The translations under genes and the position numbers were made by a program. 63,394 bases of DNA from Patescibacteria group bacterium (GTDB taxonomy: Bacteria > Patescibacteriota > WWE3 > 0-14-0-20-40-13), in NCBI GenBank assembly GCA_018896215.1, contig JAHINB010000017.1:1-63394 (forward strand). Reading direction: 5' to 3'. Below the pieces are notes generated by a model, which saw only the letters and a program-made list of their open reading frames with translations, did no database searches and was not told the DNA's origin. How positions within the stretch are numbered: position 1 is the first letter of the stretch; each line of letters starts with the position of its first letter. Shown here one piece after another: positions 1 to 63,394 of the stretch.

Positions 1-500
1 GGTCTTATATCCAACCCTGGATCTGTCCCAATTTCGTAATAACTTACGCTGCTTCCACCATCTGTGGCATATTTAGTCTGATATTTCGCCGACTCAAACA
101 TGCTATCAAGCTCATAACCGTCGAGACCCGACGCGTAGTAGTAATGCATTGCTCCTGCAGACTCTTGGGGATCAACCGGCAGTGTTGCCAAATACTTCCC
201 CAATCCCGGCGCATTAACTACAGTATATTGAAGCCATCCCGTACCATCAACCGCTCTAGAGCCAACATCAGAACTTCCAGTTGTGGTGGTTAAAGTTATA
301 TCACCCGATGCCAACGCCAAATCTATCGCCTTGCGCAGGTTGTCCAGATCGCTCATTCTTGTAGCGTCTCGCGACTCCGCCATCATCTGCGCTGGGTTTA
401 TAGCAACCAAAACAACACCAGTTAAAATGGCAATTATCGCAATCACAACAAGAAGTTCTACTAATGTAAAACCCTTGCGGGCAGTGTTTAACAATTTCAT
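1..500 (-). CDS. type IV pilin-like protein (prepilin N-terminal cleavage/methylation domain); 3' end runs off the window
   Basis: Absent from the ORF track because there is no stop in the window. Manual reverse translation from ATG (498-500) gives MKLLNTARKGFTLVELLVVIAIIAILTGVVLVAINP..., i.e. the G/FTLxE motif plus a hydrophobic helix. SD ggaggt lies at 511-516. The frame is open to base 1. Confidence 0.8.
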   Translation of the reverse strand, partial: MKLLNTARKGFTLVELLVVIAIIAILTGVVLVAINPAQMMAESRDATRMSDLDNLRKAIDLALASGDITLTTTTGSSDVGSRAVDGTGWLQYTVVNAPGLGKYLATLPVDPQESAGAMHYYYASGLDGYELDSMFESAKYQTKYATDGGSSVSYYEIGTDPGLDIR

Positions 501-543
501 AATAATTCTCACCTCCAAAAAATTTAACTAAATTAACTACTTT

Positions 544-1032
544 CTATTCCGGAATGCAAACATGCGTGGTTCCAACTGCAGCAACTGCATTCTTTGTTGC
601 TAGCGATTTAAAAGATGTTGACTCGGGAGCAAAACAAACATATACCAAATTGGTCGTGGCATTCTCACTTACTGTAAGACCATTTAACGCATCTGTCGCC
701 GCCGTTAAATTCTTTCTAGTCTTAAATTCTGGTTTAACCTCATTCTTGGTAACCAGTTCAGTTAACCATGATGCTGCTGGAGGCAATTGACCGCCTGTTC
801 CGGGACTATCGGCTTCGGTTGTTGTTGCCCAAGGATATTTTTGGAATGTGGTGTAATACCTTTCTACAGCATTCAAAAGCTCCGCGGCATCGGACTTGCG
901 ACCCGAATCATTGGCCTTTCTGATCTGCTCCAACGGGTTTATGGCAGAAAGAATCGCCACCGCCAAAATTCCCAAGATAACAATCACGATTAAAAGCTCT
1001 ATCAGCGTAAAACCTTTTGTTGTCCTATTCAT
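544..1032 (-). CDS. type IV pilin / pseudopilin (N-terminal methylation motif)
   Basis: N-terminus is MNRTTKGFTLIELLIVIVILGILAVAILSAINP, a class III signal peptide. GGAGGTG SD lies upstream. Confidence 0.85.
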   Translation of the reverse strand: MNRTTKGFTLIELLIVIVILGILAVAILSAINPLEQIRKANDSGRKSDAAELLNAVERYYTTFQKYPWATTTEADSPGTGGQLPPAASWLTELVTKNEVKPEFKTRKNLTAATDALNGLTVSENATTNLVYVCFAPESTSFKSLATKNAVAAVGTTHVCIPE

Positions 1033-1048
1033 TTTCTTTCACCTCCAA

Positions 1049-1075
1049 CAAAAAAACCACTCACACCGTGGTTTA
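1049..1075 (-). terminator. rho-independent terminator after pilC
   Basis: Minus strand reads AACCAC-ggtgtga-GTGGTT followed by T7. Confidence 0.5.
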
Positions 1076-1147
1076 GAATAACTTAATAACCATTAATTTT
1101 TGAACAAAAGTCGCAGGGCAGAAGACCATACAAAAACTATACCCCCT

Positions 1148-2362
1148 TTAGAACGATGATGTCAACTTATAAATTGGCGTGATAATCGAAATAATTAAAA
1201 GCCCTACCATTCCGCCTAAGGCTATCATGATTATTGGTTCCAACGCAGTTGAGAGATTTTTAATCACCCGATCAACCTCCATCTCGTAAAATGAGGAAAC
1301 TTTTCCCAAGACCTCGTCCATTTTTCCCGTTTCTTCGCCAACCGAAACCATTTGAAAAATCAATGGGGGAAATATTGGGTCGCGAGATAAGGCTTGAGAT
1401 AAAGGCAACCCCTTTTCTACAAGAATAGAGACTCTTTTCATACTGTTGCGATAAATTAAATTAGAAAGCGATATCCCAACAATGTCTAACCCCTCTACTA
1501 TTGGCACGCCCGAAGAAATTAAAAGCGACAGGGTTCTAGAAAAATCCGCCATTTCGCTTTGTTTGGTTAAATTGCCAAAAATGGGCGCGCGAAGCGCAAT
1601 TTTTGCAAAAAAATATTCTCCTTGGGTAGTTTTTTTAAAGCTTCTAATTCCAAACACGCTTGCTCCTAAAACCAAAAGCGCCGCCCACCATCTTTTAATA
1701 GCAAAATCGGATATTCCAATCATAATTTTGGTCGGCAAGGGAAGCTCAACATTTAGCGAGGCGTACATTTGTGTTAGCTTAGGAATAACAAACACAATAA
1801 TTATCGTAAAAACCAAAACCATAGCAAGAGAGATAATGGCAGGATATACCATAGCTCCTTTAATTCTTCCCTTTACTTCCCTTTCTTTTTCCAAATTGGC
1901 ACCCAACCGCAACATTATTTTATCTAAAGAGCCACTAGCTTCTCCTGCCCGCAAAAGCGCTACATAAGTTCTTCCAAAAGCTAGAGGATGTTTTGCCATA
2001 GCATTAGAAAGACTGCTCCCACCTTGCACATCTCGCAAAATTGTCTCGAGAATTGTTTTAAATGTTTTATTTCGGGCTTGAGACGACAATATTTCGAGTG
2101 ACTGCGTAAGTGCCAAACCAGAAGAAAGCATTACCGAAAGCTGGGAAGTAAAATTTACCTGATCGCTAAGAGAAACCCGGTTAAAAACAGTGGTTAATCC
2201 CTCCAAAAACAAAAGGTTTGACTTGTTTTGCTTCTCTAAAGAAATAATCGAGTAGCCTTTTTTAACAAGCAATGAGGCAGCATAGGATTTAGAGGAGCCT
2301 TCCACTTCTCCCTCTACCCGGGTATCTTGAGGAGTTTTGGCTTTGTATTTAAATATCGGCAT
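1148..2362 (-). CDS. pilC: type IV pilus assembly platform protein PilC (GspF family)
   Basis: Two T2SS-F-type repeats with three TM segments. Likely start is MPIFKYKAK (ORF track starts 15 nt further upstream at 2377). Confidence 0.9.
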   Translation of the reverse strand: MPIFKYKAKTPQDTRVEGEVEGSSKSYAASLLVKKGYSIISLEKQNKSNLLFLEGLTTVFNRVSLSDQVNFTSQLSVMLSSGLALTQSLEILSSQARNKTFKTILETILRDVQGGSSLSNAMAKHPLAFGRTYVALLRAGEASGSLDKIMLRLGANLEKEREVKGRIKGAMVYPAIISLAMVLVFTIIIVFVIPKLTQMYASLNVELPLPTKIMIGISDFAIKRWWAALLVLGASVFGIRSFKKTTQGEYFFAKIALRAPIFGNLTKQSEMADFSRTLSLLISSGVPIVEGLDIVGISLSNLIYRNSMKRVSILVEKGLPLSQALSRDPIFPPLIFQMVSVGEETGKMDEVLGKVSSFYEMEVDRVIKNLSTALEPIIMIALGGMVGLLIISIITPIYKLTSSF

Positions 2363-3434
2363 ATTTTTTAGAAACAAGTCTTGCTAAATCAGCCGGCTTC
2401 ATGCTGTGCTTTTTGGCTTCTTCGACTGTTATTTTTCCCGCAAACACCAAATCGGCAAGCGACATTTCCAGTGTCTTCATTCCAATATCCTGGCTGGTAA
2501 CAATAATATTATCAATCTGGTGGGTTTTTCCTTCGCGAATTAAATTTTGCAAGGCTGGCGTAGTCAGCAGTATTTCACAGGCGGGAAAGCGCCCCTTATG
2601 AATTCCTGGAACCAATCTTTGCGAAATTACCCCCTCTAAGATTAGAGATAGTTGCACCCTAACTTGATTTTGCTGACTTTCGGGAAAAACATCAATAATT
2701 CTATCCACCGTTTGCGAAGCGCTGTTAGTATGCAAAGTTGCCAAAACTAAATGACCAGTTTCGGCAATGGTAATGGCGCTGGAAATTGTCTCTAAATCGC
2801 GCATTTCTCCAATTAAAACTACATTGGGGTCTTGGCGCAAAGCAGAACGCAGTGCCACTTCCCAAGAGAAGGTGTCGGTGTGAAGCTCTCTTTGGTGGAT
2901 AGTAGATTTGTTATCTGTAAAAATATATTCTATCGGATCTTCTATAGTAATAATATGAGAAGAGCGACTGTTATTAATATAATTTATCATCGCCGCCAGC
3001 GTAGTCGACTTCCCTTGACCCGATGGTCCTGTAATTAAAACTAAACCTTGAGGTAGATTACAAAGCTCCTTTATAATATTGGCGGGCAAATTTAAACTTG
3101 CTAAATCAGGAACTTCAAAAGGAATTTTTCTAAACGAGGCCGCCGGCGTGCTTTTTTGCCAATACGCATTAACCCTAAATCGAGCTTTTTCGGATAAGGT
3201 ATACGAAAAGTCCAAATCACGATTAATATTAAAAAGGTCTTTTTGGGCTGGAGTTGCGCAGGAAAAAATAATGTTGGAAACTTGCATTTCGGTTAATTTT
3301 CCCATCGCGTCAAGTATTTTTAATTCGCCTTCAATTCTTACGCTTGGGGGAACGCCAACCGCAAGATGCAAATCAGAGGCGCCCATATTAACCATGTCAG
3401 TCAGAAGCGATGAAACCGTAAGACTTTGATTCAT
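2349..3434 (-). CDS. pilT: twitching-motility retraction ATPase PilT
   Basis: Walker A GPSGQGKST, GEMRD, HLVLATLHT; about 360 aa, PilT-sized. Confidence 0.9.
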   Translation of the reverse strand: MNQSLTVSSLLTDMVNMGASDLHLAVGVPPSVRIEGELKILDAMGKLTEMQVSNIIFSCATPAQKDLFNINRDLDFSYTLSEKARFRVNAYWQKSTPAASFRKIPFEVPDLASLNLPANIIKELCNLPQGLVLITGPSGQGKSTTLAAMINYINNSRSSHIITIEDPIEYIFTDNKSTIHQRELHTDTFSWEVALRSALRQDPNVVLIGEMRDLETISSAITIAETGHLVLATLHTNSASQTVDRIIDVFPESQQNQVRVQLSLILEGVISQRLVPGIHKGRFPACEILLTTPALQNLIREGKTHQIDNIIVTSQDIGMKTLEMSLADLVFAGKITVEEAKKHSMKPADLARLVSKKYADI

Positions 3435-3523
3435 ACTATAACAAGATAATGCGTATCTCCAATAAATTCCTTTTTCCGAAGGAAAAGGGCGTTACAAAGT
3501 CACATGCGTTCTCGCATGGGACT

Positions 3524-5314
3524 TTATTCGCGGGCAACCATGAGAACCTCCTCTATGGTTGTTGTCCCTTCTAACACTTTTAAAAATCCGTCTTGAATTA
3601 AGGTTAGCATTCCTTCATCTCGCGCCACTTTTTCGATATCCTCTGCCGATTTGCGCTCCAGAATCATTTTGGTAATCTTGTCCGTTTCGGGCATAACTTC
3701 AAAAATCCCCGTCCTTCCAATATACCCAATATTCATACATTTGTCACAGCCTTTTGGTTTAAAAAGTTCGACTGTTTTTTTATTTTTGGAAACTTTTTCC
3801 GAAAAGAAGCTATTCCCCGACTTGTCGGGGAGAGATTCATCCTTGCTAAAATATTTAAGCTGTGACTCCAAATCCGACCCTAAAGTTTCTTTAATTGTTT
3901 TTTCCATTTCGGGCGGAGCCTTGTAGGCTTCCTTGCAATGCGGACAAAGCCTTCTAACCAACCGTTGAGCCAAAACCACTCGCAAGGTTGATGCCAATAA
4001 AAAGTTTTCCACCCCCATGTCTAAAAGACGAGGGATGGCACCCGCCGCCGAATTTGTGTGCAAAGTTGACAAAACCAACCTTCCAACCAAAGAGGCGTGA
4101 ATAGCAAGTTCCGCCGTTTCGCCATCTCTAATTTCTCCAACCATAATTACATTGGGATCTTGACGCAAAAATGCCCGCAACGCCGAGGCAAAGGTGAATC
4201 CCGCCGCGGGATTAATCTGAACTTGATTAACTCCTTGAATTCTAATTTCCACCGGGTCTTCCACAGTGACAATATTGACCCTCACGGTATTTATCTTAGA
4301 AAGCGCAGTAGCAAGGGTAACCGTTTTTCCCGAACCAGTAGGTCCCGTAACCAAAATGATGCCGTGGGGTTTTAAAAGCGCCTCCTCAAATTTTTTTAAA
4401 GCCATGCCTCTAAGACCTAAGTCTTTTAACATTAACGATTTAGATTCATCCTTTAATAGCCTAATCACAACTTTTTCTCCCGTAACGGTAGGAAGGGTAG
4501 AAACCCGCAAGTCGGTTTCGGCTTCACCAACTTTTATTCTAAAGCGACCATCTTGAGGCTTTCTTTTTTCGTCAATTTTAAGCCCCGAGAGGATTTTAAT
4601 CCTAGCAACTAAGCTTCCGTGAACAGTTTTAGGCAAGGGGGTTAGTTTTTCTTGTAAAATTCCATCAATACGATACCTGATTCTTGTTTTATCCTCCGTT
4701 GGTTCTATATGCACATCAGAGGCGCGGGATTTAACAGCAAGTTCCAAAATTGCGCTCACAATTCTAGCAACTGGGGCATCGCGGATTACTTCTTGAACTT
4801 TATTAATATCTTTGATCTGCTCTTCAATTTTAGTGGGACCAACCTCTTCCAAAGCTCGAGAAACATCTTCTCCAATACTTCGGCTGTATTGAGTTGCAAT
4901 TACCTTAACAATTTCGCTTTTTAGAGCAATCTGTGGCTTGACCGTGAGACCGGTCTTTTTTTCGAGATACTCAATAATTTCCAAATCCAGCGGATCGCTC
5001 ATGGCCACCTCTAAAAACCCGCCCTCGGATAAAAGGGGAATTACGGTATACTTTTTAGCAACCGATTCTGGAACCAGCTCTAAAATTTGCGGGCTTAAAT
5101 TTAAGTCAGATAAATTGGCAACGGGAATTGAATAAAGAATACTTTTGGCAAAAATTATGTCCGATGGGGTGGCGTATTTTCGCGAGATAATAATGTCTTC
5201 TATTTCACGACCGGTGTTTACTCGTTCCAAACGAATTGCCGAAAGTTGGTCGGCATTTATTTTTTTATTTTCAAAGAGGATGTCTTCTACCCCCTTGCGT
5301 TTTAGATTGGTCAT
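3524..5314 (-). CDS. pilB: type IV pilus assembly ATPase PilB (GspE family)
   Basis: N-terminal GSPII_E domain, Walker A GPTGSGKT, and a tetracysteine motif CPHC...CDKC. Confidence 0.9.
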   Translation of the reverse strand: MTNLKRKGVEDILFENKKINADQLSAIRLERVNTGREIEDIIISRKYATPSDIIFAKSILYSIPVANLSDLNLSPQILELVPESVAKKYTVIPLLSEGGFLEVAMSDPLDLEIIEYLEKKTGLTVKPQIALKSEIVKVIATQYSRSIGEDVSRALEEVGPTKIEEQIKDINKVQEVIRDAPVARIVSAILELAVKSRASDVHIEPTEDKTRIRYRIDGILQEKLTPLPKTVHGSLVARIKILSGLKIDEKRKPQDGRFRIKVGEAETDLRVSTLPTVTGEKVVIRLLKDESKSLMLKDLGLRGMALKKFEEALLKPHGIILVTGPTGSGKTVTLATALSKINTVRVNIVTVEDPVEIRIQGVNQVQINPAAGFTFASALRAFLRQDPNVIMVGEIRDGETAELAIHASLVGRLVLSTLHTNSAAGAIPRLLDMGVENFLLASTLRVVLAQRLVRRLCPHCKEAYKAPPEMEKTIKETLGSDLESQLKYFSKDESLPDKSGNSFFSEKVSKNKKTVELFKPKGCDKCMNIGYIGRTGIFEVMPETDKITKMILERKSAEDIEKVARDEGMLTLIQDGFLKVLEGTTTIEEVLMVARE

Positions 5315-5394
5315 TTTGGGCAGTGTTAATTAGTTAATTTCGTTAGAAACAAACTCGTTTATATTTTAACACACAGTAGTATAGTACAATAGAA

Positions 5395-5545
5395 GATAGA
5401 TGTTTATATTAAAAAATTCTAAATTAGAAATCCTAAACTCTAAACAATATCAAAATACAAATGTTCCAAATTTTTTGAACATTTGAATTTATAAAATTGT
5501 GATTTGTTTAGGATTTAGAGTTTAGATATTAGAGTTTGTTGTTTC
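5395..5545. repeat. AT-rich MITE-like inverted-repeat element (family D: ..ATCCTAAACTCTAAACAA.. / ..TTGTTTAGGATTTAGAG..)
   Basis: Long imperfect palindrome in the pilB/holB divergent intergenic region. Related copies at 27012-27110, 44017-44105, 49495-49570 and 59301-59433. Confidence 0.7.
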
Positions 5546-5546
5546 T

Positions 5547-6179
5547 ATGGCATCCTATCTCATCACCCAATCCACTTTTGAAAAACGCCAGGGGCGTGCC
5601 CACGAGATCTTATCCCAATTTTCTATCACAAGAGATGAGAATATCTATCTTGTAAGCGATGACACCAAAAAGGGAATTGGAATAGAGTCGATTCGCCATC
5701 TAAAAAAGTTTTTGTCTAAAAAATCCCGCGCCGGCGAGAGTAGGGGAGTATTAATTTTGGACACTCAAAGGCTTACTGTACCGGCACAAAACGCTCTTTT
5801 AAAAACCTTGGAGGAGCCTCCGCAAAATACCCAGATAATTCTTGCCAGTCCTTCGGAAAAACTGCTTTTGGAAACAATTATTTCCCGTTGCATTCTAATC
5901 TCTCTTCAAAACAACCCCCGCCCAAAGGACGACCTACCGAAGGTGGACAACTTGTTCCTTCTCCCCCCCAATGGTGTTTTGGATTTTTTTGCCACTAACC
6001 CCAAAGTCTATGCCAGCCAAAATAACGCTTTGGAGTTTTTAGAAACGCAGGAAAGTTATTTGTTATCCGATATGGACAAAATTGACCCCAAGCGACTGAC
6101 AACTTTGTATAAGTATAAACCTCTAATATTTAACACCAACGCTTCGTTGAGGTTGGTGTTGGAAAATATCTTTATTTAA
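5547..6179 (+). CDS. holB: DNA polymerase III delta-prime-like clamp-loader subunit
   Basis: NALLKTLEEPP motif followed by SRC, at clamp-loader spacing. Short form. Confidence 0.7.
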   Translation: MASYLITQSTFEKRQGRAHEILSQFSITRDENIYLVSDDTKKGIGIESIRHLKKFLSKKSRAGESRGVLILDTQRLTVPAQNALLKTLEEPPQNTQIILASPSEKLLLETIISRCILISLQNNPRPKDDLPKVDNLFLLPPNGVLDFFATNPKVYASQNNALEFLETQESYLLSDMDKIDPKRLTTLYKYKPLIFNTNASLRLVLENIFI

Positions 6180-6184
6180 TGTAG

Positions 6185-8155
<1,971 letters not shown>

Positions 8156-8180
8156 GTTTATAGATTATGGAGGATATCCT

Positions 8181-10256
8181 ATGATTCTACTCTACATTGT
8201 TCTAGCAACTGCCCTTTTAGCCATTGTTTACACCGTCTATCTGGCAAAACTGGTACTTGCCAAACCAACAGGAACACCGGAGATGAACGAGATTGCGGGG
8301 TTTATTAGAGAGGGCGCCAATACCTACTTAAAACGCCAGTTTAAGACCATAGCTCCTTTAATTGCTGTGATTTTTGTACTCTTGCTCATAACAGCGCCTG
8401 AAAAAGACCTAGCTTTTGCCCGAGCCTTTGCCTTTTTGATGGGGTCGGCATTTAGCGCCACGATTGGAGCTTTTGGCATGAATATTGCCACCCGCGCCAA
8501 TGTAAGAGTGGCACAAGCTTCTAAGTCATCCTTTAGCGAATCTCTTTCGATTGCTTTTAAAGCCGGGGCAACAACCGGAATGCTTACAGTAGGACTGGGA
8601 CTTTTAGGAGCGACGATTATTTATTTATTGTTTCGTGAGAAGGCAACGCAAGTTTTAGTTGGCTTTGGATTTGGCGGATCCCTTTTGGCTTTCTTTATGA
8701 GGGTGGGAGGGGGAATTTACACTAAAGCCGCCGATGTTGGTGCCGACCTAGTTGGAAAAGTTGAGAAGGGAATACCAGAAGATGACCCCCGAAACGCCGC
8801 CGTAATCGCGGATTTAGTCGGTGATAATGTTGGAGATTGCGCCGGAATGGCAGCCGATATTTTTGAAAGTTACGAAGTGACTTTAGTCGCGGCAATGATT
8901 TTGGGTAGCGCTACCTTTGGTCTCCCAGGAGTAATTTTTCCGCTTCTGGTTCGCGCTTTGGGAATTGTCACTTCGGCAATTGGAATTCTTTCCGTTCGGG
9001 GAGACAATAAAACCCAAGATGGAATGGGAGCAATTAGAAAAGGCTTTTTGGTTGCCGCCGTTCTTTCGATTGTGGGCTTCTACTTTTTAGCAACGGGATA
9101 CGCTTCGGAAATTAAATTCTTTTACGCCACTACAAGCGGACTTATTTTGGCCGTTGTAGTCTATTACATCACCGAATACTTTACTTCGGCAAAACATAAA
9201 CCTGTTTTAGAAATTGCCCAATCCACTCAAACCGGACCCGCCACGACCATTTTAACCGGCTTGGTTGTGGGCTACGAATCCAGCGTTTACTCGGTTTTGG
9301 CAATAGCCGTGGCAATTATTACCGCAGTTCTGGTTTTTCCAGGAGATACTCAAGCTATTGCCTACGGTATCGCCTTAACTGGCATGGGGATGCTTACAAC
9401 TACAGGAATAATCGTCAGTATGGATTCTTTTGGACCGATTGCCGACAACGCTCAAGGAATTGCCGAAATGAGCAAAATGGAAAAGGGTCTGGATATTTTA
9501 GACAAGCTGGACTCTGTTGGCAACACCACAAAGGCTGCCACCAAGGGTTTTGCCATCGGAAGCGCTGTTGTTGCCGCAACAAGCCTTTTTGAATCCTTTG
9601 TTAGCGACACACATTTGATCGGCATAGAAATAACCAAACCGATTGTTTTTGTGGGGTTGTTACTTGGAGCAACAATTCCTTTTTTGGTTTCGTCAATGAC
9701 TATTCAAGCGGTATCGCGAGCAGCCTACGCCATTGTTAACGAGGTTAGAAGACAGTTTAAAGAAATTAAAGGCATTATGGAAGGAAAAGCTAAACCAGAG
9801 TACGATAAGATAGTAACCATTTGCACGGCCTCGGCTATTAAAGAGTTGGTAAATCCCGGACTAATTGCCATTGCTGTTCCAGTTGCTGTGGTATATCTGC
9901 TTGGGGTAGAGGCATTGGGTGGACTTTTAGTTGGAATGATTGCCACAGGGCAATTATTAGCCATATTTATGAGCAACGCTGGGGGCGCTTGGGACAATGC
10001 CAAAAAAGCCATAGAGGCGGGTCTCTACGGTGGAAAAGGGTCAGATGCCCACAAGGCGGCTGTTGTGGGTGACACGGTTGGAGATCCCCTAAAAGATACC
10101 GCGGGACCGGCGCTTAATCCTTTAATTAAGGTTATTAATCTTGTAGCCTTACTTGTAGCGCCAACTGTTGCCTTGTCGCACAGTCCAATTATTGGAATCG
10201 TGGCGCTGGGAATTATTATAGGAGTTTTGTATTACCAAAGACAATCTCGTCTTTGA
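8181..10256 (+). CDS. hppA: membrane H+-translocating pyrophosphatase, K+-insensitive type
   Basis: [18 protein letters not shown] and [16 protein letters not shown] motifs, many TM helices. GNTTKA (Lys rather than Ala) marks the K+-independent class. Confidence 0.93.
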
Positions 10257-10265
10257 CAATAGTTT

Positions 10266-12779
10266 TTGCTGATGGATATTGAGCGCATGGACATTTCGGA
10301 AGAAATGAAAAAGGCCTATTTAGACTACGCTATGTCGGTTATTGTCAACCGCGCCCTTCCCGATGTTAAAGACGGGCTAAAACCAGTCCAACGACGGATT
10401 GTCTACGCCATGTCCGAGGAAGGGCACTCGTTCTCATCCAAATTTGTTAAGTGCGCCGCTGTTGTGGGAGAAGTGCTAAAAAAATACCACCCCCACGGTG
10501 ATATTTCGGTGTATGATGCTTTGGTTCGCATGGGTCAAGATTTTAGTTTGCGTTATTTGCTTATTGATCCACAGGGAAACTTTGGTTCGGTTGATGGCGA
10601 CCCGCCCGCCGCTATGAGGTATACCGAATGTCGCCTAGGAAAAATTGCCCAGGAACTAACTGGTGATATTGACAAAGACACAGTGGATTTTATCCCGAAC
10701 TATTCCGGGGAGTATCAAGAGCCTAAGGTATTACCGGCTGTAATTCCAAATGTTTTGTTGAACGGCGCGCTCGGGATTGCGGTTGGCATGGCAACCAGCA
10801 TCCCCACCCACAATTTAGGAGAGTTAATCGATGGGCTGGTATTTATGCTCGACCACCCCGATCTCCCCCCTCCTACGCACGGTCTTCTCACCCAATATAC
10901 CCCCTTTGAGTCCACTGCTACAGTTGAGAACCTGATAAAGATAATTCCCGGTCCTGACTTTCCAACCGGGTGTTTGATTTATGATACCGAGGGAATAATG
11001 CAGTATTTCGCCACCGGCAAGGGAAAAGTAGTCCAAAGAGCCAAGGTAGAAATAGAAGAGGGTAAAAACGGCAAATTTACCATTGCTATTTACGAAATTC
11101 CCTTTATGGTAAACAAGGCAAATTTGGTGGAACAAATTGCCAATTTGGTCAAAAGCAAAAAAGTGGACGGTATTTCGGATATTCGCGATGAGTCTGACAG
11201 AACAGGAATGCGTGTTGCCGTGGAAATAAAAAAAGACGCCCGACCACAGCAAATTTTAAATAACCTCTTTAAACACACCGAACTGCAAAAAGCCTTTAAT
11301 GTCAATATGGTGGTTTTGGTTGATGGCGAGCCCAAGCTTTTGACACTCAAGATGGTTTTGGAGGAATTTATTAGACATAGACAACAAATAGTTTTCCGAA
11401 GAACCTTGTTTTTACTCGCCAAGGCGCGCGAAAGGGAGCACATTCTCCAGGGATTAAAAATTGCGCTAGATCATATAGAAGAAGTCATCAAAATTATTAG
11501 AGCAAGCGAAACGCCAGATATCGCAAAGAGTAAGTTGATGGAAAAATTTAAGTTCTCCGAGATTCAAGCCACAGCAATCTTGGATATGCAGTTGAGGAGG
11601 CTGGCTCATTTAGAAAGACAAAAAATCGAGGAAGAGCTGTCAGCTATTTTAAAAATGATTGATGGATACAACTTGCTTTTATCATCTACGCAAAAAGGGT
11701 TGGAGCTAATTAAAGAAGAGTTTCTTAAAATAAAGACCAAGTACGCCGATCCCCGAAGAACGAAAATAATCAGATCAGAAATTACAGACTTTAGTGACGA
11801 GGAGCTAATTAAAAATGAAAAAGTTATTGTAACAATTTCAGAGGGTGGTTACATTAAACGACTTTCGCAGGACTCTTACAAAAAGCAGGGGCGGGGGGGC
11901 AAAGGCGTTAAAGGGGCAGAGCTTAAAAAAGAAGATTTTGTCTATGACATTAGAAGCTGCTCCACCCACGATGTGATGTATTTTTTTACCGATAAAGGCA
12001 AAGTTTATCAACAGCGAGTCTGGGAAATTCCCGACGCCTCAAGACAAGCTAAGGGGACACCTATTGTGAATCTGCTTAACATTGCTCAAGATGAGCGCAT
12101 TACCGAGTTTGTTAACATTCCCAAGGACGCCAGCTTTAAGTTTCTTACATTTGTTACCGAAAAAGGCAATGTCAAAAAGACCGCTTTAGAGGATTTTTCT
12201 AATATTAGAACTTCGGGAATAGTTGCCATTACGCTAGCGGCCGATGATACTTTAGGATGGGTCAAGCCTACAAACGAGGGAGATTCTTTGATTTTAATTA
12301 CCGCCAAGGGTAAGTCAATTAAATTTAATCAAAAAGCGCAAATCAGACAAATGGGGCGTACCGCAGCAGGCGTAAGGGGAATTAAGCTGGGGGCGGGGGA
12401 TAAGGTTGTGGGATGCGAAATAGCCAATAACAGCAAAGCGGAGCTTTTAGTTGTAACCGAAAAAGGCTATGGCAAAAGAACCCCGCTTTTCGAATACCCA
12501 CTGCAAAAAAGAGGTGGCAAGGGTGTAAAAACAGCCAAAGTCAGCACAAGAAATGGGAATGTTACTTGCACCAAAGTCCTTGCCGAAATTGACGCGGGTA
12601 TTGAGACCGATCTTTTAATTACCTCCAAAGAAGGACAAGTAATAAGACTCCCAATAAAAACGGTGGCAAAACAAAGCCGTAGTACCCAAGGGGTAATACT
12701 TATGCGATTAAGCAAAACAGATAGTGTCTCAGCAGTTACATTGTTAGAACAATCTAAAACAGGGATTATCCCGAATTAG
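10266..12779 (+). CDS. gyrA: DNA gyrase subunit A
   Basis: DGLKPVQRR and HPHGD motifs, active-site region AAMRYTE, and a C-terminal beta-pinwheel. Confidence 0.97.
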
Positions 12780-12796
12780 GGATAATCCCTAATCGA
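12760..12796. repeat. palindromic element, family C (GGGATTATCCC-gaatta-GGGATAATCCC)
   Basis: Perfect 11-nt arms. Contains the stop codons of both convergent genes gyrA and truB. Confidence 0.8.
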
Positions 12797-13543
12797 GGAC
12801 CAATCTCCGACTTTAGTCCTGGTAATACTTAAGCACATAGCAGATGTTCCCAGCTTTTTCCCAATATCCTCCGCTAAACTTCTAATATATGTACCTCGCG
12901 AAACAGTAGCTCGTATTGTTGCTATTTTTGCATCTCTATCACCCCTATCTCCCTTATACCCCTTAAAGTAATCCTGCCAAGCTGTAATAACTTGTTCTCC
13001 TCTAAACTGTTTAACATTTGTACCAAGCTTTTTTAACCGCTCAAAAATTTCTTTTTCCAATTCGGAGTAGGGGAGTGTCTTAAATTTTAGAAGCTCTATC
13101 TTATATATTGCAACCTCTTTGACAGGCAAATCGGCTGGAGCTAAATTTCTATGGGCAAGTTTGTAAAGCTCTTTGCCTTTGTACTTAACCGACGAAAAAG
13201 CCGGTACTGTTTGAGTATATTTACCTACAAATTTTGCTATAGTTGCCTCTAAACTTTTCTCTGTTATCTCAATCGTTGATGGAATTTCGGGCTTTACCAA
13301 TCCCAAAATATCACCACTATCTGTAGCAATTCCAAAAACCACGGTAAATTCATACTCCTTAGGAAGATCGACCAATTCCTGACATTTTTTGGTATCGTCA
13401 CCAGTTAAAACAAGTAACACCCCGTCTGCCATAGGATCCAGTGTTCCCACATAACCAACCTTTTGACCAGGATAGCGCTTTTTTACCTGTCTAATTATTT
13501 CAAATGATGTTACCCCCACGGGTTTATAAGTATTTATAATCAT
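12776..13543 (-). CDS. truB: tRNA pseudouridine(55) synthase TruB
   Basis: [14 protein letters not shown] catalytic Asp motif. Confidence 0.9.
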
Positions 13544-13598
13544 AATTACATAGTCTTAGAGCCTGCAAGTTCTAGATTGGGGATTAACGACATACCAC

Positions 13599-14546
13599 TC
13601 AACTTTTACCATGAAACTTCTGATACACATCTTTTAACTGTTTATTAGTGATGTGGGTATAGATTTGGGTAGTTGAGACATTAGCATGACCCAACAACTC
13701 CTGCACCGACCGTAAGTCGGCGCCAGCAATCAGAAGGTCTGTAGCGTAGGAATGGCGCAAGGTGTGAGGCGAGACATCTTGGCGAATCCCAGCTTTTAGC
13801 GCGTACCTCTTAATCAGCCTTTCTACTGACCGCACAGTTAAGCGCAAAGATTCACCCAACACATCATCTTTATCCATGGCTCGTCCTGAATATCTTAAAA
13901 ACAACGGTTCAAAATCTTCGGTGCGAACTGTAAGGTAAGCTTTTAATGCCTGTTTTGCCGAATTGCTGATATAAACTGTTCTAACCTTGCGACCTTTTCC
14001 AATGACGCTAAATTCTCCACGCGAAAGTACCGCCGTAGTGAAATCATTTTTATTTAACCCTACAAGTTCCGAAACCCGCATTCCGGTGGAAAACAGAATC
14101 TCCAGCATGGCTTTGTCTCGCAAACCAGATTTTTTGTTGGGATTTTGCAAAGACAAGAGCTCTAAAACCTCGCTACGAGAAAGAAATTTAGGAACCTGCG
14201 CTTCAGATCGTCCTAGTTCAATTTTTGTCGGCGAGATGATATTGTACCCCTTGCTCAATATAAGCCATTTTACAAAACTGCGAAGTGCCACAAGATAAAC
14301 TTTTTGGGTTGATCTTTTATATTCCAACTTAGACTTATTGCTCACGCGACGATTGAGATTCAACCGATATTTTTTAACCAAGTCTTCGCTGATGTCTTTT
14401 TCGCTTGCCTCATGACCTAATGCTTTAGAAGCAAACACCAAAAAGTCCTGCAGGTAAAAATGATACATTCTAATTGTGCCTTGTGACATGTTCTTTTCTA
14501 GCTCCAGATGTTCTAGGTATTCTACGAGTAGCTCTTTTAATAACAT
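13599..14546 (-). CDS. xerC: tyrosine recombinase, XerC/XerD family
   Basis: SAM-like N-terminal domain. C-terminus has R...HTLRHSYAT...LGH...T..Y catalytic residues. Confidence 0.85.
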   Translation of the reverse strand: MLLKELLVEYLEHLELEKNMSQGTIRMYHFYLQDFLVFASKALGHEASEKDISEDLVKKYRLNLNRRVSNKSKLEYKRSTQKVYLVALRSFVKWLILSKGYNIISPTKIELGRSEAQVPKFLSRSEVLELLSLQNPNKKSGLRDKAMLEILFSTGMRVSELVGLNKNDFTTAVLSRGEFSVIGKGRKVRTVYISNSAKQALKAYLTVRTEDFEPLFLRYSGRAMDKDDVLGESLRLTVRSVERLIKRYALKAGIRQDVSPHTLRHSYATDLLIAGADLRSVQELLGHANVSTTQIYTHITNKQLKDVYQKFHGKS

Positions 14547-14558
14547 GTATTCATATTA

Positions 14559-14607
14559 GCAAATTTGACCAATTAGTCCAATTAGGCTAATTAGACAAAT
14601 TGAACCC
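14559..14607. repeat. low-complexity repeat family E (AATTAGACCAATTAGTC-type)
   Basis: gaccaattagtccaattaggctaattagacaaatt. Related copies at 14943-14987, 51349-51397, 57240-57296 and 57459-57503. Confidence 0.7.
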
Positions 14608-14942
14608 AACAAAACCCTTGGGGAACATAACAAACCTTACTTAAGTAATTTATTTTACTTAAGTTAACTTAAGATCCTTAAAATATTTAAGTTTTGCTCC
14701 CACAAACCCCAAGAGTAGAGCAAAACCCCTACACCCGCATTGTCGTTAAATGTATGTTTAACGACTACAGGGATGTGAAGTAGCTGTAAATAGGGATTTT
14801 GCGGGAATTTAGATGAATCCAAATTAATACAACTAAATACCGGGGGAAATAGCAATAATTGGTATTTCAGAAAATACTAGCAATATACTAAAACAATTAA
14901 CAATTAAAATAATTGTTCTTTGCACTTCTCCTGTATCTCAAC

Positions 14943-14987
14943 GAATTAGTCCAATTGAACTAATTGGTCTAATTAGACAAATTCCAA
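14943..14987. repeat. repeat family E copy
   Basis: gaattagtccaattgaactaattggtctaattagacaaatt. Confidence 0.7.
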
Positions 14988-15064
14988 TCCCCCCCACAAC
15001 TTATCCACAACTATGACAAAAGCGACAGCTAAAGGCTTATAACTATGACAAACACCCATCTACA

Positions 15065-15105
15065 CCCTATAGTATGTCAAACTAGGATAGCAGTATACTA
15101 TAGGG
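15065..15105. repeat. 11-bp-arm palindrome CCCTATAGTAT-N19-ATACTATAGGG
   Basis: Perfect inverted repeat just downstream of the 3' end of the membrane-protein gene (15130-15894, minus strand). Carries the ACTATAGG octamer twice. Confidence 0.6.
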
Positions 15106-15129
15106 TTTGCTAAGGCTAGTTAATGTTTT

Positions 15130-15894
15130 TTAGACTAAGGAGATAAAAAGAAGTATTCCCGCAAAAATTGTCAGGTACTCCAGCACCTGCTTGGTTCTAA
15201 AAGTATTTTTTTCTAGAGAATACAACGAGCTCACCAGTGTGTAAAAACCAGCGTTCACTACAAGCGATCTAAACAAGTCCTCCAAAGGAAAAAAAGCCAA
15301 AGCGTAAAAGAGCTGGGAGCAAAATAGGGCAACCACAATTGCCAGTCCCCTCCCCAACCCCAATTCCCCCTGGCTCCAAAAATAAGCCCGCCCCATAAAA
15401 TAACAAACAAAAAATGTAATTGGCGTGGCGACTAACAGCAAGATAGGAATCTTGTAGATTAAAGCGACAATTAAAAACAAGGTGAATTGCACAATTAAAA
15501 AGGCAAAGGTCGATGCCGGTCGCAAAAGCGGGATTTCTATTTCTTTTTCTTCGGAAACCAAAAAAACATTTAGCGACAAAAGCGTAAAGTAGTAGATAAT
15601 TGTGGCAATAACGCAAAATAAAGCGTTAAATAGCAAACTTAAGCTTTGAAAGAAATAGGAGACAAAAAACAGTGCTAGACTTAAAAAGAAAGGGATGATT
15701 AAAGAAATTAAAAAAGACTTATTTTTTCGGGCAAACCCCAACGCCAAAACTGTCACCAAAAAAGATCCCGTAAAGCCGATTAAGGCGGCTTGAAGCCTAA
15801 AACCCGCGGGAAGCAAAAAACAATAGGCCAAAAAAGCCAAGGTGATGGCAGAGGCAAGAATAAACCGCGGTCTTTTTTGAGATAATTTAAGCAT
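15130..15894 (-). CDS. polytopic membrane protein, unknown function
   Basis: 254 aa made almost entirely of hydrophobic helices. Overlaps the ruvC stop by 8 nt. Confidence 0.6.
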   Translation of the reverse strand: MLKLSQKRPRFILASAITLAFLAYCFLLPAGFRLQAALIGFTGSFLVTVLALGFARKNKSFLISLIIPFFLSLALFFVSYFFQSLSLLFNALFCVIATIIYYFTLLSLNVFLVSEEKEIEIPLLRPASTFAFLIVQFTLFLIVALIYKIPILLLVATPITFFVCYFMGRAYFWSQGELGLGRGLAIVVALFCSQLFYALAFFPLEDLFRSLVVNAGFYTLVSSLYSLEKNTFRTKQVLEYLTIFAGILLFISLV

Positions 15895-16378
15895 AGCTTG
15901 TATAGCGATGAATTTTAACTAAATGAGTTATTGCCATGGCAAGACCATCAGCTGCGTCGTCTTGTTTAATTTTTTCTGTGAGATTAAGATATTTCGGAAC
16001 CGCGAGTTGCATCTCCTTTTTTTTGGCGCGCCCGTAACCGGTCAAGACCAATTTTGCCTGCAAGGCGGTGTACTCAAAAAGTGGAATATTGCGTGTCTCG
16101 GCGGCAAGCATGATGACTCCCCTAGCCTGCCCCACGCTTAACGCCGTCTTGACATTGGTGTTAAAAAAAATCCGCTCAATGACAATTTCCTTAGGTTTAT
16201 GCTTATCCAACAGCTTGCCAATTTCCTGATATAAAGTCAAAAGACGACCCGACATTACCGTATTTGCCGGCGTCGAGATACAACCATAGGAAACAACCTT
16301 GAGAGGTTTGTTTTTTACAAAGCCGATTATGCCGTAACCAGTGATGGCGGTTCCGGGGTCAATACCAATTATAATCAT
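15887..16378 (-). CDS. ruvC: Holliday junction resolvase RuvC
   Basis: MIIIGIDPGTAITGYGII N-terminus, RNase H-like fold residues, about 160 aa. Confidence 0.92.
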   Translation of the reverse strand: MIIIGIDPGTAITGYGIIGFVKNKPLKVVSYGCISTPANTVMSGRLLTLYQEIGKLLDKHKPKEIVIERIFFNTNVKTALSVGQARGVIMLAAETRNIPLFEYTALQAKLVLTGYGRAKKKEMQLAVPKYLNLTEKIKQDDAADGLAMAITHLVKIHRYTSYA

Positions 16379-16911
16379 TCTTCTAAATTGTAAAACACAT
16401 CCTGCACATCGTCGTTATCTTCCAACTCTTCCACCAATTCCAAAATTTTGGCTTTGACATTGTCCGCAACGGGAATTCTGAATCGAGGATTTTGCGGATC
16501 GTTGCCAAAAATATAAGAGGCGCACCCGGGCTCGCCCAAGGATCCCCCAAACTTATTCAGTGTTTGCCGTACTTCAGCAAGAGTTCTGTTTTTATTGTCG
16601 GTGACCACATCAATCATCAAAGCCACCCCTTCGGGTCCGTAGCCTTCATAACGCAACTCGTACATTTCTCCACCATCTCCTGCTACCCCTAAAGCGCGGT
16701 TGATAGCGCGGTCAATGTTTTCTTTGGGCATATTAGCCCCACGAGCTTTTTCTATTGCCAACCGTAAATTGGGGTTGGAATTGGGATCGCCCCCACCCTT
16801 TTTTACCGCGACAATAACCAACCGCGAGATTTTAGTAAACTCTTTGGCTCGTTTGGCATCGGTAGAGTCTTTGGCTCTTTTAATGTTGTGAGAATGTGAA
16901 TGTCCTGACAT
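16375..16911 (-). CDS. yebC: YebC/PmpR family DNA-binding regulator (short form)
   Basis: MSGHSHSHNIKRAKD...KKGGGDPNSNPNLRLAIEKA. The ORF-track extension to 17001 is encoded by repeat A and is probably 5' UTR. Confidence 0.85.
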   Translation of the reverse strand: MSGHSHSHNIKRAKDSTDAKRAKEFTKISRLVIVAVKKGGGDPNSNPNLRLAIEKARGANMPKENIDRAINRALGVAGDGGEMYELRYEGYGPEGVALMIDVVTDNKNRTLAEVRQTLNKFGGSLGEPGCASYIFGNDPQNPRFRIPVADNVKAKILELVEELEDNDDVQDVFYNLEE

Positions 16912-16912
16912 A

Positions 16913-16970
16913 TTTTTTGGGGGAGACACCCCAAAACAATTCCTTGCCTTTAGGGGTGTCTCCCCGAAAT
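16913..16970. repeat. palindromic element family A (GGGGAGACACCCC ... GGGGTGTCTCCCC)
   Basis: 13-nt arms plus flanking TTT/AAA. One of eight copies. Confidence 0.85.
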
Positions 16971-16972
16971 CC

Positions 16973-17233
16973 CTATGTAGCTTTTTTCTCCAGTACCCCA
17001 ATTCTTACTTCGTGATTCTCTAATTGCTCTTCGTGACCATAAATTCTGGAGGAATGAAAAGTATGCTCCTCGTCAAATTTTTTAAACGCACCAACTAACC
17101 AATCTAGAGTATCGTATATTTTTCTTATATCCTCCCTAAACGGAGACAGTTTCTGCTCTAGTTTACTATCTAACTTAGTTTCTAAAGTTGCATCAAAATA
17201 TTCTTTTGTGAGAATTTCTGTTTTCTTAGGCAT
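16973..17233 (-). CDS. small coiled-coil hypothetical protein
   Basis: 86-aa ORF with host-like AT-rich codons and no recognisable domain. No clear SD. Confidence 0.35.
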   Translation of the reverse strand: MPKKTEILTKEYFDATLETKLDSKLEQKLSPFREDIRKIYDTLDWLVGAFKKFDEEHTFHSSRIYGHEEQLENHEVRIGVLEKKAT

Positions 17234-17291
17234 GGATTTATTGTAGGAGTTAAATTGGATAAATTCAACAAGTAAAAATGTAAGTCTGACA

Positions 17292-17321
17292 TTGACCTAT
17301 AGTGACGAAAAGTGTTATAAT
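17292..17321 (+). promoter_or_regulatory. sigma70-like promoter of GC-rich cassette 1
   Basis: TTGACC (17292-17297), 18-nt spacer, TGtTATAAT (17316-17321, extended -10). Confidence 0.55.
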
Positions 17322-17426
17322 ACAGTAACTCGTGCGCGACCGTCGCGCAACCCCGCCCACGCAGGCGGGTCAAACCCCCTACCTCACAATTCTTCCCTGC
17401 CTGTGGCAGGGAGAAAGGAAAACCTC

Positions 17427-18063
17427 ATGAAGAAGGTTAAGGTTTTTGTTGTGCTAGCGGTCGTCCTGGCCGCCCTTCCGTTGTTCGTCGTCGTCCCCCA
17501 CCCTGCCGAGGCGCAGGTGACCTGCCCTGCAGGAACCTATTATCAGGTAGACCCTGGATCGCCCCAGGGGTTCTACTGTGTGGTGGGGGAACCCCCCGCC
17601 ATCAACCTCTGCGCAAGAATGGGAATGGGTTCCGTCGTACGGCAACGGGTACGACCCCAAAAAGCTCCCCCTCCTGGGTCTTTTCGACAAGATGGTCGGA
17701 GATCCAATTGGGGCACTCTCCCGGATCCAACCGGGTCAACCAATCGAAGAGTGGCCTCAATACCAAAAAGATGCTATCGGCGGTGCAATCGCCGACACAG
17801 TGACCATCGGAATTTTCAGTTGGGTGGACTGGCTCTCGGGTCTTCTCGCAGAAGACTCAGACTCACCGCCCACCTCAGCTCCAGCTCCTCCGGATCCGGA
17901 ACCGACTGTCGCTCCTTCCGTCTCTTCCACGACCGCAGGAAGCCCCTGCGGGTATCAGTGGAAGAGGAGAGGGGACCTAGTCTGCTCCGCCTGGTGCTTA
18001 GCACTAGACGGACAACGAACATGGGCGTTGGACGAAGGGGGATTCGCGAAGTGCGCTAACTAG
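17427..18063 (+). pseudogene. GC-rich secreted ORFan, split by a +1 frameshift at a G5/C6 tract (or phase-variable, or a sequencing error)
   Basis: The signal peptide MKKVKVFVVLAVVLAALPLFVVVPHPAEA-Q is in frame 17427. After 17585-17597 that frame turns into Arg-rich nonsense. Frame 17578-18063 reads as a plausible protein (WEWVPSYGNGYDPKKLPLLGLFDKMVGDPIG...). Confidence 0.6.
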
Positions 18064-18087
18064 CTTTTCGTCCCATCCCCCTCTCAC

Positions 18088-18145
18088 CCGCGCGGATTTA
18101 GAGAACTCTTTCGAGAGAACCCTAGATCCGCGCGCTGTACTTTTG
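18088..18145 (+). terminator. long GC hairpin terminator of cassette 1
   Basis: CCGCGCGGAT...ATCCGCGCG followed by ctgtactttt. Confidence 0.5.
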
Positions 18146-18261
18146 ATTGGTTGCTTAATGAGTGTAGCGAATTTAGCAACCATCAATCCTCCGAAGCCTT
18201 GGCGTAGGAGGATAAATTACCCCCTTGACAATCTCGTTCAAGAATTTAAACTCGTAGACTA

Positions 18262-18699
18262 ATGGAAAACCTAACCCTCCTGCAACTTACCCAAAGCGCC
18301 ATAAAATGCGCCATTAACCAAAAATGGCCCGAGGCAAAACAATTCAACGAGCAAATTTTAAAAGCCTTTCCCAAAAATGTTGACGCCTTAAATCGCCTTG
18401 GAACCACCTACATTAACCTTGCGGATTCTGCCAAAGCCAAAAGTTGTTTTTCTAAAGCTCTAAAAATTGATCCTCTTAACACCATTGCCACCAAAAACCT
18501 TAAAATCTTAAAGTCAAAAAAAGCTACTCATTCAGTTGTTGTTCCAGAAAAATATAACTTAAAGGGCGCAATAAAGGAGCCGGATAAAAATAACCGACAA
18601 AAAACCAAGCCTTACATCAGGCACGCTACCTTAGAAGAATACGAGCTCTCCATTCCCGACACGGACTTTGACGACTCTGACACCGAAGGATTATCTTAA
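18262..18699 (+). CDS. tetratricopeptide-repeat protein
   Basis: TPR-like AxxxFxxALxxxPxN periodicity (WPEAKQFNEQILKAFPKNVDALNRLG..., AKSCFSKALKIDPLN). Confidence 0.6.
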   Translation: MENLTLLQLTQSAIKCAINQKWPEAKQFNEQILKAFPKNVDALNRLGTTYINLADSAKAKSCFSKALKIDPLNTIATKNLKILKSKKATHSVVVPEKYNLKGAIKEPDKNNRQKTKPYIRHATLEEYELSIPDTDFDDSDTEGLS

Positions 18700-19404
18700 G
18701 TCGTCGTCCTGCACCACACGAGCAGATTTTTCTTTCTCCTCTTTTTCAGCAGTTTCCTTTTTGGCAGTCGCTTTCTTTTTTTCTTCTTTCTCCTCTTTTA
18801 CTTTCTCTTCTGCCTCTACTTTAACCTCTTTAGCTGGTTCTTCTTTTACCACAACCTTTTGTGGAACCGCTTCTTCTCTTCTTTCGTCATGAACCTCGCG
18901 ACCTGCGACTGTTTCCATGCTAGCGTAAGGAGATTGGGGGTTTTCCTCGGGCAACAAGACTGTGGCTTCGTCTCCTTCTTGAGCCTGCCATCTCTCCACC
19001 GCCTCTGGGTACAATTTGTAGGAACCGCTGGAAGTAACAATGACCCATTTGCCTTCTTTCTTGGCAATGACTCCAGTTTCTTTTTTTCTTTTAACCCTTT
19101 TGTATTGCAAAAAGTAGGCCTTGCCTCGCGGATCTAATCTATCTAGCTTTAAGGTATCTCCCACAACAAGACCTGCTTTTACAATATAAATAGGAGCTAC
19201 ATCGTAGACCTTACCGTCAGTGCAGGTCGCTTTTAGACCATCAAAAATACCCGTCATTAAAGGTCTATCCGAAACTCGCGACTCCTCCCTTTTGCCATGA
19301 GAAAACTCCCGAGAAGAACCTCCCATAATTTCCATTGCCAAATTAAGTGAGGACACAGCCGCAGAAAGAGAACTTTTTACCAGTTGAGTTTGTCTGTCAT
19401 CCAT
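18691..19404 (-). CDS. hypothetical protein with Lys/Glu-rich C-terminal tail
   Basis: 237 aa. GGAGGTGAG SD upstream. Lies immediately downstream of the VirD4-like ATPase gene on the same strand. Confidence 0.55.
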   Translation of the reverse strand: MDDRQTQLVKSSLSAAVSSLNLAMEIMGGSSREFSHGKREESRVSDRPLMTGIFDGLKATCTDGKVYDVAPIYIVKAGLVVGDTLKLDRLDPRGKAYFLQYKRVKRKKETGVIAKKEGKWVIVTSSGSYKLYPEAVERWQAQEGDEATVLLPEENPQSPYASMETVAGREVHDERREEAVPQKVVVKEEPAKEVKVEAEEKVKEEKEEKKKATAKKETAEKEEKEKSARVVQDDDLR

Positions 19405-19431
19405 AATTACTCACCTCCTTAAATTTAGAAA

Positions 19432-19471
19432 ATTGGGGTACTACCCCGTAGGGGTAGTACCCCCTCGAATT
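19432..19471. repeat. palindromic element family B (GGGGTACTACCCC-gta-GGGGTAGTACCCC)
   Basis: Encodes the last residues (..RGGTTPTG) and the stop of the ATPase gene. Confidence 0.8.
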
Positions 19472-22038
19472 TTGTATTCTCCTTCTATCTTGTTATCTAT
19501 TGATTCCGTATCTTGTTCTATTTTGGTTTCTGTTTTCCCTCTCTGTTCCTCCGCGATTGCCATGCCTAAATCAAACGGTCGCTCCACCCACTTGCGAATT
19601 CTATCTTCTACATCAGCCAACGGTCGAGAATACTTTTGACGGCTTAAATTAAGAATTTTTTCGGTGTTGTTGGTCCATTCTTCTTTTGTGGGAGGAGGAA
19701 TAGAAACACCCGAAAACGGCGCGCTGGTCATACCATCAATAATTAATTTAATGTAAAAATGGTGCGCCTCCAAATTTATTAAATCGTTTTCGGTAAAAAC
19801 CGGGGCGAACTCGGGTTCCAATATTTTGGCGTCCTGTGCGCCTAAGGTTAAAGCGATGATTGATCCCACATTGCCAAAAATTGCCATTTGCATTTCTTCG
19901 GGAATTTGCGCCGTGTATTGGTGGGTCAGATGGAGAGCCAATCGGTATTTTCGCGCTTCGGACAAAATACCCGCAAACGATTCGGAGGCAAAATTTTGAA
20001 ATTCGTCAACATACAAATAAAACGGCGTTCTGTTTTCCCAGGGCACATCCACCCTCTGCATCACGGTAAAAAAGAGCCGAGCTACGAGTAACGATCCTAG
20101 CAAGTTGCTGTTATCCTCCCCGATTCTTCCTTTTGCCAAATTAACGAGTAAGATTTTTTTGTTATCCATAATATCCGTCAAGTCAATGGTTGATGTTCTC
20201 TGCCCCAATAAATTTCTAATAGTTGAAGATGATAAAAACCTCCCCACTTTATTTTGAATTGGAGACAAAGCTTCGGATGATAACGATTGGTTGCCCTTCA
20301 TAGCCTTAAATTCCTTTTCCCAAAAGTCAATGATTACTGGGTCGTTGATGCGATGTGTAATGTACTTGCGGTAGTTATCATCCGCCAAAACACGAGTAAG
20401 CCCCAGCATTGTTGTTCCTGGAACTTCAAGCAATGTCAAAATAGCATTATTGAGCAGGTATTCCAATCGAGGACCCCACGATATTTGCCCAAAGTGTTTC
20501 TTAAAAACTGAGAGTAACCCCGACGCCATGAGATTTTTTTGTGCGGGATTAGAGCACTCCAACAAATTTAAACCCACAGGATATTGGGCATCGGAAGGAT
20601 CTAAAACAATCACATCGTTAATCCTGTTATCGGGAACATTGCGCAAAATGTGTTCCACCAGCTCACCATGCGGATCCATAACACCCACCCCATTGCCATT
20701 TTTCATATCCTGAATAATCATATTTTCAAAAATCGTGGACTTGCCCGTTCCCGTTTTTCCGACTAAATAAGTGTGGCGACAACGATCTTCGCTTTTAACA
20801 TCGTCATTTTTAATCCCAAATTTTACCTGCCGATCTCTAAAAGTGGTGCGACCGATATAGGTGCAGTTCTCGGTAGGCAGATTGATCGGCGGCTCTCCCC
20901 TTTTGGCAAGGCTCCAACTAATGCTCGGAGTTTCTACGGAAGCTGATGGTAGATGAAAAATAGATGCCAGCTCGTCGGTGGATAAAATAAAACTATCCGA
21001 AGTGGAAAATTTACGAGATGATAAATCGTCAAAGCTGGAAATCCCACTGGCTGTAAAACTGTTGAGATTGGAGGTTCCATATTGCTTAAATGAGGCAGTG
21101 AGACTTTTAAGGTGGGTGTTTGCTGTAGCCTCGTCGGGGCTGGCGACCGCAATTCTGATAATGGTTTCGAACCCCATTTTGGACAATTTTAACTCAATTG
21201 ACTCTAATTCCCCTTTTTGACCCTCGGACAAAACTGCCGCCCTTTCAGGCTCTGGTCTAGCGGGTAACTGGCGTTGTGGAATGTAAGCTTCACCGGTATA
21301 AAAAACTCTTTTGGGGATGTTTCCAAGTACCGCCATAATTTCCTCACCAAAAGATTTAAAAATATCTTTTAAACCCCAACCCGCGGATTGTGTACCCATT
21401 TTAACCATCTCCACATACTGATACCCTGTGGACTGCCAACCATCAGCGATTGGGCGAACCAAAACTTGAACAAATGCTTTACTCTTTTGACTAACCTCCT
21501 CGATTGATGAGGTTAACGCAGATAGCGGATCGACCTCAAAATCGCGAAAAGTGCGAATGGGAAAGTAATTTTCCTTAACATGCTTAAGATAGATGGATGC
21601 AAAGCAAGGAAATTTGTCATCGGTTTTTATGTAATCTGCGGTTACCGTAATCTGCGCGTTGGGATATTGGGCATAGATTTGGCTTTCTACATACGATTGG
21701 AGTTGGTGCGGTAAAGTGCAATAAAAAACCACGCCTTCGCTGTCGGCGGCAATTTCAAATGTGATGTGTTCTTGGATTCCGGGAGTAAATTTTAAAAGCC
21801 CATGTAGCGCCGAAAACATTTGCTCGGCGGCAACAGGAGCTGCCAAAAGCTCAAAATGTTCGCCTTCGATAACTTTGGGAACCTTAATAACCAAGACAGT
21901 GTCCGGGGAAACAACCAAAGCCAAGTCCGCATTCTGAAAAGATTTCTTTTTGTGACTTGTCAGCTCGCGATAGGCAAGGTATATAGAGACTGCCAGCACA
22001 CCAATTGCGATGGTAATCAATTTAAGTATTTCGTTCAT
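19441..22038 (-). CDS. membrane-anchored VirD4/TraD-like (type IV coupling protein / DUF87-type) P-loop ATPase
   Basis: N-terminal TM helix, Walker A GKTGTGKST, Walker B LYVDEFQNF, and the arrangement typical of TraD/VirD4-like hexameric ATPases. Confidence 0.75.
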   Translation of the reverse strand: MNEILKLITIAIGVLAVSIYLAYRELTSHKKKSFQNADLALVVSPDTVLVIKVPKVIEGEHFELLAAPVAAEQMFSALHGLLKFTPGIQEHITFEIAADSEGVVFYCTLPHQLQSYVESQIYAQYPNAQITVTADYIKTDDKFPCFASIYLKHVKENYFPIRTFRDFEVDPLSALTSSIEEVSQKSKAFVQVLVRPIADGWQSTGYQYVEMVKMGTQSAGWGLKDIFKSFGEEIMAVLGNIPKRVFYTGEAYIPQRQLPARPEPERAAVLSEGQKGELESIELKLSKMGFETIIRIAVASPDEATANTHLKSLTASFKQYGTSNLNSFTASGISSFDDLSSRKFSTSDSFILSTDELASIFHLPSASVETPSISWSLAKRGEPPINLPTENCTYIGRTTFRDRQVKFGIKNDDVKSEDRCRHTYLVGKTGTGKSTIFENMIIQDMKNGNGVGVMDPHGELVEHILRNVPDNRINDVIVLDPSDAQYPVGLNLLECSNPAQKNLMASGLLSVFKKHFGQISWGPRLEYLLNNAILTLLEVPGTTMLGLTRVLADDNYRKYITHRINDPVIIDFWEKEFKAMKGNQSLSSEALSPIQNKVGRFLSSSTIRNLLGQRTSTIDLTDIMDNKKILLVNLAKGRIGEDNSNLLGSLLVARLFFTVMQRVDVPWENRTPFYLYVDEFQNFASESFAGILSEARKYRLALHLTHQYTAQIPEEMQMAIFGNVGSIIALTLGAQDAKILEPEFAPVFTENDLINLEAHHFYIKLIIDGMTSAPFSGVSIPPPTKEEWTNNTEKILNLSRQKYSRPLADVEDRIRKWVERPFDLGMAIAEEQRGKTETKIEQDTESIDNKIEGEYKIRGGTTPTG

Positions 22039-22097
22039 GGTTGTCGTTCTCTCTCCTCACATTATGATGCGCATAAAATAACCCCCTCGTCAACAGT

Positions 22098-22140
22098 TTC
22101 TCCCTTCTATTCCCTCTGCTCCCTCTAATCCCTCTAATTT
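22098..22140. repeat. CT-rich repeat family F (CCCTCTAATCCCTC-type)
   Basis: Related copies at 34205-34260, 43265-43318, 23470-23565 and 54985-55020. Confidence 0.6.
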
Positions 22141-22142
22141 AT

Positions 22143-22218
22143 TGGTGCCACCGGTGGGAGTTGAACCCACAACCTCCTCCTTAGGACGGAGTTGCTCTAT
22201 CCATTGAGCTACGGTGAC
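22143..22218 (-). tRNA. tRNA-Arg (anticodon CCU), CCA encoded
   Basis: Manual cloverleaf: acceptor GTCACCG/CGGTGGC, D arm GCTC/GAGC, anticodon loop gTCCTAa, T arm GTGGG-TTCAACT-CCCAC, 3' ACCA. Confidence 0.85.
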
Positions 22219-22300
22219 TAGTGTTACGGAATTGCTTCCCGCCCGCATCGCCTAACGGCTCAGCGTTTGGCGGGCGCGGTATCCATTAAGCTACGACGAC
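22219..22300 (-). other. tRNA 5'-fragment-like sequence fused to a GC-rich hairpin (not a foldable tRNA)
   Basis: GTCGTCGTAGCTTAATGGATA matches the first 21 nt of the adjacent tRNA-Arg at 18 positions. No D-stem return, T arm or acceptor 3' strand is present. It is followed by a CGCCCGC...GCGGGCG hairpin. Confidence 0.4.
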
Positions 22301-22329
22301 ATGTTATCCCCCATTGTACTACACCTAAA

Positions 22330-22366
22330 CCAAACGACAATCAGGGCGCAATTAGCGCCCTGATTT
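22330..22366 (-). terminator. hairpin terminator after the LytR_C-domain gene
   Basis: ATCAGGGCGC-aatta-GCGCCCTGAT, then a U-rich tail on the minus strand. Confidence 0.5.
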
Positions 22367-22395
22367 AGAAAGGAGAGAGACCTGTAAAAATTTTA

Positions 22396-23376
22396 TCAAA
22401 GGCTACCTATCTTGTCAACTCCAACAACCACAATAATATCCGCCCGGTAGGCGTTTGAAGTATAGACCGACAAATCATCTTGCCAAAGAATTGTTTTTAA
22501 ATTTAAGTTTTGCGAGATGGTTTTTAGAGTTTGGGGGTAGGAGTTGCCATTGTAGGCGACGACGCTTTGATCAAAAATTTGTTCGCTGTTCTGCGCGTCC
22601 AGCACATACAAACCGGAATTCTTTAGAATGCGACCCATTTGCGTTGCCAGCCCTGGCTCTTGGGTAGCGTTTAAAACCAATACTTTTGCACCCTCCTCAC
22701 CTAAGATTCGTTCGTTGAGGGTTTGCTGCCACAGAAAATCAAATTTTGCGCCGTCGCCTCCCGCATCAATCGCTACAGTTGAGACCTCCGACTTTTTAGC
22801 GGTTTTCATAAAATTAGCCAGCAAAAAGACTTCAGGCAGAGAAAGATTGGTTTTGACACCATCTCGAGCAAACTTGGCGTTTTCCTTTAGGCTCAACAAA
22901 AACTTGGCATAATTTCCCTCACCAATTTCACCTTTTTCAAAATCTCCTAAAATCGTTTTGACAACTTTTTCTCCATTGGTATCGCAACTAATATAGCGAT
23001 TTACCGCCAAAGCGTATTTTGTTCCTATTTCCCTAATTTCTCCTTCGGGAAAAAGTAAATACTGATAACTACCCAAATCAGGCACTACCCGTAGTAAACC
23101 GTAAGATCCCCCATCGTTTTTACCAAACAATACATTAAGGCTAGACCTGCCGTCCCAAGCGGTTGTAACCCCAGCATAGTTGTCGGACGCTGAAACAAAA
23201 GGGGCTTTAAAAAGATTAAAAACCGAAAGCGCGTACAAAACAGCGCCAGAAAATAGCACGCAACAGATACCAAAAAGCACCAAACGGACTTTTTTAAAGA
23301 ATTTTTTTACCGCATGGGCTTGTTTCCAAGAGCGGGTATGGCGGGTTCTTTTGGGGCGCAGGGTTTTTCGTGGCAT
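22396..23376 (-). CDS. membrane-anchored protein with C-terminal LytR_C-like domain
   Basis: Basic N-terminus plus one TM helix. The C-terminal KVLVLNATQEPGLATQMGRILKNSGLYV...VVAYNG pattern matches the LytR C-terminal domain. Confidence 0.55.
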   Translation of the reverse strand: MPRKTLRPKRTRHTRSWKQAHAVKKFFKKVRLVLFGICCVLFSGAVLYALSVFNLFKAPFVSASDNYAGVTTAWDGRSSLNVLFGKNDGGSYGLLRVVPDLGSYQYLLFPEGEIREIGTKYALAVNRYISCDTNGEKVVKTILGDFEKGEIGEGNYAKFLLSLKENAKFARDGVKTNLSLPEVFLLANFMKTAKKSEVSTVAIDAGGDGAKFDFLWQQTLNERILGEEGAKVLVLNATQEPGLATQMGRILKNSGLYVLDAQNSEQIFDQSVVAYNGNSYPQTLKTISQNLNLKTILWQDDLSVYTSNAYRADIIVVVGVDKIGSL

Positions 23377-23469
23377 TGGGGTTATCTTACAAACACCTGA
23401 ATAGGCTTGCCACAAGCGGTTTACTATCTACGATAACTTATAGTCTTGTTATTCCTAGCTATGGGATAA

Positions 23470-23565
23470 GTTAGAGGGTATGTGGAAGTATTTATATTCC
23501 TCCAAATTCCCCTAGAATCCCCTAGAATCCTTTAAGGGACTTTAAGGGAATCTATGGGATTTTAC
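23470..23565. repeat. short tandem/low-complexity repeats (cccctagaatcc x2, ctttaaggga x2), family F-like
   Basis: Direct duplications visible in the intergenic region. Confidence 0.5.
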
Positions 23566-25280
23566 TAATATCTATAACCCTTGCGGGCTTTTGCCAACAG
23601 TGATTCCACTTTCTCCAACTCAAAATCCAAAAAATACAGCGCGTGGCGCGCTAAAGAAATGGACGCTTCAAACTCTGGCTCTACAACACGCGACACGCCC
23701 CTTATTTTAAGTCGGGCGGCATCCTTATCCTTGTGAGCGCGAGCAATAAATTTTGCCGTGGAGTTTAGTCGCAAGCAGTGTCCTAAAATTGCCTCGCTAT
23801 CGTTTACATCGGGCACGGCAACCAAAACCGCCGTACAACTTTTTATGCCCGATGCAATAAGTATCTCCTCATTTGTGGCATCTCCGTAAACAAACGGTTT
23901 CCCTTTACTCTTCAAATCTTTTAAGTGGGGAAGGTGGTAATCTATAACTACGAAAGGCATTTGCGCCAAATCAAGAATGAACGCCACCTGCCTCCCTACT
24001 CTCCCATACCCCACGATGATAATGTGATCCCGCAGATTCTCTTGATCCTTTTTAGGAAAACTTACTTCCGAATCGTGTCCCGCAACTACTTTTTGATATA
24101 TTTTAGGAGAATATCTTTTCAAAAATTTAAGCAGATAGAGGTACATTTTGTACGCAACGGACATCATAATTGGCGTTAGCGCCATAGACAAAACCACCAC
24201 CATAGTCAAAATATTAAAGATTCTATTATCAAAAATTTGTTCGTCTAGGGCAATTCGTCCCAAGATAAAAGAAAACTCCCCGACCCCAAACATGGCGCAG
24301 GCCGTTAAAAACGCCACTTTAGTATGAAGCTTAAAATTTAAACACAGCAAAAACACCGTCAAGACTTTTATGACCAATACAAAAATTAAAAGGATGATGA
24401 TGGCTCCCACAGACGACGGGTTAAAATTTGAGGAGGCGAAGTACCCAATGGAGACAAAAAATAAACAGGCGAACAAATCTCTAACTGGTCTAATTTGGGC
24501 AAAAACTTCGTGATTAACCGTGGCGGTGCTTAAAATTACCCCTGCCAAAAACGCTCCTACGGCAAAGGGCAACCCCAGCTCATAGGCAAAGGAAGCAAAC
24601 AGTAGCGCAAATGCAAAGCTGACGAGCAATAGCAACTCGTTGGACGATGCGATTGCCAGTTTTTTGAATAGGTACGGAATCGTTTTCCTACCAAATATTA
24701 GTGTTAAATAAAACAAAAATCCCGCCTTTGCAATTGGTATTAGTATTTCCCACACTCCTATTTTTCCGCTAAAAAGCGTTAGCAACACCATTATTGGTAA
24801 TACCGCTAAATCCTGCACCACCAGCCACCCCAAACTTAACTCCCCATAAATCGAATTGGTTTCTCCCCGATCATAAAGAGCCTTTGCTACAACAGCGGTA
24901 GAGGTTAAGGAGATAGCCAGTGATAAAAATAACGCCTGCAGATAACTGATACCCAACACCACGGGAAAAAGAAAGAACCCCACCGTTGCCACAATTGCAA
25001 TCTGCGCCAAAGCCCCCAAAACTGCCGGTTTTCCCACAACCTTTAAATGATCCAGGTTAAATTCTATGCCCAAAGTAAAAAGCAAAAGGGCAATCCCAAT
25101 TTCCGAAAAAAAGTTTACGAACTCGGGATTTTCTATTCTTGCGGAGAACAAAGCTCCAAAGACCGCCCCAGCAAACAAGTAACCAACTATTACCGGAAGC
25201 CGTAGTTTGTGGGCAATCATTCCACCGACAAAAGCAACCGAAATGATAATAGCAATTTGTAGTATTAACGGCGGAAGCAT
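23565..25280 (-). CDS. CPA2-family cation:proton antiporter with C-terminal TrkA-N (RCK) domain
   Basis: Kef-type N-terminus with about 12 TM helices, followed by the Rossmann motif IIIVGYGRVGRQVA. Confidence 0.88.
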   Translation of the reverse strand: MLPPLILQIAIIISVAFVGGMIAHKLRLPVIVGYLFAGAVFGALFSARIENPEFVNFFSEIGIALLLFTLGIEFNLDHLKVVGKPAVLGALAQIAIVATVGFFLFPVVLGISYLQALFLSLAISLTSTAVVAKALYDRGETNSIYGELSLGWLVVQDLAVLPIMVLLTLFSGKIGVWEILIPIAKAGFLFYLTLIFGRKTIPYLFKKLAIASSNELLLLVSFAFALLFASFAYELGLPFAVGAFLAGVILSTATVNHEVFAQIRPVRDLFACLFFVSIGYFASSNFNPSSVGAIIILLIFVLVIKVLTVFLLCLNFKLHTKVAFLTACAMFGVGEFSFILGRIALDEQIFDNRIFNILTMVVVLSMALTPIMMSVAYKMYLYLLKFLKRYSPKIYQKVVAGHDSEVSFPKKDQENLRDHIIIVGYGRVGRQVAFILDLAQMPFVVIDYHLPHLKDLKSKGKPFVYGDATNEEILIASGIKSCTAVLVAVPDVNDSEAILGHCLRLNSTAKFIARAHKDKDAARLKIRGVSRVVEPEFEASISLARHALYFLDFELEKVESLLAKARKGYRY

Positions 25281-25285
25281 TGTAT

Positions 25286-25327
25286 TTATGGGGTAGTACC
25301 CCTACGGGGTACTACCCCCTTGAATTT
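25286..25327. repeat. palindromic element family B copy
   Basis: GGGGTAGTACCCC-tac-GGGGTACTACCCCC. Encodes the C-terminal ..IQGGSTP plus the stop of the rluA-like gene. Confidence 0.8.
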
Positions 25328-26006
25328 CTAGCAATTCTTTAGGTAATTTACTCGCAAAAGTTACTCTTTTACCCGTCGTTGGATGCGTTAACGAAAGCCT
25401 TGTAGCGTGCAAAAACATTCTGGGACACCACTTGCCATCTATTTTATGCCTCTTTCTTCCAGCATACAATACATCTGCCACAATCGGCATTCTCATGCTT
25501 GCCAAATGAACCCTAATTTGATGCGTTCTTCCAGTTGTGGGTACACATTTGATTAAGGAAAAATCGCCGTATTCGTTGCTAAATTGGGAGATGAGAGAAA
25601 AAGCAGTCGTGGATTCTCGCCCGCCTTGAACAATCGCCCATTTAATTCTATTTCGAGGATTGCGACCTAGCGGAGCATTGACAACTATTTCCTCTTGTAA
25701 CATTTTTCCATGAACCAGCGCAATGTATTCTTTTTCGACTTCGCGGGATTTAAACTGCCGTTGCAGTTCCCCAAACGCTTCTAGATTCTTAGCAATGATG
25801 AGTATGCCACTGGTATCCTTATCTAATCGATGCACAATACCACTGCGCTCATAAAAATCCCCCACCCCCTCTACTTCCCCCCACCTCGCCCTCACCCAAT
25901 CCTGAACCGTCTCTCCCCGTTGGGTTTCCGACCGATTGACCACAACCCCCCACGGTTTGTCCACAACTAATAAGCTTTTATCTTGATAAATGATTGGGAT
26001 GTCCAT
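25302..26006 (-). CDS. RluA-family pseudouridine synthase
   Basis: HRLDKDTSGILIIAK catalytic motif. No S4 domain. Confidence 0.88.
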   Translation of the reverse strand: MDIPIIYQDKSLLVVDKPWGVVVNRSETQRGETVQDWVRARWGEVEGVGDFYERSGIVHRLDKDTSGILIIAKNLEAFGELQRQFKSREVEKEYIALVHGKMLQEEIVVNAPLGRNPRNRIKWAIVQGGRESTTAFSLISQFSNEYGDFSLIKCVPTTGRTHQIRVHLASMRMPIVADVLYAGRKRHKIDGKWCPRMFLHATRLSLTHPTTGKRVTFASKLPKELLEIQGGSTP

Positions 26007-26009
26007 TGC

Positions 26010-27011
26010 CTATTTGTTGGCGCAGGAAACACAGGTGGTAGCGTAAGGATTGGCTTTAAGCCTAGCTTCTTCTATTTTTCCTCCGCACTTTTCGCACTTG
26101 CCATACTTTCCAAGGTTGATCAGAGCAAGAGTTTTTTCTATGGTACCTTTTAATTTAGCGTACATTCCTTTTTGCATTACCAGCGACTCCTTTTCTAAAT
26201 CAAAAGCCACCGCGTCTCCTTCTTCTACAGCTGTTTCTCCATCTTGATAATCCTGCTGTGACGGATCTTGCGCCTTAAGCTCGGCCTCTTCCTTTTCGAT
26301 TTTTTTCTTTTTTAAAAGCAAACTTTTTCTGATGCTTTCGACAAAGCCCTTGTTTTCGACTTCTTTTGCCATATAGATAATTGTAATCAAAAACAAGACA
26401 AAGTACAAGACCACCTTTGCTATAAGCAATTTAACATCCGTAAGAACACTGTACGAGGTTAAAAAAAGAATTAGAGTAATTGTAAAAAGATAAAAATTAA
26501 GACCCGCAAAAACAAACGGTTTGAGCCTCCTCACCTTATAGACTTTAGAGCTCCTACCAACCATTAAACCTTTATCTAAAAAGTTAAAGACTAAAAACAT
26601 CAAAAACCAGAAACCTCCCGAGAACAGGTCTAGAAGATTCCCATACTGCTCGAATGACCCGAAATACACAACTGCCAAAAAAATGCTTAGACCTTTAACC
26701 AAAACATCGCAGACCTTATACAAAGACCATTGACGAAAAAGCCTAATATAAATATAAGAGAAAAAAATGGCAAACACCGTTCCAAAGCAGACATCGTACC
26801 CCGCCTGCATTATGGAGTTTAAATTATAATAGCCATAAATTCTCGGGTTTAAAATTAAATAGGCTATTTTGCCAAAGAGCAAAAACGCGCCAGCCATAAC
26901 AAAAAGCAAATCCACAACCTGCTCTTCCAAAAACCCCTCTCTTTTGGAAAGAAAGTAGGTAAAGTATAAAAGCAAAATCGAGCCAATTGTTAAGGCGATG
27001 TAGAAGTGCAT
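26010..27011 (-). CDS. polytopic membrane domain fused to a C-terminal TraR/DksA C4 zinc finger
   Basis: About 210 aa of TM helices, then a charged linker, then CEKCGGKIEEARLKANPYATTCVSC (CxxC-N17-CxxC). Confidence 0.6.
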   Translation of the reverse strand: MHFYIALTIGSILLLYFTYFLSKREGFLEEQVVDLLFVMAGAFLLFGKIAYLILNPRIYGYYNLNSIMQAGYDVCFGTVFAIFFSYIYIRLFRQWSLYKVCDVLVKGLSIFLAVVYFGSFEQYGNLLDLFSGGFWFLMFLVFNFLDKGLMVGRSSKVYKVRRLKPFVFAGLNFYLFTITLILFLTSYSVLTDVKLLIAKVVLYFVLFLITIIYMAKEVENKGFVESIRKSLLLKKKKIEKEEAELKAQDPSQQDYQDGETAVEEGDAVAFDLEKESLVMQKGMYAKLKGTIEKTLALINLGKYGKCEKCGGKIEEARLKANPYATTCVSCANK

Positions 27012-27110
27012 ATTGTTAAATTCTAATATCTAAACTCTAAATTCTAAACAAATTCAAAATTTAAAATTCAAACATCAAAACAGTTTTTGGATTTTGAAAA
27101 TTGAAAATTA
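27012..27110. repeat. AT-rich MITE-like element family D copy
   Basis: ttctaatatctaaactctaaattctaaacaaattcaaaat... Overlaps the 3' end of the DHH gene. Confidence 0.6.
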
Positions 27111-28138
27111 TCAACCACCCCCAACACCTTTCTCTCCGCCTCTTCTAAATCTATGCCAAGCAATAGTGCTGCAGAAGCCGCCTTGTGTCCCCCACCCCCG
27201 AGCGCCTTAGCGTAAATTGATGTATCCACGCCTTTTTGCGACCTAAAACTCACATGAATTCTTTTGGGTTCTTCCTCATTTAGAGTAAAGCAAAAGTCGT
27301 ATCCTCTAATATCCTTGATGGAGTCCACCGCCCCACCAACTTTATCTGGTTCAATATTGCTATCAAGGTACTCTTGATGGCTAATCTTACTATAACAAAA
27401 TCTTTTCTCATCATTAAACTTAAGATTATTATAAATGATTGAGAGATATTTTTTGTTCTCTTTGGGATAATTGTAAAGCATAATGCTAGACAGTTCTTGA
27501 TAATCCACGGTTGAGATAAGTTCTGCGACAATGCCAAGGAGCTTTGGAGAAATTTTCCATTTCAAATGCCCCGTGTCGGACAAAATACCCAGCAAAATCA
27601 TTTTTAGAATTTTCGGGTGACACCCCAAAACAGTGCCTTTAGGGGTGTCACCCGAAAATTTCCTCCCTTCCCTAAAGATTTGGTAAATTATCTCACTCGT
27701 GGAACTAGCTGTAGTATCCACATAATTTACCCCACCAAAATAAACAAGTTTGTTTCTGACGAAATAACTATTACCGGGGTGGTGATCAAGATTAATAATC
27801 TTGAGATTTGGTGGCAAGGTAAAATTGATTTTGTTATCTTTAGTGTATCTTGCCAAATCGGTAGAATCCAAAGCCAGCAGGGTATCGTATTTGGACATAT
27901 CCATTTTGTCTAACCCAGTCTCCCAATTGACAATTTTGTACTCGGGTAGCAAATCATAAAAACTCCCCATAGTATCGGCGCAAACGACTGTGGGGTTCTT
28001 GCCCATGCTTTGCAAAATGTAGTACGAGGCAAGAGCGCTTCCAAACGAATCCCCATCGGGACGGAAGTGGAGAGGGATAAGCACATGATTACTGTTTGCA
28101 AGAGCCGTTTTAACTTCAGAGAAGGTATTATTTTCCAT
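27068..28138 (-). CDS. DHH/DHHA1 phosphoesterase (NrnA-like)
   Basis: PDGDSFGS, DHH and GGGH motifs in canonical order. Confidence 0.8.
   Translation of the reverse strand: MENNTFSEVKTALANSNHVLIPLHFRPDGDSFGSALASYYILQSMGKNPTVVCADTMGSFYDLLPEYKIVNWETGLDKMDMSKYDTLLALDSTDLARYTKDNKINFTLPPNLKIINLDHHPGNSYFVRNKLVYFGGVNYVDTTASSTSEIIYQIFREGRKFSGDTPKGTVLGCHPKILKMILLGILSDTGHLKWKISPKLLGIVAELISTVDYQELSSIMLYNYPKENKKYLSIIYNNLKFNDEKRFCYSKISHQEYLDSNIEPDKVGGAVDSIKDIRGYDFCFTLNEEEPKRIHVSFRSQKGVDTSIYAKALGGGGHKAASAALLLGIDLEEAERKVLGVVDNFQFSKSKNCFDV
27611..27658. repeat. family A palindrome inside the DHH gene (in frame)
   Basis: TTCGGGTGACACCCC...GGGGTGTCACCCGAAAA is translated as FSGDTPKGTVLGCHPK. Confidence 0.85.
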
Positions 28139-29387
28139 AAACTATTTCTTCCAACCTCTCTTTATTCTTATAATTCCCTACTACTGCCAAGCTTAAGTTT
28201 TGAGGTACAAATTTTTCTTTTAAAAATTTGCTGATGTCTTCACTCGTTACCTCATCTATTTTACGAGCGTATTCTTGAGGTTCTTGCAATTTTCCTTTGA
28301 GTAGTAGATCAAAGGCGTAGTATTCGTTTAATCCCTCGGTGGTTTCTAGCCCCATATACAACCCACCTTTGATATATTCTTTGGCTCTTTCCAATTGTTT
28401 TGGTTTTATTCCCTGTTCTATAATTTCCCTAATTTCCCCTATCATCCCAACTAATGCTTCTTCCAACTTTGCCGTTGCCACCCCGGCCGACATTTTAAGT
28501 ACACCGGTGTCTTGATAATAAACAGCGCTGGAACTGCAATAATACGCCAAACCCATTTTTTCCCGCAGAACCTCAAACATTAAGCTCCCCAACCCGCTTC
28601 CAATATGAGCGTTAAGAACATCAACAACTGGTGTTAGTGATGAGAGCATCCTGCAGGTTTTTATCCCCAATCTTAAATGTGCCTGCTCGCTTTGCCGAGT
28701 CTCCAACAAAATAGTTGACTGCGGATTTTCCTTTTTTTCCTCTACGGACAAACCCTGGGATTTCCACGAACCTAAATCCTTTAAATTTTTTAAAACTTGG
28801 GACAATTCCGCGTTTCCGGCAACGGCAAGGAGCGTATTTTTGGGGGCGTAATTCTTTTTAAAGTTGATAAAATTATCTCTAGTCATGCCCTTGATTGTTT
28901 CTTCGGTCCCCAAAAGCGAGCGACCCAAAACCCCCTTGCCAAAAGTTGCCTCAAAAAATAAATCTCCAGCGCGGTAAATTGGCTCGTCTTTGTGAAGTTT
29001 AATCTCCTCTAATATAACTCCTTTCTCTTTTTCCATCTCGTTGACAGGAAAAGTTGAGTTTAGGTAAATATCGCTTAAAATGTCCAGATATTTTGCCAAA
29101 TGACTCTTGTTTCCCATAATAAAATAACCGGTAAATTCCTGCCAAGTAAAAGCGTTGGTTCGGGCGCCTAAAAGCTCAATTTCTCGATTGATTTCTATGG
29201 GATTGGGTCTTTTTGGCGTTCCTTTAAAAGCCATGTGTTCTAAAAAGTGAGCAATTCCCGAAACCTCCGGGGATTCTACACGACCGCCGATTGAGGTTAA
29301 AATCATTACATTGACCGTCTCGACATTGGGATTTGGGATTGTGAGAATACGGAGTCCTGTTGGCAGAGTTGTAACTTGCGGTTTCAT
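28128..29387 (-). CDS. M16 family (pitrilysin/insulinase-like) zinc peptidase
   Basis: HFLEHMAFKG (HxxEH) motif, two-domain size. Confidence 0.88.
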   Translation of the reverse strand: MKPQVTTLPTGLRILTIPNPNVETVNVMILTSIGGRVESPEVSGIAHFLEHMAFKGTPKRPNPIEINREIELLGARTNAFTWQEFTGYFIMGNKSHLAKYLDILSDIYLNSTFPVNEMEKEKGVILEEIKLHKDEPIYRAGDLFFEATFGKGVLGRSLLGTEETIKGMTRDNFINFKKNYAPKNTLLAVAGNAELSQVLKNLKDLGSWKSQGLSVEEKKENPQSTILLETRQSEQAHLRLGIKTCRMLSSLTPVVDVLNAHIGSGLGSLMFEVLREKMGLAYYCSSSAVYYQDTGVLKMSAGVATAKLEEALVGMIGEIREIIEQGIKPKQLERAKEYIKGGLYMGLETTEGLNEYYAFDLLLKGKLQEPQEYARKIDEVTSEDISKFLKEKFVPQNLSLAVVGNYKNKERLEEIVYGK

Positions 29388-29408
29388 GCGAGTATAATAC
29401 CAGACTAT

Positions 29409-29966
29409 ATGCTTTCCGCAACAGAGTTAAGAAAAGGCATCGTTTTTACTCATGAGAACTCTCCCCAGCTGGTGCTGGACTATAAACATGTTAAAAGCGC
29501 TCGAGGAGGGGCAATTATCAGAGTTAAATGCAAAAATTTAAAAAATGGCGTGGTGCGCGAAATTACACTTAACAATGGAAACAAGGTCGAGGAAGCGGAT
29601 ATTGAACGCAAGACATTTGATTATTTATACAAGGATGCTAGCGCTGTTCACCTAACGGATGTAAAATCCCACGAACAAATTGATCTTCCGCTAGATTTGT
29701 TTGAGGGACAAGAGAAATTTCTTAAAGATGGGGTGACTGTTACAATTTTATTTTTTGAGGATACTCCCCTCTCCCCCCAATTACCCTTAAAATTAGAATT
29801 TAAAGTGGTTTACACCGAACCCGGCTATGCCGGAAACACCTCGACAACAGTTTACAAAGACGCCGAGATTGAAACCGGAGCAGTGATAAAGGTTCCTTTG
29901 TTTATTAAAATCGGTGAGACAATTTTGGTAAATACCAGCACAGGCGGGTATGTCTCTCGAGCCTAA
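29409..29966 (+). CDS. efp: elongation factor P
   Basis: LRKGIVFTHENSPQLVLDYKHVKSARGGAIIRVKCKNLKNG. Three-domain length from Met at 29409. Confidence 0.92.
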   Translation: MLSATELRKGIVFTHENSPQLVLDYKHVKSARGGAIIRVKCKNLKNGVVREITLNNGNKVEEADIERKTFDYLYKDASAVHLTDVKSHEQIDLPLDLFEGQEKFLKDGVTVTILFFEDTPLSPQLPLKLEFKVVYTEPGYAGNTSTTVYKDAEIETGAVIKVPLFIKIGETILVNTSTGGYVSRA

Positions 29967-29984
29967 CTAAATTCCTTCCCCCGC

Positions 29985-30043
29985 TTTTCGGGGAGACACC
30001 CCTAAAGGCATTTGAATTCTGTTTGGGGGTGTCTCCCCAAAAA
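29985..30043. repeat. family A palindrome, intergenic
   Basis: TTTTCGGGGAGACACCCCTAAAGGCA...GGGGGTGTCTCCCCAAAA. Confidence 0.85.
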
Positions 30044-30079
30044 ATCTTCCACTCATTTTTCCCCCAATGTCACTATAGG

Positions 30080-30108
30080 TTGCATTTTGGCAAATTTTGT
30101 TCTATAAT
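30080..30108 (+). promoter_or_regulatory. sigma70-like promoter of GC-rich cassette 2
   Basis: TTGCAT, 17 nt, TATAAT. The -10 plus initial transcribed sequence (TATAATCTCCCTAGTTTG) is nearly repeated at 48491-48510, upstream of cassette 6. Confidence 0.55.
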
Positions 30109-30177
30109 CTCCCTAGTTTGATTCGAATGCCCGCGGGTGTCGTGTGGCAAAAAACCAACAACAAAAGGAGCTCAACA

Positions 30178-30654
30178 ATGGGACGCCAAATTCTAATCGG
30201 AATACTCACCGTCTTGATTTTCATCAATGTGATGCTGACCGGAGCGTTGGTGGATGCAAAGTTCCTTCACCTCTACCACGCATGCTTACCAGAAGACTGC
30301 GACTGCAGTGCACACCCGCCCATGTCCCCGACCGAGCTTGCATCGAGACCGACCCCGCAGCCGCCGCGGGTGATTGTATCTGCAGACCAAATGTACGCCA
30401 TCACAGAATACACGACGAGCAGGTTCGAGGGCGGCTACTTCTACCTGTCGGGAATCCGCGAGACGGTCCCAACGGAGTGGAGGTTTGGGCAGGACTGGTG
30501 TGACTGGTCCCAGATCAGCCCGCACCTCCACAAGGCAAAAGGTTTGACCGTGGAGGTTGAGGTGAAGAGTACCAGTCTGGTTTTCCGTGTCCCAGACACA
30601 GATAAACCAAACTGGGAACCCTACATCTGGACCTGCTACCCACCCGCCCGCTGA
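30178..30654 (+). CDS. GC-rich secreted/membrane-anchored ORFan
   Basis: AAGGAG-N7-ATG. N-terminal hydrophobic segment MGRQILIGILTVLIFINVMLTGALVDA. GC3-rich codons unlike neighbouring genes. Confidence 0.6.
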   Translation: MGRQILIGILTVLIFINVMLTGALVDAKFLHLYHACLPEDCDCSAHPPMSPTELASRPTPQPPRVIVSADQMYAITEYTTSRFEGGYFYLSGIRETVPTEWRFGQDWCDWSQISPHLHKAKGLTVEVEVKSTSLVFRVPDTDKPNWEPYIWTCYPPAR

Positions 30655-30670
30655 ACCCCCGCCTAACCCG

Positions 30671-30747
30671 AAACCGCCGAGCGGTGTGTTAAAGAAAGTG
30701 ATCTAAAAAATCACGATCCCAAACACATCTCCCGGCGGTTTAGTTTT
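30671..30747 (+). terminator. long hairpin terminator of cassette 2
   Basis: AAACCGCCG...CGGCGGTTT with nested GTGTGTT/AACACAT arms, then agtttt. Confidence 0.45.
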
Positions 30748-30802
30748 GCAAAAAACTCACTTTTTTGTAAATTGTACTTGACAAAAACTGCAAAAGACTT
30801 TT

Positions 30803-31975
30803 TTAGACAAAGGCGGTAAGGAATTTGTCCGCGCTTATGACTCTAACATTACCAACCATTATGTCAATTTTGGGCTGAAACACTACTTGATACAAAAAAG
30901 GAATTCGCAGTCTCGCGCCGAAATAATTCAAATGAGAAGAGGGTATTGTGTCAGAAAGCTTTGCCTCCACCGCAAACCACGGCTTATTGTCCACCGCAAC
31001 CAGAAAATCCACTTCCCGACCCTCCGCATCCCGCAGATAGTAAAGATCAGAGCGAAACCCAAAAACATCGCGCAGATAATGGACGAATTTTAATAGATGC
31101 CCCGCTACCAAGTTCTCAAACCTTGCGGACTCGTCCGAAAGAACCGACCAATCCCACAAATACAGCTTCGTCATTTTCTTCAAAGAGCGCAGCATTTTTT
31201 GCCGGAACGGGGAAAGGCGAAAATGGTAGTAAAAAAGCTCCAAAATGGCAAGATAGTTGGCAACCGTTTTGTAGGCAACTTGCAAATCCTCGCAAAGCGC
31301 GTTTACCGAAAGCAAAGACCCAACTTTCTCCGGAAGGAGGTCCGCCAAAATCTGCAAGGTGGAAACATCCCCAATATAACGCAGATCCCGAATCTCCTCC
31401 TTGATCAACCGATCCACCCGATCGCTTTGCCAGCGACGCCAAAATGTGATGTTTCTTTTCGAAAACGGTTCGGGAAACGGACCAAAGCGCGACAATCTTT
31501 GCAAAATCTTCTCCCCATCTACGAGATCAACAAAATGTAATTCCTCAAAAGGCTTTGCTCGCCCCTTAGAACCGGTAAGCTCCACCAGGCTAAAAGGGTG
31601 CAAAACATAATACCGGCATCGACCAGAAAGCGAATCTCCGCCTCGGCGATACAAATCCATTTTGGCGCTTCCCGTAACCAAAAAACTGTGTCGTTCCCCC
31701 AGTCTGTCAAACAGACCTTTAATATAGGTTTTCCAGTGCCGAAACTTGTGAAGTTCGTCAAAAATCAGCAGTTCCGCCTTGGCAGGAAACCTGTAGCCTA
31801 CAATATCTTTGCGATCCGGCTGGTAATCCCAGTTAAAATAGGAAAAATTTGGATATGCAAATTTCCCAACCTGCTTTGACAAAGTAGTCTTTCCAACCTG
31901 CCTTGGTCCTCCAAGAAGCACGATTTTTTCCTTAACATCTTGGATTATTTCCTGCAAAAGATAGCGATTCTTCAT
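30803..31975 (-). CDS. AAA+ ATPase with DUF4143-type C-terminal domain (COG1373-like)
   Basis: Walker A GPRQVGKTTL, Walker B LLIFDELH. Same 390-aa size as the ATPase at 61049-62221. Confidence 0.75.
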   Translation of the reverse strand: MKNRYLLQEIIQDVKEKIVLLGGPRQVGKTTLSKQVGKFAYPNFSYFNWDYQPDRKDIVGYRFPAKAELLIFDELHKFRHWKTYIKGLFDRLGERHSFLVTGSAKMDLYRRGGDSLSGRCRYYVLHPFSLVELTGSKGRAKPFEELHFVDLVDGEKILQRLSRFGPFPEPFSKRNITFWRRWQSDRVDRLIKEEIRDLRYIGDVSTLQILADLLPEKVGSLLSVNALCEDLQVAYKTVANYLAILELFYYHFRLSPFRQKMLRSLKKMTKLYLWDWSVLSDESARFENLVAGHLLKFVHYLRDVFGFRSDLYYLRDAEGREVDFLVAVDNKPWFAVEAKLSDTIPSSHLNYFGARLRIPFLYQVVFQPKIDIMVGNVRVISADKFLTAFV

Positions 31976-32041
31976 ACTAACTTTTTATACCAGAAGCAAA
32001 AAAGTTTGTCAACTTTTTGGAAAGCGGTAAAAATTATCTGG

Positions 32042-32127
32042 TGGTGCCGAAAGAGGGAGTCGAACCCTCACCCCATCACTGGGACACGATTTTGAGTCGT
32101 GCGCGTCTGCCATTTCGCCACTTCGGC
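32042..32127 (-). tRNA. tRNA-Leu (anticodon CAA), CCA encoded
   Basis: Acceptor GCCGAAG/TTTCGGC, anticodon loop CTCAAAA, long variable arm, T arm GAGGG-TTCGACT-CCCTC. Confidence 0.88.
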
Positions 32128-32231
32128 TTGTATTTATAATGTATTGGTCGAAGTCATACTGAATACAATTTTGCGGATTTTGAGCCCCTGCGAAAACGGG
32201 ACCGCAAAATTTAGACGGTGTGACGAGACCT

Positions 32232-33542
32232 TCACTCCCCCTCTCTTCTTTCTGCCTCGAAGAACTTGGTAATTGAACCCTTAAAGAACAAATCCAGTTC
32301 TCCCGTGGGACCGTTACGGTGCTTGGCAATTAATAGCTTAACATTATTTCGCGCGTCGTCGTCAGGTCGGTACAAAAACGCCACTACATCGCTGTCTTGT
32401 TCAATGGATCCGCTCTCGCGAAGATCCGAAAGTTGCGGGACTTTGCCACCGCGTTGCTCCACCGCCCGCGAAAGTTGAGCGCAGGCTAAAACTGGAACTT
32501 TTAATTCCCGCGCCAAATTTTTTAGAGCCTGGGAGATTTCGGATACTTCTTGTACTCTATTTTCTAAATTCCTCCCCCGAACCAATTGCAAGTAATCAAC
32601 TATGATAAGTTTTACACCCTTATCCATATGCAACCTTCGAGCTTTAGTCCGCATTTCCATAACCGAAATTCCCGGAGTATCATCAATATATATTGGCGCC
32701 TCCGCCAAAACTCCCATGGCATCCCCCAAATCTTTAAAGTCGTCGTCAGTTAAGTTTCCAGTGGATATTTTCCAGTTGTCCACATTGCTTTGCTTGCTGA
32801 GCATCCGATCAACCAACTGATCCCGACTCATTTCCAGCGAAAAAATCCCTACAGGAAGGTTGTGTTTTACCGCCGCAAACTGGGCAATGTTAAGCGCCAA
32901 TGCCGATTTACCAACCGAAGGACGACCCGCCATAATCACCAAATTAGATTCTTGCAAACCGTTTAAGAGTTTATCTAACCCCTTAAGACCCGTTGGCACT
33001 CCCCGCAAGCTTCCCTTGGTTTTATGTAGTTCTTCTATACGATCAAACGATGTTTCCAAAGTAGATCTAATGGGCACAAAATCCTGCTTTAAATACTCCT
33101 GCGAAATGCCAAACAATTGCATTTCTGCCTTGTCCAGCAACTCGTTGACATTATCGGTATTGTCAAACCCCAGCTCGCCGATAGAACCAGCAACCGAAAT
33201 TAACGATCTTCTGACATAAGCATCTTTGATCAGATGGGCGTAAGCTTCGATATTTGCCGAGGTCGGAGTGGCGTTAACCAAATCCGTCAGGTAGCTTACT
33301 CCCCCCGCTTTAGTCAATTCGTCTTTGCGTTTAAGCCTTGCTGGAACTGTGACTAAGTCTATCGGCCTGCGCTTTTCGTATAATTCCAAAATAGCGCTAA
33401 AAATTATAGCGTGTTTATTTTCGTAAAAATGCTCCGGGTGTAAAAAATCGGCAACTTTAATTACCGCTTCGGGGTCAATCAGCATAGCGCCCAAAACGCT
33501 TTGTTCGCTTTCTAAATTTTGGGGAGGAAGTCTTAATGCCAT
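32232..33542 (-). CDS. dnaB: replicative DNA helicase DnaB
   Basis: PPQNLESEQSVLGAMLID N-terminus, Walker A GRPSVGKSA, RecA-like C-terminal domain. No intein-sized insertion. Confidence 0.95.
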   Translation of the reverse strand: MALRLPPQNLESEQSVLGAMLIDPEAVIKVADFLHPEHFYENKHAIIFSAILELYEKRRPIDLVTVPARLKRKDELTKAGGVSYLTDLVNATPTSANIEAYAHLIKDAYVRRSLISVAGSIGELGFDNTDNVNELLDKAEMQLFGISQEYLKQDFVPIRSTLETSFDRIEELHKTKGSLRGVPTGLKGLDKLLNGLQESNLVIMAGRPSVGKSALALNIAQFAAVKHNLPVGIFSLEMSRDQLVDRMLSKQSNVDNWKISTGNLTDDDFKDLGDAMGVLAEAPIYIDDTPGISVMEMRTKARRLHMDKGVKLIIVDYLQLVRGRNLENRVQEVSEISQALKNLARELKVPVLACAQLSRAVEQRGGKVPQLSDLRESGSIEQDSDVVAFLYRPDDDARNNVKLLIAKHRNGPTGELDLFFKGSITKFFEAERREGE

Positions 33543-33608
33543 AGCTCCCAGAATTTACCACAAAATCTTACTCTTGATAAGGCTTTGAGTTTGGACCATA
33601 ATATAAAA

Positions 33609-34196
33609 ATGCAAATTTATAATTTGGGCTATTCCTGCTTTAAAATAAAAGGGGCAAAGTGCGATATTTTGTGCAACCCCTACAACCCCAAAGAAATTGG
33701 GCTTTCTTACCCCAGCAAACAAACAGCCGATATTGTGGCAGTCAGCAGCAGCAAGGAAAATTTTTTAGAGCGCATTGACCCGGGGTATTTTTTAATTAAC
33801 ATGCCCGGAGAATACGAAATAAAAGGCGCCTATGTTTGGGGATACAAGCTTACCGCCAGCTCGCGGGCGTTTATGTTTTTAATTGACGGGTTTAAAATTG
33901 CTTACCTGGGAAAAACCAACCAAGTCTTAAGTGACGATTTAGCAGGCGAATTTTCCGAGGCCGATATTGCCATTCTTCCTATTGAATGCGAGGGTTGTTT
34001 GGACGCCGAAGGAGCCACCGAGGTGGTCAGCCAAATTGAACCTAAAATTGTTATTCCCTCCTATTATAAAACTTCCGAGGCGCCAAAAAAGTTTGTTGAT
34101 GCCATGGGAAAAATTAAAACTTTGGAACTGGACAAACTGTCTCTAAAATCGCCCAGCGATTTGCCCAAGGAAACAGAGCTTGTAATTATTAAGTGA
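33609..34196 (+). CDS. MBL-fold (Lactamase_B_3-like) protein, degenerate metal motif
   Basis: Size and pattern (LGYSCFKIKG..DILCNPY...ADIVAVS) resemble UPF0173-type hydrolases, but no HxHxDH motif is seen. Confidence 0.45.
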   Translation: MQIYNLGYSCFKIKGAKCDILCNPYNPKEIGLSYPSKQTADIVAVSSSKENFLERIDPGYFLINMPGEYEIKGAYVWGYKLTASSRAFMFLIDGFKIAYLGKTNQVLSDDLAGEFSEADIAILPIECEGCLDAEGATEVVSQIEPKIVIPSYYKTSEAPKKFVDAMGKIKTLELDKLSLKSPSDLPKETELVIIK

Positions 34197-34204
34197 GATT
34201 ATAA

Positions 34205-34260
34205 ATTAGAGGGTTTCATTCTGTTCCTTCTGCTCCATCTCAACCCTCTAATCCCTCATT
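34205..34260. repeat. repeat family F copy (ATTAGAGGG ... CCCTCTAAT inverted arms)
   Basis: Shares ..CTTCTGCTCC.TCT...CCCTCTAATCCCTC with 22098-22140. Confidence 0.6.
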
Positions 34261-34261
34261 T

Positions 34262-35632
34262 ATGCAAAAGCCCTTACCAATTATAAAAGACGCTTACGAC
34301 TATGCCAAATCTACCCGGGGCAACATTACTCACGCCAAAGAAACCGTAAAAGTTTTAACCCAAAACGAAATAACTGACCCGCCAACCATTGTGACTGCCA
34401 TTTTGCACGACTGCCTGTATTACGGCAAAGGAAAACTTTCCGAGATTAAAAGTTTTTTTGGAAACGATGTGGCAAACATGGTTGTGGCTCTATCTAGGAT
34501 TGAAAGAATTCACCTAACTCCAAACGACCCTAAAAATCACGAAAAAATTCGTCGTGTTATTATGTCGCTATCTTCTAATTATAGAGTCTTTTTGATCAAA
34601 ATCTCTTGCCGGTTAGCAAGACTTCGAGCGTGTGGAAAATCCAAAACCCCCGAGTGTTTGTTGGTAGCAAAACAAGCCTTGTCGATTGATGCCCCACTTG
34701 CCAAGGCATCATCGTTAAAAAACATTGCGGGAGAGTTAAACGATTTGGGATTTAAAATCTCCGAACCCTTAAAGTATAAACAATTGAAAAATCTTATTCT
34801 TGATAAGGAAGTTTTTTTAAAAGAACGACTTTTGGGCGTGAAGAACAAATTAGAGTTGCTAATGGAACAAGCAAGCGTTTCGGCAGCCATTTCTTTTCGT
34901 AAAAAATCCCCCTACTCCACCCATCTTAAAATTTTAAAATACCTAGAAAAACGCAAGATTAAAGAGTACGGCGTTGAGAAAATCCATGATCTTATAGGTT
35001 TAAGAATAATTGTCAGAACCGAAAAAGATTGCTACAAAGCGCTGGATGCAGTACAAAAAAATTGGGGGGTGGAAATTAGCGAATTTGATGACTACATTGC
35101 CCGCCCCAAACCCAACGGCTACAAATCTATTCATACAATTATAAAAGTGGGACAGGCGATGTATTGCGAAATTCAAATTGTAACCACAAAAATGGAAGAA
35201 TTTAATAATTTTGGAGGGGCATCTCACTTAGGTTACAAAAATCCCAATTGGGTTAAGACATATATAAACAAGTTTGTTTCTGACGAAATTAAAAGCGGTG
35301 ATAAAACCTCCAATTTTAATCCCTTTTCCAAAACTATTTTCACCTTTACCCCAACAGGAGACATTATAGAATTGCCAGCAGGCGCAACTTGTGTTGATTT
35401 TGCCTACAAAATTCACACCGATTTAGGTAACAGGTGCGAGGGGGCATTGGTTAATGGAATAATCAAAAAACTAGAATACGAGTTGCAAAATGGTGACGAG
35501 GTAAAAATAATCCCCTCAAAAAGAAGGCCTTCTCCAATTGCCAAATGGATTGACTTTGTCAAAACCCCCGAAGCCAAAAAGCAAATTCGCCACTACAGCA
35601 ACATATTATCGGGTACTACCCGATTCGGGTAG
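34262..35632 (+). CDS. RelA/SpoT homologue (HD-like, synthetase and TGS domains), short form
   Basis: ILHD HD-like region; synthetase DLIGLRIIV...GYKSIHT; TGS IFTFTPTGDIIELPAGATCVDFAYKIHTDLG. Confidence 0.8.
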   Translation: MQKPLPIIKDAYDYAKSTRGNITHAKETVKVLTQNEITDPPTIVTAILHDCLYYGKGKLSEIKSFFGNDVANMVVALSRIERIHLTPNDPKNHEKIRRVIMSLSSNYRVFLIKISCRLARLRACGKSKTPECLLVAKQALSIDAPLAKASSLKNIAGELNDLGFKISEPLKYKQLKNLILDKEVFLKERLLGVKNKLELLMEQASVSAAISFRKKSPYSTHLKILKYLEKRKIKEYGVEKIHDLIGLRIIVRTEKDCYKALDAVQKNWGVEISEFDDYIARPKPNGYKSIHTIIKVGQAMYCEIQIVTTKMEEFNNFGGASHLGYKNPNWVKTYINKFVSDEIKSGDKTSNFNPFSKTIFTFTPTGDIIELPAGATCVDFAYKIHTDLGNRCEGALVNGIIKKLEYELQNGDEVKIIPSKRRPSPIAKWIDFVKTPEAKKQIRHYSNILSGTTRFG

Positions 35633-36391
35633 TACCCGAATTTTTCCTATTCTAACAACAAATTATCGATGTAGGGTTTTTTGATGTCACTGTCGCCATC
35701 CAAGGGATCTATGTAAGACTCCACAAAGTCTTTATATCTTGCAACAGTCATATCGCCCAACACCTCGTCCCAACAAAGCCAACCTTCTTTTATATTTTTA
35801 TTTATGTAGTAGTAGCTAGAAAATCTATAATCTTTAAGGGAATCTTTGCTCACCATTTCCAAAGGATTTAAATGGATATAGCGAGCAAGATGTAAAAACT
35901 GCTCCCCTGTTGTAATCGGGACTGCTTTATAAATCGCTTGGTAAAGTTTACCTACACGATCATTTTTTTCATTAAAATAATTAGTGTAGTTAGTACAAAT
36001 CTTTTTTGTAAGATCTGTTAATCCCTCCTTTTTCTTTAATTTGACGAGCAGGTGGTAATGGTTAGGCATAAGACAAAACGCTAAAAGTGAGATTTTATCG
36101 TAAGAATAATTCGGGGTTACAAATATTGACTGTTTCGTCTTAGGATCTTTGCGTTCTAAAACAAAACCAGGCTCTAAATAACGCCTTAAATTATTAATAA
36201 AAACATGGTAATCCTCCGAATCTTGAAATATTACTCTTCGTTCTACCCCTCGGTTATAAACATGGTAATACGCACCTTCCGCAAAAACTTTATAGATGTT
36301 CCTTGATGGCATAGTTACAACATTAATATCCTATTTAGCAGAAGTCAATACCTAAAGCAAATATTCGGGTAGTACCCGAATCGGGTACTAC
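35608..36391. mobile_element. REPtron-like unit: RAYT gene bracketed by inverted family-B double palindromes
   Basis: Left flank 35608-35645 is CGGGTACTACCCG-attc-GGGTAGTACCCG. Right flank 36364-36391 is CGGGTAGTACCCG-aat-CGGGTACTACC, the same sequence flipped. Confidence 0.7.
35647..36312 (-). CDS. REP-associated tyrosine transposase (RAYT; IS200/IS605 Y1 HUH family)
   Basis: YHVYNRG, LMPNHYHLLV (HUH) and the YIHLNP region; about 220 aa. Confidence 0.8.
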   Translation of the reverse strand: MPSRNIYKVFAEGAYYHVYNRGVERRVIFQDSEDYHVFINNLRRYLEPGFVLERKDPKTKQSIFVTPNYSYDKISLLAFCLMPNHYHLLVKLKKKEGLTDLTKKICTNYTNYFNEKNDRVGKLYQAIYKAVPITTGEQFLHLARYIHLNPLEMVSKDSLKDYRFSSYYYINKNIKEGWLCWDEVLGDMTVARYKDFVESYIDPLDGDSDIKKPYIDNLLLE

Positions 36392-36452
36392 CTTATAGCT
36401 AAAGCGCTAAATAGCCCTTTTATGCAAAACATTGTTGTAGTAAACTTACATT

Positions 36453-37760
36453 ATGGATCAAAGTACAACCCAAACCTTAAAAGGCTTTAGGGATTTTTTA
36501 CCCGAAAAAATGCGGGTGCGCAACTGCGTCCAAAAAATTCTGCAGGAGTCGTTTGAGGAATTTGGTTTTGAGCCTTTGCAAACGCCCTCTTTAGAATATG
36601 CCGAAACCTTGTTAAAAAAATACTCCGCTGAAAACGACAAGGAGACTTATATTTTTGAAGATTTGGGGAAAAGAAAGGTCGGTTTAATCTACGACTTGAC
36701 TGTCCCCGTCGCAAGAGTGTTATCACAAGTTGACAATAATATTGTGATGCCGTTTAAACGCTATCAAATTCAACGCTGTTACCGCGCCGAAAAACCCCAA
36801 AGGGGTAGATTTCGCGAATTTGTCCAGTGTGATATTGATATTTTTGGAGTGACTTCGGAACTTGCCGATGCCGAAGTCTTGGCTTGCGGTTATAAAGCCA
36901 CCCAAAAACTAGGATTTACTAATTTTTCTTTTTTGATTAATGATCGTAATACACTTTTTGAGATTTTGCAAAAAGCCGGTGTTTCCGAACCCAATAAACA
37001 ACTTTCGGTTCTGCGCTCGCTAGATAAGTTAGAAAAGATCGGGCAAAAGGCGGTCTCCCGAGAGTTGGCATCAAAAAGATTCCCCACAGCCCAAACAGCC
37101 CTAATTTTTTCCCTTATCTCCCAGAGCAAACCCTCGGAAAACTTGATTAACATTACAAACTATGCGGTAGCTTTAGGCGTACCTAAAGAAAAACTGATCT
37201 TCTCCCCTACTCTTTCGCGCGGAGCGGATTATTATACTGGCATGGTGGTCGAAGGAGTGGTTACTGAACCCAAAATTGGTTCAATTTTGGGAGGCGGCAG
37301 ATACGATAAATTAATTGAATCTTTTGGTGGCAAACCAACCCCGGCAACGGGAATTAGTTTTGGTTTTGAACGCGTTTGCGAGGTGGTGGAAGAACTCGAT
37401 CTTTTAAAAAATGTCATTAATGCTTATCCCGCCAAGGTCTTGATTTGCCCCATTCTTAACAATCCTCAAGATCTCTTACCCGCCACAATGCGCGAAGCGC
37501 TTTGGGTGGGCCAAACTCTTAGACAAAATAACATCCCAACAGATATATTTTTAAAACCCCAAGACTCGTTGGCTAAACAAATAAAATACGCCAATGCTAA
37601 AAATATTCCTTATATTATGGTAATTGGATCAGATGAGGTGGAAAAAAATGTGGTATCGTTAAAAAATTTAGCCACTCGCGAGCAACAGTCGTTACCTTTA
37701 AAACAAGCTATTAAATTCATAAATCTCCCCGCCTGCCACACCAAAAGTTGTCATTGCTGA
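36453..37760 (+). CDS. hisS: histidyl-tRNA synthetase
   Basis: LKGFRDFLP, QRCYRAEKPQRGRFREF (motif 2), GGGRYD and a C-terminal anticodon-binding domain. Confidence 0.93.
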   Translation: MDQSTTQTLKGFRDFLPEKMRVRNCVQKILQESFEEFGFEPLQTPSLEYAETLLKKYSAENDKETYIFEDLGKRKVGLIYDLTVPVARVLSQVDNNIVMPFKRYQIQRCYRAEKPQRGRFREFVQCDIDIFGVTSELADAEVLACGYKATQKLGFTNFSFLINDRNTLFEILQKAGVSEPNKQLSVLRSLDKLEKIGQKAVSRELASKRFPTAQTALIFSLISQSKPSENLINITNYAVALGVPKEKLIFSPTLSRGADYYTGMVVEGVVTEPKIGSILGGGRYDKLIESFGGKPTPATGISFGFERVCEVVEELDLLKNVINAYPAKVLICPILNNPQDLLPATMREALWVGQTLRQNNIPTDIFLKPQDSLAKQIKYANAKNIPYIMVIGSDEVEKNVVSLKNLATREQQSLPLKQAIKFINLPACHTKSCHC

Positions 37761-37817
37761 CTTCTCGTGATGCAACAAGCGGGGCGAAACGGTCAACTAC
37801 CCACGAGTCACGAAGAA

Positions 37818-38036
37818 TCAGCGTCTGTCAAGAAGAAAGATGTTGACCCTACATTTGTCATCAAACTTCCCCATCTTTCCCAGGACATCGGCTCTGATTT
37901 GGTGAATGAGACCCCTCTGATCCGTGTCAGAGGAGCTGTTTGAATAGCGGACGCCAGTGACCGCCCGCCACCATCCTACACGAATGCTTCCAACGCGCCG
38001 TTCAGCAAACCCCGCCCAAACCATTTTAGATGTCAT
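37818..38036 (-). CDS. GC-rich small ORFan (72 aa), second gene of cassette 3
   Basis: GGAGG-N6-ATG. The ATG lies 1 nt after the stop of the upstream gene (taa g atg). Confidence 0.4.
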   Translation of the reverse strand: MTSKMVWAGFAERRVGSIRVGWWRAVTGVRYSNSSSDTDQRGLIHQIRADVLGKMGKFDDKCRVNIFLLDRR

Positions 38037-38037
38037 C

Positions 38038-38322
38038 TTACCCCTCCTGTCCACGATGTGGAAACAGTTCCACCTTAGCCTCTGCGGAAAATCCAAGAGG
38101 CTCCGTCTCGGTTCCCGTGAGAACAACTCGCTGAACCCAACCGCCTCCGAAAACGAATCTTGCTAAGCCCCTCCTTGCGAGGTCGTACACAGCAGACATG
38201 ACCTCGCTTTTCCGGAGACCAGTCCTTACGCAGAGGCTTCCCAAATCTACCGCTGATCCTCCCTTAGGGAGTTTCCTCCAAACAATCTCCGATCGCATTT
38301 TGTGAACCCTCTTTTTTGCCAC
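38038..38322 (-). CDS. GC-rich small protein with winged-helix-like segment, first gene of cassette 3
   Basis: AAGGAGGG-N6-GTG. The segment DLGSLCVRTGLRKSEVMSAVYDLARRGLARFV resembles a wHTH recognition unit. Confidence 0.45.
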   Translation of the reverse strand: MAKKRVHKMRSEIVWRKLPKGGSAVDLGSLCVRTGLRKSEVMSAVYDLARRGLARFVFGGGWVQRVVLTGTETEPLGFSAEAKVELFPHRGQEG

Positions 38323-38428
38323 GGTACACCCTCCTTTTTCGCGATGGTTGGTTGGATTGACAACAACTTACTATAGGGATTTTGCTATAAAAGAAGAGAA
38401 AATGCAAGAGGAAGAACGGCAAATGCAC

Positions 38429-38466
38429 GATTAGGGATAATCCCAAATTTGGGATTATCCCTATTC
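38429..38466. repeat. family C palindrome (TAGGGATAATCCC-aaattt-GGGATTATCCCTA)
   Basis: Same arms as 12760-12796. Confidence 0.8.
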
Positions 38467-38529
38467 TAATGGGGTGAGACCCTAAAACAGCATTGACACC
38501 ACAAAGATACCATGATATTAATCATATCA

Positions 38530-38814
38530 ATGAATAATACAAACCAAAGAGACAAAATAATTACCACCAATGTTAGATTCCCAGAGTCACAATGGTTACA
38601 AGTAAAAGTAGAGGCCGCCGAAATGGGCTTTAGCATCAACCAATACATTAACCGTATTATCGAACAAAGCTCTATGCAAAAACGATTGGCTTTAACCATT
38701 AAAGATAACAAATCCCCCGCTGTTTCATTCTGGAACTTACCAAAAATTGCCAAAAAATGGTCTAAACGAAAAGTATTAGAGATGTCAGAAGAAGATAAGA
38801 TAATTTATGCCTAA
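38530..38814 (+). CDS. ribbon-helix-helix-type antitoxin (VapB-like)
   Basis: TNVRFPESQWLQVKVEAAEMGFSINQYINRIIEQ. Overlaps the start of the PIN gene by 8 nt. Confidence 0.65.
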   Translation: MNNTNQRDKIITTNVRFPESQWLQVKVEAAEMGFSINQYINRIIEQSSMQKRLALTIKDNKSPAVSFWNLPKIAKKWSKRKVLEMSEEDKIIYA

Positions 38815-39229
38815 CAAATCAAAGGAAACCCTCTTTATAGATACAAGCTTTTTTAAAGCAATGTTAGATTCGTCCGACGACTTTCACAACAAAGCAGTAA
38901 AAACATTGAGTACAATCGAAAAAAACGGCAACCCACTTGTTACAACAAATTACATTTTAGATGAGGCATTTACATTAATTAGACAAAGGATGGGAGTTGG
39001 GGCATTAAAAATATTTAGAGAGGCGCTATTACAAAACGAATGGAGATTAAAAGTAGCCCGAACAACAATTCAAGATGAAGAAAATGCTTGGGATTATATG
39101 CTTAAAGACTGGAGTAATTTATCTTTTACCGATTGTGTATCTTTTGCAGTAATGAAAAGGCTAAGTATACAACACGCCTGCACATTTGATTCTCACTTTT
39201 CCAGCGCGGGCTTTTCCACGGTTCCCTAA
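38807..39229 (+). CDS. vapC: PIN-domain toxin VapC
   Basis: LFIDTS (Asp1), ILDEA, SFTDC and FDSHF acidic residues at canonical PIN spacing. Confidence 0.85.
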   Translation: MPNKSKETLFIDTSFFKAMLDSSDDFHNKAVKTLSTIEKNGNPLVTTNYILDEAFTLIRQRMGVGALKIFREALLQNEWRLKVARTTIQDEENAWDYMLKDWSNLSFTDCVSFAVMKRLSIQHACTFDSHFSSAGFSTVP

Positions 39230-39237
39230 AAAATAAA

Positions 39238-39306
39238 ACCACCTTGCAGGTCTTTAAACGCCAGTGTTTAAACGCCAGTGTTTAAAGATTATTCCTGCAA
39301 GGTGGT
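39238..39306. repeat. 13-bp-stem hairpin (ACCACCTTGCAGG / CCTGCAAGGTGGT) whose loop holds a 14-nt tandem repeat (TTTAAACGCCAGTG x2.5)
   Basis: Read directly. Lies between vapC and tRNA-Thr. Confidence 0.7.
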
Positions 39307-39309
39307 CAA

Positions 39310-39379
39310 AGCGGATGGCGGGACTCGAACCCACAACCCAGCGATACCATCGCTGTGCTCTACATTGAGCTACATCCAC
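39310..39379 (-). tRNA. tRNA-Thr (anticodon GGU)
   Basis: Acceptor GTGGATG/CATCCGC (one G-U pair), anticodon arm CAGCG-ATGGTAT-CGCTG, T arm GTGGG-TTCGAGT-CCCGC. No CCA encoded. Confidence 0.85.
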
Positions 39380-39394
39380 AACGAAAAAAACGAT

Positions 39395-39830
39395 TTCTGG
39401 TTCCCCGGGTGGTCTCGTAAGTGCCCCTGTGGCACTCCTTACACACCATCTCCCTGTCTAGCACTAAACATGACAGGGCGTTTTCCGTTAAACTACGGGG
39501 GTGATGTGATTACCTAGCTAGCCGCGCTCGCAGACGCCTCCCCTAGAGGCCGAGAGCGGACACTTTCCGCAGTTTCCGTTTCTCCCTTCGGGACAACCCT
39601 GCCCCAGAGGGAGTGCGCAGTGAAGCTCGAGGTAGCGCACCTCGCTACCACGCCGTTGCTTTTTGGCCCTCGCCCGAGGGCGGCGCGGCGGCGTCGTCTG
39701 CCGACGCACCGGCGGTCTACGGGTCGGTTGATCTAACTCCTGCAGGGCACGCTCGTGACGGACGAGGTTCTTACACATTTGGGGCTCCTTCCCTACGAGG
39801 AAACAAATTACGGGAAAAGCTCCCGCAAGC
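39395..39830 (-). other. GC-rich, hairpin-dense segment (cassette 4): either a structured ncRNA with RNase-P-catalytic-domain-like motifs or a small Arg-rich ORF (39518-39778)
   Basis: Many perfect 5-7 bp GC hairpins. On the minus strand: GGAAAGUGUCC (39568-39558) pairs with GGGCACUU (39426-39419); GCACUCC (39616-39610) pairs with GGAGUGC (39438-39432); a hairpin followed by AGAUG lies at 39478-39447. Alternatively, AAGGAG-N6-ATG precedes the 86-aa ORF. Confidence 0.3.
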
Positions 39831-39885
39831 TCCGTAAAAAACCGGAAAAAATGAACCTACTAAGCAGATTCACTCTTTCCGATTC

Positions 39886-39945
39886 ATTAGGGACGATCCC
39901 TAATACAATTCCGATCAAATGCCTCTTAAGGGATCGTCCCTAAAA
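39886..39945. repeat. family C palindrome (TTAGGGACGATCCCTAA ... TTAAGGGATCGTCCCTAA)
   Basis: Arms separated by about 25 nt. Solo arm pair at 42303-42323. Confidence 0.75.
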
Positions 39946-40142
39946 AGGCAAAACACGCCAGGGGGCGCATTCATCGTTATAGCCATAGTCTCTTGTAAGT
40001 CTCTTCCATCTCGTAAATGGCTATTGAGGGGTATTCTACCCCACCTTTTAACACTATGTCAACCTTTTTTAAAGAAAAAACTTAAAGCGCCTTGTTGGTC
40101 GGAAATGCATCCCGTAACCAAAAAGGCGCTTCTTCTAAAAAA

Positions 40143-40829
40143 CTAGAACGGCTCGCCCGAGATTGGTCTCTTCGGGGTAGAGACCAGCGAGATGAATGTC
40201 TTCGACATTGGCACTTGGCAGGTAAAGGTTACCTTCCAGACATAAAAAACTGATTGAGCGCTCTCCCGATAAGAGTAAGCGAACACGCCTACTCTCCTAC
40301 CCTGAACCCAACCCACCACCACTGGGGGAATCTCTGCCTCCCCATACCCCCAGGCAGTACCCACATAGTCCCCATTGACCACCCGCACCCGACCGATTTC
40401 AGCCCACCCGGAGGATGGGACTTCCACGGTCAGAACGAAGTCGACAAAATCTCCTGCGAAATCGGGACTGGAAGGCTTGGGAAGAGCCAGCCCCACCAAC
40501 TTGCAGGAAATAGCGTCCTTGGGAACCCATCCGTAGGATCCCACATAGCCACTCTTCTTCCCTGGATCAGACCTGTCCAAAGTTCCGAACAGATCTGGGT
40601 AGTTGGGGTCCATGGCCTTCCAGGGCGCCTGCATCACCGCCGCGGGGTCGCGCAGCTCCACTACTCGGACCGCCACCGAATCCGCTCCCGCGGGAGCGAC
40701 AACCCCCAGCTCCTCTACCCCCAAAACTTCCGGGAGTGGGGAGATTGAAATTTCCTGCGCCCGAGCGGGTGCAGGAACGAGAAACGACGACACTACCAGT
40801 ACCAGCAAAACTACGATTTTCGCTTTCAC
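40143..40829 (-). CDS. GC-rich secreted ORFan (cassette 5)
   Basis: AAGGAG-N7-GTG at 40829. Signal peptide VKAKIVVLLVLVVSSFLVPAPARA-QE. GC3-rich codons. Confidence 0.6.
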   Translation of the reverse strand: MKAKIVVLLVLVVSSFLVPAPARAQEISISPLPEVLGVEELGVVAPAGADSVAVRVVELRDPAAVMQAPWKAMDPNYPDLFGTLDRSDPGKKSGYVGSYGWVPKDAISCKLVGLALPKPSSPDFAGDFVDFVLTVEVPSSGWAEIGRVRVVNGDYVGTAWGYGEAEIPPVVVGWVQGRRVGVFAYSYRESAQSVFYVWKVTFTCQVPMSKTFISLVSTPKRPISGEPF

Positions 40830-40902
40830 TGTTTTCTCTCCTTTGCGAGAATTGTGAAATGGGATTAAATTGCACACCCCGTTGGGTGGCAAACGAACCC
40901 TC

Positions 40903-40931
40903 ATTTTACAACAAAAACACCCCCCAGTCAA
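40903..40931 (-). promoter_or_regulatory. sigma70-like promoter of cassette 5
   Basis: Minus strand: TTGACT (40931-40926), 17 nt, TAAAAT (40908-40903). Preceded by AACTATAGGA. Confidence 0.5.
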
Positions 40932-40998
40932 TCCTATAGTTAGAAACTCCCTAAATTTTGCTCTTGTTTAAGACCTCCTTTCCTCTTAAACTAATCTC

Positions 40999-42030
40999 AT
41001 GACCAACCGCAAAAAATCCCTCATCGCCCTCGCCTTGGTAACCCTGATCTGGGGAGGCGCCACCCCAGTGATCAAACTGGGTTTAAACAGCCTTCCCACC
41101 TTTACTTTTTTATTCATCAGACTTGCGATCTCCTCAATTGCGGTGCTTCCAATTCTGCTTGTTAAACTCAAGAAAACCCCTCTCAAACTCCCGCAAATTC
41201 CGGCGCTTTTTTTTATCCCGTTTTTTGGTCAAACAATATCTTTGGGACTGGTTTTTTTGGCGCTTGATCGCACTTCGGCGCTCGACGGAGCGATTCTGGG
41301 ATCAATGAGTCCTATTATGATATCGATTGCGGGAGTAATTTTGTTAAATGAGGTTATTACGAAAAGAGAAAGAGTGGGAACAGCAATTGCCCTTGTGGGA
41401 TCGTTGATAATTATTTTTCAGCCTTGGGCAGAATCAGGATTTTCTTTGCATGACGGCTTTAGAGAAAAACTTTTGGGAAATGTTTTAATGGTAGGCTATC
41501 TTCTTGCCAACACCGCCTATACTATCGCCACTAAAAGATATTTTAAAAAATACCCTAAAACCGATCCGTTTATTAAAATTTCGCTGGGATTTATTGTTGG
41601 AGCCATCACCTTCTTTCCCCTTTCGATGCTCGAGTTGTCTTCTTTGACCACAGTCTCCGGGATCGCGGCGCTGACTTTTCCCCCGTTGACCGCTATACTT
41701 TCCCTGCTTTACATGGCAATTTTTTCTGGTGTTATCGCCTATTTCTTATACGAGATGGCATTAAAATATATTGAGGCTTCAGAAGCCAGCGTCTTTACCT
41801 ACCTGCAACCGGTTATTGCCATCCCCGCTTCTTTTATCTTGCTGGGTGAAGTTCCGACAGGAGTGTTTATGATGGGCGGGGCGGTCATAGCAATGGGAGT
41901 ATATTTAGCAGAAACCAAAAAATTCCCCTACTTCCCCGCTTCTTTTAAAAGGTCTTTCAAAGACTTAACTCCACTCATCACTTGCTTTTTTTCTATTTTT
42001 TTAACCATTTTAGCTTTTCGCTCTTCTTGA
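40999..42030 (+). CDS. DMT-superfamily transporter (two EamA domains)
   Basis: [11 protein letters not shown] plus 10 TM helices. The last ~100 nt overlap rpmE on the opposite strand. Confidence 0.8.
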
Positions 42031-42239
42031 ACTTTTTTGGCAACATCTACTTTGCGCTTAAACCTCTCCACCCGCCCCTCAGTGTCAATAAACTTTTCTT
42101 TGCCAGTATAAAACGGATGGCAGGCGCTACAAACATCTACCCTGATTTCGGGCAAAATTGATCCCGTGATGTAAGAGTTGCCACAAGCGCAAACCACTTT
42201 GCAGTCATTATAATATTTGGGATGGATGTCAGGTTTCAT
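41928..42239 (-). CDS. rpmE: 50S ribosomal protein L31 with Lys-rich C-terminal extension
   Basis: [10 protein letters not shown]...CACGN...[27 protein letters not shown]. Confidence 0.93.
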
Positions 42240-42302
42240 ATATCAAATATTGTCGCGGGAGATTGTACCAATTTTATCCTTCTAAAACAAGTTCTTTTTT
42301 TC

Positions 42303-42323
42303 ATAAGGGACGATCCCTAATGG
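42303..42323. repeat. family C solo palindrome (AAGGGACGATCCCTAA)
   Basis: Identical arm to 39886-39945. Confidence 0.6.
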
Positions 42324-42423
42324 AAATTAGACATTAGAAATTAGGAATTAGAAATTTTTAAAATTCCCTCTTGACACTTCGTGATTGTTTCGGATAGATT
42401 GGGTATATTAGTAGAATTTAGAT

Positions 42424-42445
42424 TTTCGGGTGACACCCGAAAAAT
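42424..42445. repeat. family A minimal palindrome (TTTTCGGGTGACACCCGAAAAA) in the lexA leader
   Basis: Arms as in 27611-27658 and 56430-56484, without a loop. Confidence 0.7.
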
Positions 42446-42451
42446 GAACAT

Positions 42452-43072
42452 ATGCCTGTTACCTTATATAAACGCCAACGCCAAATTATGGATTATATTA
42501 AACAATATATCCAAAAACAAGGTTTCTCCCCCACATTACAAGAAATTGCCAACGCCATGGGGGTCTCCTCCCTTGCCACCGTTCACGAGCATTTGCAAGC
42601 GCTCGAAAAAAAAGGCATTATTAAAAAATTCCAAGGCGCAGTTAGGGGTCTGCAAGTTCTAGACCAAAAAATTAACGCCGCGCTAGATGGAATCGAGATA
42701 CCACTAGTCGGCATGATTGCCGCAGGATCGCCGATTGAGGCTATCGAAGATCCCGCAACTACCATTACCATTGCTCCAGCCATGGTCTCGGAAAAAGCTC
42801 GCACCTTTGCCCTGTTGGTTCGCGGTCAAAGCATGAAAGATATGGGAATATTAGATGGCGACTTCGTTATCTGCGAGCAAAAAAGTTACGCCAATGCTGG
42901 AGATGTGGTGGTAGCGCTTTTAGAAAACGAGATGGCAACGCTAAAAAGGTTTTACCGCGAAGGAAAAATGGTAAAACTGGTTCCCGCCAATTCCGAAATG
43001 CTACCAATTTTGGTACCAGAGGATAAAATAAAAATCCAAGGGGTTGTTAAAGGTGTCATAAGAAGGTATTAA
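42452..43072 (+). CDS. lexA: LexA repressor (S24 peptidase)
   Basis: wHTH FSPTLQEIANAMGVSSLATVHEHLQALEKKG, cleavage-site region AAG, catalytic Ser in RGQSM and Lys in LKRF. Confidence 0.92.
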   Translation: MPVTLYKRQRQIMDYIKQYIQKQGFSPTLQEIANAMGVSSLATVHEHLQALEKKGIIKKFQGAVRGLQVLDQKINAALDGIEIPLVGMIAAGSPIEAIEDPATTITIAPAMVSEKARTFALLVRGQSMKDMGILDGDFVICEQKSYANAGDVVVALLENEMATLKRFYREGKMVKLVPANSEMLPILVPEDKIKIQGVVKGVIRRY

Positions 43073-43080
43073 TTTTCTTC

Positions 43081-44016
43081 ATGGATTACCTTGAGATTGA
43101 AAAAAATAGAATAGACTTAAAAATACTCGAAGCGAAAAAACTTTTGCTTGATCCTGCTTTGGCAGAACTTGCCAAGGAGGAGATTGCAAGGTTAGAACAA
43201 GAGAAAACGGAATTAGAAAAAGGGGGTAGTCCGCCTTTGGCGGACTACCCCAACGATTCTGCACCTTCTTCCCTCTCCAATCCCTCTAATTCCCCTTATC
43301 CCTCTACTCCCTCTAGTTCGTGTATTTTGGAAATAAGGGCAGGAACCGGGGGCGACGAGGCCAGCATTTTTGCCAGCGAGCTTTTTAGAATGTATCAAAG
43401 GTACGCCATAAACCAAGGTTGGAAGATAAATTTGCTAGGAGAAACCAGCGCTAAGATAACAGGCGAGGGGTGTTTTGACAAATTACAGTTTGAGTCGGGG
43501 GTCCATCGTGTCCAACGGGTACCACAGACAGAATCCAGTGGCAGAATCCATACTTCCACGATAACTGTGGCAGTTTTGCCCGTAGTCACTCCAAAGGAAG
43601 TGGAAATTAAGGATGCTGACTTGATATTTGACTCGTTTCATTCCGGCGGTCACGGCGGGCAGAATGTTAACAAGGTCGAAACCGCCGTTCGGATTACTCA
43701 CAAACCCACGGGAATTGTGGTTTCCTGCCAAGAGGAACGCTTTCAACTCAAAAATCGCGAAAAGGCTCTGGAAATGCTTCGCTCTAAACTTTATCAAATG
43801 ATGCAGGAACAACACCAAACCTCTGTCAACAACCTACGAGCAACGCAAGTGGGAACTGGTGACAGAACCGAAAAAATAAGAACCTACAACTTTCCGCAAA
43901 ATAGAATCACCGATCATCGAGCCGGCTTAAGCTGGCACAATATTAAGGGGGTAATGGAGGGGGAGATTGAGAGGGTGTTGAGTGATCTTGAGGAGAAATT
44001 GTTAACCAAAGAATAA
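43081..44016 (+). CDS. prfA: peptide chain release factor 1 (short N-domain carrying repeat insertions)
   Basis: PQT tripeptide in RVQRVPQTESSGRIHTS (RF1 PxT), and GGQ in SGGHGGQNVNKVETAV. Confidence 0.9.
   Translation: MDYLEIEKNRIDLKILEAKKLLLDPALAELAKEEIARLEQEKTELEKGGSPPLADYPNDSAPSSLSNPSNSPYPSTPSSSCILEIRAGTGGDEASIFASELFRMYQRYAINQGWKINLLGETSAKITGEGCFDKLQFESGVHRVQRVPQTESSGRIHTSTITVAVLPVVTPKEVEIKDADLIFDSFHSGGHGGQNVNKVETAVRITHKPTGIVVSCQEERFQLKNREKALEMLRSKLYQMMQEQHQTSVNNLRATQVGTGDRTEKIRTYNFPQNRITDHRAGLSWHNIKGVMEGEIERVLSDLEEKLLTKE
43220..43318. repeat. family B variant (GGGGTAGTCCGCC-tttg-GCGGACTACCCC) followed by family F tract, both in frame in prfA
   Basis: Translated as KGGSPPLADYPNDSAPSSLSNPSNSPYPSTPSSS. 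Confidence 0.75.
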
Positions 44017-44105
44017 ACTCTAAATTCTAAGCGCTAAATCCTAAACAATATCAAAACTCAAAAATCAAAATACAAAATTTGTTCTGAACATTAGAATTTC
44101 GGATT
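44017..44105. repeat. AT-rich family D element copy
   Basis: ..ctaaatcctaaacaatatcaaaa...gaacattagaattt.. shares blocks with 5395-5545. Confidence 0.65.
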
Positions 44106-45343
44106 TAGAATTTACTCTCCGCAATCTCGATCGCCTTCTCCAATTGCGCGTCCTTTGTTATATCATTCTCATCATTTTTAATCTCGTAATCTGGAGTTAA
44201 ACCCACCTTGTGAACCCAAGTTTTATTAGGAGTCAGCCATTTGGCAATCGTCACATGAACACTTGCCCCGTCCTCAAAATCTTCGGAGTCTTGAATTGTC
44301 CCCTTGCCAAAACTTGTCTCGCCAACCAGTTTTGCCCCCTGGCGATCCCGCAAAGCTCCAGCTAATATTTCGGACGCCGAAGCGCTTCCACCGTTGATGA
44401 GAACTACCACAGGATATTTTGTCAGCAACCCCTTGCGCATGACATCAAGCGAAATTTGCGCTCCATTGGCATCCTCTTGATAAACCACCGGCCCCTTGTC
44501 TAAAAATTCGCTGGCTAGGTAAACTGAACCATTTAAGTACCCACCGGGATTATTGCGCACATCCAGAATTAGCGATTTTAAATTTGGCATTACCCGGACT
44601 ATCTCGGCAACCACTTTGTCCCAATCGCCATTGGTATTTTCGCCAAATGTCGAAACTTTTATGTAAGCAATCCCCTGCCCTTTATCCTGCCATTCCACTG
44701 ACTTAATTACAATTTGACGACGAACAATCGCGACATCAAAAGGCTGGTTGCTAGCTGACGGCTCTCCTCTTAGAATATTGAGCGTAACCGTGGTATTTTT
44801 AGGTCCCCTAATTTTAGCCACCGCTTCGGAAAGCGACAGCCCTAGGGCGTTTTCCCCGTCAATTTTTAGGATTTTATCCTTGGGACGAATTCCCACCAAT
44901 TGCGCTGGCGATCCTTCTAGTGGCGAGACCACAATAATCACATCGTTATCGTCTTTTCCCAGTTCCGCGCCAATTCCCTCGTACTGCCCATTTAAAGCCG
45001 AAGCAAAAGAAGCGTTTTCCACAGGCTCTAAAAATGAAGTGTAGGGATCTCCTAAAGAATTGGTCAGTCCTTTGATAGCACCGTAAACCATTTTTTGACC
45101 GTCTAGCGGTCTTAGCAAGTACTTAGTGTTTAAAATGTCCCAAACTTTCCAAAACTCGTCAAAAGCAACCGTTGTTTCCCCAACTGGAGCCACCATTTGC
45201 CTTCGGGTTACAGTAATGGGAATGGATTTTTTGCGGTCGTACTCTACCTCAAATCCCCTACGACCGAAGTAATATCCGCAACTCGTTGCGGATATTAGAA
45301 GAAGCAGAGCAAGCAGTATTTTTTGAAAGAGTTTATAAGACAT
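44105..45343 (-). CDS. ctp: S41 carboxy-terminal processing peptidase with PDZ domain
   Basis: PDZ region GSPAQLVGIRPKDKILKIDG, catalytic region NGGSASASEI with downstream Lys. Signal anchor from Met at 45343. Confidence 0.88.
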   Translation of the reverse strand: MSYKLFQKILLALLLLISATSCGYYFGRRGFEVEYDRKKSIPITVTRRQMVAPVGETTVAFDEFWKVWDILNTKYLLRPLDGQKMVYGAIKGLTNSLGDPYTSFLEPVENASFASALNGQYEGIGAELGKDDNDVIIVVSPLEGSPAQLVGIRPKDKILKIDGENALGLSLSEAVAKIRGPKNTTVTLNILRGEPSASNQPFDVAIVRRQIVIKSVEWQDKGQGIAYIKVSTFGENTNGDWDKVVAEIVRVMPNLKSLILDVRNNPGGYLNGSVYLASEFLDKGPVVYQEDANGAQISLDVMRKGLLTKYPVVVLINGGSASASEILAGALRDRQGAKLVGETSFGKGTIQDSEDFEDGASVHVTIAKWLTPNKTWVHKVGLTPDYEIKNDENDITKDAQLEKAIEIAESKF

Positions 45344-45353
45344 TTTTAAATTT

Positions 45354-46346
45354 CTAACCTCCCACCACCCCCAGATTCTCCACCGGCAATTCAATTTTTT
45401 CTTTCTTCTCCCACATTTCCACTTTTACCAGCCCTTTTTCCTCATCACAAGAAATCACTGTACCAAAAAAACCATAATAGGGAAAGGAGAATATTTGCAC
45501 CGCTTGCCCTCTTTTTACATCCACAAACGGTACGCTTTTTGTAGAACACCACCCCTGCTTACCCGACTCGGGGATAATCAGTTCCCGTTCGCAAGCGCGC
45601 AAGACCACAAACCGCGACTGCACCGACTTTAAGTAATCAAAAACCAAAGGACTTAAAGGAATTTTTCCAAACCCCTCCAAGACCAAAACTGGTGGGCAGT
45701 CCCCTTTGAGATTATTAAAAAGCGCCAAATTGCAACTTCCGCAAACAAAACCTTCCACCCCCACAGCTCGTCCTTTGGCATAAGCCTCGCGAGTCAAGTG
45801 CCCGCAAACCACTATTTTTTCGGCAAGTTCGTTTTCAAAATTCTCCTGTTTTAAGTTATCGTTATGCTCACCAAAAACAAGAAGCTCCGCCCCCACCTCG
45901 GCTCCGTAAGATGCCACCCCGCGAACCCTTAAAGCGCGAGTGGTAATTAAAACCCCCCGACCCTCAATGACTGCGGTTACAAACCCTGGAACCCCCGAAA
46001 TTAGCTCAAATGGACGACTAGGCTTGCGGATAAAGATTTCTTTATTTACCGCATCGGTTTTAATTATGTATCCGGTAAAAGGACTTTTTGTTGACACCTC
46101 CAACCCAAATGCCCGCTTGGAGCTTGCCACGACCTCGCCTTGGCTAATATAATTTCCGCGTTTTTTAACCAAATCGCCATCGTAGGTAAAAGACTTTTCT
46201 TCCAGCATGACTTTGCAATCACCAATCCGATCAAAAGATTGCACCACGGCTCCTTTTTTTATAAAAACATTGCCCTCACAAGGCATGGATCGTTCAATCA
46301 GCGCCTCGGGATCGATAAAATATTTATTAAGAAATAAAGCTTTCAC
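45354..46346 (-). CDS. hypothetical protein with C-terminal KOW-like motif
   Basis: The C-terminal GQAVQIFSFPYYGFFGTVISCDEEKGLVKVEM resembles a KOW motif. The N-terminal part is not recognised. Confidence 0.5.
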   Translation of the reverse strand: MKALFLNKYFIDPEALIERSMPCEGNVFIKKGAVVQSFDRIGDCKVMLEEKSFTYDGDLVKKRGNYISQGEVVASSKRAFGLEVSTKSPFTGYIIKTDAVNKEIFIRKPSRPFELISGVPGFVTAVIEGRGVLITTRALRVRGVASYGAEVGAELLVFGEHNDNLKQENFENELAEKIVVCGHLTREAYAKGRAVGVEGFVCGSCNLALFNNLKGDCPPVLVLEGFGKIPLSPLVFDYLKSVQSRFVVLRACERELIIPESGKQGWCSTKSVPFVDVKRGQAVQIFSFPYYGFFGTVISCDEEKGLVKVEMWEKKEKIELPVENLGVVGG

Positions 46347-46358
46347 TTTATAGAGCTT

Positions 46359-47357
46359 TCATATAACTTTGGTTTCCAAAACTCTCTTCAGCTGTTCTGT
46401 CTCTTTTAGGGTATAGGATTTGGACATAAAACCCGTCAAAGGACGCGGGCGGGCGTCAATTACCAAGCCATAGGATCCCCCACCTACTTCAAATGTTAAG
46501 CGTTTTTTGCCTTTTATTTTTAAAATAACTTTTACCAGATCTTTTTCGGCAATGGGAACAAAAAACACCCCAGCATTTTTAAAATCAAAAGACTGGTTTT
46601 TTCCCAACCCGAAGTCAATCTCCCCCTCTGTGGCGTTTGGAACAACCAGAGCTGTTACTGTTGTATTAAAAGGATTCTTAAGCAAAAAAGCCTCCGCCAG
46701 CGACTTGTCGTAAAAAGAAAGGGTGGCAAGGCAAGATAAGGAATCTTTTTCGTCAAAAGCAATCCTCCAAACTCCCGGCAGATTAAAGGAGTTTAAAACA
46801 GCCAGCATCAGTCGCGAAACCCCCCCGTAAAAAAACGGATAGCTCCCCGAAATAATAATTTTATCAGCGCCAGAGATTACTTTTAAATAAGCGTTATTTA
46901 TAGCAAACTTTATTTTAGAAAAGCTTACCGCATTTTCTAAAGATATATCATAGGGATTGCAAGGGGTTTTTGGTCCGTACAAAAGCCTGTTTTGCCAAGC
47001 GTTTTCCGCCTGTTGCGAGTTGGGTTCCAAAAAAAAGTAATTAAAATAGTCGGTTTCTACTATTTTAAGCTCCTGGGTTCCTTCTGGCGTATAAATTCTT
47101 TTATCGCCAATCCAGATAAAAGGATTAGGAATCGCGGTTTTGTTTAACGCTTGTTCAAATGTTGCTGGAGCGGATATTTCGGGATTAGAAGACACCACAT
47201 ACTTTTGAGTAGCCTTACCAACCAAATCGTCAACTAAAATTTTTTGCGAGAAGATTGGCTGGGGAATTGGCGTATAGCTTGTAGTAAACGAAAGAGTTTT
47301 CTCGTCAACAAAAAAATTGGCGGACCAAAAAAGTCCCATGTGGCAGGCAAGAATCAT
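46359..47357 (-). CDS. hypothetical protein
   Basis: 332-aa ORF with host-like codon usage, tightly linked to the downstream KOW protein. No motif recognised. Confidence 0.5.
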   Translation of the reverse strand: MILACHMGLFWSANFFVDEKTLSFTTSYTPIPQPIFSQKILVDDLVGKATQKYVVSSNPEISAPATFEQALNKTAIPNPFIWIGDKRIYTPEGTQELKIVETDYFNYFFLEPNSQQAENAWQNRLLYGPKTPCNPYDISLENAVSFSKIKFAINNAYLKVISGADKIIISGSYPFFYGGVSRLMLAVLNSFNLPGVWRIAFDEKDSLSCLATLSFYDKSLAEAFLLKNPFNTTVTALVVPNATEGEIDFGLGKNQSFDFKNAGVFFVPIAEKDLVKVILKIKGKKRLTFEVGGGSYGLVIDARPRPLTGFMSKSYTLKETEQLKRVLETKVI

Positions 47358-47366
47358 AGAATGATA

Positions 47367-47618
47367 TTAGCGCACTTCGTGGCGTTCTGTAAATGGCAGA
47401 AGTCCCATAATCCGAGCCTTCCTAATCTCACGAGAGACTGCCCGTTGCAAAGATGCCGAAACTCGAGTTAATTTGCGAGGCAAAATTTTGTGGCGATCGC
47501 TTAGGAATTTCTTAAGTTGCGCGGTGTCTTTAAAAGAGACATCGCCAACTTTGGGAAGCGGTCCTACATCTACAAACTTTTTCTTAAGAATGAGTTTTTT
47601 CTTTTTTTTCTTTTGCAT
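47367..47618 (-). CDS. rpsR: 30S ribosomal protein S18
   Basis: LKKFLSDRHKILPRKLTRVSASLQRAVSREIRKARIMGLLPF. Confidence 0.93.
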   Translation of the reverse strand: MQKKKKKKLILKKKFVDVGPLPKVGDVSFKDTAQLKKFLSDRHKILPRKLTRVSASLQRAVSREIRKARIMGLLPFTERHEVR

Positions 47619-47621
47619 TTC

Positions 47622-48098
47622 CTAAAAAGGAATTTCCTCTCCCGCCACATCTTCTTTAACTTCTTTTGATTCGGTCTTTTCCTCTTTTGACGCTTCTTCG
47701 GGTTCTACAACTGGCGCTTCCACCGGCTCTTTGGCAACTGTTTCCGTTACCATACCCCCTGTTCTTCCCCGCTCTAAAACCACCATATCGTCGGCAACTA
47801 TCTCGGTTTTGTAGTGTTTTGCCCCACTGGTGTCATCCCAATTCCTAGTTTGCAATCTCCCCTGCACAAAAACTCGGGTCCCTTTTTGTAATAATTGTGA
47901 GCAAAGTTCGGCTAATTTGTTCCAGGATACAATATTGTGAAATTCGCTCTCTTCGCGCACTTCGCCTCTTTCGGTTTTCCAGCTTCTATTTGTAGCAACC
48001 GCAAAACTTGTGACCGCGCTTCCTGACGGCGTATATCTCATTTCGGGATCGCGGGTTAAATTTCCCAAAACCATCGCCTGATTTATAGATCGTGACAT
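47622..48098 (-). CDS. ssb: single-stranded DNA-binding protein
   Basis: OB fold with N-terminus INQAMVLGNLTRDPEMRYTPSG, and an acidic tail ending EEIPF. Confidence 0.93.
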   Translation of the reverse strand: MSRSINQAMVLGNLTRDPEMRYTPSGSAVTSFAVATNRSWKTERGEVREESEFHNIVSWNKLAELCSQLLQKGTRVFVQGRLQTRNWDDTSGAKHYKTEIVADDMVVLERGRTGGMVTETVAKEPVEAPVVEPEEASKEEKTESKEVKEDVAGEEIPF

Positions 48099-48134
48099 TT
48101 ATATAAAGTTTGCGCCAAAAGATAAAAGCTGTCT

Positions 48135-48434
48135 TTATCTTTTAACCTTGGGCTTTGACTTTTTAGCAACAGTGATTAAACTTCTAATAATATTTTCTTG
48201 CAACTTAAGCTTTTTGACAAAGTTGGCGTATTCTTTTTTGGGAAGGTTAAACAGTACCGTAGCGTAAATACCCTCCACATCTTTGTTTATCTTGTAGGCA
48301 AATTTTTTCTTTTCGGCTGGTTCTTCTTTAACAACCTTACCGCCAAGGGAAGAAATGAGAGCAACCAGTTTAGCTTGCTCTTCTTTAACAGTCGCTGTTG
48401 ATTTTAAGATATATGTCAGTTCGTACAATTGCAT
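48135..48434 (-). CDS. rpsF: 30S ribosomal protein S6
   Basis: MQLYELTYILKS from Met at 48434. Part of the rpsF-ssb-rpsR order. Confidence 0.88.
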   Translation of the reverse strand: MQLYELTYILKSTATVKEEQAKLVALISSLGGKVVKEEPAEKKKFAYKINKDVEGIYATVLFNLPKKEYANFVKKLKLQENIIRSLITVAKKSKPKVKR

Positions 48435-48558
48435 ACTGGGTGGGATATTAGCAAATGAAAGGTGGACTAGCAAGCTTTTGTTTGTTGTGGTATAATTCTC
48501 CTAGTTTTGGGACTGTCCCAAAGCATAATCCCCCTACCACACAAAAAGGAGTGTTCCC

Positions 48559-49434
48559 ATGTTTCACAAATCGTTGTTCGTTCTGCTCGTCGTAGTTTTT
48601 CTGATGTTCCCCTACCCCATCAGCACCGTAGCCTCACCCAACAGCCCGCTTGGGCTCTATGTCGAAACGCCAAAGCGCATCGAAATCCCCATCGGAATCT
48701 CAAAAACGGCGGGGATCGTAGATTGGGTCGCCGAGGTAACGAATCGCTCGGACGAGGTCCAAAACCTCGCCACTCTTGAGATCGGCATCCTGTACAACAA
48801 CACAGGTGCCGATGGCATTGCAATAATGAATGCCAATGTCACCTGCTACGATGACATGGGACTTACGAGATGCGAATTGCCCGCCCTTGCTCCGGGCGAA
48901 ACTTTCGCACTTCGGGCCTATGCCAAGCCCACTCGGGCCGGACACCTTGTCGTCCAGTTTGCTCTCTCCGGTCATCACACCCTTGTCACCTCACAAGAGG
49001 ACACGCAGATTGACTACGGGCCCGATAAGTACGAGCCCAACGACACCTGCAAACAGGCGACTGCGGTTGAACCGGATCGCGGGACGATGCACTACTTGTC
49101 CATCAGCCCCGCCGACTTGGGGGATTGGTTCACGAGGACCGTCCCGCCCGGGCGGAAACGGACATATGGGCTAGAGTTGAGCTACGACAGCCTCGAGGGA
49201 CCCATCGAGGGGTCCATCCAGAACTTCTGCGATGCAGAGGCGTCCGCGACAGTCAACTGGAATTCCAGCATTGACGCTGGATCCGAACCCATCATAGGTG
49301 GCGGGATCGTCATCCGCCGCTATACTCTAACCCTCGACCCCGGGCAGTACTGGGTACGGCTGACATCACAACACCAAACCCGCTACAACGCCCGCTTCTG
49401 GGAGAAGCAATACTTCCTCCCACTCGTCAGATAG
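48559..49434 (+). CDS. GC-rich secreted protein with pre-peptidase C-terminal (PPC)-like domain (cassette 6)
   Basis: AAGGAG-N7-ATG. Signal peptide MFHKSLFVLLVVVFLMFPYPISTVAS. The YEPNDTCKQAT motif opens a PPC-type beta-sandwich. GC3-rich codons. Confidence 0.65.
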   Translation: MFHKSLFVLLVVVFLMFPYPISTVASPNSPLGLYVETPKRIEIPIGISKTAGIVDWVAEVTNRSDEVQNLATLEIGILYNNTGADGIAIMNANVTCYDDMGLTRCELPALAPGETFALRAYAKPTRAGHLVVQFALSGHHTLVTSQEDTQIDYGPDKYEPNDTCKQATAVEPDRGTMHYLSISPADLGDWFTRTVPPGRKRTYGLELSYDSLEGPIEGSIQNFCDAEASATVNWNSSIDAGSEPIIGGGIVIRRYTLTLDPGQYWVRLTSQHQTRYNARFWEKQYFLPLVR

Positions 49435-49494
49435 CCCAAAGACCCTTCCAGAAAGTCCGCCACTTGGGACATTTTGGGAGGGTTCGTTTTTTTG

Positions 49495-49570
49495 TTTTAT
49501 TTGTAATTTGGAATTTGAGAATTGGGATTTGTTTAGATATTAGAAATTAGTAATTAGAAATTTAAAATTT
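49495..49570. repeat. AT-rich family D element copy
   Basis: ..gggatttgtttagatattagaaattag.. at the 3' end of ychF. Confidence 0.55.
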
Positions 49571-50653
49571 TTATCCCCTCCCCACCCTAAACTCCACCAC
49601 ATCTCCATCTTTGACTAAGTATTCCTTCCCCTCCAACCTTGCCATTCCTTTCTCTTTAGCTTTACCCCAACTGCCGGCTTCGATGTATTTTTGATAGGAA
49701 ATGACATCTACTGCAATAAATAATCTTTCAAAGTCGCTATGGATAACACCAGCGCATTTTTGGGCGTTCCAGCCTTGTTTAAATTTCCAGGCTCGGCTTT
49801 CTTTTTCCCCTGTGGTTAGAAATGTGGAAAGCCCCAACATTTTATAAGCTTGACGAATGACTCCGTCAAGGGGCGCTTCGGTGAGTCCTAAGTCGGTAAG
49901 ATAAGCATTTCGATCTACAGTTGACAATGACGAGAGTTCAAATTCAATCTTGGCGGATACTTTCATACGGGACGATCTCATTTCATCCGGGTTCGTCCCA
50001 TTTGGGACGAACCCGATTGAATCCTCAGAAACATTTAGCACAGGTAAAATAGGTTTTAAGGTTAGCAAATTAAACCCTTGTAATTCCTCCAATTCTTCTT
50101 TGGTCCACTTCCCGTTCGCCAATAATTTCCCTGCATCGAGAACCCCCACAGCTTTTTTCAAAACATTGGGGTAGTACCCCGCAGGGGTACTACCCCCTTT
50201 CTTCCTAATCTCCTTTGAGTCCACGACCTTTGATAAAATCTCCAAATCCTTTAGCTTTAATTCCGTGAGTAGCACCTCCCTATCGCTTTCTGGATTGATA
50301 GAGCCCTCTCGAATAATTTCCGCGTCCTCAAAATCTCTTAGAAGTAGAAGGATTAGGTCGACTTCCCTGATATGGGCTAAAAACTTGTTTCCCAATCCCG
50401 CGCCAGTGGATGCACCTTTGACCAGACCAGCGATGTCTATAAATGTGATAGTTGAGTACACTTTTTTGGCAGAGTGCGAAAGTTCTGCCAATTTGTCAAC
50501 CCGACTATCTAAAACTTCGACGACTCCCGTGTTCGGCTCAATAGTAGCAAAAGGGTAATTAGCAACACAGGCTATTTGACGCTTTAAAATAGCGTTAAAT
50601 AAAGTGCTTTTTCCCACATTGGGCAACCCCACAATCCCCACGGACAAACTCAT
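49571..50653 (-). CDS. ychF: ribosome-binding ATPase YchF
   Basis: GIVGLPNVGKSTLFNA, DIAGLVKGAS and a C-terminal TGS-like domain ending DGDVVEFRV. Confidence 0.93.
   Translation of the reverse strand: MSLSVGIVGLPNVGKSTLFNAILKRQIACVANYPFATIEPNTGVVEVLDSRVDKLAELSHSAKKVYSTITFIDIAGLVKGASTGAGLGNKFLAHIREVDLILLLLRDFEDAEIIREGSINPESDREVLLTELKLKDLEILSKVVDSKEIRKKGGSTPAGYYPNVLKKAVGVLDAGKLLANGKWTKEELEELQGFNLLTLKPILPVLNVSEDSIGFVPNGTNPDEMRSSRMKVSAKIEFELSSLSTVDRNAYLTDLGLTEAPLDGVIRQAYKMLGLSTFLTTGEKESRAWKFKQGWNAQKCAGVIHSDFERLFIAVDVISYQKYIEAGSWGKAKEKGMARLEGKEYLVKDGDVVEFRVGRG
49964..50019. repeat. family C composite (GGGACGATC.. / GGGTTCGTCCC-attt-GGGACGAACCC) in frame in ychF
   Basis: Translated as ..SIGFVPNGTNPDEMRSSRMK.. 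Confidence 0.7.
50165..50200. repeat. family B palindrome in frame in ychF
   Basis: GGGGTAGTACCCC-gca-GGGGTACTACCCCC is translated as KKGGSTPAGYYPN. Confidence 0.8.
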
Positions 50654-51035
50654 ATGTTAGGTAAATTAAATAACGAGCTTGTCGAATCCATTCCAATTGA
50701 CAGATTTGTAGACATAACAAAGCAGTTGACAAACTAAAACTAATTTGCAAAAATAACACCAATCATGAGGGGGAAACGCTGATATACTCAAGTGGTATAT
50801 TGAAACGCCCCCCACTTTCATTTCCACTCAACATTATTCCTATAAAGCTCTAAAAAAACCTTAAGTTCTGGCTGTCTATAAAAGCATATATTTTTAACCG
50901 CTTATTCTTCTTTTTTATCACGAGAGAATTTTAGCACAGTATTGAGAAATAGGAATATAGTGAGTTGAAGTGTGGGGTAAATTCCTGCTAGAAACAAACT
51001 TGTTTATACAGTACCATGCGCTTGTGCCTGGTAAT

Positions 51036-52418
51036 CTACTTGTCCTGTACTTTGACACCTAACGCCTCTAACTGTTTTCTTAAACTATCCGCTAGAGCAT
51101 AGTTTTTGCTGGCTCTTGCGCGATCCCGCTGGGCAATTAGTTTTTTTGCTTCTTGCGGAATCTCTTTGACAAAGTCATCCTGATCCAGATTTAATCCCAA
51201 AACTTTGTCCCATTCTAAAAGCTTTTGTACAGCCTGCGACTGGTAACCGTTCTTTTTGGACTCGTTGACGAGCTCCCAAACTACCGCCATAACTTTAGGC
51301 ATGTTTAGATCGTCAGCTAAAGCATTAGCAAATTTTTTCTCGAAAAAATTTGCCAAATTAGACCAATTAGACAAATTAGTCAAATTCGGCCAATTCCCAG
51401 AAACAAAACCATACAATTTTTCTAACGCTTTACTACTCGCATCAAGTGCCTCCCAGGAAAAAGCGATAGTTTGCCTCCAATGGGAGCTGTAAGTATATAA
51501 TTTGTAAGCCAAGGGGTCATAACCTTTATCAATTAGAGTTTGCAAAGTCAAAAAATTCCCCGCGGATTTTGCCATTTTTTCTTCTTTTTCGGCATTTAAA
51601 AAACCCGCGTGGAGCCAATAATTTGCCATTTTGCGACCAGTTGCCACTTCGGTTTGGGCAATTTCGTTAGGATGGTGAATTTCCTTATGATCAATTGCGC
51701 CAGTGTGAATATCAAATGGGGCACCCAAATGCTTAAGCGAAATCGCCGAACACTCAATGTGCCACCCCGGAAAACCAATTCCCCACGGCGAATCCCATTC
51801 CATAGCGCGCTTTTTTCCAGAGATATTAAACTTCCACAAAGCAAAGTCGCGAGGATTCTTTCTTTCGGGATTGACATCTACACGAGCCCCTTCGATGATT
51901 CCAGAGTCTCGCAAAGACGACATCTGACCATACTCGGGAAATTTTTTAGTATCGAAGTAAATTCCATCACTTGTTTTGTAGGTTAGACCTTTTTCTTCTA
52001 ATTGAGAGATGAGACTAATTTGTTCAGGAACGGTATCGGTGGCTTTTTCCCACACAGTTGGGGGAAGCAAGTTGAGCCGTGCCATATCGCTCTTAAACGC
52101 CTTGAGGTAGAATTCAGATAATTCCCATGCGGTCATATTTTTTTCGGCAGAGGCTTTCTCTACTTTGTCCATCCCCATGTCACCATCGCCAGTAAGATGT
52201 CCCACATCGGTTACATTCATTACTCGTTTTACTTGGTAGCCAAAATAGGTTAATGCTCGAACCAGTAGGTCGTTAAAAATATAGGTACGGAGATTTCCAA
52301 TATGGGCATAGTTATAAACCGTCGGACCACAGGTATACAACCCTACATGGTTGGGTACAATTGAAACGAATTCCTCTTTTTTTCCCGTAAGCGAGTTGTA
52401 AAGTTGCAATTTATTCAT
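51036..52418 (-). CDS. cysS: cysteinyl-tRNA synthetase
   Basis: YTCGPTVYNYAHIGNLR (HIGH region) and KMAKSAGN (KMSKS). Confidence 0.95.
   Translation of the reverse strand: MNKLQLYNSLTGKKEEFVSIVPNHVGLYTCGPTVYNYAHIGNLRTYIFNDLLVRALTYFGYQVKRVMNVTDVGHLTGDGDMGMDKVEKASAEKNMTAWELSEFYLKAFKSDMARLNLLPPTVWEKATDTVPEQISLISQLEEKGLTYKTSDGIYFDTKKFPEYGQMSSLRDSGIIEGARVDVNPERKNPRDFALWKFNISGKKRAMEWDSPWGIGFPGWHIECSAISLKHLGAPFDIHTGAIDHKEIHHPNEIAQTEVATGRKMANYWLHAGFLNAEKEEKMAKSAGNFLTLQTLIDKGYDPLAYKLYTYSSHWRQTIAFSWEALDASSKALEKLYGFVSGNWPNLTNLSNWSNLANFFEKKFANALADDLNMPKVMAVVWELVNESKKNGYQSQAVQKLLEWDKVLGLNLDQDDFVKEIPQEAKKLIAQRDRARASKNYALADSLRKQLEALGVKVQDK
51349..51397. repeat. family E repeat in frame in cysS
   Basis: ccaaattagaccaattagacaaattagtcaaattcggccaatt is translated as NWPNLTNLSNWSNLAN. 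Confidence 0.75.
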
Positions 52419-52434
52419 AAATTCCTCTAAACCA

Positions 52435-53022
52435 CTAGCTGACGGTTCGACCTTCGAGGGCTCTCTTTAAAGTTGTCTCATCGGCATATTCAATATCCGC
52501 CCCCGTCGGCAACCCCCTCCCAATTCGGGTGATTTTGACGCCCTCTATGTTACTAAGCTTTTCTTTGATGTAAAGAGCGGTGGCTTCTCCTTCCAAATCG
52601 GGATTAGTGGCAATAATAATTTCTTCTCCCCAAAAAACTCTCTCAACCAGGTCGTCAATAAACAGCTCCTCGGGTCCTATGCCCGCTATTGGATTGATGG
52701 ATCCATGCAAGACATGATAAACGCCACGATAACCCGATTTTTCAAAAGCCAGTACATCTAACGGGGATTGTACCACCAAAATGGTGTTTTTATCGCGAGT
52801 AAGATCGGAGCAAACGGCGCAAATATCGTTTTCCCCAACATTTTTGCAAATGGAGCAGATTTTGGTTTGTTTTAAATTACTAACAGAACTGGAAAACAAA
52901 TCCAAATCAGCTTGCGGGACGCGCAATAAGTGAAAAGTGAGTCGCTCGGCAGTTTTAGGACCAATTCCAGGCAATTTCTCAAAAGAGTCTTTTAGATTTT
53001 GTAAGGGTTTTGGTAACTTCAT
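52435..53022 (-). CDS. recR: recombination protein RecR
   Basis: LPGIGPKTAERLTFHLL HhH, C4 zinc finger CSICKN...CAVC, and Toprim. Confidence 0.93.
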   Translation of the reverse strand: MKLPKPLQNLKDSFEKLPGIGPKTAERLTFHLLRVPQADLDLFSSSVSNLKQTKICSICKNVGENDICAVCSDLTRDKNTILVVQSPLDVLAFEKSGYRGVYHVLHGSINPIAGIGPEELFIDDLVERVFWGEEIIIATNPDLEGEATALYIKEKLSNIEGVKITRIGRGLPTGADIEYADETTLKRALEGRTVS

Positions 53023-54584
53023 ACAGGAACCTCTCCATCAAACACCTCCCAGGCTTCTTTTGCTTTTGTTGACTCCGACTGCTCGGGTTCTATATTTTTG
53101 TCGCTTAAATCCTTTTCTACCGGCAATTTTTTGCCCAACACCACGGCAAGCAAAACCGGTCTACCCAAAATTTCCGATGCGGCATCCTCGACAATTCTAC
53201 GGCTGGATGGAACCGACAGCCTTTCTTTGTGAAAAGAGTAAAAAGCCTCGACAATTAAACGGTCTTTATCAATCCCCACAATCTTGCAAGAGCGCAGTAG
53301 CGCCTCAACCGAGTGGTTTCTAGGTCTTACCGCTTCGTAAAGCGCCTCTTTGGTAAACGGGGCTTTTCCAATTCGATCGGGTACTACCCCTATTGTCTCT
53401 TTTTTCGGGGAGACACCCCTAAAGGCATTGGGATCCTGTTTTTGGGGTGTCTCCCCAAAGTACCCGCCCGCCTCCTCTGTTTCTTCTTTCTTAAAATCAA
53501 CAGTGGCTACTAACAACGGCAAATGTCCCACCGAGGCGTAACGAATCTGCCCTTTTGCCTCCAGAAATTTCTTGATAACAGTTGAAATAAATTCTATTGA
53601 GACCTTCTCCAGCCCCTCTTTGGCAAATTCCGTCTCCCCCACCCCCAACTTTTCCATCAGCAATGCTTTCAAAAACTCCAAAAAATTATCCACCCAGTTT
53701 TCGGCGGTAATTCCACCTTCAAAAATTTTCTCTAGGTATAAAACCCCCGCTTTAGCATTTCCAGTTGATAAATTTAGAAGAAAATCAATAAATTGATCCG
53801 AATCTGATGTAACAACCAAATCGTCCACCGTCACCTTGCCAAAAACCACCTGCTCCAGCATGGTTTCGGAGTCTCTAAAGCCCCCTTGCGAGGCTTGAGC
53901 AATTTTTTTAAGGTCGCCATCTGTTAAATCGGGAATTGGCGTTCCCTCTTTTTTTTCGGCAGTGATAATGCGTTCCAGCTTTTTCGTGATATCTATGATG
54001 GAAGCCCGCTTAAATTCAAACTTTTGGCATCGGCTTCTGATAGTATCGGGGACTTTTCTACTTTCGGTAGTACACAAAACAAAGACAGCGTGCTTTGGCG
54101 GCTCTTCTAGGGTTTTTAAAAGAGCGTTAAAGGCCTCGGCAGTTAACATGTGCACCTCGTCAATAATGTAGACCTTGTATTTTGCTTGAGCGGGCGACAA
54201 AATTATGCGATCCCGCAGAGTTCTAATGTCATCTATTCCGCGGTTGCTGGCGGCGTCAATTTCTATCACATCAATAAAACTGCCGTTTTCGATAGCTTTA
54301 CAGGTTGGACATTCTCCGCAGGGATCGTGTTTATCGGGGTCGAACCCCAATGAAAGATCGGGTGCCTTCTTAGGGGTTCGACCCCTATGTTCCCCAATGT
54401 TTTCGCAATTCAATGCCTTCGCCAAAAGCCTTGCCATTGTCGTCTTTCCCGACCCCCGAGGTCCATAAAAAAAGTAGGCGTGGGCAAAGTTTTTTGTCGC
54501 GATCGCCGAAAGAATTGCTGTTGACAGCGATGCAGAACCTAAAAACTCGCTAAAATTTTTGGGGCGGTATTTGGTATAGAACAC
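53019..54584 (-). CDS. dnaX: DNA polymerase III subunit gamma/tau
   Basis: GPRGSGKTT, Zn module CGECPTC, DEVHML, LLKTLEEPP and SRC. Confidence 0.93.
   Translation of the reverse strand: MFYTKYRPKNFSEFLGSASLSTAILSAIATKNFAHAYFFYGPRGSGKTTMARLLAKALNCENIGEHRGRTPKKAPDLSLGFDPDKHDPCGECPTCKAIENGSFIDVIEIDAASNRGIDDIRTLRDRIILSPAQAKYKVYIIDEVHMLTAEAFNALLKTLEEPPKHAVFVLCTTESRKVPDTIRSRCQKFEFKRASIIDITKKLERIITAEKKEGTPIPDLTDGDLKKIAQASQGGFRDSETMLEQVVFGKVTVDDLVVTSDSDQFIDFLLNLSTGNAKAGVLYLEKIFEGGITAENWVDNFLEFLKALLMEKLGVGETEFAKEGLEKVSIEFISTVIKKFLEAKGQIRYASVGHLPLLVATVDFKKEETEEAGGYFGETPQKQDPNAFRGVSPKKETIGVVPDRIGKAPFTKEALYEAVRPRNHSVEALLRSCKIVGIDKDRLIVEAFYSFHKERLSVPSSRRIVEDAASEILGRPVLLAVVLGKKLPVEKDLSDKNIEPEQSESTKAKEAWEVFDGEVPV
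53376..53459. repeat. family B half-copy plus full family A palindrome, in frame in dnaX
   Basis: Translated as YFGETPQKQDPNAFRGVSPKKETIGVVPD. Confidence 0.8.
54334..54388. repeat. family C variant (GGGGTCGAACCCC ... GGGGTTCGACCCC) in frame in dnaX
   Basis: Translated as HRGRTPKKAPDLSLGFDPD, immediately before the Zn module. Same arms as 55288-55381 in pth. Confidence 0.8.
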
Positions 54585-54699
54585 CCTATAATTATTAACA
54601 CGCCTTGGATTTTTAGCAACCTCTTGTTTAAAATCGTAATTTGTTATAATCTTTAACCAACTAAATTTAACATCAAAGGAGGTCGTATTTTAAAAAACC

Positions 54700-54894
54700 A
54701 TGGTAAAAATAAATATTGAATCGGGTGAGACGATTGAGCAAGCGCTAAGGCGTTTTAATCGCATTATCCAAGAAGAGGGAATTATTGACGAAGTCAAAGA
54801 AAGGCAGTTTTACATCAAGCCTTCTGTGACAAGACGACTCAAAGACAAAGAAAAATTAGCTAAAATTAAAAGGGACAAGAGATACAATAGGTAA
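54700..54894 (+). CDS. rpsU: 30S ribosomal protein S21
   Basis: ETIEQALRRFNRIIQEEGIIDEVKERQFYIKPS..RR; AAAGGAGG SD. Confidence 0.9.
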   Translation: MVKINIESGETIEQALRRFNRIIQEEGIIDEVKERQFYIKPSVTRRLKDKEKLAKIKRDKRYNR

Positions 54895-54930
54895 ATGCTT
54901 CTAGAAACACTTAAAACCAACCTGCTCGAA

Positions 54931-54986
54931 TCTTTCGGGGAGACACCCCTAAAGGCAAGGAATTGTTTTGGGGTGTCTCCCCTAAA
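54931..54986. repeat. family A palindrome, intergenic
   Basis: TTTCGGGGAGACACCCCTAAAGGCA...GGGGTGTCTCCCCTAAA. Confidence 0.85.
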
Positions 54987-55001
54987 TCCCCATAAATTCC
55001 T

Positions 55002-55640
55002 CTAAATTCCTTTAAAGATTGGGTTCTTTACAATTCTTTCGAACACTCTTTGCAATTCCTCTAACTCCTCGGGGTTAAAATCGTTTAGCACAAAATCCTC
55101 GGCTTTTTGTTCGTGATGATTGTAGTGATGTGGCGCCACCCCAATTCTTATTCTCCAAAAGTCCCTTGTGCCTAATTCTTCGATGATTGATAAAACTCCT
55201 TTGTGACCGCTAGCGCTAACTCCAAAGGAAATTTTGAACTTACCCAAGGGAATATCCATATCGTCATGGACAATGACAAAGTCATCATTGGGGTCGAACC
55301 CCAATACACCTGCCCGCAACGCTTCGCGTAGCGAGGCGGGCGGGGGATCGAATGCATTTTTCATAGGGGTTCGACCCCTTAGATCATCCAGTCCCTGACG
55401 GGACGATCCCGAAGTAAAGCGGAGGGTTCGTCCCGAATGAGAATGTCTCCCCAAAATTCTTAAAACTTCTCCTCCCGACTGGTTCATAAAACAGTTGGTT
55501 TTAATGCCTTTTTCACCCGAAAAACAGTTTAAAAAATCCGCAAACAGATGACCCGCATTATGGCGAGTCTTTTCATATTTTCTCTCTTTATTCCCCAAAC
55601 CAATTATAAGCATAGCTTCTGAGCTAACTATCTCCTTCAT
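55002..55640 (-). CDS. pth: peptidyl-tRNA hydrolase carrying a ~50-aa repeat-derived insertion
   Basis: LIIGLGNKERKYEKTRHNAG, MNQSGG, VHDDMDIPLGKFK and GHKGVLSI. Confidence 0.88.
   Translation of the reverse strand: MKEIVSSEAMLIIGLGNKERKYEKTRHNAGHLFADFLNCFSGEKGIKTNCFMNQSGGEVLRILGRHSHSGRTLRFTSGSSRQGLDDLRGRTPMKNAFDPPPASLREALRAGVLGFDPNDDFVIVHDDMDIPLGKFKISFGVSASGHKGVLSIIEELGTRDFWRIRIGVAPHHYNHHEQKAEDFVLNDFNPEELEELQRVFERIVKNPIFKGI
55288..55439. repeat. two adjacent family C elements (GGGGTCGAACCCC..GGGGTTCGACCCC; GGGACGATCCC..GGGTTCGTCCC) in frame in pth
   Basis: Translated as SGRTLRFTSGSSRQGLDDLRGRTPMKNAFDPPPASLREALRAGVLGFDPN. Confidence 0.8.
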
Positions 55641-55908
55641 GATGCACCCCCAACAAATGCTTCACCCCATGCTCCACCAACCGCGCTACTTCTTGTTCCA
55701 ACGACTGATGATTTTCCAACGCTTGGGTAGAGGCTTTGTCTAAGTTGACAATTACATCCCCCAAATAATATCTTCCATCGGGCAGTTCTTCGTTCATGTT
55801 AAAAGACAAAACATCTGTCGCATAGTCACGCTTGAGGTGTTTTTTATTGAGCTGGTGAATTTCCTTATCCCCCACAAGGGATATATTTATGAATGTATTT
55901 TTACGCAT
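55624..55908 (-). CDS. ybeY: endoribonuclease YbeY, N-terminally short
   Basis: TDVLSF and the H-x3-H-x5-H region HGVKHLLGVHH. Only 94 aa. Confidence 0.75.
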   Translation of the reverse strand: MRKNTFINISLVGDKEIHQLNKKHLKRDYATDVLSFNMNEELPDGRYYLGDVIVNLDKASTQALENHQSLEQEVARLVEHGVKHLLGVHHEGDS

Positions 55909-57209
55909 ATTGGCTTTTTTCGGGGAGACACCCCAAAACCATCCCTTGCCTTTAGGGGTGTCTCCCCAAAAGATTCTTCTCTTTTCTTTACTTCCGCCCC
56001 CCCCTGCCTAAGCGACTTTTCTGACACAATTATCCTCGTGGGACAACCAATGAGGTCGGCGTCCTTTATCTTTACCGCTAAAGATTCTTCGCGGTCATCT
56101 AGCAACGCATCGTTTCCTTCGCTAATCAACTTAGCATACAAAACATTAGACTGCTTGACAGCTTCGGGGTGATTGTTATCACAAAGAATATGGTATTTAA
56201 ATGGGGCAATATTTTCGGGCCAGATAATTCCGTTTTCGTCGTGACATAACTCCACAATGGTTCCCATTAACCTACCTACTCCAATACCATAAGCCCCAGC
56301 AATTACTGGCTTCTTTGAGCCGTCTTCGTCTGTAAAGAACAACCTCATGGGTTCGGTAAATCTAGTTCCCTGTTTAAAAATGTTCCCAACCTCAATGGAA
56401 TTAACAAATTCTGCTGTTTTGTCTTTTTCTTTCCGGGTGACACCCCTAAAGGCATTTGTCTGTTTTGGGGTGTCACCCGAAAAACCTTCCTCTCCATAGA
56501 TCTCTTTATTAATTGCAGTACCCTTTTCTTTGTCAATGTATATCCTATCTTCTCCCGCCTCACAAACAGTTTGATATTCGTGGGAATATTTACTAAAAGA
56601 TCCCCCACTTGCCAAAGTAAAATATGTTTTCTCCCCAATTCCCAGTCGGTCAAAAATTTTAGTATAGGCTTGCTTTGCTAATTCGTAAAATTCATCTAGT
56701 TGAGAATCATCCGCAGTAAAGGAATACAGATCTTTCATCATAAATTCGCGAGTGCGAAGCAATCCACCTTGAGCCCTTTTTTCGTTGCGGTATTTTGTCT
56801 GAAATTGATACACAAAACATGGCAAGTCTTTATAAGAATTAATATGACTTGTCATAAGTCTTGCCAAGGGCTCTTCGTGGGTAAATGAAAGCCCCACCTC
56901 TGAACCGTTGACAAGTTTTGTTTTAAACCATGAGTCCACTACTTTGTCATCCCAACGCCCGCTAGCCTTCCACACTGCTGGATCCTGCAAACTACTCATT
57001 AAAATCTCTTGGCCCCCAATGGCATTCATTTCTTCTCGAATGATCTGGATGATTTTATTGAGAACAATCAGACCTAAAGGCAAAAAGCTATACACCCCCG
57101 CCATTTCTTTATGGATAAAACCCCCGCGGATGAGCAATTTGGCGTTAATGCTAGTTTCGTCTTTAGGCGTCTCTCTTTTGGTTTTGGTAAATAACTTTGT
57201 TTGGTGCAT
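55887..57209 (-). CDS. proS: prolyl-tRNA synthetase (no editing insertion domain) with two family A insertions
   Basis: Class II motifs (FRDE-like TREFMMKD, GAYGIGVGR) and a C-terminal anticodon-binding domain. Start is MHQTKLF at 57209. Confidence 0.9.
   Translation of the reverse strand: MHQTKLFTKTKRETPKDETSINAKLLIRGGFIHKEMAGVYSFLPLGLIVLNKIIQIIREEMNAIGGQEILMSSLQDPAVWKASGRWDDKVVDSWFKTKLVNGSEVGLSFTHEEPLARLMTSHINSYKDLPCFVYQFQTKYRNEKRAQGGLLRTREFMMKDLYSFTADDSQLDEFYELAKQAYTKIFDRLGIGEKTYFTLASGGSFSKYSHEYQTVCEAGEDRIYIDKEKGTAINKEIYGEEGFSGDTPKQTNAFRGVTRKEKDKTAEFVNSIEVGNIFKQGTRFTEPMRLFFTDEDGSKKPVIAGAYGIGVGRLMGTIVELCHDENGIIWPENIAPFKYHILCDNNHPEAVKQSNVLYAKLISEGNDALLDDREESLAVKIKDADLIGCPTRIIVSEKSLRQGGAEVKKREESFGETPLKARDGFGVSPRKKPICVKIHS
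55915..55972. repeat. family A palindrome forming the 3' end of proS, just upstream of the ybeY start
   Basis: Translated as SFGETPLKARDGFGVSPRKK. Confidence 0.85.
56430..56484. repeat. family A palindrome (opposite orientation) in frame in proS
   Basis: Translated as FSGDTPKQTNAFRGVTRKE. Confidence 0.85.
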
Positions 57210-57239
57210 TTTCTTATATTTTCCTAAACTTCTTCTTAT

Positions 57240-57296
57240 CAAATTAGACTAATTAGTCAAATTAGTCAAATTAGACCAATTCTTTAATTAGACCGA
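57240..57296. repeat. family E repeat, intergenic, at the boundary of the accessory array
   Basis: aaattagactaattagtcaaattagtcaaattagaccaattc. Confidence 0.7.
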
Positions 57297-57833
57297 TTTG
57301 TTTTTGTAATCTAAACGCTTTTTAAACAGGTTTTCTCTAAATCCCCCATTTTTTACAAATTCCTCTTCTAACGACCTATAAAAATTATCTAGTAAATAGG
57401 TTTCTTTGTAGATCAAACAAACCATTATGTTTGCAGAGTCTTCTGGTTTTTCCAAAGACAAATTGCACCAATTGGTCAAATTGGACAAATTAGTCGAATT
57501 TGCAACTTCTTCTTTAAAAGAACGAATTTTTAAAACACGGGGGTCGTTTTTATCCCAAAGGGTAAGTTTGTTAATACGCAAAAAATCTTTGTAATCTTCT
57601 AGCAATTCACCAAAACTGGCGCGAGCAACGCTAACAAGTTTTAATTTGCTTTCACAACTTTTCTCTAAAACACCTTCCACAATGTTCTGTTTGCAACTCC
57701 TTGCTGCTTGAACCATTTGTTCTACAGTTCTTTTAAATGCAAAGGTTTTTAAATATTTTTGGCAAAACGCATCGTTGGCATCGTAAATTGTTGTTGCTAG
57801 CCTGTAAACTAACAAATTTTCGTATTTTTGCAT
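57288..57833 (-). CDS. four-helix-bundle protein (23S-IVS/S23p-like family) with C-terminal suffix domain
   Basis: YENLLVYRLA..., QMVQAARSCKQNIVEG and VARASFGELLEDYKDFL follow the four-helix-bundle family pattern. Confidence 0.65.
   Translation of the reverse strand: MQKYENLLVYRLATTIYDANDAFCQKYLKTFAFKRTVEQMVQAARSCKQNIVEGVLEKSCESKLKLVSVARASFGELLEDYKDFLRINKLTLWDKNDPRVLKIRSFKEEVANSTNLSNLTNWCNLSLEKPEDSANIMVCLIYKETYLLDNFYRSLEEEFVKNGGFRENLFKKRLDYKNKSV
57459..57503. repeat. family E repeat in frame in the four-helix-bundle gene
   Basis: Translated as NSTNLSNLTNWCNL. Confidence 0.7.
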
Positions 57834-57835
57834 TT

Positions 57836-58267
57836 TTAAACCCCCTCCTTAAACTTCTGCCAGGTTTTTTGCAGGTGCAGGATTTTGTACCTTACTGTTA
57901 GATAGGATTTTATAATTTCGGAATGTGACTGGCTGTCCAAGACAGGGGCAACTCCGGCACCGGGACGGACAAGATCTCTAAACAACTCCAAATGCACCAC
58001 CGCTAAATTACAATTTAGCATCGCAAGCTCCAAAGTTTCTTGAGACCCTTTAAAATCGTCAAAACGGATTGAGTGAGCTTTAGCTATGAGACGAGGTAAA
58101 TCCACTACATATTTTATCAGGGGGTTTTTAATCAATTCCTCAAGTAGTGGCGTGGTCTGACAATCATTGACAGCCTTTACCACCATAACCCCATTTGCCA
58201 GAAGTTTTTGGTAAATTTCTAAATCCTGAAAACTTTTAACCGGTCTTCTTGGGTAGTATTTAATCAT
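57836..58267 (-). CDS. divergent four-helix-bundle-like protein
   Basis: The N-terminal SFQDLEIYQKL matches the family start. The rest is helical but diverged. Confidence 0.45.
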   Translation of the reverse strand: MIKYYPRRPVKSFQDLEIYQKLLANGVMVVKAVNDCQTTPLLEELIKNPLIKYVVDLPRLIAKAHSIRFDDFKGSQETLELAMLNCNLAVVHLELFRDLVRPGAGVAPVLDSQSHSEIIKSYLTVRYKILHLQKTWQKFKEGV

Positions 58268-58271
58268 AGTT

Positions 58272-59708
58272 TTACAATTTACCTGGTCTTACCTCAATAA
58301 CCTTCTTCTCCTCCTCATTGATATGGTATTTACCTTCTATCGTAGTTACCGTCTTCCTTCTTCTTGTTTTAGACGGTTTATACAAAACATGCAAGGGATA
58401 AAATTCAAAATAGTCTTTTTCATCAAACCAGGCGCATTTAAATTCAAACAGTCGTAATCCCGTCAACCGTGAGAGCGCCATCGCGTATATGGTAAGTTGG
58501 TCAATTGGCTGTTCTTTGGCGGCGTTGGGCTTGTAATCTAGGATATGAATTTGCCCATTACGAATTTGAACGAGGTCTATGTGTCCGGTAATAAGCTTTG
58601 GGAGCCCAGTGCCGACATTGCTTATATCTTCTGATCCTTGTCCCATTGCCGGTGTTGCACCTTGCTTCTGCAAATCGTCCCTATCGGGACTTTGTGACTG
58701 GCTGACCGTCCCGGTGCCGACATTGCCCCTATCTTCTGATCCCTGTCCCTCCCTTACCGAAATTTTGTTAAAAATCTCGAAGCCAAGTTGTGTCTGCATA
58801 TGCAACAAATCCTCGCGAGTGATGTAAACTGGCACTTCGGTTGCCACGGTCACGGAGTCGTTGAATAAAAAGAATTTTTGCACCGCCTCGTGTCGCATAG
58901 TACGAGCTTTGACACTTTGTAAGATGAATTGGCATAATTTAACAGCATAGTTGACTTTACTGCGAACAATCATCTGCTTTTTGGAAAATGTGATGGGCGC
59001 CTCCGATGCCCTACATCCGCCCTCGCTGGCAAAGTATTGATGGGGGCATTCCGAAGGCACAAGTTCCAAAAATTCTTTTAAGGGGGCAAATTTGCGGTGA
59101 GCGTATTCCTCTTGAATCATCAGAGCGCATTTAGCGCGGTGAAAGCGGTAGCGATAAAGCTGGCGGTGAGCAAGCGTTGCTGTAACTACGGTGTTTTTCG
59201 GCTCGTACTTTTTTACCACAAACTCTCGCATCCGTTGATATTTGCAATATTCCCCAAATTCCATCAACCAGGCCGAGACCGTCGACGGCTGAAGGGAAAA
59301 TCTAATATCTAAATTCGAAATTCTAGATAAATCCAAATTTTCCAAATTAGAATGTTCCAAATCTTTTTGTTTTGTGTTTTGAGCATTCATATTTTGAGTT
59401 TGTTTAGGATTTAGGGTTTCGGGTTTAGAATTTATTATTGTACAAGTCCCTTCCAACGAATGCCCCAGATTATAGAGGCTCAACGCGTTAAAAACAGTCT
59501 CCAGCGGATAGTGTTTGCCTAAATTTTTTTGCGGGGTAAAAGTTCTTCCACAGCTTTGACAGAGGTAAAGCTGAATTTTTTCGTACTTTTTTTGCCTAAA
59601 ACCCCGCCTCACAAAGCTTTTGCTTTGGCAGTACGGGCAACAAAATGTGTCGTAGATTGGTTTTTTACTTTCCAAATGTTTGAAGGAATTATAGTCGTGC
59701 AATCTCAT
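58272..59708 (-). CDS. Zn-ribbon (IS1 InsA-like CxxC..CxxC) + RecB/Cas4-like PD-(D/E)XK nuclease-domain protein
   Basis: N-terminus CPYCQSKSFVRRG...LCQSCGRTF. C-terminus EVPVY...GHIDLV...ILDYKP...QLTIYA (E, D, D-x-K and Q-x3-Y motifs). Confidence 0.6.
   Translation of the reverse strand: MRLHDYNSFKHLESKKPIYDTFCCPYCQSKSFVRRGFRQKKYEKIQLYLCQSCGRTFTPQKNLGKHYPLETVFNALSLYNLGHSLEGTCTIINSKPETLNPKQTQNMNAQNTKQKDLEHSNLENLDLSRISNLDIRFSLQPSTVSAWLMEFGEYCKYQRMREFVVKKYEPKNTVVTATLAHRQLYRYRFHRAKCALMIQEEYAHRKFAPLKEFLELVPSECPHQYFASEGGCRASEAPITFSKKQMIVRSKVNYAVKLCQFILQSVKARTMRHEAVQKFFLFNDSVTVATEVPVYITREDLLHMQTQLGFEIFNKISVREGQGSEDRGNVGTGTVSQSQSPDRDDLQKQGATPAMGQGSEDISNVGTGLPKLITGHIDLVQIRNGQIHILDYKPNAAKEQPIDQLTIYAMALSRLTGLRLFEFKCAWFDEKDYFEFYPLHVLYKPSKTRRRKTVTTIEGKYHINEEEKKVIEVRPGKL
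58605..58749. repeat. two ~40-bp direct repeats 105 bp apart, around a GTCCC-tatc-GGGAC palindrome, in frame between nuclease motifs
   Basis: Unit 58605-58644 versus unit 58710-58749. Translated as GQGSEDISNVGTG and GQGSEDRGNVGTG. Confidence 0.75.
59301..59433. repeat. complete AT-rich family D element in frame in the nuclease gene
   Basis: Translated as NSKPETLNPKQTQNMNAQNTKQKDLEHSNLENLDLSRISNLDIR. Confidence 0.7.
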
Positions 59709-60420
59709 CTCTAAGCAAACTCAAAACCTCGCTTTTTAAAGCTTTTCTTATAGAAGAAAACCTTGCAAGAGGCATTAACATGTTTAGATCTTCATCAATT
59801 ACCGAAGAGGTAACCTTTGATTCAACGAATTCTTTAAGTTTTTTTAAATAATCCAAAGTGTTCAAAGAAGTCCTTTGCTCAATCACTTTTTTGTTGTAGG
59901 GATATCCGTTGACAAAAAAATAATATATATCGTATATATCTCTACCTGCCACGGTCCCGTGTTTAGTGTAGCGATCCAGAACCGCCACCAATTTGTGAGC
60001 AAACATAGTATCTATTGTTTGACAAGTAAGATATCTATCAATATCCGCTAAATAAGTGGGTTTAAAAACATCAGAATCTAAAGCGAATCCAACGGCGTCA
60101 AATTTTAAAGTGTTGCGCAACTCTTTTGGAGCTGAATATTTTAACACATACTGTACCGTGGACTTGTTTCTGTTTTTAATGTTAAAATCTAGTTTTTTAA
60201 AAATCTCTTCCAGCGCCGTCCTTACAAAGTCTTTTGGAGTTTCTTGCTTTAAGTCAAAATCCAAATCAACGGAAAACCTGTCCAAATAATCTTGCATAGC
60301 GGCGCATGTCCCCCCTTTAAATATAAGAGCTTTGGAAAGTTGAGGGCTGTCCGCAATTTCTATTAGTATTTTGTGTAACTGGCTCCTATGCAAAGCTTCT
60401 TTTGGACTTGGTAAAATCAT
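59689..60420 (-). CDS. AbiEii/AbiGii-family nucleotidyltransferase toxin (type IV TA)
   Basis: LIFKGGTCAAMQDYLDRFSVDLDFD matches the DUF1814 signature (KGGTA..R.S.DlDF). Confidence 0.8.
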   Translation of the reverse strand: MILPSPKEALHRSQLHKILIEIADSPQLSKALIFKGGTCAAMQDYLDRFSVDLDFDLKQETPKDFVRTALEEIFKKLDFNIKNRNKSTVQYVLKYSAPKELRNTLKFDAVGFALDSDVFKPTYLADIDRYLTCQTIDTMFAHKLVAVLDRYTKHGTVAGRDIYDIYYFFVNGYPYNKKVIEQRTSLNTLDYLKKLKEFVESKVTSSVIDEDLNMLMPLARFSSIRKALKSEVLSLLRDEIARL

Positions 60421-60959
60421 ATATACCCCACCTCCTTTTGGATGGTTTTGACTCTTTCCCAGTCAATGGCGTTTCTTAAGTCAAAATGATATTTGGAGTT
60501 AAAATAAAGCATATCCGCAACCGCTCTCTCGGGACTGGCTTCTTTGTAGTTTTGTTGTTCCAAGATACCTGCGCTTTGGAATAAAAAGGCAGGTTTTAAT
60601 TTCCGACTAATAAATGATGTTCCGTTAATATTAATTTTTTTATTCTTTGATGAACAAAAGGTGAAATGTGGGACACTTTGGAAGATGATGCCGTCTTTTG
60701 CTAACACTGATTCTGTGCTTAGGTAGCAGTAATCGTGGATTGCGGAAGTTCCTAATTCTGTGGCGTTAATAGTGTTTAATTCCACAGTGGAGTAGAATCC
60801 GCGATATATCTGAATTAAGTAACCCTTTTTTAAATACCTGTTGATTGTTGAATACAAGGTGTTTTTATTGTTTATGTTCCACAATAATTCAAGATCTTGG
60901 GTGTGGAACAGCTTTTTCGATTGTTTAAGCAGAACATCTAGTTTGTTTATACTTTGCAT
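60417..60959 (-). CDS. AbiEi-family antitoxin-like protein
   Basis: Lies upstream of AbiEii with a 4-nt overlap. wHTH-like LYSTINRYLKKGYLIQIYRGFY. Likely start is MQSINK at 60959. Confidence 0.65.
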   Translation of the reverse strand: MQSINKLDVLLKQSKKLFHTQDLELLWNINNKNTLYSTINRYLKKGYLIQIYRGFYSTVELNTINATELGTSAIHDYCYLSTESVLAKDGIIFQSVPHFTFCSSKNKKININGTSFISRKLKPAFLFQSAGILEQQNYKEASPERAVADMLYFNSKYHFDLRNAIDWERVKTIQKEVGYI

Positions 60960-60989
60960 ATATGAATAGTATACTACAACCAACAGAAC

Positions 60990-61041
60990 TTTACCACACT
61001 GCAATCCAATACAATTTTTGCTCCGCCGTTGGCGCAGTCCC
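60990..61041. repeat. 52-bp perfect direct repeat, copy 1
   Basis: tttaccacactgcaatccaatacaatttttgctccgccgttggcgcagtccc, identical to 62268-62319. Confidence 0.9.
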
Positions 61042-61048
61042 CTATTGA

Positions 61049-62221
61049 TCAATAGAAATTATCTATGGTAATCAATTTTACTTTAGCATTGGGATACCTG
61101 TTATTAAAAGCGGAGCAAGCCCTTCCTTTTGCGGTTTTTATTTCGCAGGCAATTACTTCTTCGCCTTGATGTAAAACAAGATCAACCTCGGCTCCTTGAA
61201 CAGTGCGCCAAAAAGCTAATTTATATCCCGCGTTGCTGTATACATTGTGTTTTAATATTTCGCCGATGACAAAATTTTCAAACATCGCTCCAAAATCCCT
61301 TCGTAAAAATGGATTGGAGAAATCTTCTATTACGGCATTTCTCAATCCAAGATCATAAAAATATATTTTTGGCGCCTTGCCTATTTCGTCCCGTCTTTTG
61401 CTTGTGAACGGGTATAAACGGAAGAGAATAAAGCTTTGCTCAAAAATGGATATGTATCGCTGGACTGTTCTCGCGTCAACCCCAAGTTTTGCGGCAAGTT
61501 CGGAATAGTTGATTAGATTGCCGATTTGATAGGCAAGTAGTTTTAGAAGATTAGAAGCTACCGCGCGGTTTTCAATTAGGTTAAGCTCAAAAATGTCTTT
61601 ATAAATTGACGAGGACGCCAGTTCGCTTAAATATAAAGAGTCGGACGGGTTTTGGACTAGATACGGGTTTAAACCGTAAGTAAGTATTCTGCCAACAGTT
61701 GCGGAAAGGTCGAATTGATGAATTGACGGGGATAATTTTCCGGAAACCAGCCTTTCTAAAAAGTTATCGTGGAGTTCCTCCTCTGTTCTGGTTTGATACA
61801 AATATTCGGAAAAAGTAAGAGGGAATAATTGGTAGTCTATTTTGCGCCCGGCAAGGCTTTCAGACGCGGTATTTTTGATATTTAGGGCGGAAGATCCCGT
61901 GATAATAAGTTGTACATTCGGCATTTGATCATAAATAATCTTCGCCGCGCGCCCGGGGTCTGGCAGTAACTGGATTTCATCAATAATTACGGTTTTACTG
62001 CTTTGCGACCCGATAAATTGGCGATATGAATGGATATCATAAGTTTCAAAGTTTTTTCGCGCGGGGTCGTTGTCCAGCAAAAAATATTGCGCCTCGGGAA
62101 AAAGTCTTTTCAGCAAAGTGGTTTTGCCTACTTGCCGCGCTCCTAAAAGCAGAAGTATCTGCCTTCGGTTTTTAAAGTGGGATTTGATTTGGGAATCAAT
62201 CTGCCTTGTTAAAAGATTCAT
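61049..62221 (-). CDS. AAA+ ATPase with DUF4143-type C-terminal domain
   Basis: Walker A GARQVGKTTL, Walker B VIIDEIQ. 390 aa, same size as the ATPase at 30803-31975. Confidence 0.75.
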   Translation of the reverse strand: MNLLTRQIDSQIKSHFKNRRQILLLLGARQVGKTTLLKRLFPEAQYFLLDNDPARKNFETYDIHSYRQFIGSQSSKTVIIDEIQLLPDPGRAAKIIYDQMPNVQLIITGSSALNIKNTASESLAGRKIDYQLFPLTFSEYLYQTRTEEELHDNFLERLVSGKLSPSIHQFDLSATVGRILTYGLNPYLVQNPSDSLYLSELASSSIYKDIFELNLIENRAVASNLLKLLAYQIGNLINYSELAAKLGVDARTVQRYISIFEQSFILFRLYPFTSKRRDEIGKAPKIYFYDLGLRNAVIEDFSNPFLRRDFGAMFENFVIGEILKHNVYSNAGYKLAFWRTVQGAEVDLVLHQGEEVIACEIKTAKGRACSAFNNRYPNAKVKLITIDNFY

Positions 62222-62267
62222 ATGTTGTTTTGATTATAATCATTGATACATATAAATGTCAATTAGT

Positions 62268-62319
62268 TTACCACACTGCAATCCAATACAATTTTTGCTC
62301 CGCCGTTGGCGCAGTCCCT
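62268..62319. repeat. 52-bp perfect direct repeat, copy 2 (last 16 codons plus stop of the tail-fibre-like gene)
   Basis: Identical to 60990-61041. Confidence 0.9.
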
Positions 62320-63394
62320 AGCTTGATAGTAAACCCGTCTTTGGTAATACCCTCTACCCAAACCGTGGTTTCGTAGGAAGGCGTAACAGTAATGGTGGTT
62401 GGTGGTGTATCCCAAGTTTTGCTAATAACAACTTCGGTGATTTCGGCAGAAACATTGACTACATCTCTAAAGCTCTCGTTCCCCGCAATGACCCCTTCGG
62501 CGATTTCCAGATTTCCGGTTTTGCTAATTTTGACAGAGTTTTGCAACACCAAGTCTCCCGAGAGAGTGTTGATGGATACCCCCTCTTCTGCCAAACCGTT
62601 GATGGTTAATAGTCCAATTGATAGGTCGCCAGTGAGTGACAAATCTCCCAAAGTGGTCTTACCAAGAACTGACAAATCTTTGTAGAGGACAAGGTTTTGA
62701 TCTAGCGATACAAAGTCGGTCTCAACTGTAAACAGCGAAAGATCCGACGGGGTTTCAGGTGGCGAGACGGATTCTGGATTAGTTGCTCCGATTCCCAAAT
62801 AACTTTCCATGGCAAGGATTCTATTTGTGAGAGCATCAACAGTAGTAGCTATATCACGACTCTGGGAGGCTAAAATCTCACTAGTTTCGGAAATATCGAG
62901 GGGTTGTTGCGCATCCGTGAGGTTTTTGACAGCATCTCCCAACTCGTTTATTTTAAGATTCTGTTCTTTGATTCCCTCCACCAATAATGCGGTTAATTTC
63001 TCATAATGGATTCCGTAAAACTCCTCCCCTGCCTCATTTGTAAAGGTATAAGTGGCTTCGGGAAGTCCTACGGCGATTAAGTCTTGCGCAATAAGGCCTA
63101 AGCGCTTTTTACTGCCATCAGAGTCTTCTACGGGGTTGTAGAGGTAGCCGCTAAGGCTTGTGATTTTGGCTAGCGCGCCTGTAAGGGGTTCTAGGTTCTT
63201 TTTAAGGCGCAGATCGGAGCTGGTAAGCCCAATATCGCCACTAGCGCTCTTGTAAACTACAGTATCTCCGTCGGCAGTCCAAGTGTCTATTCTGATTCTT
63301 CCGGCAACTTGGAGTTTTTGAAGGGGGTTTGTCGTCCCGATGCCGACGTTGCCCGATTTATCAATTCTGACTTGTTCCGTATTTGCTGTTCTAA
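62268..63394 (-). CDS. tail-fibre-domain protein with peptidase S74 intramolecular-chaperone domain; 5' end outside the window
   Basis: I checked the frame codon by codon and it stays open from 62984 to the window end. It reads ..GNVGIGTTNP..SSDLRLKKNLEPLTGALAKITSLSGYLYN..KRLGLIAQDLIAVGLPEA..IHYEKLTALLVEGIKEQ, the S74 chaperone consensus. Confidence 0.7.
   Translation of the reverse strand, partial: RTANTEQVRIDKSGNVGIGTTNPLQKLQVAGRIRIDTWTADGDTVVYKSASGDIGLTSSDLRLKKNLEPLTGALAKITSLSGYLYNPVEDSDGSKKRLGLIAQDLIAVGLPEATYTFTNEAGEEFYGIHYEKLTALLVEGIKEQNLKINELGDAVKNLTDAQQPLDISETSEILASQSRDIATTVDALTNRILAMESYLGIGATNPESVSPPETPSDLSLFTVETDFVSLDQNLVLYKDLSVLGKTTLGDLSLTGDLSIGLLTINGLAEEGVSINTLSGDLVLQNSVKISKTGNLEIAEGVIAGNESFRDVVNVSAEITEVVISKTWDTPPTTITVTPSYETTVWVEGITKDGFTIKLGTAPTAEQKLYWIAVW

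Follow-up and report, generated by a model that had tools for sequence, protein, structure and literature searches.

A mosaic accessory interval between hisS and eamA in a WWE3-like Patescibacteria genome

Genes and elements of the hisS–eamA interval

The window, the whole 63,394-nt stretch of DNA analysed here, comes from a Patescibacteria group bacterium (JAHINB010000017.1), and all positions are counted from its first letter. Between hisS and the gene for an EamA transporter lie 3.24 kb of DNA that hold the GC-rich cassettes 3, 4 and 5, a toxin-antitoxin module, a tRNA gene and REP-like repeats:

36453–37760, plus strand: hisS, the left core flank (Pfam tRNA-synt_His, 8e-38)
37818–38036, minus strand: cassette 3 gene 2, putative 72-aa ORF (AGGAGG 6 nt before its start, within the 3′ end of gene 1)
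38038–38322, minus strand: cassette 3 gene 1, 94-aa winged-helix-like ORFan (GC 0.54, GTG start, AAGGAG 8 nt upstream)
38428–38468, no strand: family C REP-like palindrome, TAGGGATAATCCC / GGGATTATCCCTA (inverted-repeat scan)
38530–38814, plus strand: vapB-like RHH antitoxin gene, 94 aa (HicB E = 0.002, CopG_antitoxin E = 0.06, PHROG Arc-like repressor 0.004)
38807–39229, plus strand: vapC, PIN-domain toxin gene (Pfam PIN 1.3e-12 over residues 10–135)
39238–39306, minus strand: intrinsic terminator of tRNA-Thr, a long hairpin then UUUUAUUUUUU on the minus strand (dG −39 kcal/mol, z = −7.7)
39310–39379, minus strand: tRNA-Thr(GGT) (ARAGORN; Rfam 56.5 bits)
39518–39778, minus strand: cassette 4, 86-aa Arg/Pro/Cys-rich ORFan (GC 0.66, AAGGAG-6-ATG)
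39841–39885, minus strand: terminator-like hairpin of about 22 bp then a U-run, upstream of cassette 4 (fold z = −6.2 for 39779–39885)
39887–39943, no strand: two family C REP-like elements in inverted orientation, TTAGGGACGATCCCT ... AGGGATCGTCCCTAA (repeat and motif scan)
40033–40062, minus strand: strong promoter-like site TTGACA-18-TAGAAT in an AT-rich spacer (11/12 matches)
40078–40131, minus strand: terminator hairpin 3′ of the cassette 5 gene (fold z = −4.6)
40143–40829, minus strand: cassette 5, 228-aa ORFan with a predicted Sec signal peptide (...APARA/QE; GC 0.58, AAGGAG-8-GTG)
40903–40931, minus strand: cassette 5 promoter-like site TTGACT-17-TAAAAT (conserved in the L012 allele)
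40999–42030, plus strand: EamA transporter gene, the right core flank (Pfam EamA, 4e-38)

In most of 80 related loci, 2–150 bp separate hisS from the core gene that follows it (eamA or rpmE), and eamA adjoins hisS in 35 related loci. The ancestral order was hisS followed directly by eamA and rpmE. Because relatives have so short a gap and no tRNA-Thr nearby, the 3.24 kb stretch is, on this comparison, a lineage-specific insertion zone of a WWE3-like CPR lineage, in a small groundwater bacterium of the symbiont type. The interval had been described as accessory in the first-pass annotation, and synteny bears this out: the gene order of the relatives differs, and the GC profile is not flat. In a distant WWE3 genome (locus L003) the hisS–eamA gap is 0.99 kb, and its contents differ from those in the window.

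The RHH-VapC module is present as first annotated, with the PIN toxin and, upstream, an RHH/HicB-like ORF whose RHH-type matches are weak; the vapC start overlaps the vapB-like stop by 8 nt. At a GC of 0.34 the vapB-like gene is AT-rich, and its start is of the leaderless type (TTGACA-N17-TATTAA-N7-ATG). Residues D12, E53, D109 and D128 of VapC, read from the translation, are acidic. The predicted module resembles VapBC type II toxin-antitoxin systems in its PIN toxin with four conserved acidic residues, in the small overlapping upstream RHH-type gene and in being AT-richer than the core genome; nothing notable differs. Copies of vapC at least 90% identical occur in several Patescibacteria MAGs.

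The two family C elements of the first-pass annotation were located at 38428–38468 and 39883–39943. Further copies lie at 12755–12795 and 42300–42321, and the family C motif has 13 matches against 0.44 expected. Within the interval, the REP-like palindromes stand between the inserted units. REP/RAYT systems likewise have short imperfect palindromes, single or in inverted pairs, at intergenic positions, and the window has several REP families. A Y1_Tnp (IS200-like) gene at 35647–36312 (Pfam 2.5e-8) is flanked, as in these systems, by inverted REPs (35607–35648 and 36356–36397, 86% complementary). The family C sequence differs from this RAYT-flanking family, so that mobilisation by this RAYT could only be inferred.

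Composition and coding capacity of the GC-rich genes

The repeated flips between AT-rich and GC-rich DNA that had been noticed within 3.2 kb form a mosaic in the computed GC profile, which is 0.53–0.55 at 37800–38300, 0.33–0.37 at 38400–39200, up to 0.66 at 39500–39800, approximately 0.42 at 39900–40100 and 0.55–0.65 at 40200–40800. Across the window, six patches share the GC-rich, ORFan, AAGGAG-led pattern, with GC of 0.52–0.66 and GC3 of 0.59–0.70, as compared to 0.33–0.46 and 0.30–0.50 for the core genes. The elevated GC extends to all three codon positions and to amino acid usage; GARP residues make up 25–45% of the GC-rich proteins versus 16–25% of the core proteins. A Shine-Dalgarno motif was found for 7/7 GC-rich ORFs versus 1/18 annotated core starts (Fisher p ~2e-5). 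All seven have AAGGAG or AGGAGG 6–8 nt before the start, in agreement with the AAGGAG-N6/7-start first annotated.

Abrupt changes in composition and contig breaks at cassette edges would fit chimeric assembly or binning with DNA of a GC-richer organism. Contig L002 ends inside the palindrome at 38428–38468, and five contigs from four independent assemblies end at 40157, inside cassette 5. The AT-rich/GC-rich junctions, however, recur in two NCBI MAGs, in four Logan runs and in the ENA and JGI assemblies, which are independent of one another; we regard them as real because of this recurrence, and chimerism as scarcely credible.

Cassette 3 is a two-gene unit, as described earlier, with the 72-aa ORF beginning 1 nt past the 94-aa stop; from this arrangement, the putative ORF appears translationally coupled to the 94-aa gene. 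Logan, ENA and JGI assemblies all have it as a gene call; it lacks a homolog in L003 and shows among the sister alleles no strain variation informative on coding. The wHTH-like character assigned to the 94-aa protein is weakly supported, by a MarR_2 match (Pfam E = 0.05), by an AF2 model of winged-helix topology (pLDDT 56) and by Foldseek, for which the top matches of the model are all winged-helix proteins (E ≥ 0.04). The protein is probably a small DNA-binding regulator, judging from this model. Searches of Pfam, PADLOC and PHROGs gave the 94/72-aa pair no match to a known toxin or antitoxin family, and only the weak MarR-type HTH. The same hisS–eamA gap of L003 holds a homolog of the 94-aa gene (46% identity, frameshifted, GC-rich), in a genome with a HisS merely 55% identical to that of the window. 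This position in the distant genome argues that cassette 3 is old. No other homolog of the 94-aa protein was found among 1.8e9 and 5.8e9 proteins.

Cassette 4 was first annotated as hairpin-dense. Local hairpins are present, but the cassette as a whole folds no better than shuffled sequences (z = −1.86) and is mainly the 86-aa CDS. In this gene, the window and the L011 allele differ by substitutions distributed 20/14/41 over the codon positions and by in-frame indels, with conserved Cys residues and a dN/dS of 0.15 at a dS of 1.45. The 86-aa gene is, on these comparisons, a functional CDS under purifying selection. Codon bias, in-frame indels and dN/dS led us to reject cassette 4 as a hairpin element in favour of a conserved protein gene. 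The protein has no signal peptide. GC-rich patches in an AT-rich genome could also be structured non-coding RNAs, cassette 4 above all, since it lies directly upstream of the tRNA in the same orientation, forms local hairpins and is ambiguous in gene calling, NCBI having annotated a 74-aa ORF on the plus strand. That ORF has no codon periodicity (28/38/25). With the Rfam 15 covariance models, neither the window nor L003 has anything but tRNAs at or above the gathering score; no credible family at E ≤ 10 was found in either, nor anything credible within 37700–41000. These searches, the fold of the whole cassette and the third-position substitutions, in-frame indels, conserved Cys residues and low dN/dS make the RNA explanation very improbable. 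What the GC-rich cassettes contain is protein-coding genes and not RNAs.

For cassette 5, the signal-peptide ORFan and its TTGACT-17-TAAAAT site (40931–40903, minus strand) were both found, the signal peptide being read from the sequence. The single homolog of the 228-aa protein among 5.8e9 proteins is P0002 (56–61% identity), the gene for which sits between eamA and terminator flanks identical to those of the window. The flanks of the cassette 5 alleles are 100% identical, and the gene itself is ~50–90% identical in blocks. The terminator lies in the conserved right-hand homology arm (100% identical in L012), and the AT-rich spacer with the promoter-like site at 40033–40062 is 100% identical in L011 and L012. 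The alleles have a dN/dS of 0.22, a dS of 1.46 and in-frame indels; judged by them, the 228-aa gene is a functional CDS under purifying selection. For the 228-aa protein, the AF2 model (pLDDT 35) is too poor to use. A diversity-generating retroelement target was considered and rejected: no RT domain occurs within ±10 kb, and the differences extend over the whole gene, indels included, and are biased to third codon positions.

The tRNA-Thr gene and its surroundings

The tRNA-Thr gene lies 138 nt downstream of the 86-aa gene. Both the tRNA and the 13-bp-stem hairpin with a tandem repeat in its loop, noticed at first reading, are present. The outer stem of the terminator is formed by 39238–39250 and 39294–39306, and the 14-nt repeat (39253–39286) has 2.4 copies here and 1.4 in L010 (TRF; L010 sequence).

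The island had been proposed to centre on this tRNA. The data argue against such centring or targeting: tRNA-Thr is missing within 8 kb of hisS from all 82 related loci (in L003, also from the hisS–eamA gap), and the 3′ end is not duplicated. As the related loci do not have the gene near hisS, the tRNA-Thr itself belongs to the inserted material. A partial 3′ duplication was sought with 22-mer and 15-mer att probes (up to 3 mismatches), which matched only the tRNA itself or at chance level; the best att candidate in a repeat scan of 37600–41100 matches at 14/19 positions and lies 5′ of the tRNA, on the wrong side. The reported absence of an integrase holds for all called genes within ±10 kb, in which no integrase or recombinase Pfam domain was found; the ORFs of the interval have no such match either.

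The interval resembles integrase-type tRNA islands in that its accessory DNA, of atypical composition, surrounds a tRNA and also carries a toxin-antitoxin module, a common island pairing, and could be a decayed island of this kind, inserted at tRNA-Thr, from which integrase and att sites were later lost. Such islands have an integrase, att direct repeats and a resident tRNA, none of which is found here. In addition, they are uniform in composition, whereas the interval alternates between GC-rich and AT-rich parts, unlike also in age; and with relatives that have no tRNA-Thr at the locus, the tRNA cannot have been a resident target. We consider the decayed island improbable.

Allele exchange and the history of the interval

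Alleles from two or three strains only were compared. The sequences of cassettes 4 and 5 diverge in blocks that end sharply at 100%-identical flanks, and for cassette 4 the exchangeable block spans 39534–39836 in an otherwise identical context. In L005, cassette 2 has 43 identical N-terminal residues and then an unrelated GC-rich C-terminus. The contig breaks at 40157 in four independent assemblies likewise speak for exchange. The 86-aa and 228-aa genes thus have, by sequence, deeply divergent alleles in co-occurring strains between identical flanks. The dN/dS values of 0.15 and 0.22, the in-frame indels, the saturated dS of ~1.45 and the 100% identical flanks point to whole-gene replacement, in which both genes would have been swapped by homologous recombination through the conserved flanks. 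Recombination is not peculiar to the cassettes, because the C-terminal region of hisS is equally mosaic; a recombinant block at ~37300–37600 is ~35% divergent from three sister assemblies and has a 21-nt indel, and its GC is not raised.

As to origin, very large protein databases gave no donor or homolog of the GC-rich ORFs beyond the species cluster. Composition is for this reason the sole basis for a foreign origin. Given their high GC at every codon position, their GARP-rich products and their strong SD-led translation, in a genome with mostly SD-less core genes, we infer that the GC-rich genes derive from a gene pool of different composition. They could instead be long-resident native genes with actively maintained GC (e.g. 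by GC-biased gene conversion at frequently recombining loci, or by selection on mRNA or protein composition), the interval being a recombination hotspot and not a transfer sink. The missing external donor agrees with this, as does the direct evidence of recombination at GC-rich loci, and GC-richness extends to the homolog that L003 has of the 94-aa gene, in the same gap, at 55% HisS identity. Furthermore, GC3 is nearly equal between alleles of cassettes 4 (0.70 versus 0.66), 5 (0.64 versus 0.61) and 2 (0.70 versus 0.70); equally high GC3 despite saturated synonymous divergence fits long-term upkeep at least as well as recent import and amelioration. However, the recombinant block of hisS shows no GC enrichment, a bias acting on all codon positions and on amino acid usage would have to be very long-acting, and gene conversion leaves the distinct SD-led initiation unexplained. 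The 94-aa gene of cassette 3, the oldest and common to L003, also has the lowest GC3 (0.52, as compared to 0.64–0.70 for the strain-variable cassettes), as amelioration predicts. Overall, native maintenance seems unlikely to us, although it deserves real weight.

Of the island first annotated, the accessory and mosaic character is upheld, but not its unity; the interval has accreted from parts that differ in age, the 94-aa gene being common to the L003 gap and near-identical strains having swapped cassettes 4 and 5. A probable account, which we favour with some reserve, is that the hisS–eamA junction is a small flexible-genome hotspot that received several separate gains and not a single integrase-delivered island. 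Four sorts of insert are present in it. One is an old GC-rich operon (the 94-aa winged-helix-like gene with the putative 72-aa ORF), the first gene of which is found already in the distant WWE3 gap. The AT-rich VapBC module is another, the tRNA-Thr with its own terminator, near the GC-rich 86-aa Cys/Arg-rich gene, is the third, and the fourth is the GC-rich 228-aa secreted-protein gene with its own promoter, leader and Shine-Dalgarno sequence.

In Alteromonas, flexible genomic islands are of additive and replacement types; their variable content occupies an equivalent position between conserved core genes, strains of one species carry divergent versions with near-identical flanks, and replacement islands code for exposed surface structures (PMC4898812). 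By this analogy, the first arrival of each unit would be an additive gene gain, and the later whole-unit exchange of the 86-aa and 228-aa genes resembles the replacement mode. The interval is like these islands (PMC4898812) in its equivalent core-gene position across strains and species, in the stepwise gain of unrelated cassettes, in at least two units with highly divergent versions between identical flanks, and in a recombination signal in a neighbouring core gene, here hisS. One of the divergent units encodes a predicted secreted protein that is probably exposed. The Alteromonas islands (PMC4898812) are, however, multi-gene clusters that hold glycosylation and polysaccharide clusters and have unrelated versions, whereas the units here are single genes of 0.3–0.8 kb, the contents are ORFans and the alleles are still homologous (60–72% aa). 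The tRNA-repeat hallmark of additive islands (PMC4898812) is absent from the interval, and its cassettes, unlike the Alteromonas islands, are GC-richer than the host and SD-led.

There is nothing out of the ordinary in the VapBC module, the REP elements or the terminator of the tRNA, and VapBC may help keep the region. The predicted secreted GC-rich proteins probably have their role at the surface of the cell or in encounters with host or phage, a setting in which variation is favoured.

The hisS–eamA interval and its tRNA gene

The window sequence is matched by contig JAKLRK010000004.1 (assembly GCA_022012835.1). Its closest species-level relative is L003, a candidate division WWE3 MAG with 55% amino-acid identity (via HisS); the following 80 relatives are Microgenomates/WWE3-type CPR genomes with HisS identities of 42–51%. 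Near-identical strains of the window organism were found in NCBI (GCA_018817985.1), ENA (ERZ928008 and ERZ27247128), Logan (ERR2191545, SRR26275510, SRR27458548, and SRR35107410) and JGI (3300014656). In most of the 80 related loci, 2–150 bp separate the end of hisS from the next conserved gene, which is eamA in 35 loci and rpmE in the others. The hisS–eamA gap measures 3.24 kb in the window and 0.99 kb in L003, and these 3.24 kb are an insertion relative to the relatives. The orientation of rpmE is inverted in the window.

Features of the hisS–eamA region and GC-rich patches of the window
36453–37760, hisS, left flank
39310–39379, minus strand, tRNA-Thr(GGT)
40999–42030, eamA, right flank
35647–36312, minus strand, RAYT-type (REP-associated tyrosine) Y1 transposase gene just upstream of hisS (Pfam Y1_Tnp, 2.5e-8)
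~17.3–18.1, 30.1–30.7, 37.8–38.3, 39.5–39.8, 40.1–40.9, and 48.6–49.4 kb, GC-rich patches

The first-pass annotation had described the interval as an accessory island centred on tRNA-Thr and lacking an integrase. The tRNA gene is present (70 nt, with a short D-loop), as are all other features listed in that annotation, and integrase-like domains are absent among the genes in the 10 kb to each side. In none of 82 related loci does tRNA-Thr occur less than 8 kb from hisS; the tRNA-Leu(CAA) near hisS is kept in 51 of the 82. As tRNA-Thr has no counterpart near hisS in these loci, the tRNA itself was gained and is not a resident target. The att-site search around it, which had been proposed as a check, found no partial duplicate of the tRNA 3′ end above chance. 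Judged by four defining features, the integrase-type tRNA island model fails on three. The accessory and mosaic character of the region stands; its organisation around tRNA-Thr does not, the tRNA being part of the gained material and an att repeat being absent. An exact search for the anticodon and T arms found nothing in 185,579 GTDB species represented by a single genome apiece, even with the variable loop free, and neither did a degenerate search of these arms in GTDB genomes, so neither a donor nor a native context can be identified.

Exchange also touches hisS. About 300 bp of the gene (window 37300–37600, anticodon-binding region) are ~35% divergent from L005, L010, and L011, with a 21-nt in-frame indel; as these sister assemblies are otherwise >99% identical, a core gene has here received a segment by recombination. 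Elsewhere, comparison of L005 (7905–8819) with window 30068–32132 shows that the AAA_14/DUF4143 gene (30803–31975) is missing from L005 and that tRNA-Leu(CAA) is oppositely oriented there. L003 has another GC-rich patch (0.49–0.55) at 4800–5400, between RAYT and hisS, where the window has only 140 bp; it contains no convincing ORF and has no Rfam match.

Cassettes 3, 4, and 5

The first-pass reading of cassette 3 as a two-gene unit is borne out: on the minus strand, a 72-aa ORF (38036..37818) begins one nucleotide past the stop of a 94-aa ORF (38322..38038). The L003 gap holds a GC-rich segment (0.52–0.55) with an AAGGAGG-led homolog of the 94-aa protein (46% identity, one frameshift), and cassette 3 is therefore old and syntenic. 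The same gap contains an unrelated 91-aa Zn-ribbon-like ORF; the 72-aa ORF, VapBC, the tRNA, and homologs of cassettes 4 and 5 are all missing from it. An originally contiguous arrangement of cassettes 3 and 4, resembling the L003 91-aa and 94-aa pair, found no support, as the L003 91-aa ORF and the 86-aa protein of cassette 4 show no similarity. A two-sequence profile of the 94-aa family recovered L003 alone from GTDB genomes, and scans of IMG/VR and a PDB sequence search gave no match. AF2 gives the 94-aa protein a helix-turn-helix and a beta wing, at moderate confidence (pLDDT 56); the structural matches are winged-helix proteins alone, none significant, and the sequence matches MarR-type repeats weakly. 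Our best guess is a small DNA-binding regulator. The suggested toxin–antitoxin role of the 94/72-aa pair found no support, with no match in Pfam, PHROGs, or PADLOC.

Cassette 4 contains a minus-strand 86-aa frame. L011 matches the window exactly in cassette 3, VapBC, and the tRNA, and it differs at 126 columns within a sharp-edged block (39534–39836). Counted in the 86-aa frame, the substitutions at the three codon positions number 20/14/41, the indels are of 6 and 3 nt, every Cys is conserved, and dN/dS is 0.15 at a dS of ~1.45; codon periodicity is absent from the plus-strand ORF of the NCBI annotation. A structured RNA (RNase P, tmRNA, or other) was considered for cassettes 3 and 4 and rejected, Rfam being empty both at the gathering score and at E ≤ 10; the fold of the whole of cassette 4 is not better than that of shuffled sequence (z = −1.86). 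On these substitution patterns, cassette 4 is a CDS and not a structured RNA. The predicted protein is rich in Arg and Pro and contains six conserved Cys. Its two IMG/VR matches were discarded as spurious, since they lie in an out-of-frame antisense stretch of a 677-aa gene on a viral contig of 64% GC.

The NCBI annotation calls a 74-aa plus-strand ORF (39613–39837) across cassette 4, omits the minus-strand 86-aa gene, and also omits both cassette 3 ORFs (38038–38322 and 37818–38036, minus strand); the gene calls of Logan, ENA, and JGI contain all three. Three of the four GC-rich genes in the interval were thus missed or mis-stranded by the deposited annotation.

For cassette 5, the signal-peptide ORF (40829..40143) and the TTGACT-17-TAAAAT promoter-like site (40931–40903) were both recovered as first described. 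The JGI contig L012 equals the window at 100% over the eamA start and the terminator downstream of cassette 5; its cassette 5 protein is only 56–61% identical, with in-frame indels, a dN/dS of 0.22, and a dS of 1.46. The divergent block has its edge at 40157, and five contigs, drawn from four assemblies, stop at precisely this position, as would be expected where two alleles coexist in one sample. DGR-type mutagenesis was rejected as the source of this diversity: no RT domain occurs within ±10 kb, and the allele differences are gene-wide, include indels, and are biased to third codon positions. A metagenome scan with the cassette 5 alignment returned the already known JGI contig alone, and IMG/VR gave no match to its 228-aa protein. 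The AF2 model (pLDDT 35) is unusable; secretion and a mostly beta structure are predicted for the protein.

VapBC, terminators, and repeats

The remaining components are ordinary. As reported in the first pass, an RHH-like ORF (38530–38814) overlaps a PIN-domain gene (38807–39229, E = 1.3e-12) by 8 nt; on sequence features, the pair belongs to the VapBC family, and it is AT-richer than the core genes. The hairpin with a 13-bp outer stem is likewise present, its loop containing a 14-nt × 2.4 tandem repeat. Lying after tRNA-Thr, it is a strong minus-strand terminator (dG −39 kcal/mol, z = −7.7, then a U-run). The loop repeat has 2.4 copies in the window (39253–39286) and 1.4 in L010 (10447–10466). 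Family C palindromes lie where they had been noted, one at 38428–38468 and an inverted pair at 39887–39943; the window contains 13 occurrences of the motif, where 0.44 would be expected, and the elements are REP-like.

Several other repeats were observed. Inverted REP pairs that belong to the GGGTAGTACCC family bracket the RAYT gene (35607–35648 and 36356–36397); this family is distinct from family C. L003 carries a 70% identical RAYT ortholog at the same position. At least three other palindromic families are scattered across the window. Intergenic arrays with a 9-nt period (14539–14601, 14930–14983, 51333–51395, 57219–57290, and 57447–57500; also 22094–22143, 34208–34257, and 43255–43313) have units that include CCAATTAGN/CAAATTAGN in one family and are CCCTCTAAT-like in another; neither family belongs to the REP palindromes.

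Cassettes 5 and 4 are separated by an AT-rich spacer that shows 100% conservation across strains. On its minus strand (39945–40062) is a strong promoter match, TTGACA-18-TAGAAT (11/12), and downstream are a hairpin, a terminator-like hairpin (39972–39951), the REP pair, and another hairpin of terminator type (39883–39841). The arrangement could specify a small RNA or a long leader.

A possible GC-rich accessory gene pool

The reported compositional flips are real, with GC ranging from 0.33 to 0.66 within 3.2 kb. The six GC-rich patches of the window have GC of 0.52–0.66 and GC3 of 0.59–0.70, as compared to 0.33–0.46 and 0.30–0.50 for core genes, and their products are high in Gly, Ala, Arg, and Pro and low in Lys, Asn, Ile, Phe, and Tyr. 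Four carry an N-terminal signal or anchor sequence. No GC-rich ORF matched Pfam, PHROGs, PADLOC, or the phage and plasmid collections, and Rfam holds no RNA family for the cassette segments. Among billions of proteins, none of the GC-rich products has a homolog beyond its own species cluster. For the 228-, 94-, and 291-aa proteins, 5.8e9 clustered and 1.8e9 representative proteins yielded same-species clusters and one 56% allele only. In L005, the cassette 2 protein has 43 identical N-terminal residues followed by an unrelated, equally GC-rich C-terminal part. The signal-peptide ORF of cassette 1 (17292–18063) enters an Arg-rich, out-of-frame-looking tail, and a second, overlapping frame that opens at 17578 looks like the genuine continuation. 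A pseudogene, an error in sequencing, or programmed frameshifting could each account for this apparent frameshift.

The canonical AAGGAG Shine–Dalgarno (SD) sequence noted in the first pass is borne out: AAGGAG or AGGAGG lies 6–8 nt ahead of the start in all seven GC-rich ORFs in the window, but an SD precedes only one of 18 annotated core starts. Several core ATGs (e.g. 29409, 33609, 38530, 43081, and 46359–47357) have a TATAAT-like box 7–11 nt upstream, which hints at leaderless or near-leaderless mRNAs. A strict −10 box occurs 5–13 nt before 3 of 18 core starts, against 4.6% of all ATGs, a marginal and no more than suggestive difference (p = 0.047); the robust part is that most core starts have no SD.

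GC3 of the 94-aa gene in the old cassette 3 is 0.52, as amelioration would predict, against 0.64–0.70 in the strain-variable cassettes. GC3 is equally high in both alleles of cassettes 2, 4, and 5, although their synonymous divergence is saturated, which counts against simple recent import. The alleles may have diverged within a GC-rich pool; alternatively, GC may be maintained at the loci, for example by biased gene conversion.

CPR bacteria have tiny genomes, and the genes mediating host and phage contact are mostly uncharacterised ORFans. Tentatively, and with a probability that we regard as low, the GC-rich, SD-led, strain-exchanged ORFans (six patches in 63 kb, three in this region) would form a distinct accessory gene pool of the WWE3 lineage, several members being secreted or membrane-anchored and one combining a constant N-terminal anchor with a swapped C-terminal domain. 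What holds this pool compositionally apart from the AT-rich, largely SD-less core would be either GC-biased gene conversion where recombination is frequent or a steady inflow of genes from a GC-rich partner that has not been sampled (host or mobile element), and the pool would encode the symbiont's variable repertoire for the cell surface or for interaction with the host.

Among known systems, the region comes closest to a small flexible genomic island that behaves both additively and by replacement (PMC4898812); here single ORFans are the units, and the genome is that of a CPR bacterium. Small units would be added at a core-gene junction and later replaced via homologous flanks. The locus is an example of gene gain and exchange in CPR bacteria without integrases. 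Elevated GC at every codon position, a strong SD amid a mostly SD-less core, and contig breaks at gene edges provide a signature for a variable, possibly surface-exposed repertoire in related genomes, a signature that could also be used to weigh GC-biased gene conversion against foreign supply.

Follow-up and report, generated by a model that had tools for sequence, protein, structure and literature searches.

Stacked REPIN-like palindromic repeats in frame within the peptidyl-tRNA hydrolase gene of a Patescibacteria bacterium that carries a RAYT-like transposase gene

In REPIN-RAYT systems, hairpin-forming REP doublets are spread by single-copy REP-associated tyrosine transposases (RAYTs), as described in Pseudomonas and Escherichia coli (PMC3116915, PMC5581495). 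According to PMC3733652, a REP has a conserved tetranucleotide, GTAG or CGTC, at one of its ends. In P. fluorescens, excision of REPINs is asymmetric, with part of the conserved end staying in place (PMC3116915). A separate literature deals with palindromic elements inside genes. The Rickettsia palindromic elements (RPEs) are single elements of ~100–150 bp, found in Rickettsia only (Ogata et al., 2000; reviewed in PMC10969869). Their translation adds peptide segments that proteins are thought to tolerate in their fold, and PMC10969869 names no transposase for them. MITEs, finally, are IS-derived and have terminal inverted repeats and target-site duplications (PMC5896051, PMC10969869).

Here we describe palindromic repeats in a 63-kb stretch of Patescibacteria DNA (the window, 63,394 nucleotides in all), with emphasis on a stack of them inside pth. 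The features of this gene are as follows.

55002–55640, minus strand: ORF of pth (peptidyl-tRNA hydrolase), 212 aa counted from its first ATG, identified from the ORF list, PF01195, Pth matches in the PDB and an AlphaFold model
55288–55456, minus strand: whole repeat-derived, in-frame insert, ~169 nt or 56–57 codons, about residues I62–N118, delimited by homologue alignments
55290–55378, unstranded: REPIN-like doublet of TCGAA type, arms GGGGTCGAACCCCAAT / ATAGGGGTTCGACCCC (repeat finder)
55309–55344, unstranded: palindrome rich in GC inside the loop of the TCGAA doublet, CCTGCCCGCAACGCTTCG / CGTAGCGAGGCGGGCGGG (repeat finder)
55399–55435, unstranded: REPIN-like doublet of ACGAT/ACGAA type, arms CGGGACGATCCC / GGGTTCGTCCCG (repeat finder)
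55441–55456, minus strand: truncated GAGAC-type arm, TTTTGGGGAGACA on the coding strand, encoding ILGRH at the end of helix alpha2
55506–55524, minus strand: polymorphic site, TTTTTCGGGTGAAAAAGGC in the window and a complete GTGAC-type doublet in the sister strains L001 and L002

The product belongs to the Pth1 family. PF01195 matches at E=2.1e-34 (119 bits against a cut-off of 27) in two stretches with the insert between them, and the catalytic residues N17, H27, N53, D126 and H146 (N10, H20, N68, D93 and H113 in E. coli) are invariant in the homologue alignment. The motifs that the initial annotation had called intact (GLGN..TRHNAG, MNQSGG, VHDDMDIPLG and GHKG) all lie in the 212-aa ORF, whose true start is likely M10 at 55613, following the annotation of the sister-strain protein P0001. 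In the AlphaFold model the core, with pLDDT mostly >90, superimposes on solved Pth structures at TM 0.64–0.71 (normalised to the target), while residues ~67–118 of the insert reach pLDDT 45–71. The model thus predicts an intact core and a low-confidence excursion without confident placement relative to the tRNA-binding face. Three independent assemblies show the ORF open, its invariant residues at the catalytic site are kept, pth reads as an intact gene, and no second pth occurs within the 63-kb window; this speaks against the pseudogene with a spare copy elsewhere that the initial annotation had raised as a possible objection. Because the three assemblies agree on the insert, an assembly artefact was ruled out as its source.

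Helix alpha2 precedes the insert and the strand bearing the catalytic Asp follows it. The GC content of the insert is 57%, against 39% in the remainder of pth. It consists of a GGGG-TCGAA-CCCC doublet with the nested GC-rich palindrome, a GGG-ACGAW-CCC doublet and a truncated GGGG-AGACA-CCCC arm. The TCGAA doublet (arms 55290–55305 and 55363–55378, 94% complementary, 57-nt loop) encodes RGRTP...GFDP, and the ACGAT/ACGAA doublet (arms 55399–55410 and 55424–55435, 92% complementary, 13-nt loop) encodes SGRTLRFTSGSSR. The GCCCGC-N-GCGGGC pattern of the nested palindrome is found twice in the window (in pth and at 22241–22275) against 0.06 expected, so that the palindrome has a single possible second copy there. 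The 13-mer TGTCTCCCCAAAA at 55444–55456 (0.03 expected by chance) is the sole one of its 10 copies outside a complete element, and TGTCTCCCCNAAA is likewise confined to complete elements except for the truncated arm in pth. The initial annotation had described stacked palindromic elements expanding Pth by ~50 residues, as two hairpins within 55288–55439 (~150 bp). Sequence and repeat finder place both hairpins there, and the minus-strand ORF reads through them in frame as it had claimed, but the stack comprises three to four components rather than two and extends to 55456. The parts it lacked are the nested palindrome and the truncated third-family arm at 55444–55456.

The set of Pth homologues comprised 596 proteins at E<=1e-10, and the insert was judged among the best 120 of these. 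The only other carrier among those 120 is P0001, which is 98% identical and thus a strain-level relative; the others are mostly 140–170 aa, and the closest insert-free Pth among the homologues listed is ~50–54% identical. Relative to typical homologues the insert adds a net ~48 residues (56 relative to the shortest), in line with an earlier estimate of about a quarter of the enzyme. The loop that hosts it varies in length and holds unrelated inserts in the Pth of other homologues. A homologous, non-repetitive 50-aa domain at this site, the alternative against which relatives were to be compared, was found in none of the best 120 of 596, since P0001 alone has the insert among them. The alignments and repeats support the interpretation that the extra ~50 residues of Pth are repeated palindromic elements and not a conserved domain.

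We also compared the gene between strains. The insert is identical, and in frame, in three 99%-identical strain-level assemblies. At 55506–55524, however, L001 and L002 carry an extra 39 nt (13 codons) in frame, giving GDTPKPSLAFRGVTRK, where the window keeps one end of this GTGAC-type element. Over ~19 kb of 99%-identical sister DNA, this 39-nt (3n) element is the only element-sized indel. Two base differences lie nearby, so that the indel does not amount to a clean excision. In its asymmetry the window allele resembles the footprint of an excision, although the change may have been either a gain or a loss. Directly downstream of pth, L001 has an intact yqeY where the window has a GAGAC-type doublet (54933–54986), yqeY having been lost in the window strain.

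The elements in pth belong to a superfamily that extends across the window. Apart from those in pth, the following copies were recorded.

54933–54986, unstranded: GAGAC-type doublet directly downstream of pth, at the position of yqeY in L001
54333–54388, unstranded: TCGAA-type doublet in dnaX, in frame, arms as in pth (54336–54385)
53379–53460, unstranded: solo TACTA unit (53379–53389) and GAGAC-type doublet (53403–53460) in dnaX, both in frame
49963–50021, unstranded: ACGAA-type doublet and ACGAT half-unit in ychF, in frame
50168–50196, unstranded: TACTA-type doublet in ychF, in frame, GGSTPAGYYP
56430–56483, unstranded: GTGAC-type doublet in proS, in frame, SGDTPKQTNAFRGVTR
55918–55971, unstranded: GAGAC-type doublet that forms the C-terminal tail of the proS ORF, directly upstream of ybeY
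27608–27660, unstranded: GTGAC-type doublet in a DHH/DHHA1 phosphoesterase gene, in frame
16916–16969, unstranded: GAGAC-type doublet in the N-terminal extension of a yebC/TACO1-family ORF (repeat finder)

The window contains 19 inverted arm pairs of the form GGG-N5-CCC, whereas 200 first-order Markov simulations gave 0.025 on average and at most 1, and the counts of subfamily motifs likewise far exceed chance. Units of 11–21 nt share a G3-4/N5/C3-4 design, occur with at least six core types in the 63 kb, and combine into elements of 27–60 bp. Subfamilies other than TACTA have T-run/A-run or TCATT/AATGA flanks. Loops are conserved and found in both orientations, and arms and loops repeat at many unlinked sites. 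Short palindromes thus occur as hairpin-capable inverted doublets and are strongly over-represented, as in REPIN-RAYT systems. About half of the doublets (10/19) are in frame inside ORFs (dnaX, proS, ychF, pth, DHH and yebC genes) and 4 more overlap gene ends; short-loop doublets are located at gene 3' ends and between convergent genes. In this Patescibacteria lineage, therefore, intergenic space is not the only place where the elements land; coding DNA takes them too. The yebC-family doublet may instead be 5' UTR, given a true start further downstream.

As the initial annotation had noticed, the arms of both pth doublets recur in other genes, those of the first in dnaX (54336–54351 / 54371–54386) and those of the second in ychF (49989–49999 / 50004–50014, plus a partial arm at 49967–49977); further relatives of the second lie at 39890–39940 and 42307–42317, beside that at 49989–50014. 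The TCGAA doublet of dnaX is a clean insertion of ~20 residues in the zinc-module loop relative to E. coli gamma/tau. The ychF doublets add no net length relative to H. influenzae YchF, and insertion alone therefore does not cover every copy. The repeats are open in 2–4 of 6 frames, and the peptides that they encode contain 28% Gly+Pro, against 11% in the proteome. The dnaX region at 53379–53460 is a second case of element stacking.

A candidate for the enzyme that moves such elements is encoded in the same window.

35647–36312, minus strand: RAYT-like Y1/HUH transposase gene, 221 aa, PF01797 E=2.5e-8
35609–35639, unstranded: TACTA-type REP doublet just 3' of this gene, TCGGGTACTACCCGATTCGGGTAGTACCCGA, supplying the last relA/spoT codons
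36366–36394, unstranded: TACTA-type REP doublet just 5' of this gene, in inverted order relative to the 3' doublet

The HUH motif of the protein is H84-Y85-H86 and its catalytic Tyr is Y144 in RYIHLNP; H84, H86 and Y144 are invariant in 72 sequences. Its sole NCBIfam match is NF047646 (REP-associated tyrosine transposase) at 52 bits against a cut-off of 80, which by sequence makes it a divergent relative below the equivalog cut-off. Foldseek, run on an AlphaFold model of pLDDT 91.5, places 4ER8_A, the E. coli REP-associated tyrosine transposase, on top at E=2.3e-7, ~1000-fold better in E-value than the transposases of ISDra2, IS200 and IS608 (3.8e-4 or weaker). The protein thus has the HUH motif and catalytic Tyr and is nearer to RAYTs than to the TnpA of IS200/IS605.

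Doublets on both sides of the transposase gene, as in the window, were also found at L191/L192, L193, L196, L197/L198 and L199/L200, while L190 has copies 3' of its gene only (2529–2560 and 3194–3225). In total, five RAYT-like loci beyond the window, in other contigs and several from Patescibacteria, have flanks of the same design. The window gene lies between hisS and relA/spoT, and its orthologues neighbour hisS (L190, 87% identity), relA/spoT (L191, 70%) or lie near hisS (L192, 70%); at both levels of identity they carry the same doublets as the window. Homologues at 41–51% identity have flanking doublets of the same design with other cores. One of these, 49% identical and located on a different contig, has GGG-TGACA-CCC units on its flanks, with the core that characterises the GTGAC/GAGAC type. 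No RAYT gene flanked by TCGAA, ACGAW or the nested GC-rich palindrome was found in the DNA examined, and the tie of these pth subfamilies to a RAYT therefore rests on shared architecture. A terminal GTAG/CGTC tag was not evident on the repeats, GTAG occurring only inside the TACTA unit core (GGGTAGTACCC).

Given this repeat family and a RAYT-like gene with flanks of the same design, the insert in pth is best read as a stack of REPIN-like elements that settled in coding sequence in the manner of RPEs. We consider it probable that short mobile repeats of the REP/REPIN kind, non-autonomous and able to form hairpins, have piled up here, moved by a RAYT, and that the insert is translated and neutral. 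The unit would be a small palindrome whose stem is made of G/C and whose 5-nt core is asymmetric, and the element an inverted doublet of such units, presumably moved in trans as a single-stranded hairpin by single-copy Y1/HUH (RAYT-like) transposases. Copies surviving selection would be those that keep the frame, are free of stops and fall in permissive surface loops; such coding copies are expected to be common because the repeats are open in several frames and encode peptides rich in Gly, Pro, Thr, Ser and Arg. In pth, the loop after helix alpha2 may have received three elements: one of GAGAC type, since truncated, a doublet of ACGAW type and a doublet of TCGAA type, the last of which would itself have received the nested palindrome, with ~9 native residues lost as the elements arrived. 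The insert would then be transcribed and translated as a flexible excursion of ~56 residues emerging at the end of helix alpha2, the start of which bears the active-site Asn (N53). Pth would probably remain functional, and the insert itself would have no function; mobility of the pth subfamilies by a RAYT, translation of the insert and its neutrality are what we infer from these patterns.

Other explanations start from the hairpins themselves. Retention for a role in RNA or DNA (stabilising or processing mRNA, pausing translation or binding protein), with the peptide as a by-product, would fit the predicted fold of the insert mRNA into two very stable hairpins (-80.2 kcal/mol, z=-3.9), the resemblance of short-loop doublets at 3' ends and between convergent genes to REP-type terminators or stabilisers, and reports that REPs are co-opted in such ways (PMC5581495). 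The Pth gene of homologue P0004 even has a 14-bp perfect hairpin at the same site, without added length. A conserved mRNA hairpin was nevertheless rejected, P0004 being the only one with a strong fold among the homologues folded (z=-0.2 in P0035 and z=-0.35 in P0046). The same elements are also scattered over unrelated genes at unrelated positions, one element in pth is present or absent between 99%-identical strains, and Rfam matches none, so we regard this role as unlikely. Local origin of the palindromes by template-switching, fold-back replication errors or gene conversion, with the RAYT-like gene as a bystander, draws on contig L187, where 15 perfect hairpins, each unique and mostly intragenic, stand against ~1 expected, on the ychF doublets and P0004 hairpin that came without gain in length, and on the pth indel that is not cleanly cut. 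Local fold-back cannot account for the repeats of the window, however, because identical arms and loops recur at many unlinked sites in both orientations, and same-design doublets flank all RAYT-like loci examined (6/6); this origin appears quite unlikely.

Recruitment of the insert as a useful protein segment, such as an Arg-rich arm that aids binding of peptidyl-tRNA or the ribosome, seems similarly improbable to us. The insert is net positive (9 R+K against 5 D+E in 57 aa), AlphaFold predicts two short helices within it and it is identical in three strains, but these strains are too close (99%) for identity to be informative. The segment is missing from the other listed homologues, its peptide is dictated by repeat DNA that also has intergenic copies, and model confidence over it is low. 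Decay of pth into a pseudogene or an inactive product, with a second Pth, Pth2 or ArfB as substitute, we consider very unlikely. The load of three to five elements in one small gene is unusually heavy and the adjacent yqeY is lost in the window strain, but the ORF is open in three assemblies, all four to five independent insertions or deletions keep the frame, the invariant Pth residues are all retained and the AlphaFold core is confident. No second pth lies in the window, and other essential genes bear the same elements. Readings of the insert as an intron, an intein or a translational bypass were set aside: it is ~170 nt long with no Rfam match, and the copies are in frame and stop-free.

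The exact GAGAC-type doublet had 0 matches in the genome contig collection and 0 in viral contigs, and the TCGAA-type doublet 0 in viral contigs. The general G4-N5-C4 doublet pattern gave 63 matches in genome contigs of unrelated bacteria, none Microgenomates-like, which look like ordinary hairpins, judged by pattern and hosts alone. A looser doublet pattern in metagenome contigs gave generic ACACCCCAAAA...TTTTGGGGTGT hairpins, with no true family members among the matches listed. At the gathering threshold Rfam recognised three tRNAs only in the window, and the surroundings of pth had no match even at E<=1. Our literature search on CPR/Patescibacteria with in-frame palindromic elements found nothing relevant. 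New here is the RAYT-like Y1/HUH gene at 35647–36312, in the same stretch as the pth repeats.

An essential, very small enzyme is heavily loaded with selfish DNA yet keeps its core intact, in an otherwise stripped-down genome. A broader proposition, which we advance tentatively and rate as less likely than not, is that REPIN-RAYT systems are active in this lineage and that their hairpin doublets regularly move into and out of essential coding sequences, always by a number of bases divisible by three. Were this true, doublet traffic would create protein-length polymorphism between near-identical strains and REPIN populations would extend beyond extragenic space. It would also be the first time that RPE-like 'selfish DNA inside proteins' could be linked to one particular transposase, present in single copy, and to the hairpins cognate to it, offering a mechanism for a phenomenon unexplained since the description of RPEs in 2000. 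Such a mechanism is testable, since the locus supplies a candidate for the enzyme, the cognate hairpins and an element whose presence or absence varies naturally between strains. For CPR annotation, many 'insertions' and split domain hits in housekeeping genes may be repeat-derived.

The locus joins two separate literatures, that on in-frame palindromic elements (the RPEs of Rickettsia) and that on REPIN-RAYT, treated as extragenic. Like REPINs, the palindromic units form inverted doublets (one hairpin or two small hairpins) that are strongly over-represented, clustered and stacked. The Y1/HUH gene has doublets on both sides and a chromosomal position that may be conserved, its product is structurally closest to the E. 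coli RAYT in complex with REP (4ER8), and the 39-nt site in pth has what looks like an asymmetric deletion footprint. The main departure is that about half of the copies are in frame in genes, whereas classical REPs and REPINs were analysed and defined as (almost) only extragenic. The units are also shorter (11–21 nt, G3-4/N5/C3-4) and lack an evident terminal GTAG/CGTC tag, at least six core types share 63 kb, the host belongs to the Patescibacteria (CPR), and the protein scores below the NCBIfam RAYT equivalog cut-off.

In-frame MITEs (the QMITEs of Coxiella and intragenic ERIC/BOX) are similar as small non-autonomous repeats with occasional in-frame fusions to or insertions in ORFs (PMC5896051, PMC10969869). 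Unlike in MITEs, no target-site duplication beyond the palindrome itself was seen when eight copies were aligned together with their flanks, and the enzyme associated with the repeats belongs to the Y1/HUH proteins rather than the DDE transposases. With RPEs the repeats share their in-frame, palindromic nature and presence in many unrelated housekeeping genes of a reduced genome. Unlike RPEs, they are 27–60 bp long, stack and nest to ~170 bp, occur in Patescibacteria and are accompanied by a candidate transposase with cognate flanking repeats. GC clusters and 'byp' elements of yeast mitochondria are also GC-rich, palindromic mobile sequences in genes of a compact, AT-richer genome, and the ribosome skips byps, which break the reading frame. 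Unlike byps, the coding copies described here are all in frame and stop-free, and read-through translation is therefore the simple expectation.

The peptidyl-tRNA hydrolase gene (pth) is a minus-strand ORF (55002-55640, 212 aa) in which the initial annotation had described conserved Pth motifs on both sides of two adjacent hairpins that preserve the reading frame. The quoted motifs are indeed present, the frame is kept through both hairpins, and sequence inspection together with a repeat finder placed them where the annotation had, at 55288-55440 on the plus strand. Pfam family PF01195 matched the ORF in two stretches with the insert between them (E=2.1e-34), solved Pth structures aligned on either side of the insert, and no second pth was found within the window. 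The repeat-derived stretch (55288-55456, approximately residues 62-118) has at least four parts, some of them doublets, i.e., inverted pairs of palindromic units classed by a 5-nt core. The hairpins and parts are, in plus-strand coordinates:

55290-55305 and 55363-55378, first hairpin, arms GGGGTCGAACCCCAAT and ATAGGGGTTCGACCCC (16 nt, 94% complementary, 57-nt loop)
55399-55410 and 55424-55435, second hairpin, arms CGGGACGATCCC and GGGTTCGTCCCG (92% complementary, 13-nt loop)
55290-55378, part a, TCGAA-type doublet (the first hairpin)
55309-55344, part b, GC-rich palindrome nested in the loop of that doublet
55399-55435, part c, ACGAT/ACGAA-type doublet (the second hairpin)
55441-55456, part d, truncated GAGAC-family arm; of ten TGTCTCCCCNAAA sites, no other lies outside a complete element

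The insert has a GC content of 57%, against 39% in the rest of pth, and two strong hairpins are predicted in its mRNA (-80.2 kcal/mol, z=-3.9). The end motif of the nested palindrome, GCCCGC...GCGGGC, has one further copy in the window (22241-22275; 0.06 expected). There, at 22238-22300, a GC-rich palindrome akin to the nested one of pth comes after a sequence similar to the 5' half of the tRNA next to it (GTCGTCGTAGCTTAATGGATA...). The region adjoins a tRNA-Arg gene (22143-22218) and, beside it, an 865-aa ORF for a TrwB/TraG-like type IV coupling protein (19441-22038); it may represent the scar left by an integrated element.

The annotation had read the segment as an expansion of the enzyme, and no homologous domain emerged in sister lineages: among the 120 best listed of 596 Pth homologues (E<=1e-10), the same segment occurs only in P0001, a protein 98% identical to the window's Pth and found in two NCBI assemblies of 'Patescibacteria group bacterium'. 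Those relatives that carry a name belong to Microgenomates-type CPR bacteria (Gottesmanbacteria, Curtissbacteria and others). Most of these 120 proteins are 140-170 aa long, and the distance from the SG of MNQSG to the HDD motif is 68 residues in the window, ~20 in typical homologues and 15 in the shortest (P0002). Judged by this alignment, the extra segment is an insertion rather than a domain. The net gain of 48-56 aa is slightly below the repeat-derived length, implying that about nine native residues were replaced. The loop varies in length across homologues, and P0017, P0081 and P0046/P0059 have unrelated inserts there, which indicates a permissive site. The P0046 gene holds arrays of the 8-nt tandem repeat AGGTYAAC and its complement (contig L186, 2843-2947 and 3068-3147), one in the loop matching the window's insert and the other in a second loop, adding ~21 and ~15 residues.

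Parts a, c and d of the insert belong to a repeat superfamily that is strongly over-represented in the window, with 19 GGG-N5-CCC arm pairs against 0.025 in simulations. Each unit is a small palindrome in which an asymmetric core of 5 nt sits between a G3-4 and a C3-4 stem; outside the stems are a short flank, A/T-rich or TCATT, and its complement. Two units set 1-30 nt apart as an inverted doublet make up an element. The cores found were:

AGACA (GAGAC type), five doublets
TGACA (GTGAC type), two doublets and a solo unit at 42423-42443
TCGAA, two doublets
ACGAT/ACGAA, about three copies
TACTA, five doublets and a solo unit
ATAAT, two doublets

Eight aligned GAGAC/GTGAC copies have sharp ends and a conserved loop, AAAGGCAAGGNATNG, present in both orientations; no target duplication was visible in this alignment. 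Ten of the 19 doublets lie in frame within ORFs (two each in dnaX, proS, ychF and pth, and one each in a DHH phosphoesterase gene and the N-terminal region of yebC), four overlap gene 3' ends and five are intergenic, which is still an enrichment in intergenic DNA given a coding density of ~88%. Repeat units are open in two to four of six frames and encode Gly/Pro-rich, Ile/Val-poor peptides such as G-E/D-T-P...G-V-S-P (Gly+Pro 28%, against 11% in the proteome). One dnaX element is a clean insertion of ~20 residues relative to E. coli gamma/tau, and stacking recurs in this gene, where a solo TACTA unit adjoins a GAGAC doublet. The two doublets of ychF (49963-50196) match native positions of H. 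influenzae YchF in the alignment, with no net change in length (360 vs 363 aa); they seem to stand in place of existing sequence and not merely to extend it.

A Pfam screen of the window's ORFs found a Y1 transposase domain (PF01797, IS200-like) in ORF 35647-36312, whose sole NCBIfam match was NF047646, 'REP-associated tyrosine transposase' (RAYT), at 52 bits, short of the 80-bit equivalog cut-off. Across 72 homologues there is no variation in the HUH motif (H84, H86) or in the Tyr of RYIHxNP (Y144). The best match to its AlphaFold model (pLDDT 91.5) was 4ER8, the E. coli RAYT-REP hairpin complex (E=2.3e-7), with IS200/IS605 transposases ~1000-fold weaker. TACTA doublets lie on either side of the gene in inverted order (35609-35639 and 36366-36394). 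An 87% orthologue adjoins hisS on contig L190, with TACTA doublets 3' of the gene, and a 70% orthologue, flanked by them on both sides, adjoins relA/spoT on L191 and lies near hisS on L192. Homologues of 41-51% identity on other contigs each have doublets of the same design on both sides, with a different core:

L193, GGG-TGACA-CCC
L196, GGG-TTCCA-CCC
L197 and L198, GGG-TCTAA-CCC
L199 and L200, CGAGG-TCTCT-CCTCG

Same-design doublets adjoin the gene in six of six independent loci examined. The protein has more than 7,700 homologues, several annotated as Patescibacteria transposases. Of this genome 63 kb were covered, and of the sister strains ~19 kb. Across all the DNA available, no RAYT was tied to the subfamilies sitting in pth. 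The last codons of the window's relA/spoT (...SGTTRFG) come from the flanking TACTA doublet (35609-35632); in the alignment the L191 orthologue stops ~27 residues sooner, and its full length is 44 aa less. Elsewhere in the window, perfect 52-nt direct repeats (60990-61041 and 62267-62318) bracket an AAA_14/DUF4143 ATPase gene (61049-62221), an arrangement that resembles an insertion with a long target duplication; another member of this gene family lies at 30803-31975. A XerC/XerD-type tyrosine recombinase gene (13599-14546; Phage_integrase and SAM-like domains) showed no link to the repeats.

Two sister-strain contigs, L001 (GCA_043812435.1) and L002 (GCA_043825695.1), are ~99% identical to window 44786-63353 and carry the identical composite insert. 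The sole element-sized indel across this collinear DNA is in pth itself, where both sister genes hold a complete GTGAC-type doublet of 39 nt, or 13 codons (GDTPKPSLAFRGVTRK). At 55506-55524 the window has TTTTTCGGGTGAAAAAGGC, keeping one end of the doublet; the absent piece, which starts midway through the left unit and extends to the end of the right one, would on one strand be a 5'-tailed hairpin. Two base differences beside the junction mean that this gain or loss was not perfectly clean. The strains differ at other places too. Just downstream of pth, yqeY (93 aa) is intact in L001 (1014-1295), and in its place the window has 72 nt with a GAGAC-type doublet (54929-55000) and only the first few yqeY codons. 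The prolyl-tRNA synthetases differ at one locus with ~99% identical flanks: the window's (55887-57242, 451 aa, tRNA-synt_2b and HGTP_anticodon) carries two repeat elements, and that of L002 (5389-6810, 473 aa, with a ProRS-C_1 domain) is 25% identical to it. A 97-nt remnant of the window-type gene in L002 (6812-6908) suggests recent displacement. Around 390 nt between cysS and ychF (50632-51052) are absent from L001, with diverged junctions, and ~975 nt (59850-60826) from L002.

In an AlphaFold model of the window's Pth (95 sequences), the core mostly exceeds pLDDT 90 and matches solved Pth structures at TM 0.64-0.71 (normalised to target). Insert residues ~67-118, bracketed by helix 55-66 and strand 121-131, have pLDDT 45-71 and two short helices. 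N53, which corresponds in the alignment to Asn68 in the active site of E. coli Pth, lies ahead of helix alpha2, and D126 sits after the returning strand, so the insert would emerge at the helix's far end, a placement drawn from this model and general knowledge of the Pth fold.

Taken together, these results suggest that the insert is probably a stack of REPIN-like elements. RAYT-like enzymes would disperse them as single-stranded hairpins, selection would leave in-frame, loop-compatible copies, and the insert would be translated as a tolerated flexible excursion of Pth. Loss of function offers a very unlikely alternative: the ORF is open in three assemblies, and none of the four or five independent repeat events in pth breaks the frame, which makes a pseudogene improbable and points to a functional gene under selection. 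The hairpins could instead have been selected for a role at the RNA or DNA level, but other pth genes show no conserved hairpin at this site, and we consider this unlikely.

Slightly less likely still is an adaptive Arg-rich protein arm, whose sequence is dictated by repeat DNA and which, P0001 excepted, is missing from the best 120 homologues listed. We give similarly little weight to palindromes arising by local template switching without transposition. In its favour, contig L187 (CAZLQR010000010.1, GCA_964561915.1), which encodes the homologue P0004, has, within 20.5 kb, 15 perfect hairpins whose stems are >=10 bp long (~1 expected). Each is unique and GC-rich (e.g., 10151-10192), most lie within genes, and template switching may have generated them; one in the P0004 gene, with a 14-bp stem right after MNQSG, encodes native helix without added length (RNA fold z=-3.8). 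In the window, however, identical arms and loops occur at unlinked sites, which speaks against this reading.

The part of the literature covered contained no description of palindromic elements in frame, or of REPINs within genes, for Patescibacteria. By analogy, the repeat system resembles REPIN-RAYT systems and the Rickettsia palindromic elements (RPEs) at once. Repeat doublets flanking a transposase gene are the defining REPIN-RAYT arrangement (PMC5581495), and the window's system shares its structure, flanking position and over-representation, but departs from the extragenic and terminal-tag definitions and falls under the NCBIfam equivalog threshold. The pth polymorphism is similar to what has been described for REPIN excision in P. 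fluorescens, where excision is asymmetric, leaves a few bases of the conserved end in place and releases a hairpin carrying a 5' tail (PMC3116915). With RPEs the window's elements have their in-frame behaviour in common, whereas they differ in size and host, and in having a RAYT-like gene beside them, the review consulted naming no transposase for RPEs (PMC10969869).

Follow-up and report, generated by a model that had tools for sequence, protein, structure and literature searches.

Ogata and colleagues reportedly described, in 2000, Rickettsia palindromic elements (RPEs) within genes, and MITEs are derived from DDE-transposase IS elements and carry target-site duplications. RPEs are palindromic repeats that occur both in intergenic DNA and in frame within many housekeeping genes of a reduced genome (PMC10969869). 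In PMC3733652, RPE-4 and RPE-6 are equated with CGTC REPs, in-frame intragenic REPs are recorded outside Rickettsia, and GTAG/CGTC REP dimers of Opitutus terrae, Thauera and R. conorii contribute 20–30 aa within genes for replication and repair, some of which hold two of them. In REP/REPIN-RAYT systems, doublets of small inverted palindromes form a long hairpin (Nunvar 2010; PMC3116915; PMC5581495). Analysis of a 63,394 nt stretch of a Patescibacteria MAG, referred to here as the window, revealed repeats of this doublet design. The GGGGAGACACCCC / GGGTGACACCC element was best read as one family within a REP-doublet (REPIN-like) non-autonomous superfamily. With a probability of roughly 0.7, these repeats are REPIN/RPE-like non-autonomous elements which are mobilised by a RAYT-like enzyme and survive within genes only where the frame is kept; we infer that the AGACA family is mobilised in the same way.

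A search of the window for the arm GGGGAGACACCCC (up to two mismatches) returned 14 matches, which formed seven inverted pairs; shuffling gave an expectation of 1.04 ± 0.96 matches and a maximum of 4. The loop motif CTAAAGGCA was present in all seven pairs, and its strand is given throughout as the strand of the element. It was on the plus strand in the copies starting at 29985, 53402, 54931 and 56430 and on the minus strand in those starting at 16913, 27611 and 55915. The full element was approximately 55 nt long (seven full copies and one single-arm copy), and each full copy folded into a hairpin of 17–21 bp with a free energy of −33 to −37 kcal/mol (z = −4.3 to −7.7). The first-pass annotation had listed eight copies; seven were full pairs, but the eighth (42424–42445) was a single self-complementary TGACA arm, TTTTCGGGTGACACCCGAAAA, located 7 nt upstream of the lexA ATG. 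Nor was eight the complete count, as a ninth copy persisted as a remnant in pth. Four copies were intergenic or in leaders, as annotated: in the yebC leader (16913–16970, minus strand), its loop differing by a 4-nt indel from that in strains L004 and L096, and with the true yebC start, MSGHSH, at the ATG at 16911; 19 nt 3′ of efp (29985–30043, plus strand); between the convergent rpsU and pth (54931–54986, plus strand); and upstream of lexA. The other four were also where they had been placed, within the genes for a DHH phosphoesterase, DnaX and, twice, prolyl-tRNA synthetase (ProRS).

The ProRS gene (55887–57209, minus strand) encoded a bacterial-type enzyme of 440 aa without the INS domain. 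Its two elements were in opposite orientations, with CTAAAGGCA on the plus strand at 56430 and on the minus strand at 55915, which bore out the earlier claim. The internal copy, a TGACA variant (56430–56484, plus strand), encoded residues 242–260 (peptide FSGDTPKQTNAFRGVTRK). The AGACA copy at the C-terminus (55915–55972, minus strand) encoded residues 413–432 (FGETPLKARDGFGVSPRK) and was 6 nt upstream of the ybeY ATG (55908). Alignment with 19 CPR ProRS orthologues of 407–426 aa showed that they did not contain either segment as found here, and the net inserts were +17 and +18 aa. The internal element was in a variable loop which is the position of the INS editing domain in other bacterial ProRS, and removal of the C-terminal element restored a normal ProRS C-terminus. 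One orthologue (P0002) had a shorter doublet at the internal site, and in a 70%-identical ProRS (L002) this loop held a related doublet, also in the same frame. The L002 doublet may be orthologous or independent, as recombination between arms can flip the orientation of a loop; it could point to retention over a long time by selection instead of to neutral passengers. In the AlphaFold model of ProRS, the only element-encoded regions with pLDDT <50 were residues 244–263 and 420–440; this predicted low confidence for both peptides fits exposed or disordered loops. A strain-level exchange of the bacterial-type for an archaeal-type ProRS was also observed, and its boundary was exactly the edge of an element.

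DnaX (gamma/tau, 521 aa; 53019–54584, minus strand) hosted three units. An AGACA element (53402–53459, plus strand) encoded residues 376–395 (FGETPQKQDPNAFRGVSPK) of a linker of variable length, and adjoined a solo TACTA arm, TCGGGTACTACCCC (53377–53391). The third unit, a TCGAA-family element (54333–54388, minus strand), was in the loop of the Zn module (RGRTPKKAPDLSLGFDPD) and added 15 aa in comparison with E. coli gamma. Alignment with orthologues and E. coli gamma showed the DnaX copies to be lineage-specific. A second palindromic insertion in DnaX, from another MAG (P0248, L097), was considered and its ‘NPNERS’ resemblance dropped, as the repeats there were direct rather than inverted. 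In the DHH/DHHA1 (NrnA-like) phosphoesterase a TGACA-variant element (27611–27658, minus strand) encoded residues 161–176 (FSGDTPKGTVLGCHPK), a net gain of 11 aa over the aligned orthologues; NrnA was also compared. The first-pass annotation had anticipated clean indels of 15–20 aa, but the lengths were not that uniform (+17 and +18 in ProRS, +11 in the DHH protein, and a DnaX copy in a variable-length linker). Its expectation that the ProRS, DnaX and DHH segments would be lineage-specific additions, not ancestral sequence, agreed with the alignments, which placed the insert sites in permissive regions (variable loops, linkers or termini).

Further units were found in pth and ychF. The ninth AGACA/TGACA copy was a TGACA remnant in pth (about 55509–55527, plus strand; peptide FSGEKG). 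Strain L095 had a full 57-nt TGACA copy at this site, so that the two strains differed by a 39-nt in-frame indel; this was an internal deletion, by which the copy was half-deleted in the strain analysed here while the host ORF was kept. The same gene contained a TCGAA-family element with a 63-nt GC-rich loop (55290–55378, minus strand) and a degenerate doublet, GGGACGATCCC ... GGGTTCGTCCC (55397–55437). The Pth of the syntenic relative L098 was 161 aa long and aligned with clean gaps exactly at the positions of the elements. A TACTA tight doublet (50168–50196; GGSTPAGYYP) and a TCGTC tight doublet (49982–50021) were present in ychF. Neither ychF doublet changed the net length relative to H. 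influenzae YchF (1jal), so some intragenic copies were not simple insertions.

These comparisons bear on the reading that ordinary coding sequence of ancestral origin, or else an artefact of assembly, accounts for the segments and that the repeats are coincidental. What speaks for it is confined to the ychF doublets, with no length difference from a distant homologue. It is refuted by counts that depart from those of shuffled sequence, by the same DNA at intergenic sites, by orthologues without the segments and by three concordant independent assemblies, and its probability is close to nil. These copies recurred at 97–100% identity in the ENA assembly L004 and the six JGI contigs L091–L096; as these independent ENA and JGI assemblies of near-identical strains carry them, the copies are not an assembly artefact. 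All copies were common to the strains at 97–99.5% identity, with no polymorphism of filled versus empty sites, and neither a target-site duplication nor an empty site was recoverable across the compared strains. Several JGI contigs terminated at repeats, which indicates that the repeats break assemblies. Exact AGACA arms were present in six JGI contigs, all of which mapped within the window, so the AGACA family may be small and clustered in one region, in contrast to classical REPIN populations. Scanning the GTDB species representatives for an exact 21-mer gave no match, and an arm-pair scan returned only one Gaiellaceae locus and one JGI contig (L090), both unrelated; on the basis of these GTDB and JGI scans, the family appears confined to this population.

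The annotation had treated the repeat as a single family. The family is real, but it was one of a larger superfamily, members of which were also in Pth, YchF and the second DnaX site. The window contained 17 perfect GGG-N5-CCC doublets compared with none in 200 simulations. Each superfamily copy consisted of two inverted arms, each a small GGG(G)-N5-(C)CCC palindrome, separated by a spacer of 2–65 nt, with total repeat lengths of about 30–95 nt. The AGACA, TGACA, TCGAA and ACGAT families had in common the loop motif TAA(G)A(A)GGCA and a ...TTTTGGGG junction, and their arm cores differed from each other in a complementary way. The loop TAAAGGCAAGGGATGGTTTT was identical in the L095 pth copy (TGACA arms) and the C-terminal ProRS copy (AGACA arms), the arms of which differed by matched changes on both sides. 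Arm covariation was read from such copies with a shared loop and different arms, since the selection of doublets for perfect complementarity would make formal statistics circular. Units outside the genes described above included an intergenic ACGAT-family long-loop element (39887–39943, minus strand) with the loop motif ...GGCA / TGCCT...TTA as in the AGACA family, ATAAT tight doublets overlapping the 3′-ends of gyrA and truB (12762–12789) and in intergenic DNA (38434–38461), and TACTA tight doublets at 19435–19463 and 25290–25318, each overlapping the 3′-end of a gene. Noncoding DNA made up 10.6% of the window and was enriched in units, with 8 of the 23; four more were at gene ends and 11 were intragenic.

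A single Y1_Tnp gene, missed by the annotation, was found in the window (35647–36312, minus strand). It encoded a putative HUH/Y1 transposase (RAYT/TIRYT type) of 221 aa with the motifs YYHVYNRG, CLMPNHYHLL and ARYIHLNP, which scored 34.5 bits against Pfam Y1_Tnp (PF01797; cut-off 23). The top and only NCBIfam match was the REP-associated tyrosine transposase NF047646, at 52 bits and therefore below the curated cut-off of 80. The HUH (CLMPNHYHLL) and catalytic Tyr (ARYIHLNP) motifs were invariant in an alignment of 18 homologues, and a PDB sequence search with the protein detected no solved relative. A TACTA doublet, TCGGGTACTACCCGA TT CGGGTAGTACCCGA (35609–35639), was 8 nt downstream of the stop codon of this gene, and a second with a slightly degenerate arm (36365–36393) was about 53 nt upstream of its start; further TACTA units in the window began at 19435, 25290, 50168 and 53377. 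The HisRS-RAYT-RelA synteny was kept in relatives at 87% and 70% amino acid identity, the flanking doublets were identical in L087–L089, and eight other CPR homologues (L007, L013, L017, L023, L030, L060, L061 and L071) had their own doublets on both flanks. From its conserved chromosomal position, the RAYT-like gene was probably inherited vertically, and the repeats are apparently partnered with this domesticated transposase gene.

In the explanation proposed, the RAYT/TIRYT-like HUH enzyme would be the most likely driver of spread within this Patescibacteria lineage, by cleavage and joining of single strands, and doublets on its own flanks have the same design as the spreading repeats. An alternative is that the repeats are selfish palindromes, RPE- or MITE-like, which spread independently of the Y1 enzyme through another transposase, hairpin-driven recombination or gene conversion, with the RAYT-like gene servicing the TACTA doublets or none. 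Only the TACTA family was adjacent to the RAYT gene; the AGACA/TGACA copies were not, and five of them, including the L095 pth copy, were clustered within 53.4–56.5 kb. Their arm and loop variants were incongruent, which suggests conversion between copies, and Rickettsia RPEs have no known enzyme (PMC10969869). Set against this, the arm design equals that of the RAYT-flanking doublets (CGGGTACTACCCG versus CGGGTGACACCCG), and the L030 RAYT homologue was flanked by doublets with long spacers (10–25 nt) and a GGGTTCGACCC core that was also seen in the window. The window showed neither a further transposase nor an IS with these ends. We regard Y1-independent spread as unlikely, and favour RAYT-like mobilisation.

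The repeats resemble RPEs as dispersed palindromes, intergenic or in frame and stop-free in housekeeping genes of a reduced genome, some of which are hit twice, that encode short peptides in permissive regions, and the RPE-like behaviour that had been claimed (a palindrome tolerated in frame in essential genes) held on the orthologue alignments. They differ from RPEs in the Patescibacteria host, in length (about 30–95 nt compared with about 100–150 nt for classical RPE-1), in arms that are nested GGGG-N5-CCCC palindromes, and in the RAYT/TIRYT-like gene with related flanking doublets. As the host is unrelated and the element shorter, homology to the RPE-1 to RPE-10 sequences is not expected. 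The RPE analogy thus stood for behaviour, but the RAYT/TIRYT-like gene moves the best analogy towards REP/REPIN-RAYT systems, with which this locus shares a HUH/Y1 gene that is single-copy (here within the window) and has flanking repeats (here the TACTA family, the AGACA/TGACA family being similar in design only), a gene position conserved across relatives and several repeat families per genome. The differences are that about half of the copies are intragenic, that copy number is possibly low, that the enzyme, which resembles the ‘TIRYT’ branch, does not reach NCBIfam's cut-off for RAYTs, that our literature searches found no earlier report of such systems in the host phylum, and that there is no terminal GTAG tag. 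The arm ends were TTTC/GAAA with no terminal GTAG or CGTC, and GTAG was only central in the TACTA arm.

The TIRYT resemblance was judged by eye against Additional file 5 of PMC3733652, where the protein signature is MPR.., YHV.QRGN.R, CLM.NH.HLL, RYIE.NPVRA and WSS, and covered the motifs MP..., YHV.NRG, DY..F, CLMPNH.HLL, RYI..NP and.SS. The ‘TIRtrons’ of that paper have repeated, partly self-complementary TIR families; like the gene here they are flanked by inverted repeats, which in some cases are ‘double palindromic’. The paper also gives a GGGGWSAS motif, which fits the start of the AGACA arm (GGGGAGAC) but not the TACTA arms on the RAYT flanks (CGGGTACT). CPR are not among the hosts it names (Proteobacteria, Acidobacteria, the PVC group and others), and the host genes in the window are mainly translation and replication enzymes, unlike those of the TIRYT/REP dimers. 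With in-frame intragenic REPs recorded there outside Rickettsia, the occurrence of RPE-like behaviour in an ‘unrelated genome type’ is less surprising than the annotation implied. The repeats also resemble MITEs (Correia, ERIC, RUP, Nezha) as short non-autonomous hairpin-forming repeats with occasional in-frame fusions, but the window showed no IS parent for them and no target-site duplication; no direct duplication flanked the AGACA/TGACA copies inspected.

Because the genome is about 89% coding, many insertions would strike genes. The survivors would be those that keep the frame, are stop-free and lie in surface loops, linkers or termini, and they would be translated as disordered peptides rich in G, P, T, S and K in ProRS (twice), DnaX, the DHH protein, Pth and YchF. 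The annotation had stressed that the element is stop-free in either orientation. Open frames do exist, but with three to four of the six open in each copy this is only mildly special, and frame preservation is thus a survivorship effect.

The hairpins could instead be functional and under selection, as mRNA structures by which translation or stability is tuned, or as sites for a dimeric DNA-binding protein, so that their presence in genes is adaptive. The hairpins are very stable, their arms are perfectly complementary within coding sequence with compensatory differences between copies, the solo arm is close to lexA and one copy close to ybeY, and the 70%-identical ProRS retains its related doublet. 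Yet both orientations and several frames are represented among the copies, which are found in unrelated genes as well as between genes; such repeats were entirely absent from 13.5 kb of the syntenic relative L098, and the pth copy was half-deleted with its host ORF intact. The hairpins matched no Rfam family, and none was flagged as terminator-like, having a T run before and an A run after the hairpin on both strands, so a terminator reading was rejected. Selected function is therefore very improbable, and we infer that the copies are neutral passengers. It is conceivable, if doubtful, that intragenic palindromy is actively maintained by arm-to-arm templated correction or repeated RAYT-dependent conversion. 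Compensatory arms on an identical loop, the L002 ProRS doublet and the ProRS exchange at the edge of an element are pointers in this direction.

Proteins of CPR/Patescibacteria carry odd lineage-specific insertions, although little mobile DNA is expected in the genomes. For such insertions, a REP-doublet system accompanied by a RAYT-like gene offers a concrete, testable source, with loops of 10–45 residues written into ProRS, DnaX, Pth, YchF and an NrnA-like enzyme. Intragenic REPs and RPEs have already been described (Ogata 2000; Di Nocera 2013). Patescibacteria is a phylum for which our literature searches found no earlier report of RAYT/REPIN-type systems or of RPE-like ‘protein decoration’, and both are extended to it here. 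Such repeats can also confuse gene calling and marker-gene alignments. If palindromy is actively kept, CPR genomes would have in REPIN-type elements a constant supply of recombination junctions and of protein loops peculiar to a lineage.

A search of the window (G+C content 42.7%; nearest relatives of its proteins in Patescibacteria/CPR) with the arm GGGGAGACACCCC, allowing up to two mismatches, revealed 14 matches where 1.04 were expected. These formed seven inverted pairs, all located where the first-pass annotation had placed copies of a palindromic element. Eight copies had been counted; the eighth locus, 42424-42445, holds one self-complementary element arm (TTTTCGGGTGACACCCGAAAA, perfectly palindromic over 21 nt). 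This arm is located 7 nt ahead of the lexA start codon and may be either a solo remnant or a site of operator type. Each copy comprises TTT(C/G)GGGG-AGACA-CCCC, then TAAAGGCA plus 7-18 nt, then TTTTGGGG-TGTCT-CCCC(G/A)AAA; a variant family has GGGTGACACCC as its arms. RNA folding of the copies gave hairpins of 17-21 bp (-33 to -37 kcal/mol, z = -4.3 to -7.7). No Rfam family matched the elements, and a terminator identity was dropped as they did not look terminator-like. With orientation assigned by the loop motif, the two ProRS copies were opposite to each other in gene sense, as had been claimed, and so were the DnaX and DHH copies. Near-identical strains (97-100% nucleotide identity), represented by ENA assembly L004 and by six contigs from JGI (L091-L096), also carry the elements, which are therefore not assembly artefacts. 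As the JGI contigs with exact AGACA arms all mapped inside the window, the AGACA family may be small and regionally clustered.

Scanning the window for a GGG-N5-CCC unit followed by its reverse complement within 90 nt revealed 17 perfect doublets, compared to none in 200 second-order Markov simulations. The arm-core families were AGACA/TGACA (that of the original finding), TCGAA (in DnaX and Pth), ACGAT, TCGTC (in YchF), TACTA (in six places) and ATAAT. The long-loop families are homologous, since they have the loop motif TAA(G)A(A)GGCA in common; the differences between their arm cores are complementary (alignment A2). One and the same loop, TAAAGGCAAGGGATGGTTTT, lies between the TGACA arms of the pth copy in strain L095 and between the AGACA arms of the C-terminal ProRS copy; the arms of these two copies differ at two positions per side, with complementary changes. 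A further doublet family, GGGGCAGTGCCCC / GGGGCACTGCCCC, was found on a relative's contig (L089:549-579), and the set of arm cores seems to be particular to each related genome. Additionally, AT-rich nested inverted repeats (CTAAACTCTAAAC...; arms of 38-40 nt, 70% complementary) lie at 5418-5526, between the T2SSE/MshEN and DNA_pol3_delta2 genes, and are conserved in L004.

Eleven of 23 units or remnants were fully intragenic, four overlapped the 3′-end of a gene and eight were intergenic; as 89.4% of the window is coding, the repeats are enriched outside genes yet frequent inside them. Preservation of the host frame, which had been presented as a behaviour of the element, is no special property of it, since three to four of the six frames are open in every AGACA/TGACA copy, and an intact host frame is what selection would leave.

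Alignment A1 compared the 440-aa ProRS with 19 orthologues from CPR (407-426 aa). In it, the internal copy (residues 242-260) adds ~17 residues in a variable loop, at the position of the INS editing domain in other bacterial ProRS. The C-terminal copy (residues 413-432) lies between ...VKKREES and KPICVKIHS*; without it the C-terminus resembles that of orthologue P0006. AlphaFold2 with A1 gave a pLDDT of 85-96 across most of the ProRS body and below 50 at residues 244-263 and 420-440, which are the two element peptides. In DnaX, the AGACA copy lies in the hypervariable linker that follows domain III. DnaX has one more element, from a different family (GGGGTCGAACCCC, 54333-54388), which accounts for 15 aa inserted in the Zn-module loop when compared with E. 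coli gamma and is absent from most CPR orthologues. The DHH/NrnA-like enzyme has 11 extra residues compared with most orthologues, and Pth has 212 aa compared to 161 aa in the syntenic relative L098, with clean gaps exactly at the element positions. These comparisons contradict an ancestral conserved sequence, so the intragenic copies stand as insertions. In 13.5 kb of L098 (ProRS 62% identical) no such repeats were found. As a caveat, the two tight doublets of ychF (49982-50021 and 50168-50196) gave zero net length change against H. influenzae YchF (1jal); here codons already present seem to have given way to the palindromic sequence, with none added.

In a 70%-identical ProRS orthologue, the loop that holds the internal copy in the window has, in the same frame, a shorter doublet, GGGTGAAACCC / GGGTTTCACCC (L002:3524-3557), whose arms differ from those of the window by a single compensatory pair. 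Either an old insertion common to both genes or an independent insertion could account for it. The DnaX Zn-module loop, between the first Cys and CxxC, has unrelated insertions of 6-35 aa in CPR orthologues P0242-P0244, P0248, P0251 and P0253 (alignment A5, columns 90-130) and appears to be a general insertion hotspot; an inverted repeat was absent from the one such insert checked at the DNA level (L097).

Comparison of strains showed that L095 pth contains a full 57-nt TGACA copy (L095:661-717), whereas the window (55509-55527) and L091 retain only the remnant TTTT...TCACCCGAAAAA. The difference is a 39-nt, 13-codon indel that keeps the Pth frame. The yebC-leader copy differed between strains by 4 nt in its loop, and neither filled-versus-empty polymorphism nor target duplication was seen in the strain comparison. 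In a strain otherwise near-identical to the window (flanks 99.9-100% identical), a 478-aa archaeal-type ProRS (ending ...AYFAQSY; L093:785-2218 and L091) replaces the bacterial-type ProRS of window positions 55980-57236. A 97-nt 3′ remnant of the bacterial gene (90.7% identical to 56080-56176) is fused directly to the C-terminal element, and the junction is the element edge at 55979. A fragment of archaeal-type ProRS (ProRS-C_1) was also present in L097, a syntenic MAG that is more distant. Defence/toxin-type genes occur near the element-rich region (57288-57833, 59689-60420 and 38807-39229): a 23S_rRNA_IVP-family gene directly upstream of ProRS, syntenic in L002 and L098, as well as AbiEii and PIN genes. 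Two genes encode 390-aa AAA_14/DUF4143 ATPases (30803-31975 and 61049-62221); the former may be repeated or mobile, as its protein was found on eight public contigs.

The window encodes a single Y1_Tnp (PF01797) protein of 221 aa (35647-36312, minus strand). Its only NCBIfam match was 'REP-associated tyrosine transposase' (RAYT), at 52 bits, below the curated cut-off of 80. The HUH motif CLMPNHYHLL and tyrosine motif ARYIHLNP were invariant in 18 homologues, and the motif pattern overall fits, as judged by eye, the 'TIRYT' branch alignment of Di Nocera et al. TACTA doublets flank the gene, 8 nt past the stop and ~53 nt ahead of the start. Relatives with an enzyme 87% and 70% identical keep the HisRS-RAYT-RelA position and identical flanking doublets (TCGGGTACTACCCGA/TCGGGTAGTACCCGA), which points to vertical inheritance of the enzyme and its co-conservation with the repeat, a RAYT hallmark (PMC5581495). 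Across the GTDB species representatives, related proteins are encoded at 591 or more loci, most of them in Patescibacteria. Among the inspected loci, L007, L013, L017, L023, L030, L060, L061 and L071 had their own nested doublets on both sides, those of L030 with a GGGTTCGACCC core and 10-25-nt spacers. The design common to CGGGTACTACCCG and CGGGTGACACCCG suggests that the enzyme is tied to the AGACA/TGACA family as well.

In-frame palindromic elements are classical in Rickettsia (PMC10969869). Di Nocera et al. 2013 (PMC3733652) showed RPE-4 and RPE-6 to be CGTC REPs, and reported for Opitutus terrae, Thauera and others that GTAG/CGTC REPs and REP dimers coding for 20-30 aa occur within genes; many of these genes serve replication or repair, and some contain two copies. 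They also described RAYT-like 'TIRYT' genes flanked by repeated, partly self-complementary TIRs, some with GGGGWSAS. The present case fits this picture but differs in its host phylum (Patescibacteria/CPR), its nested GGGG-N5-CCCC arms, which have no GTAG or CGTC tag at the end, and its large proportion of intragenic copies, in essential genes of translation and replication. Literature searches pairing RAYT, REP or REPIN with CPR or Patescibacteria turned up no relevant report.

The feature was confirmed as real, and its reading as an RPE-like in-frame palindromic element was supported. We consider it unlikely that the palindromy of intragenic copies is kept up actively and that the elements give rise to protein loops and recombination junctions. 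A better description of the feature is a superfamily of REP-doublet (REPIN/RPE-like) repeats, accompanied by a RAYT/TIRYT-type gene that looks cognate, with copies kept in frame where essential proteins are permissive.
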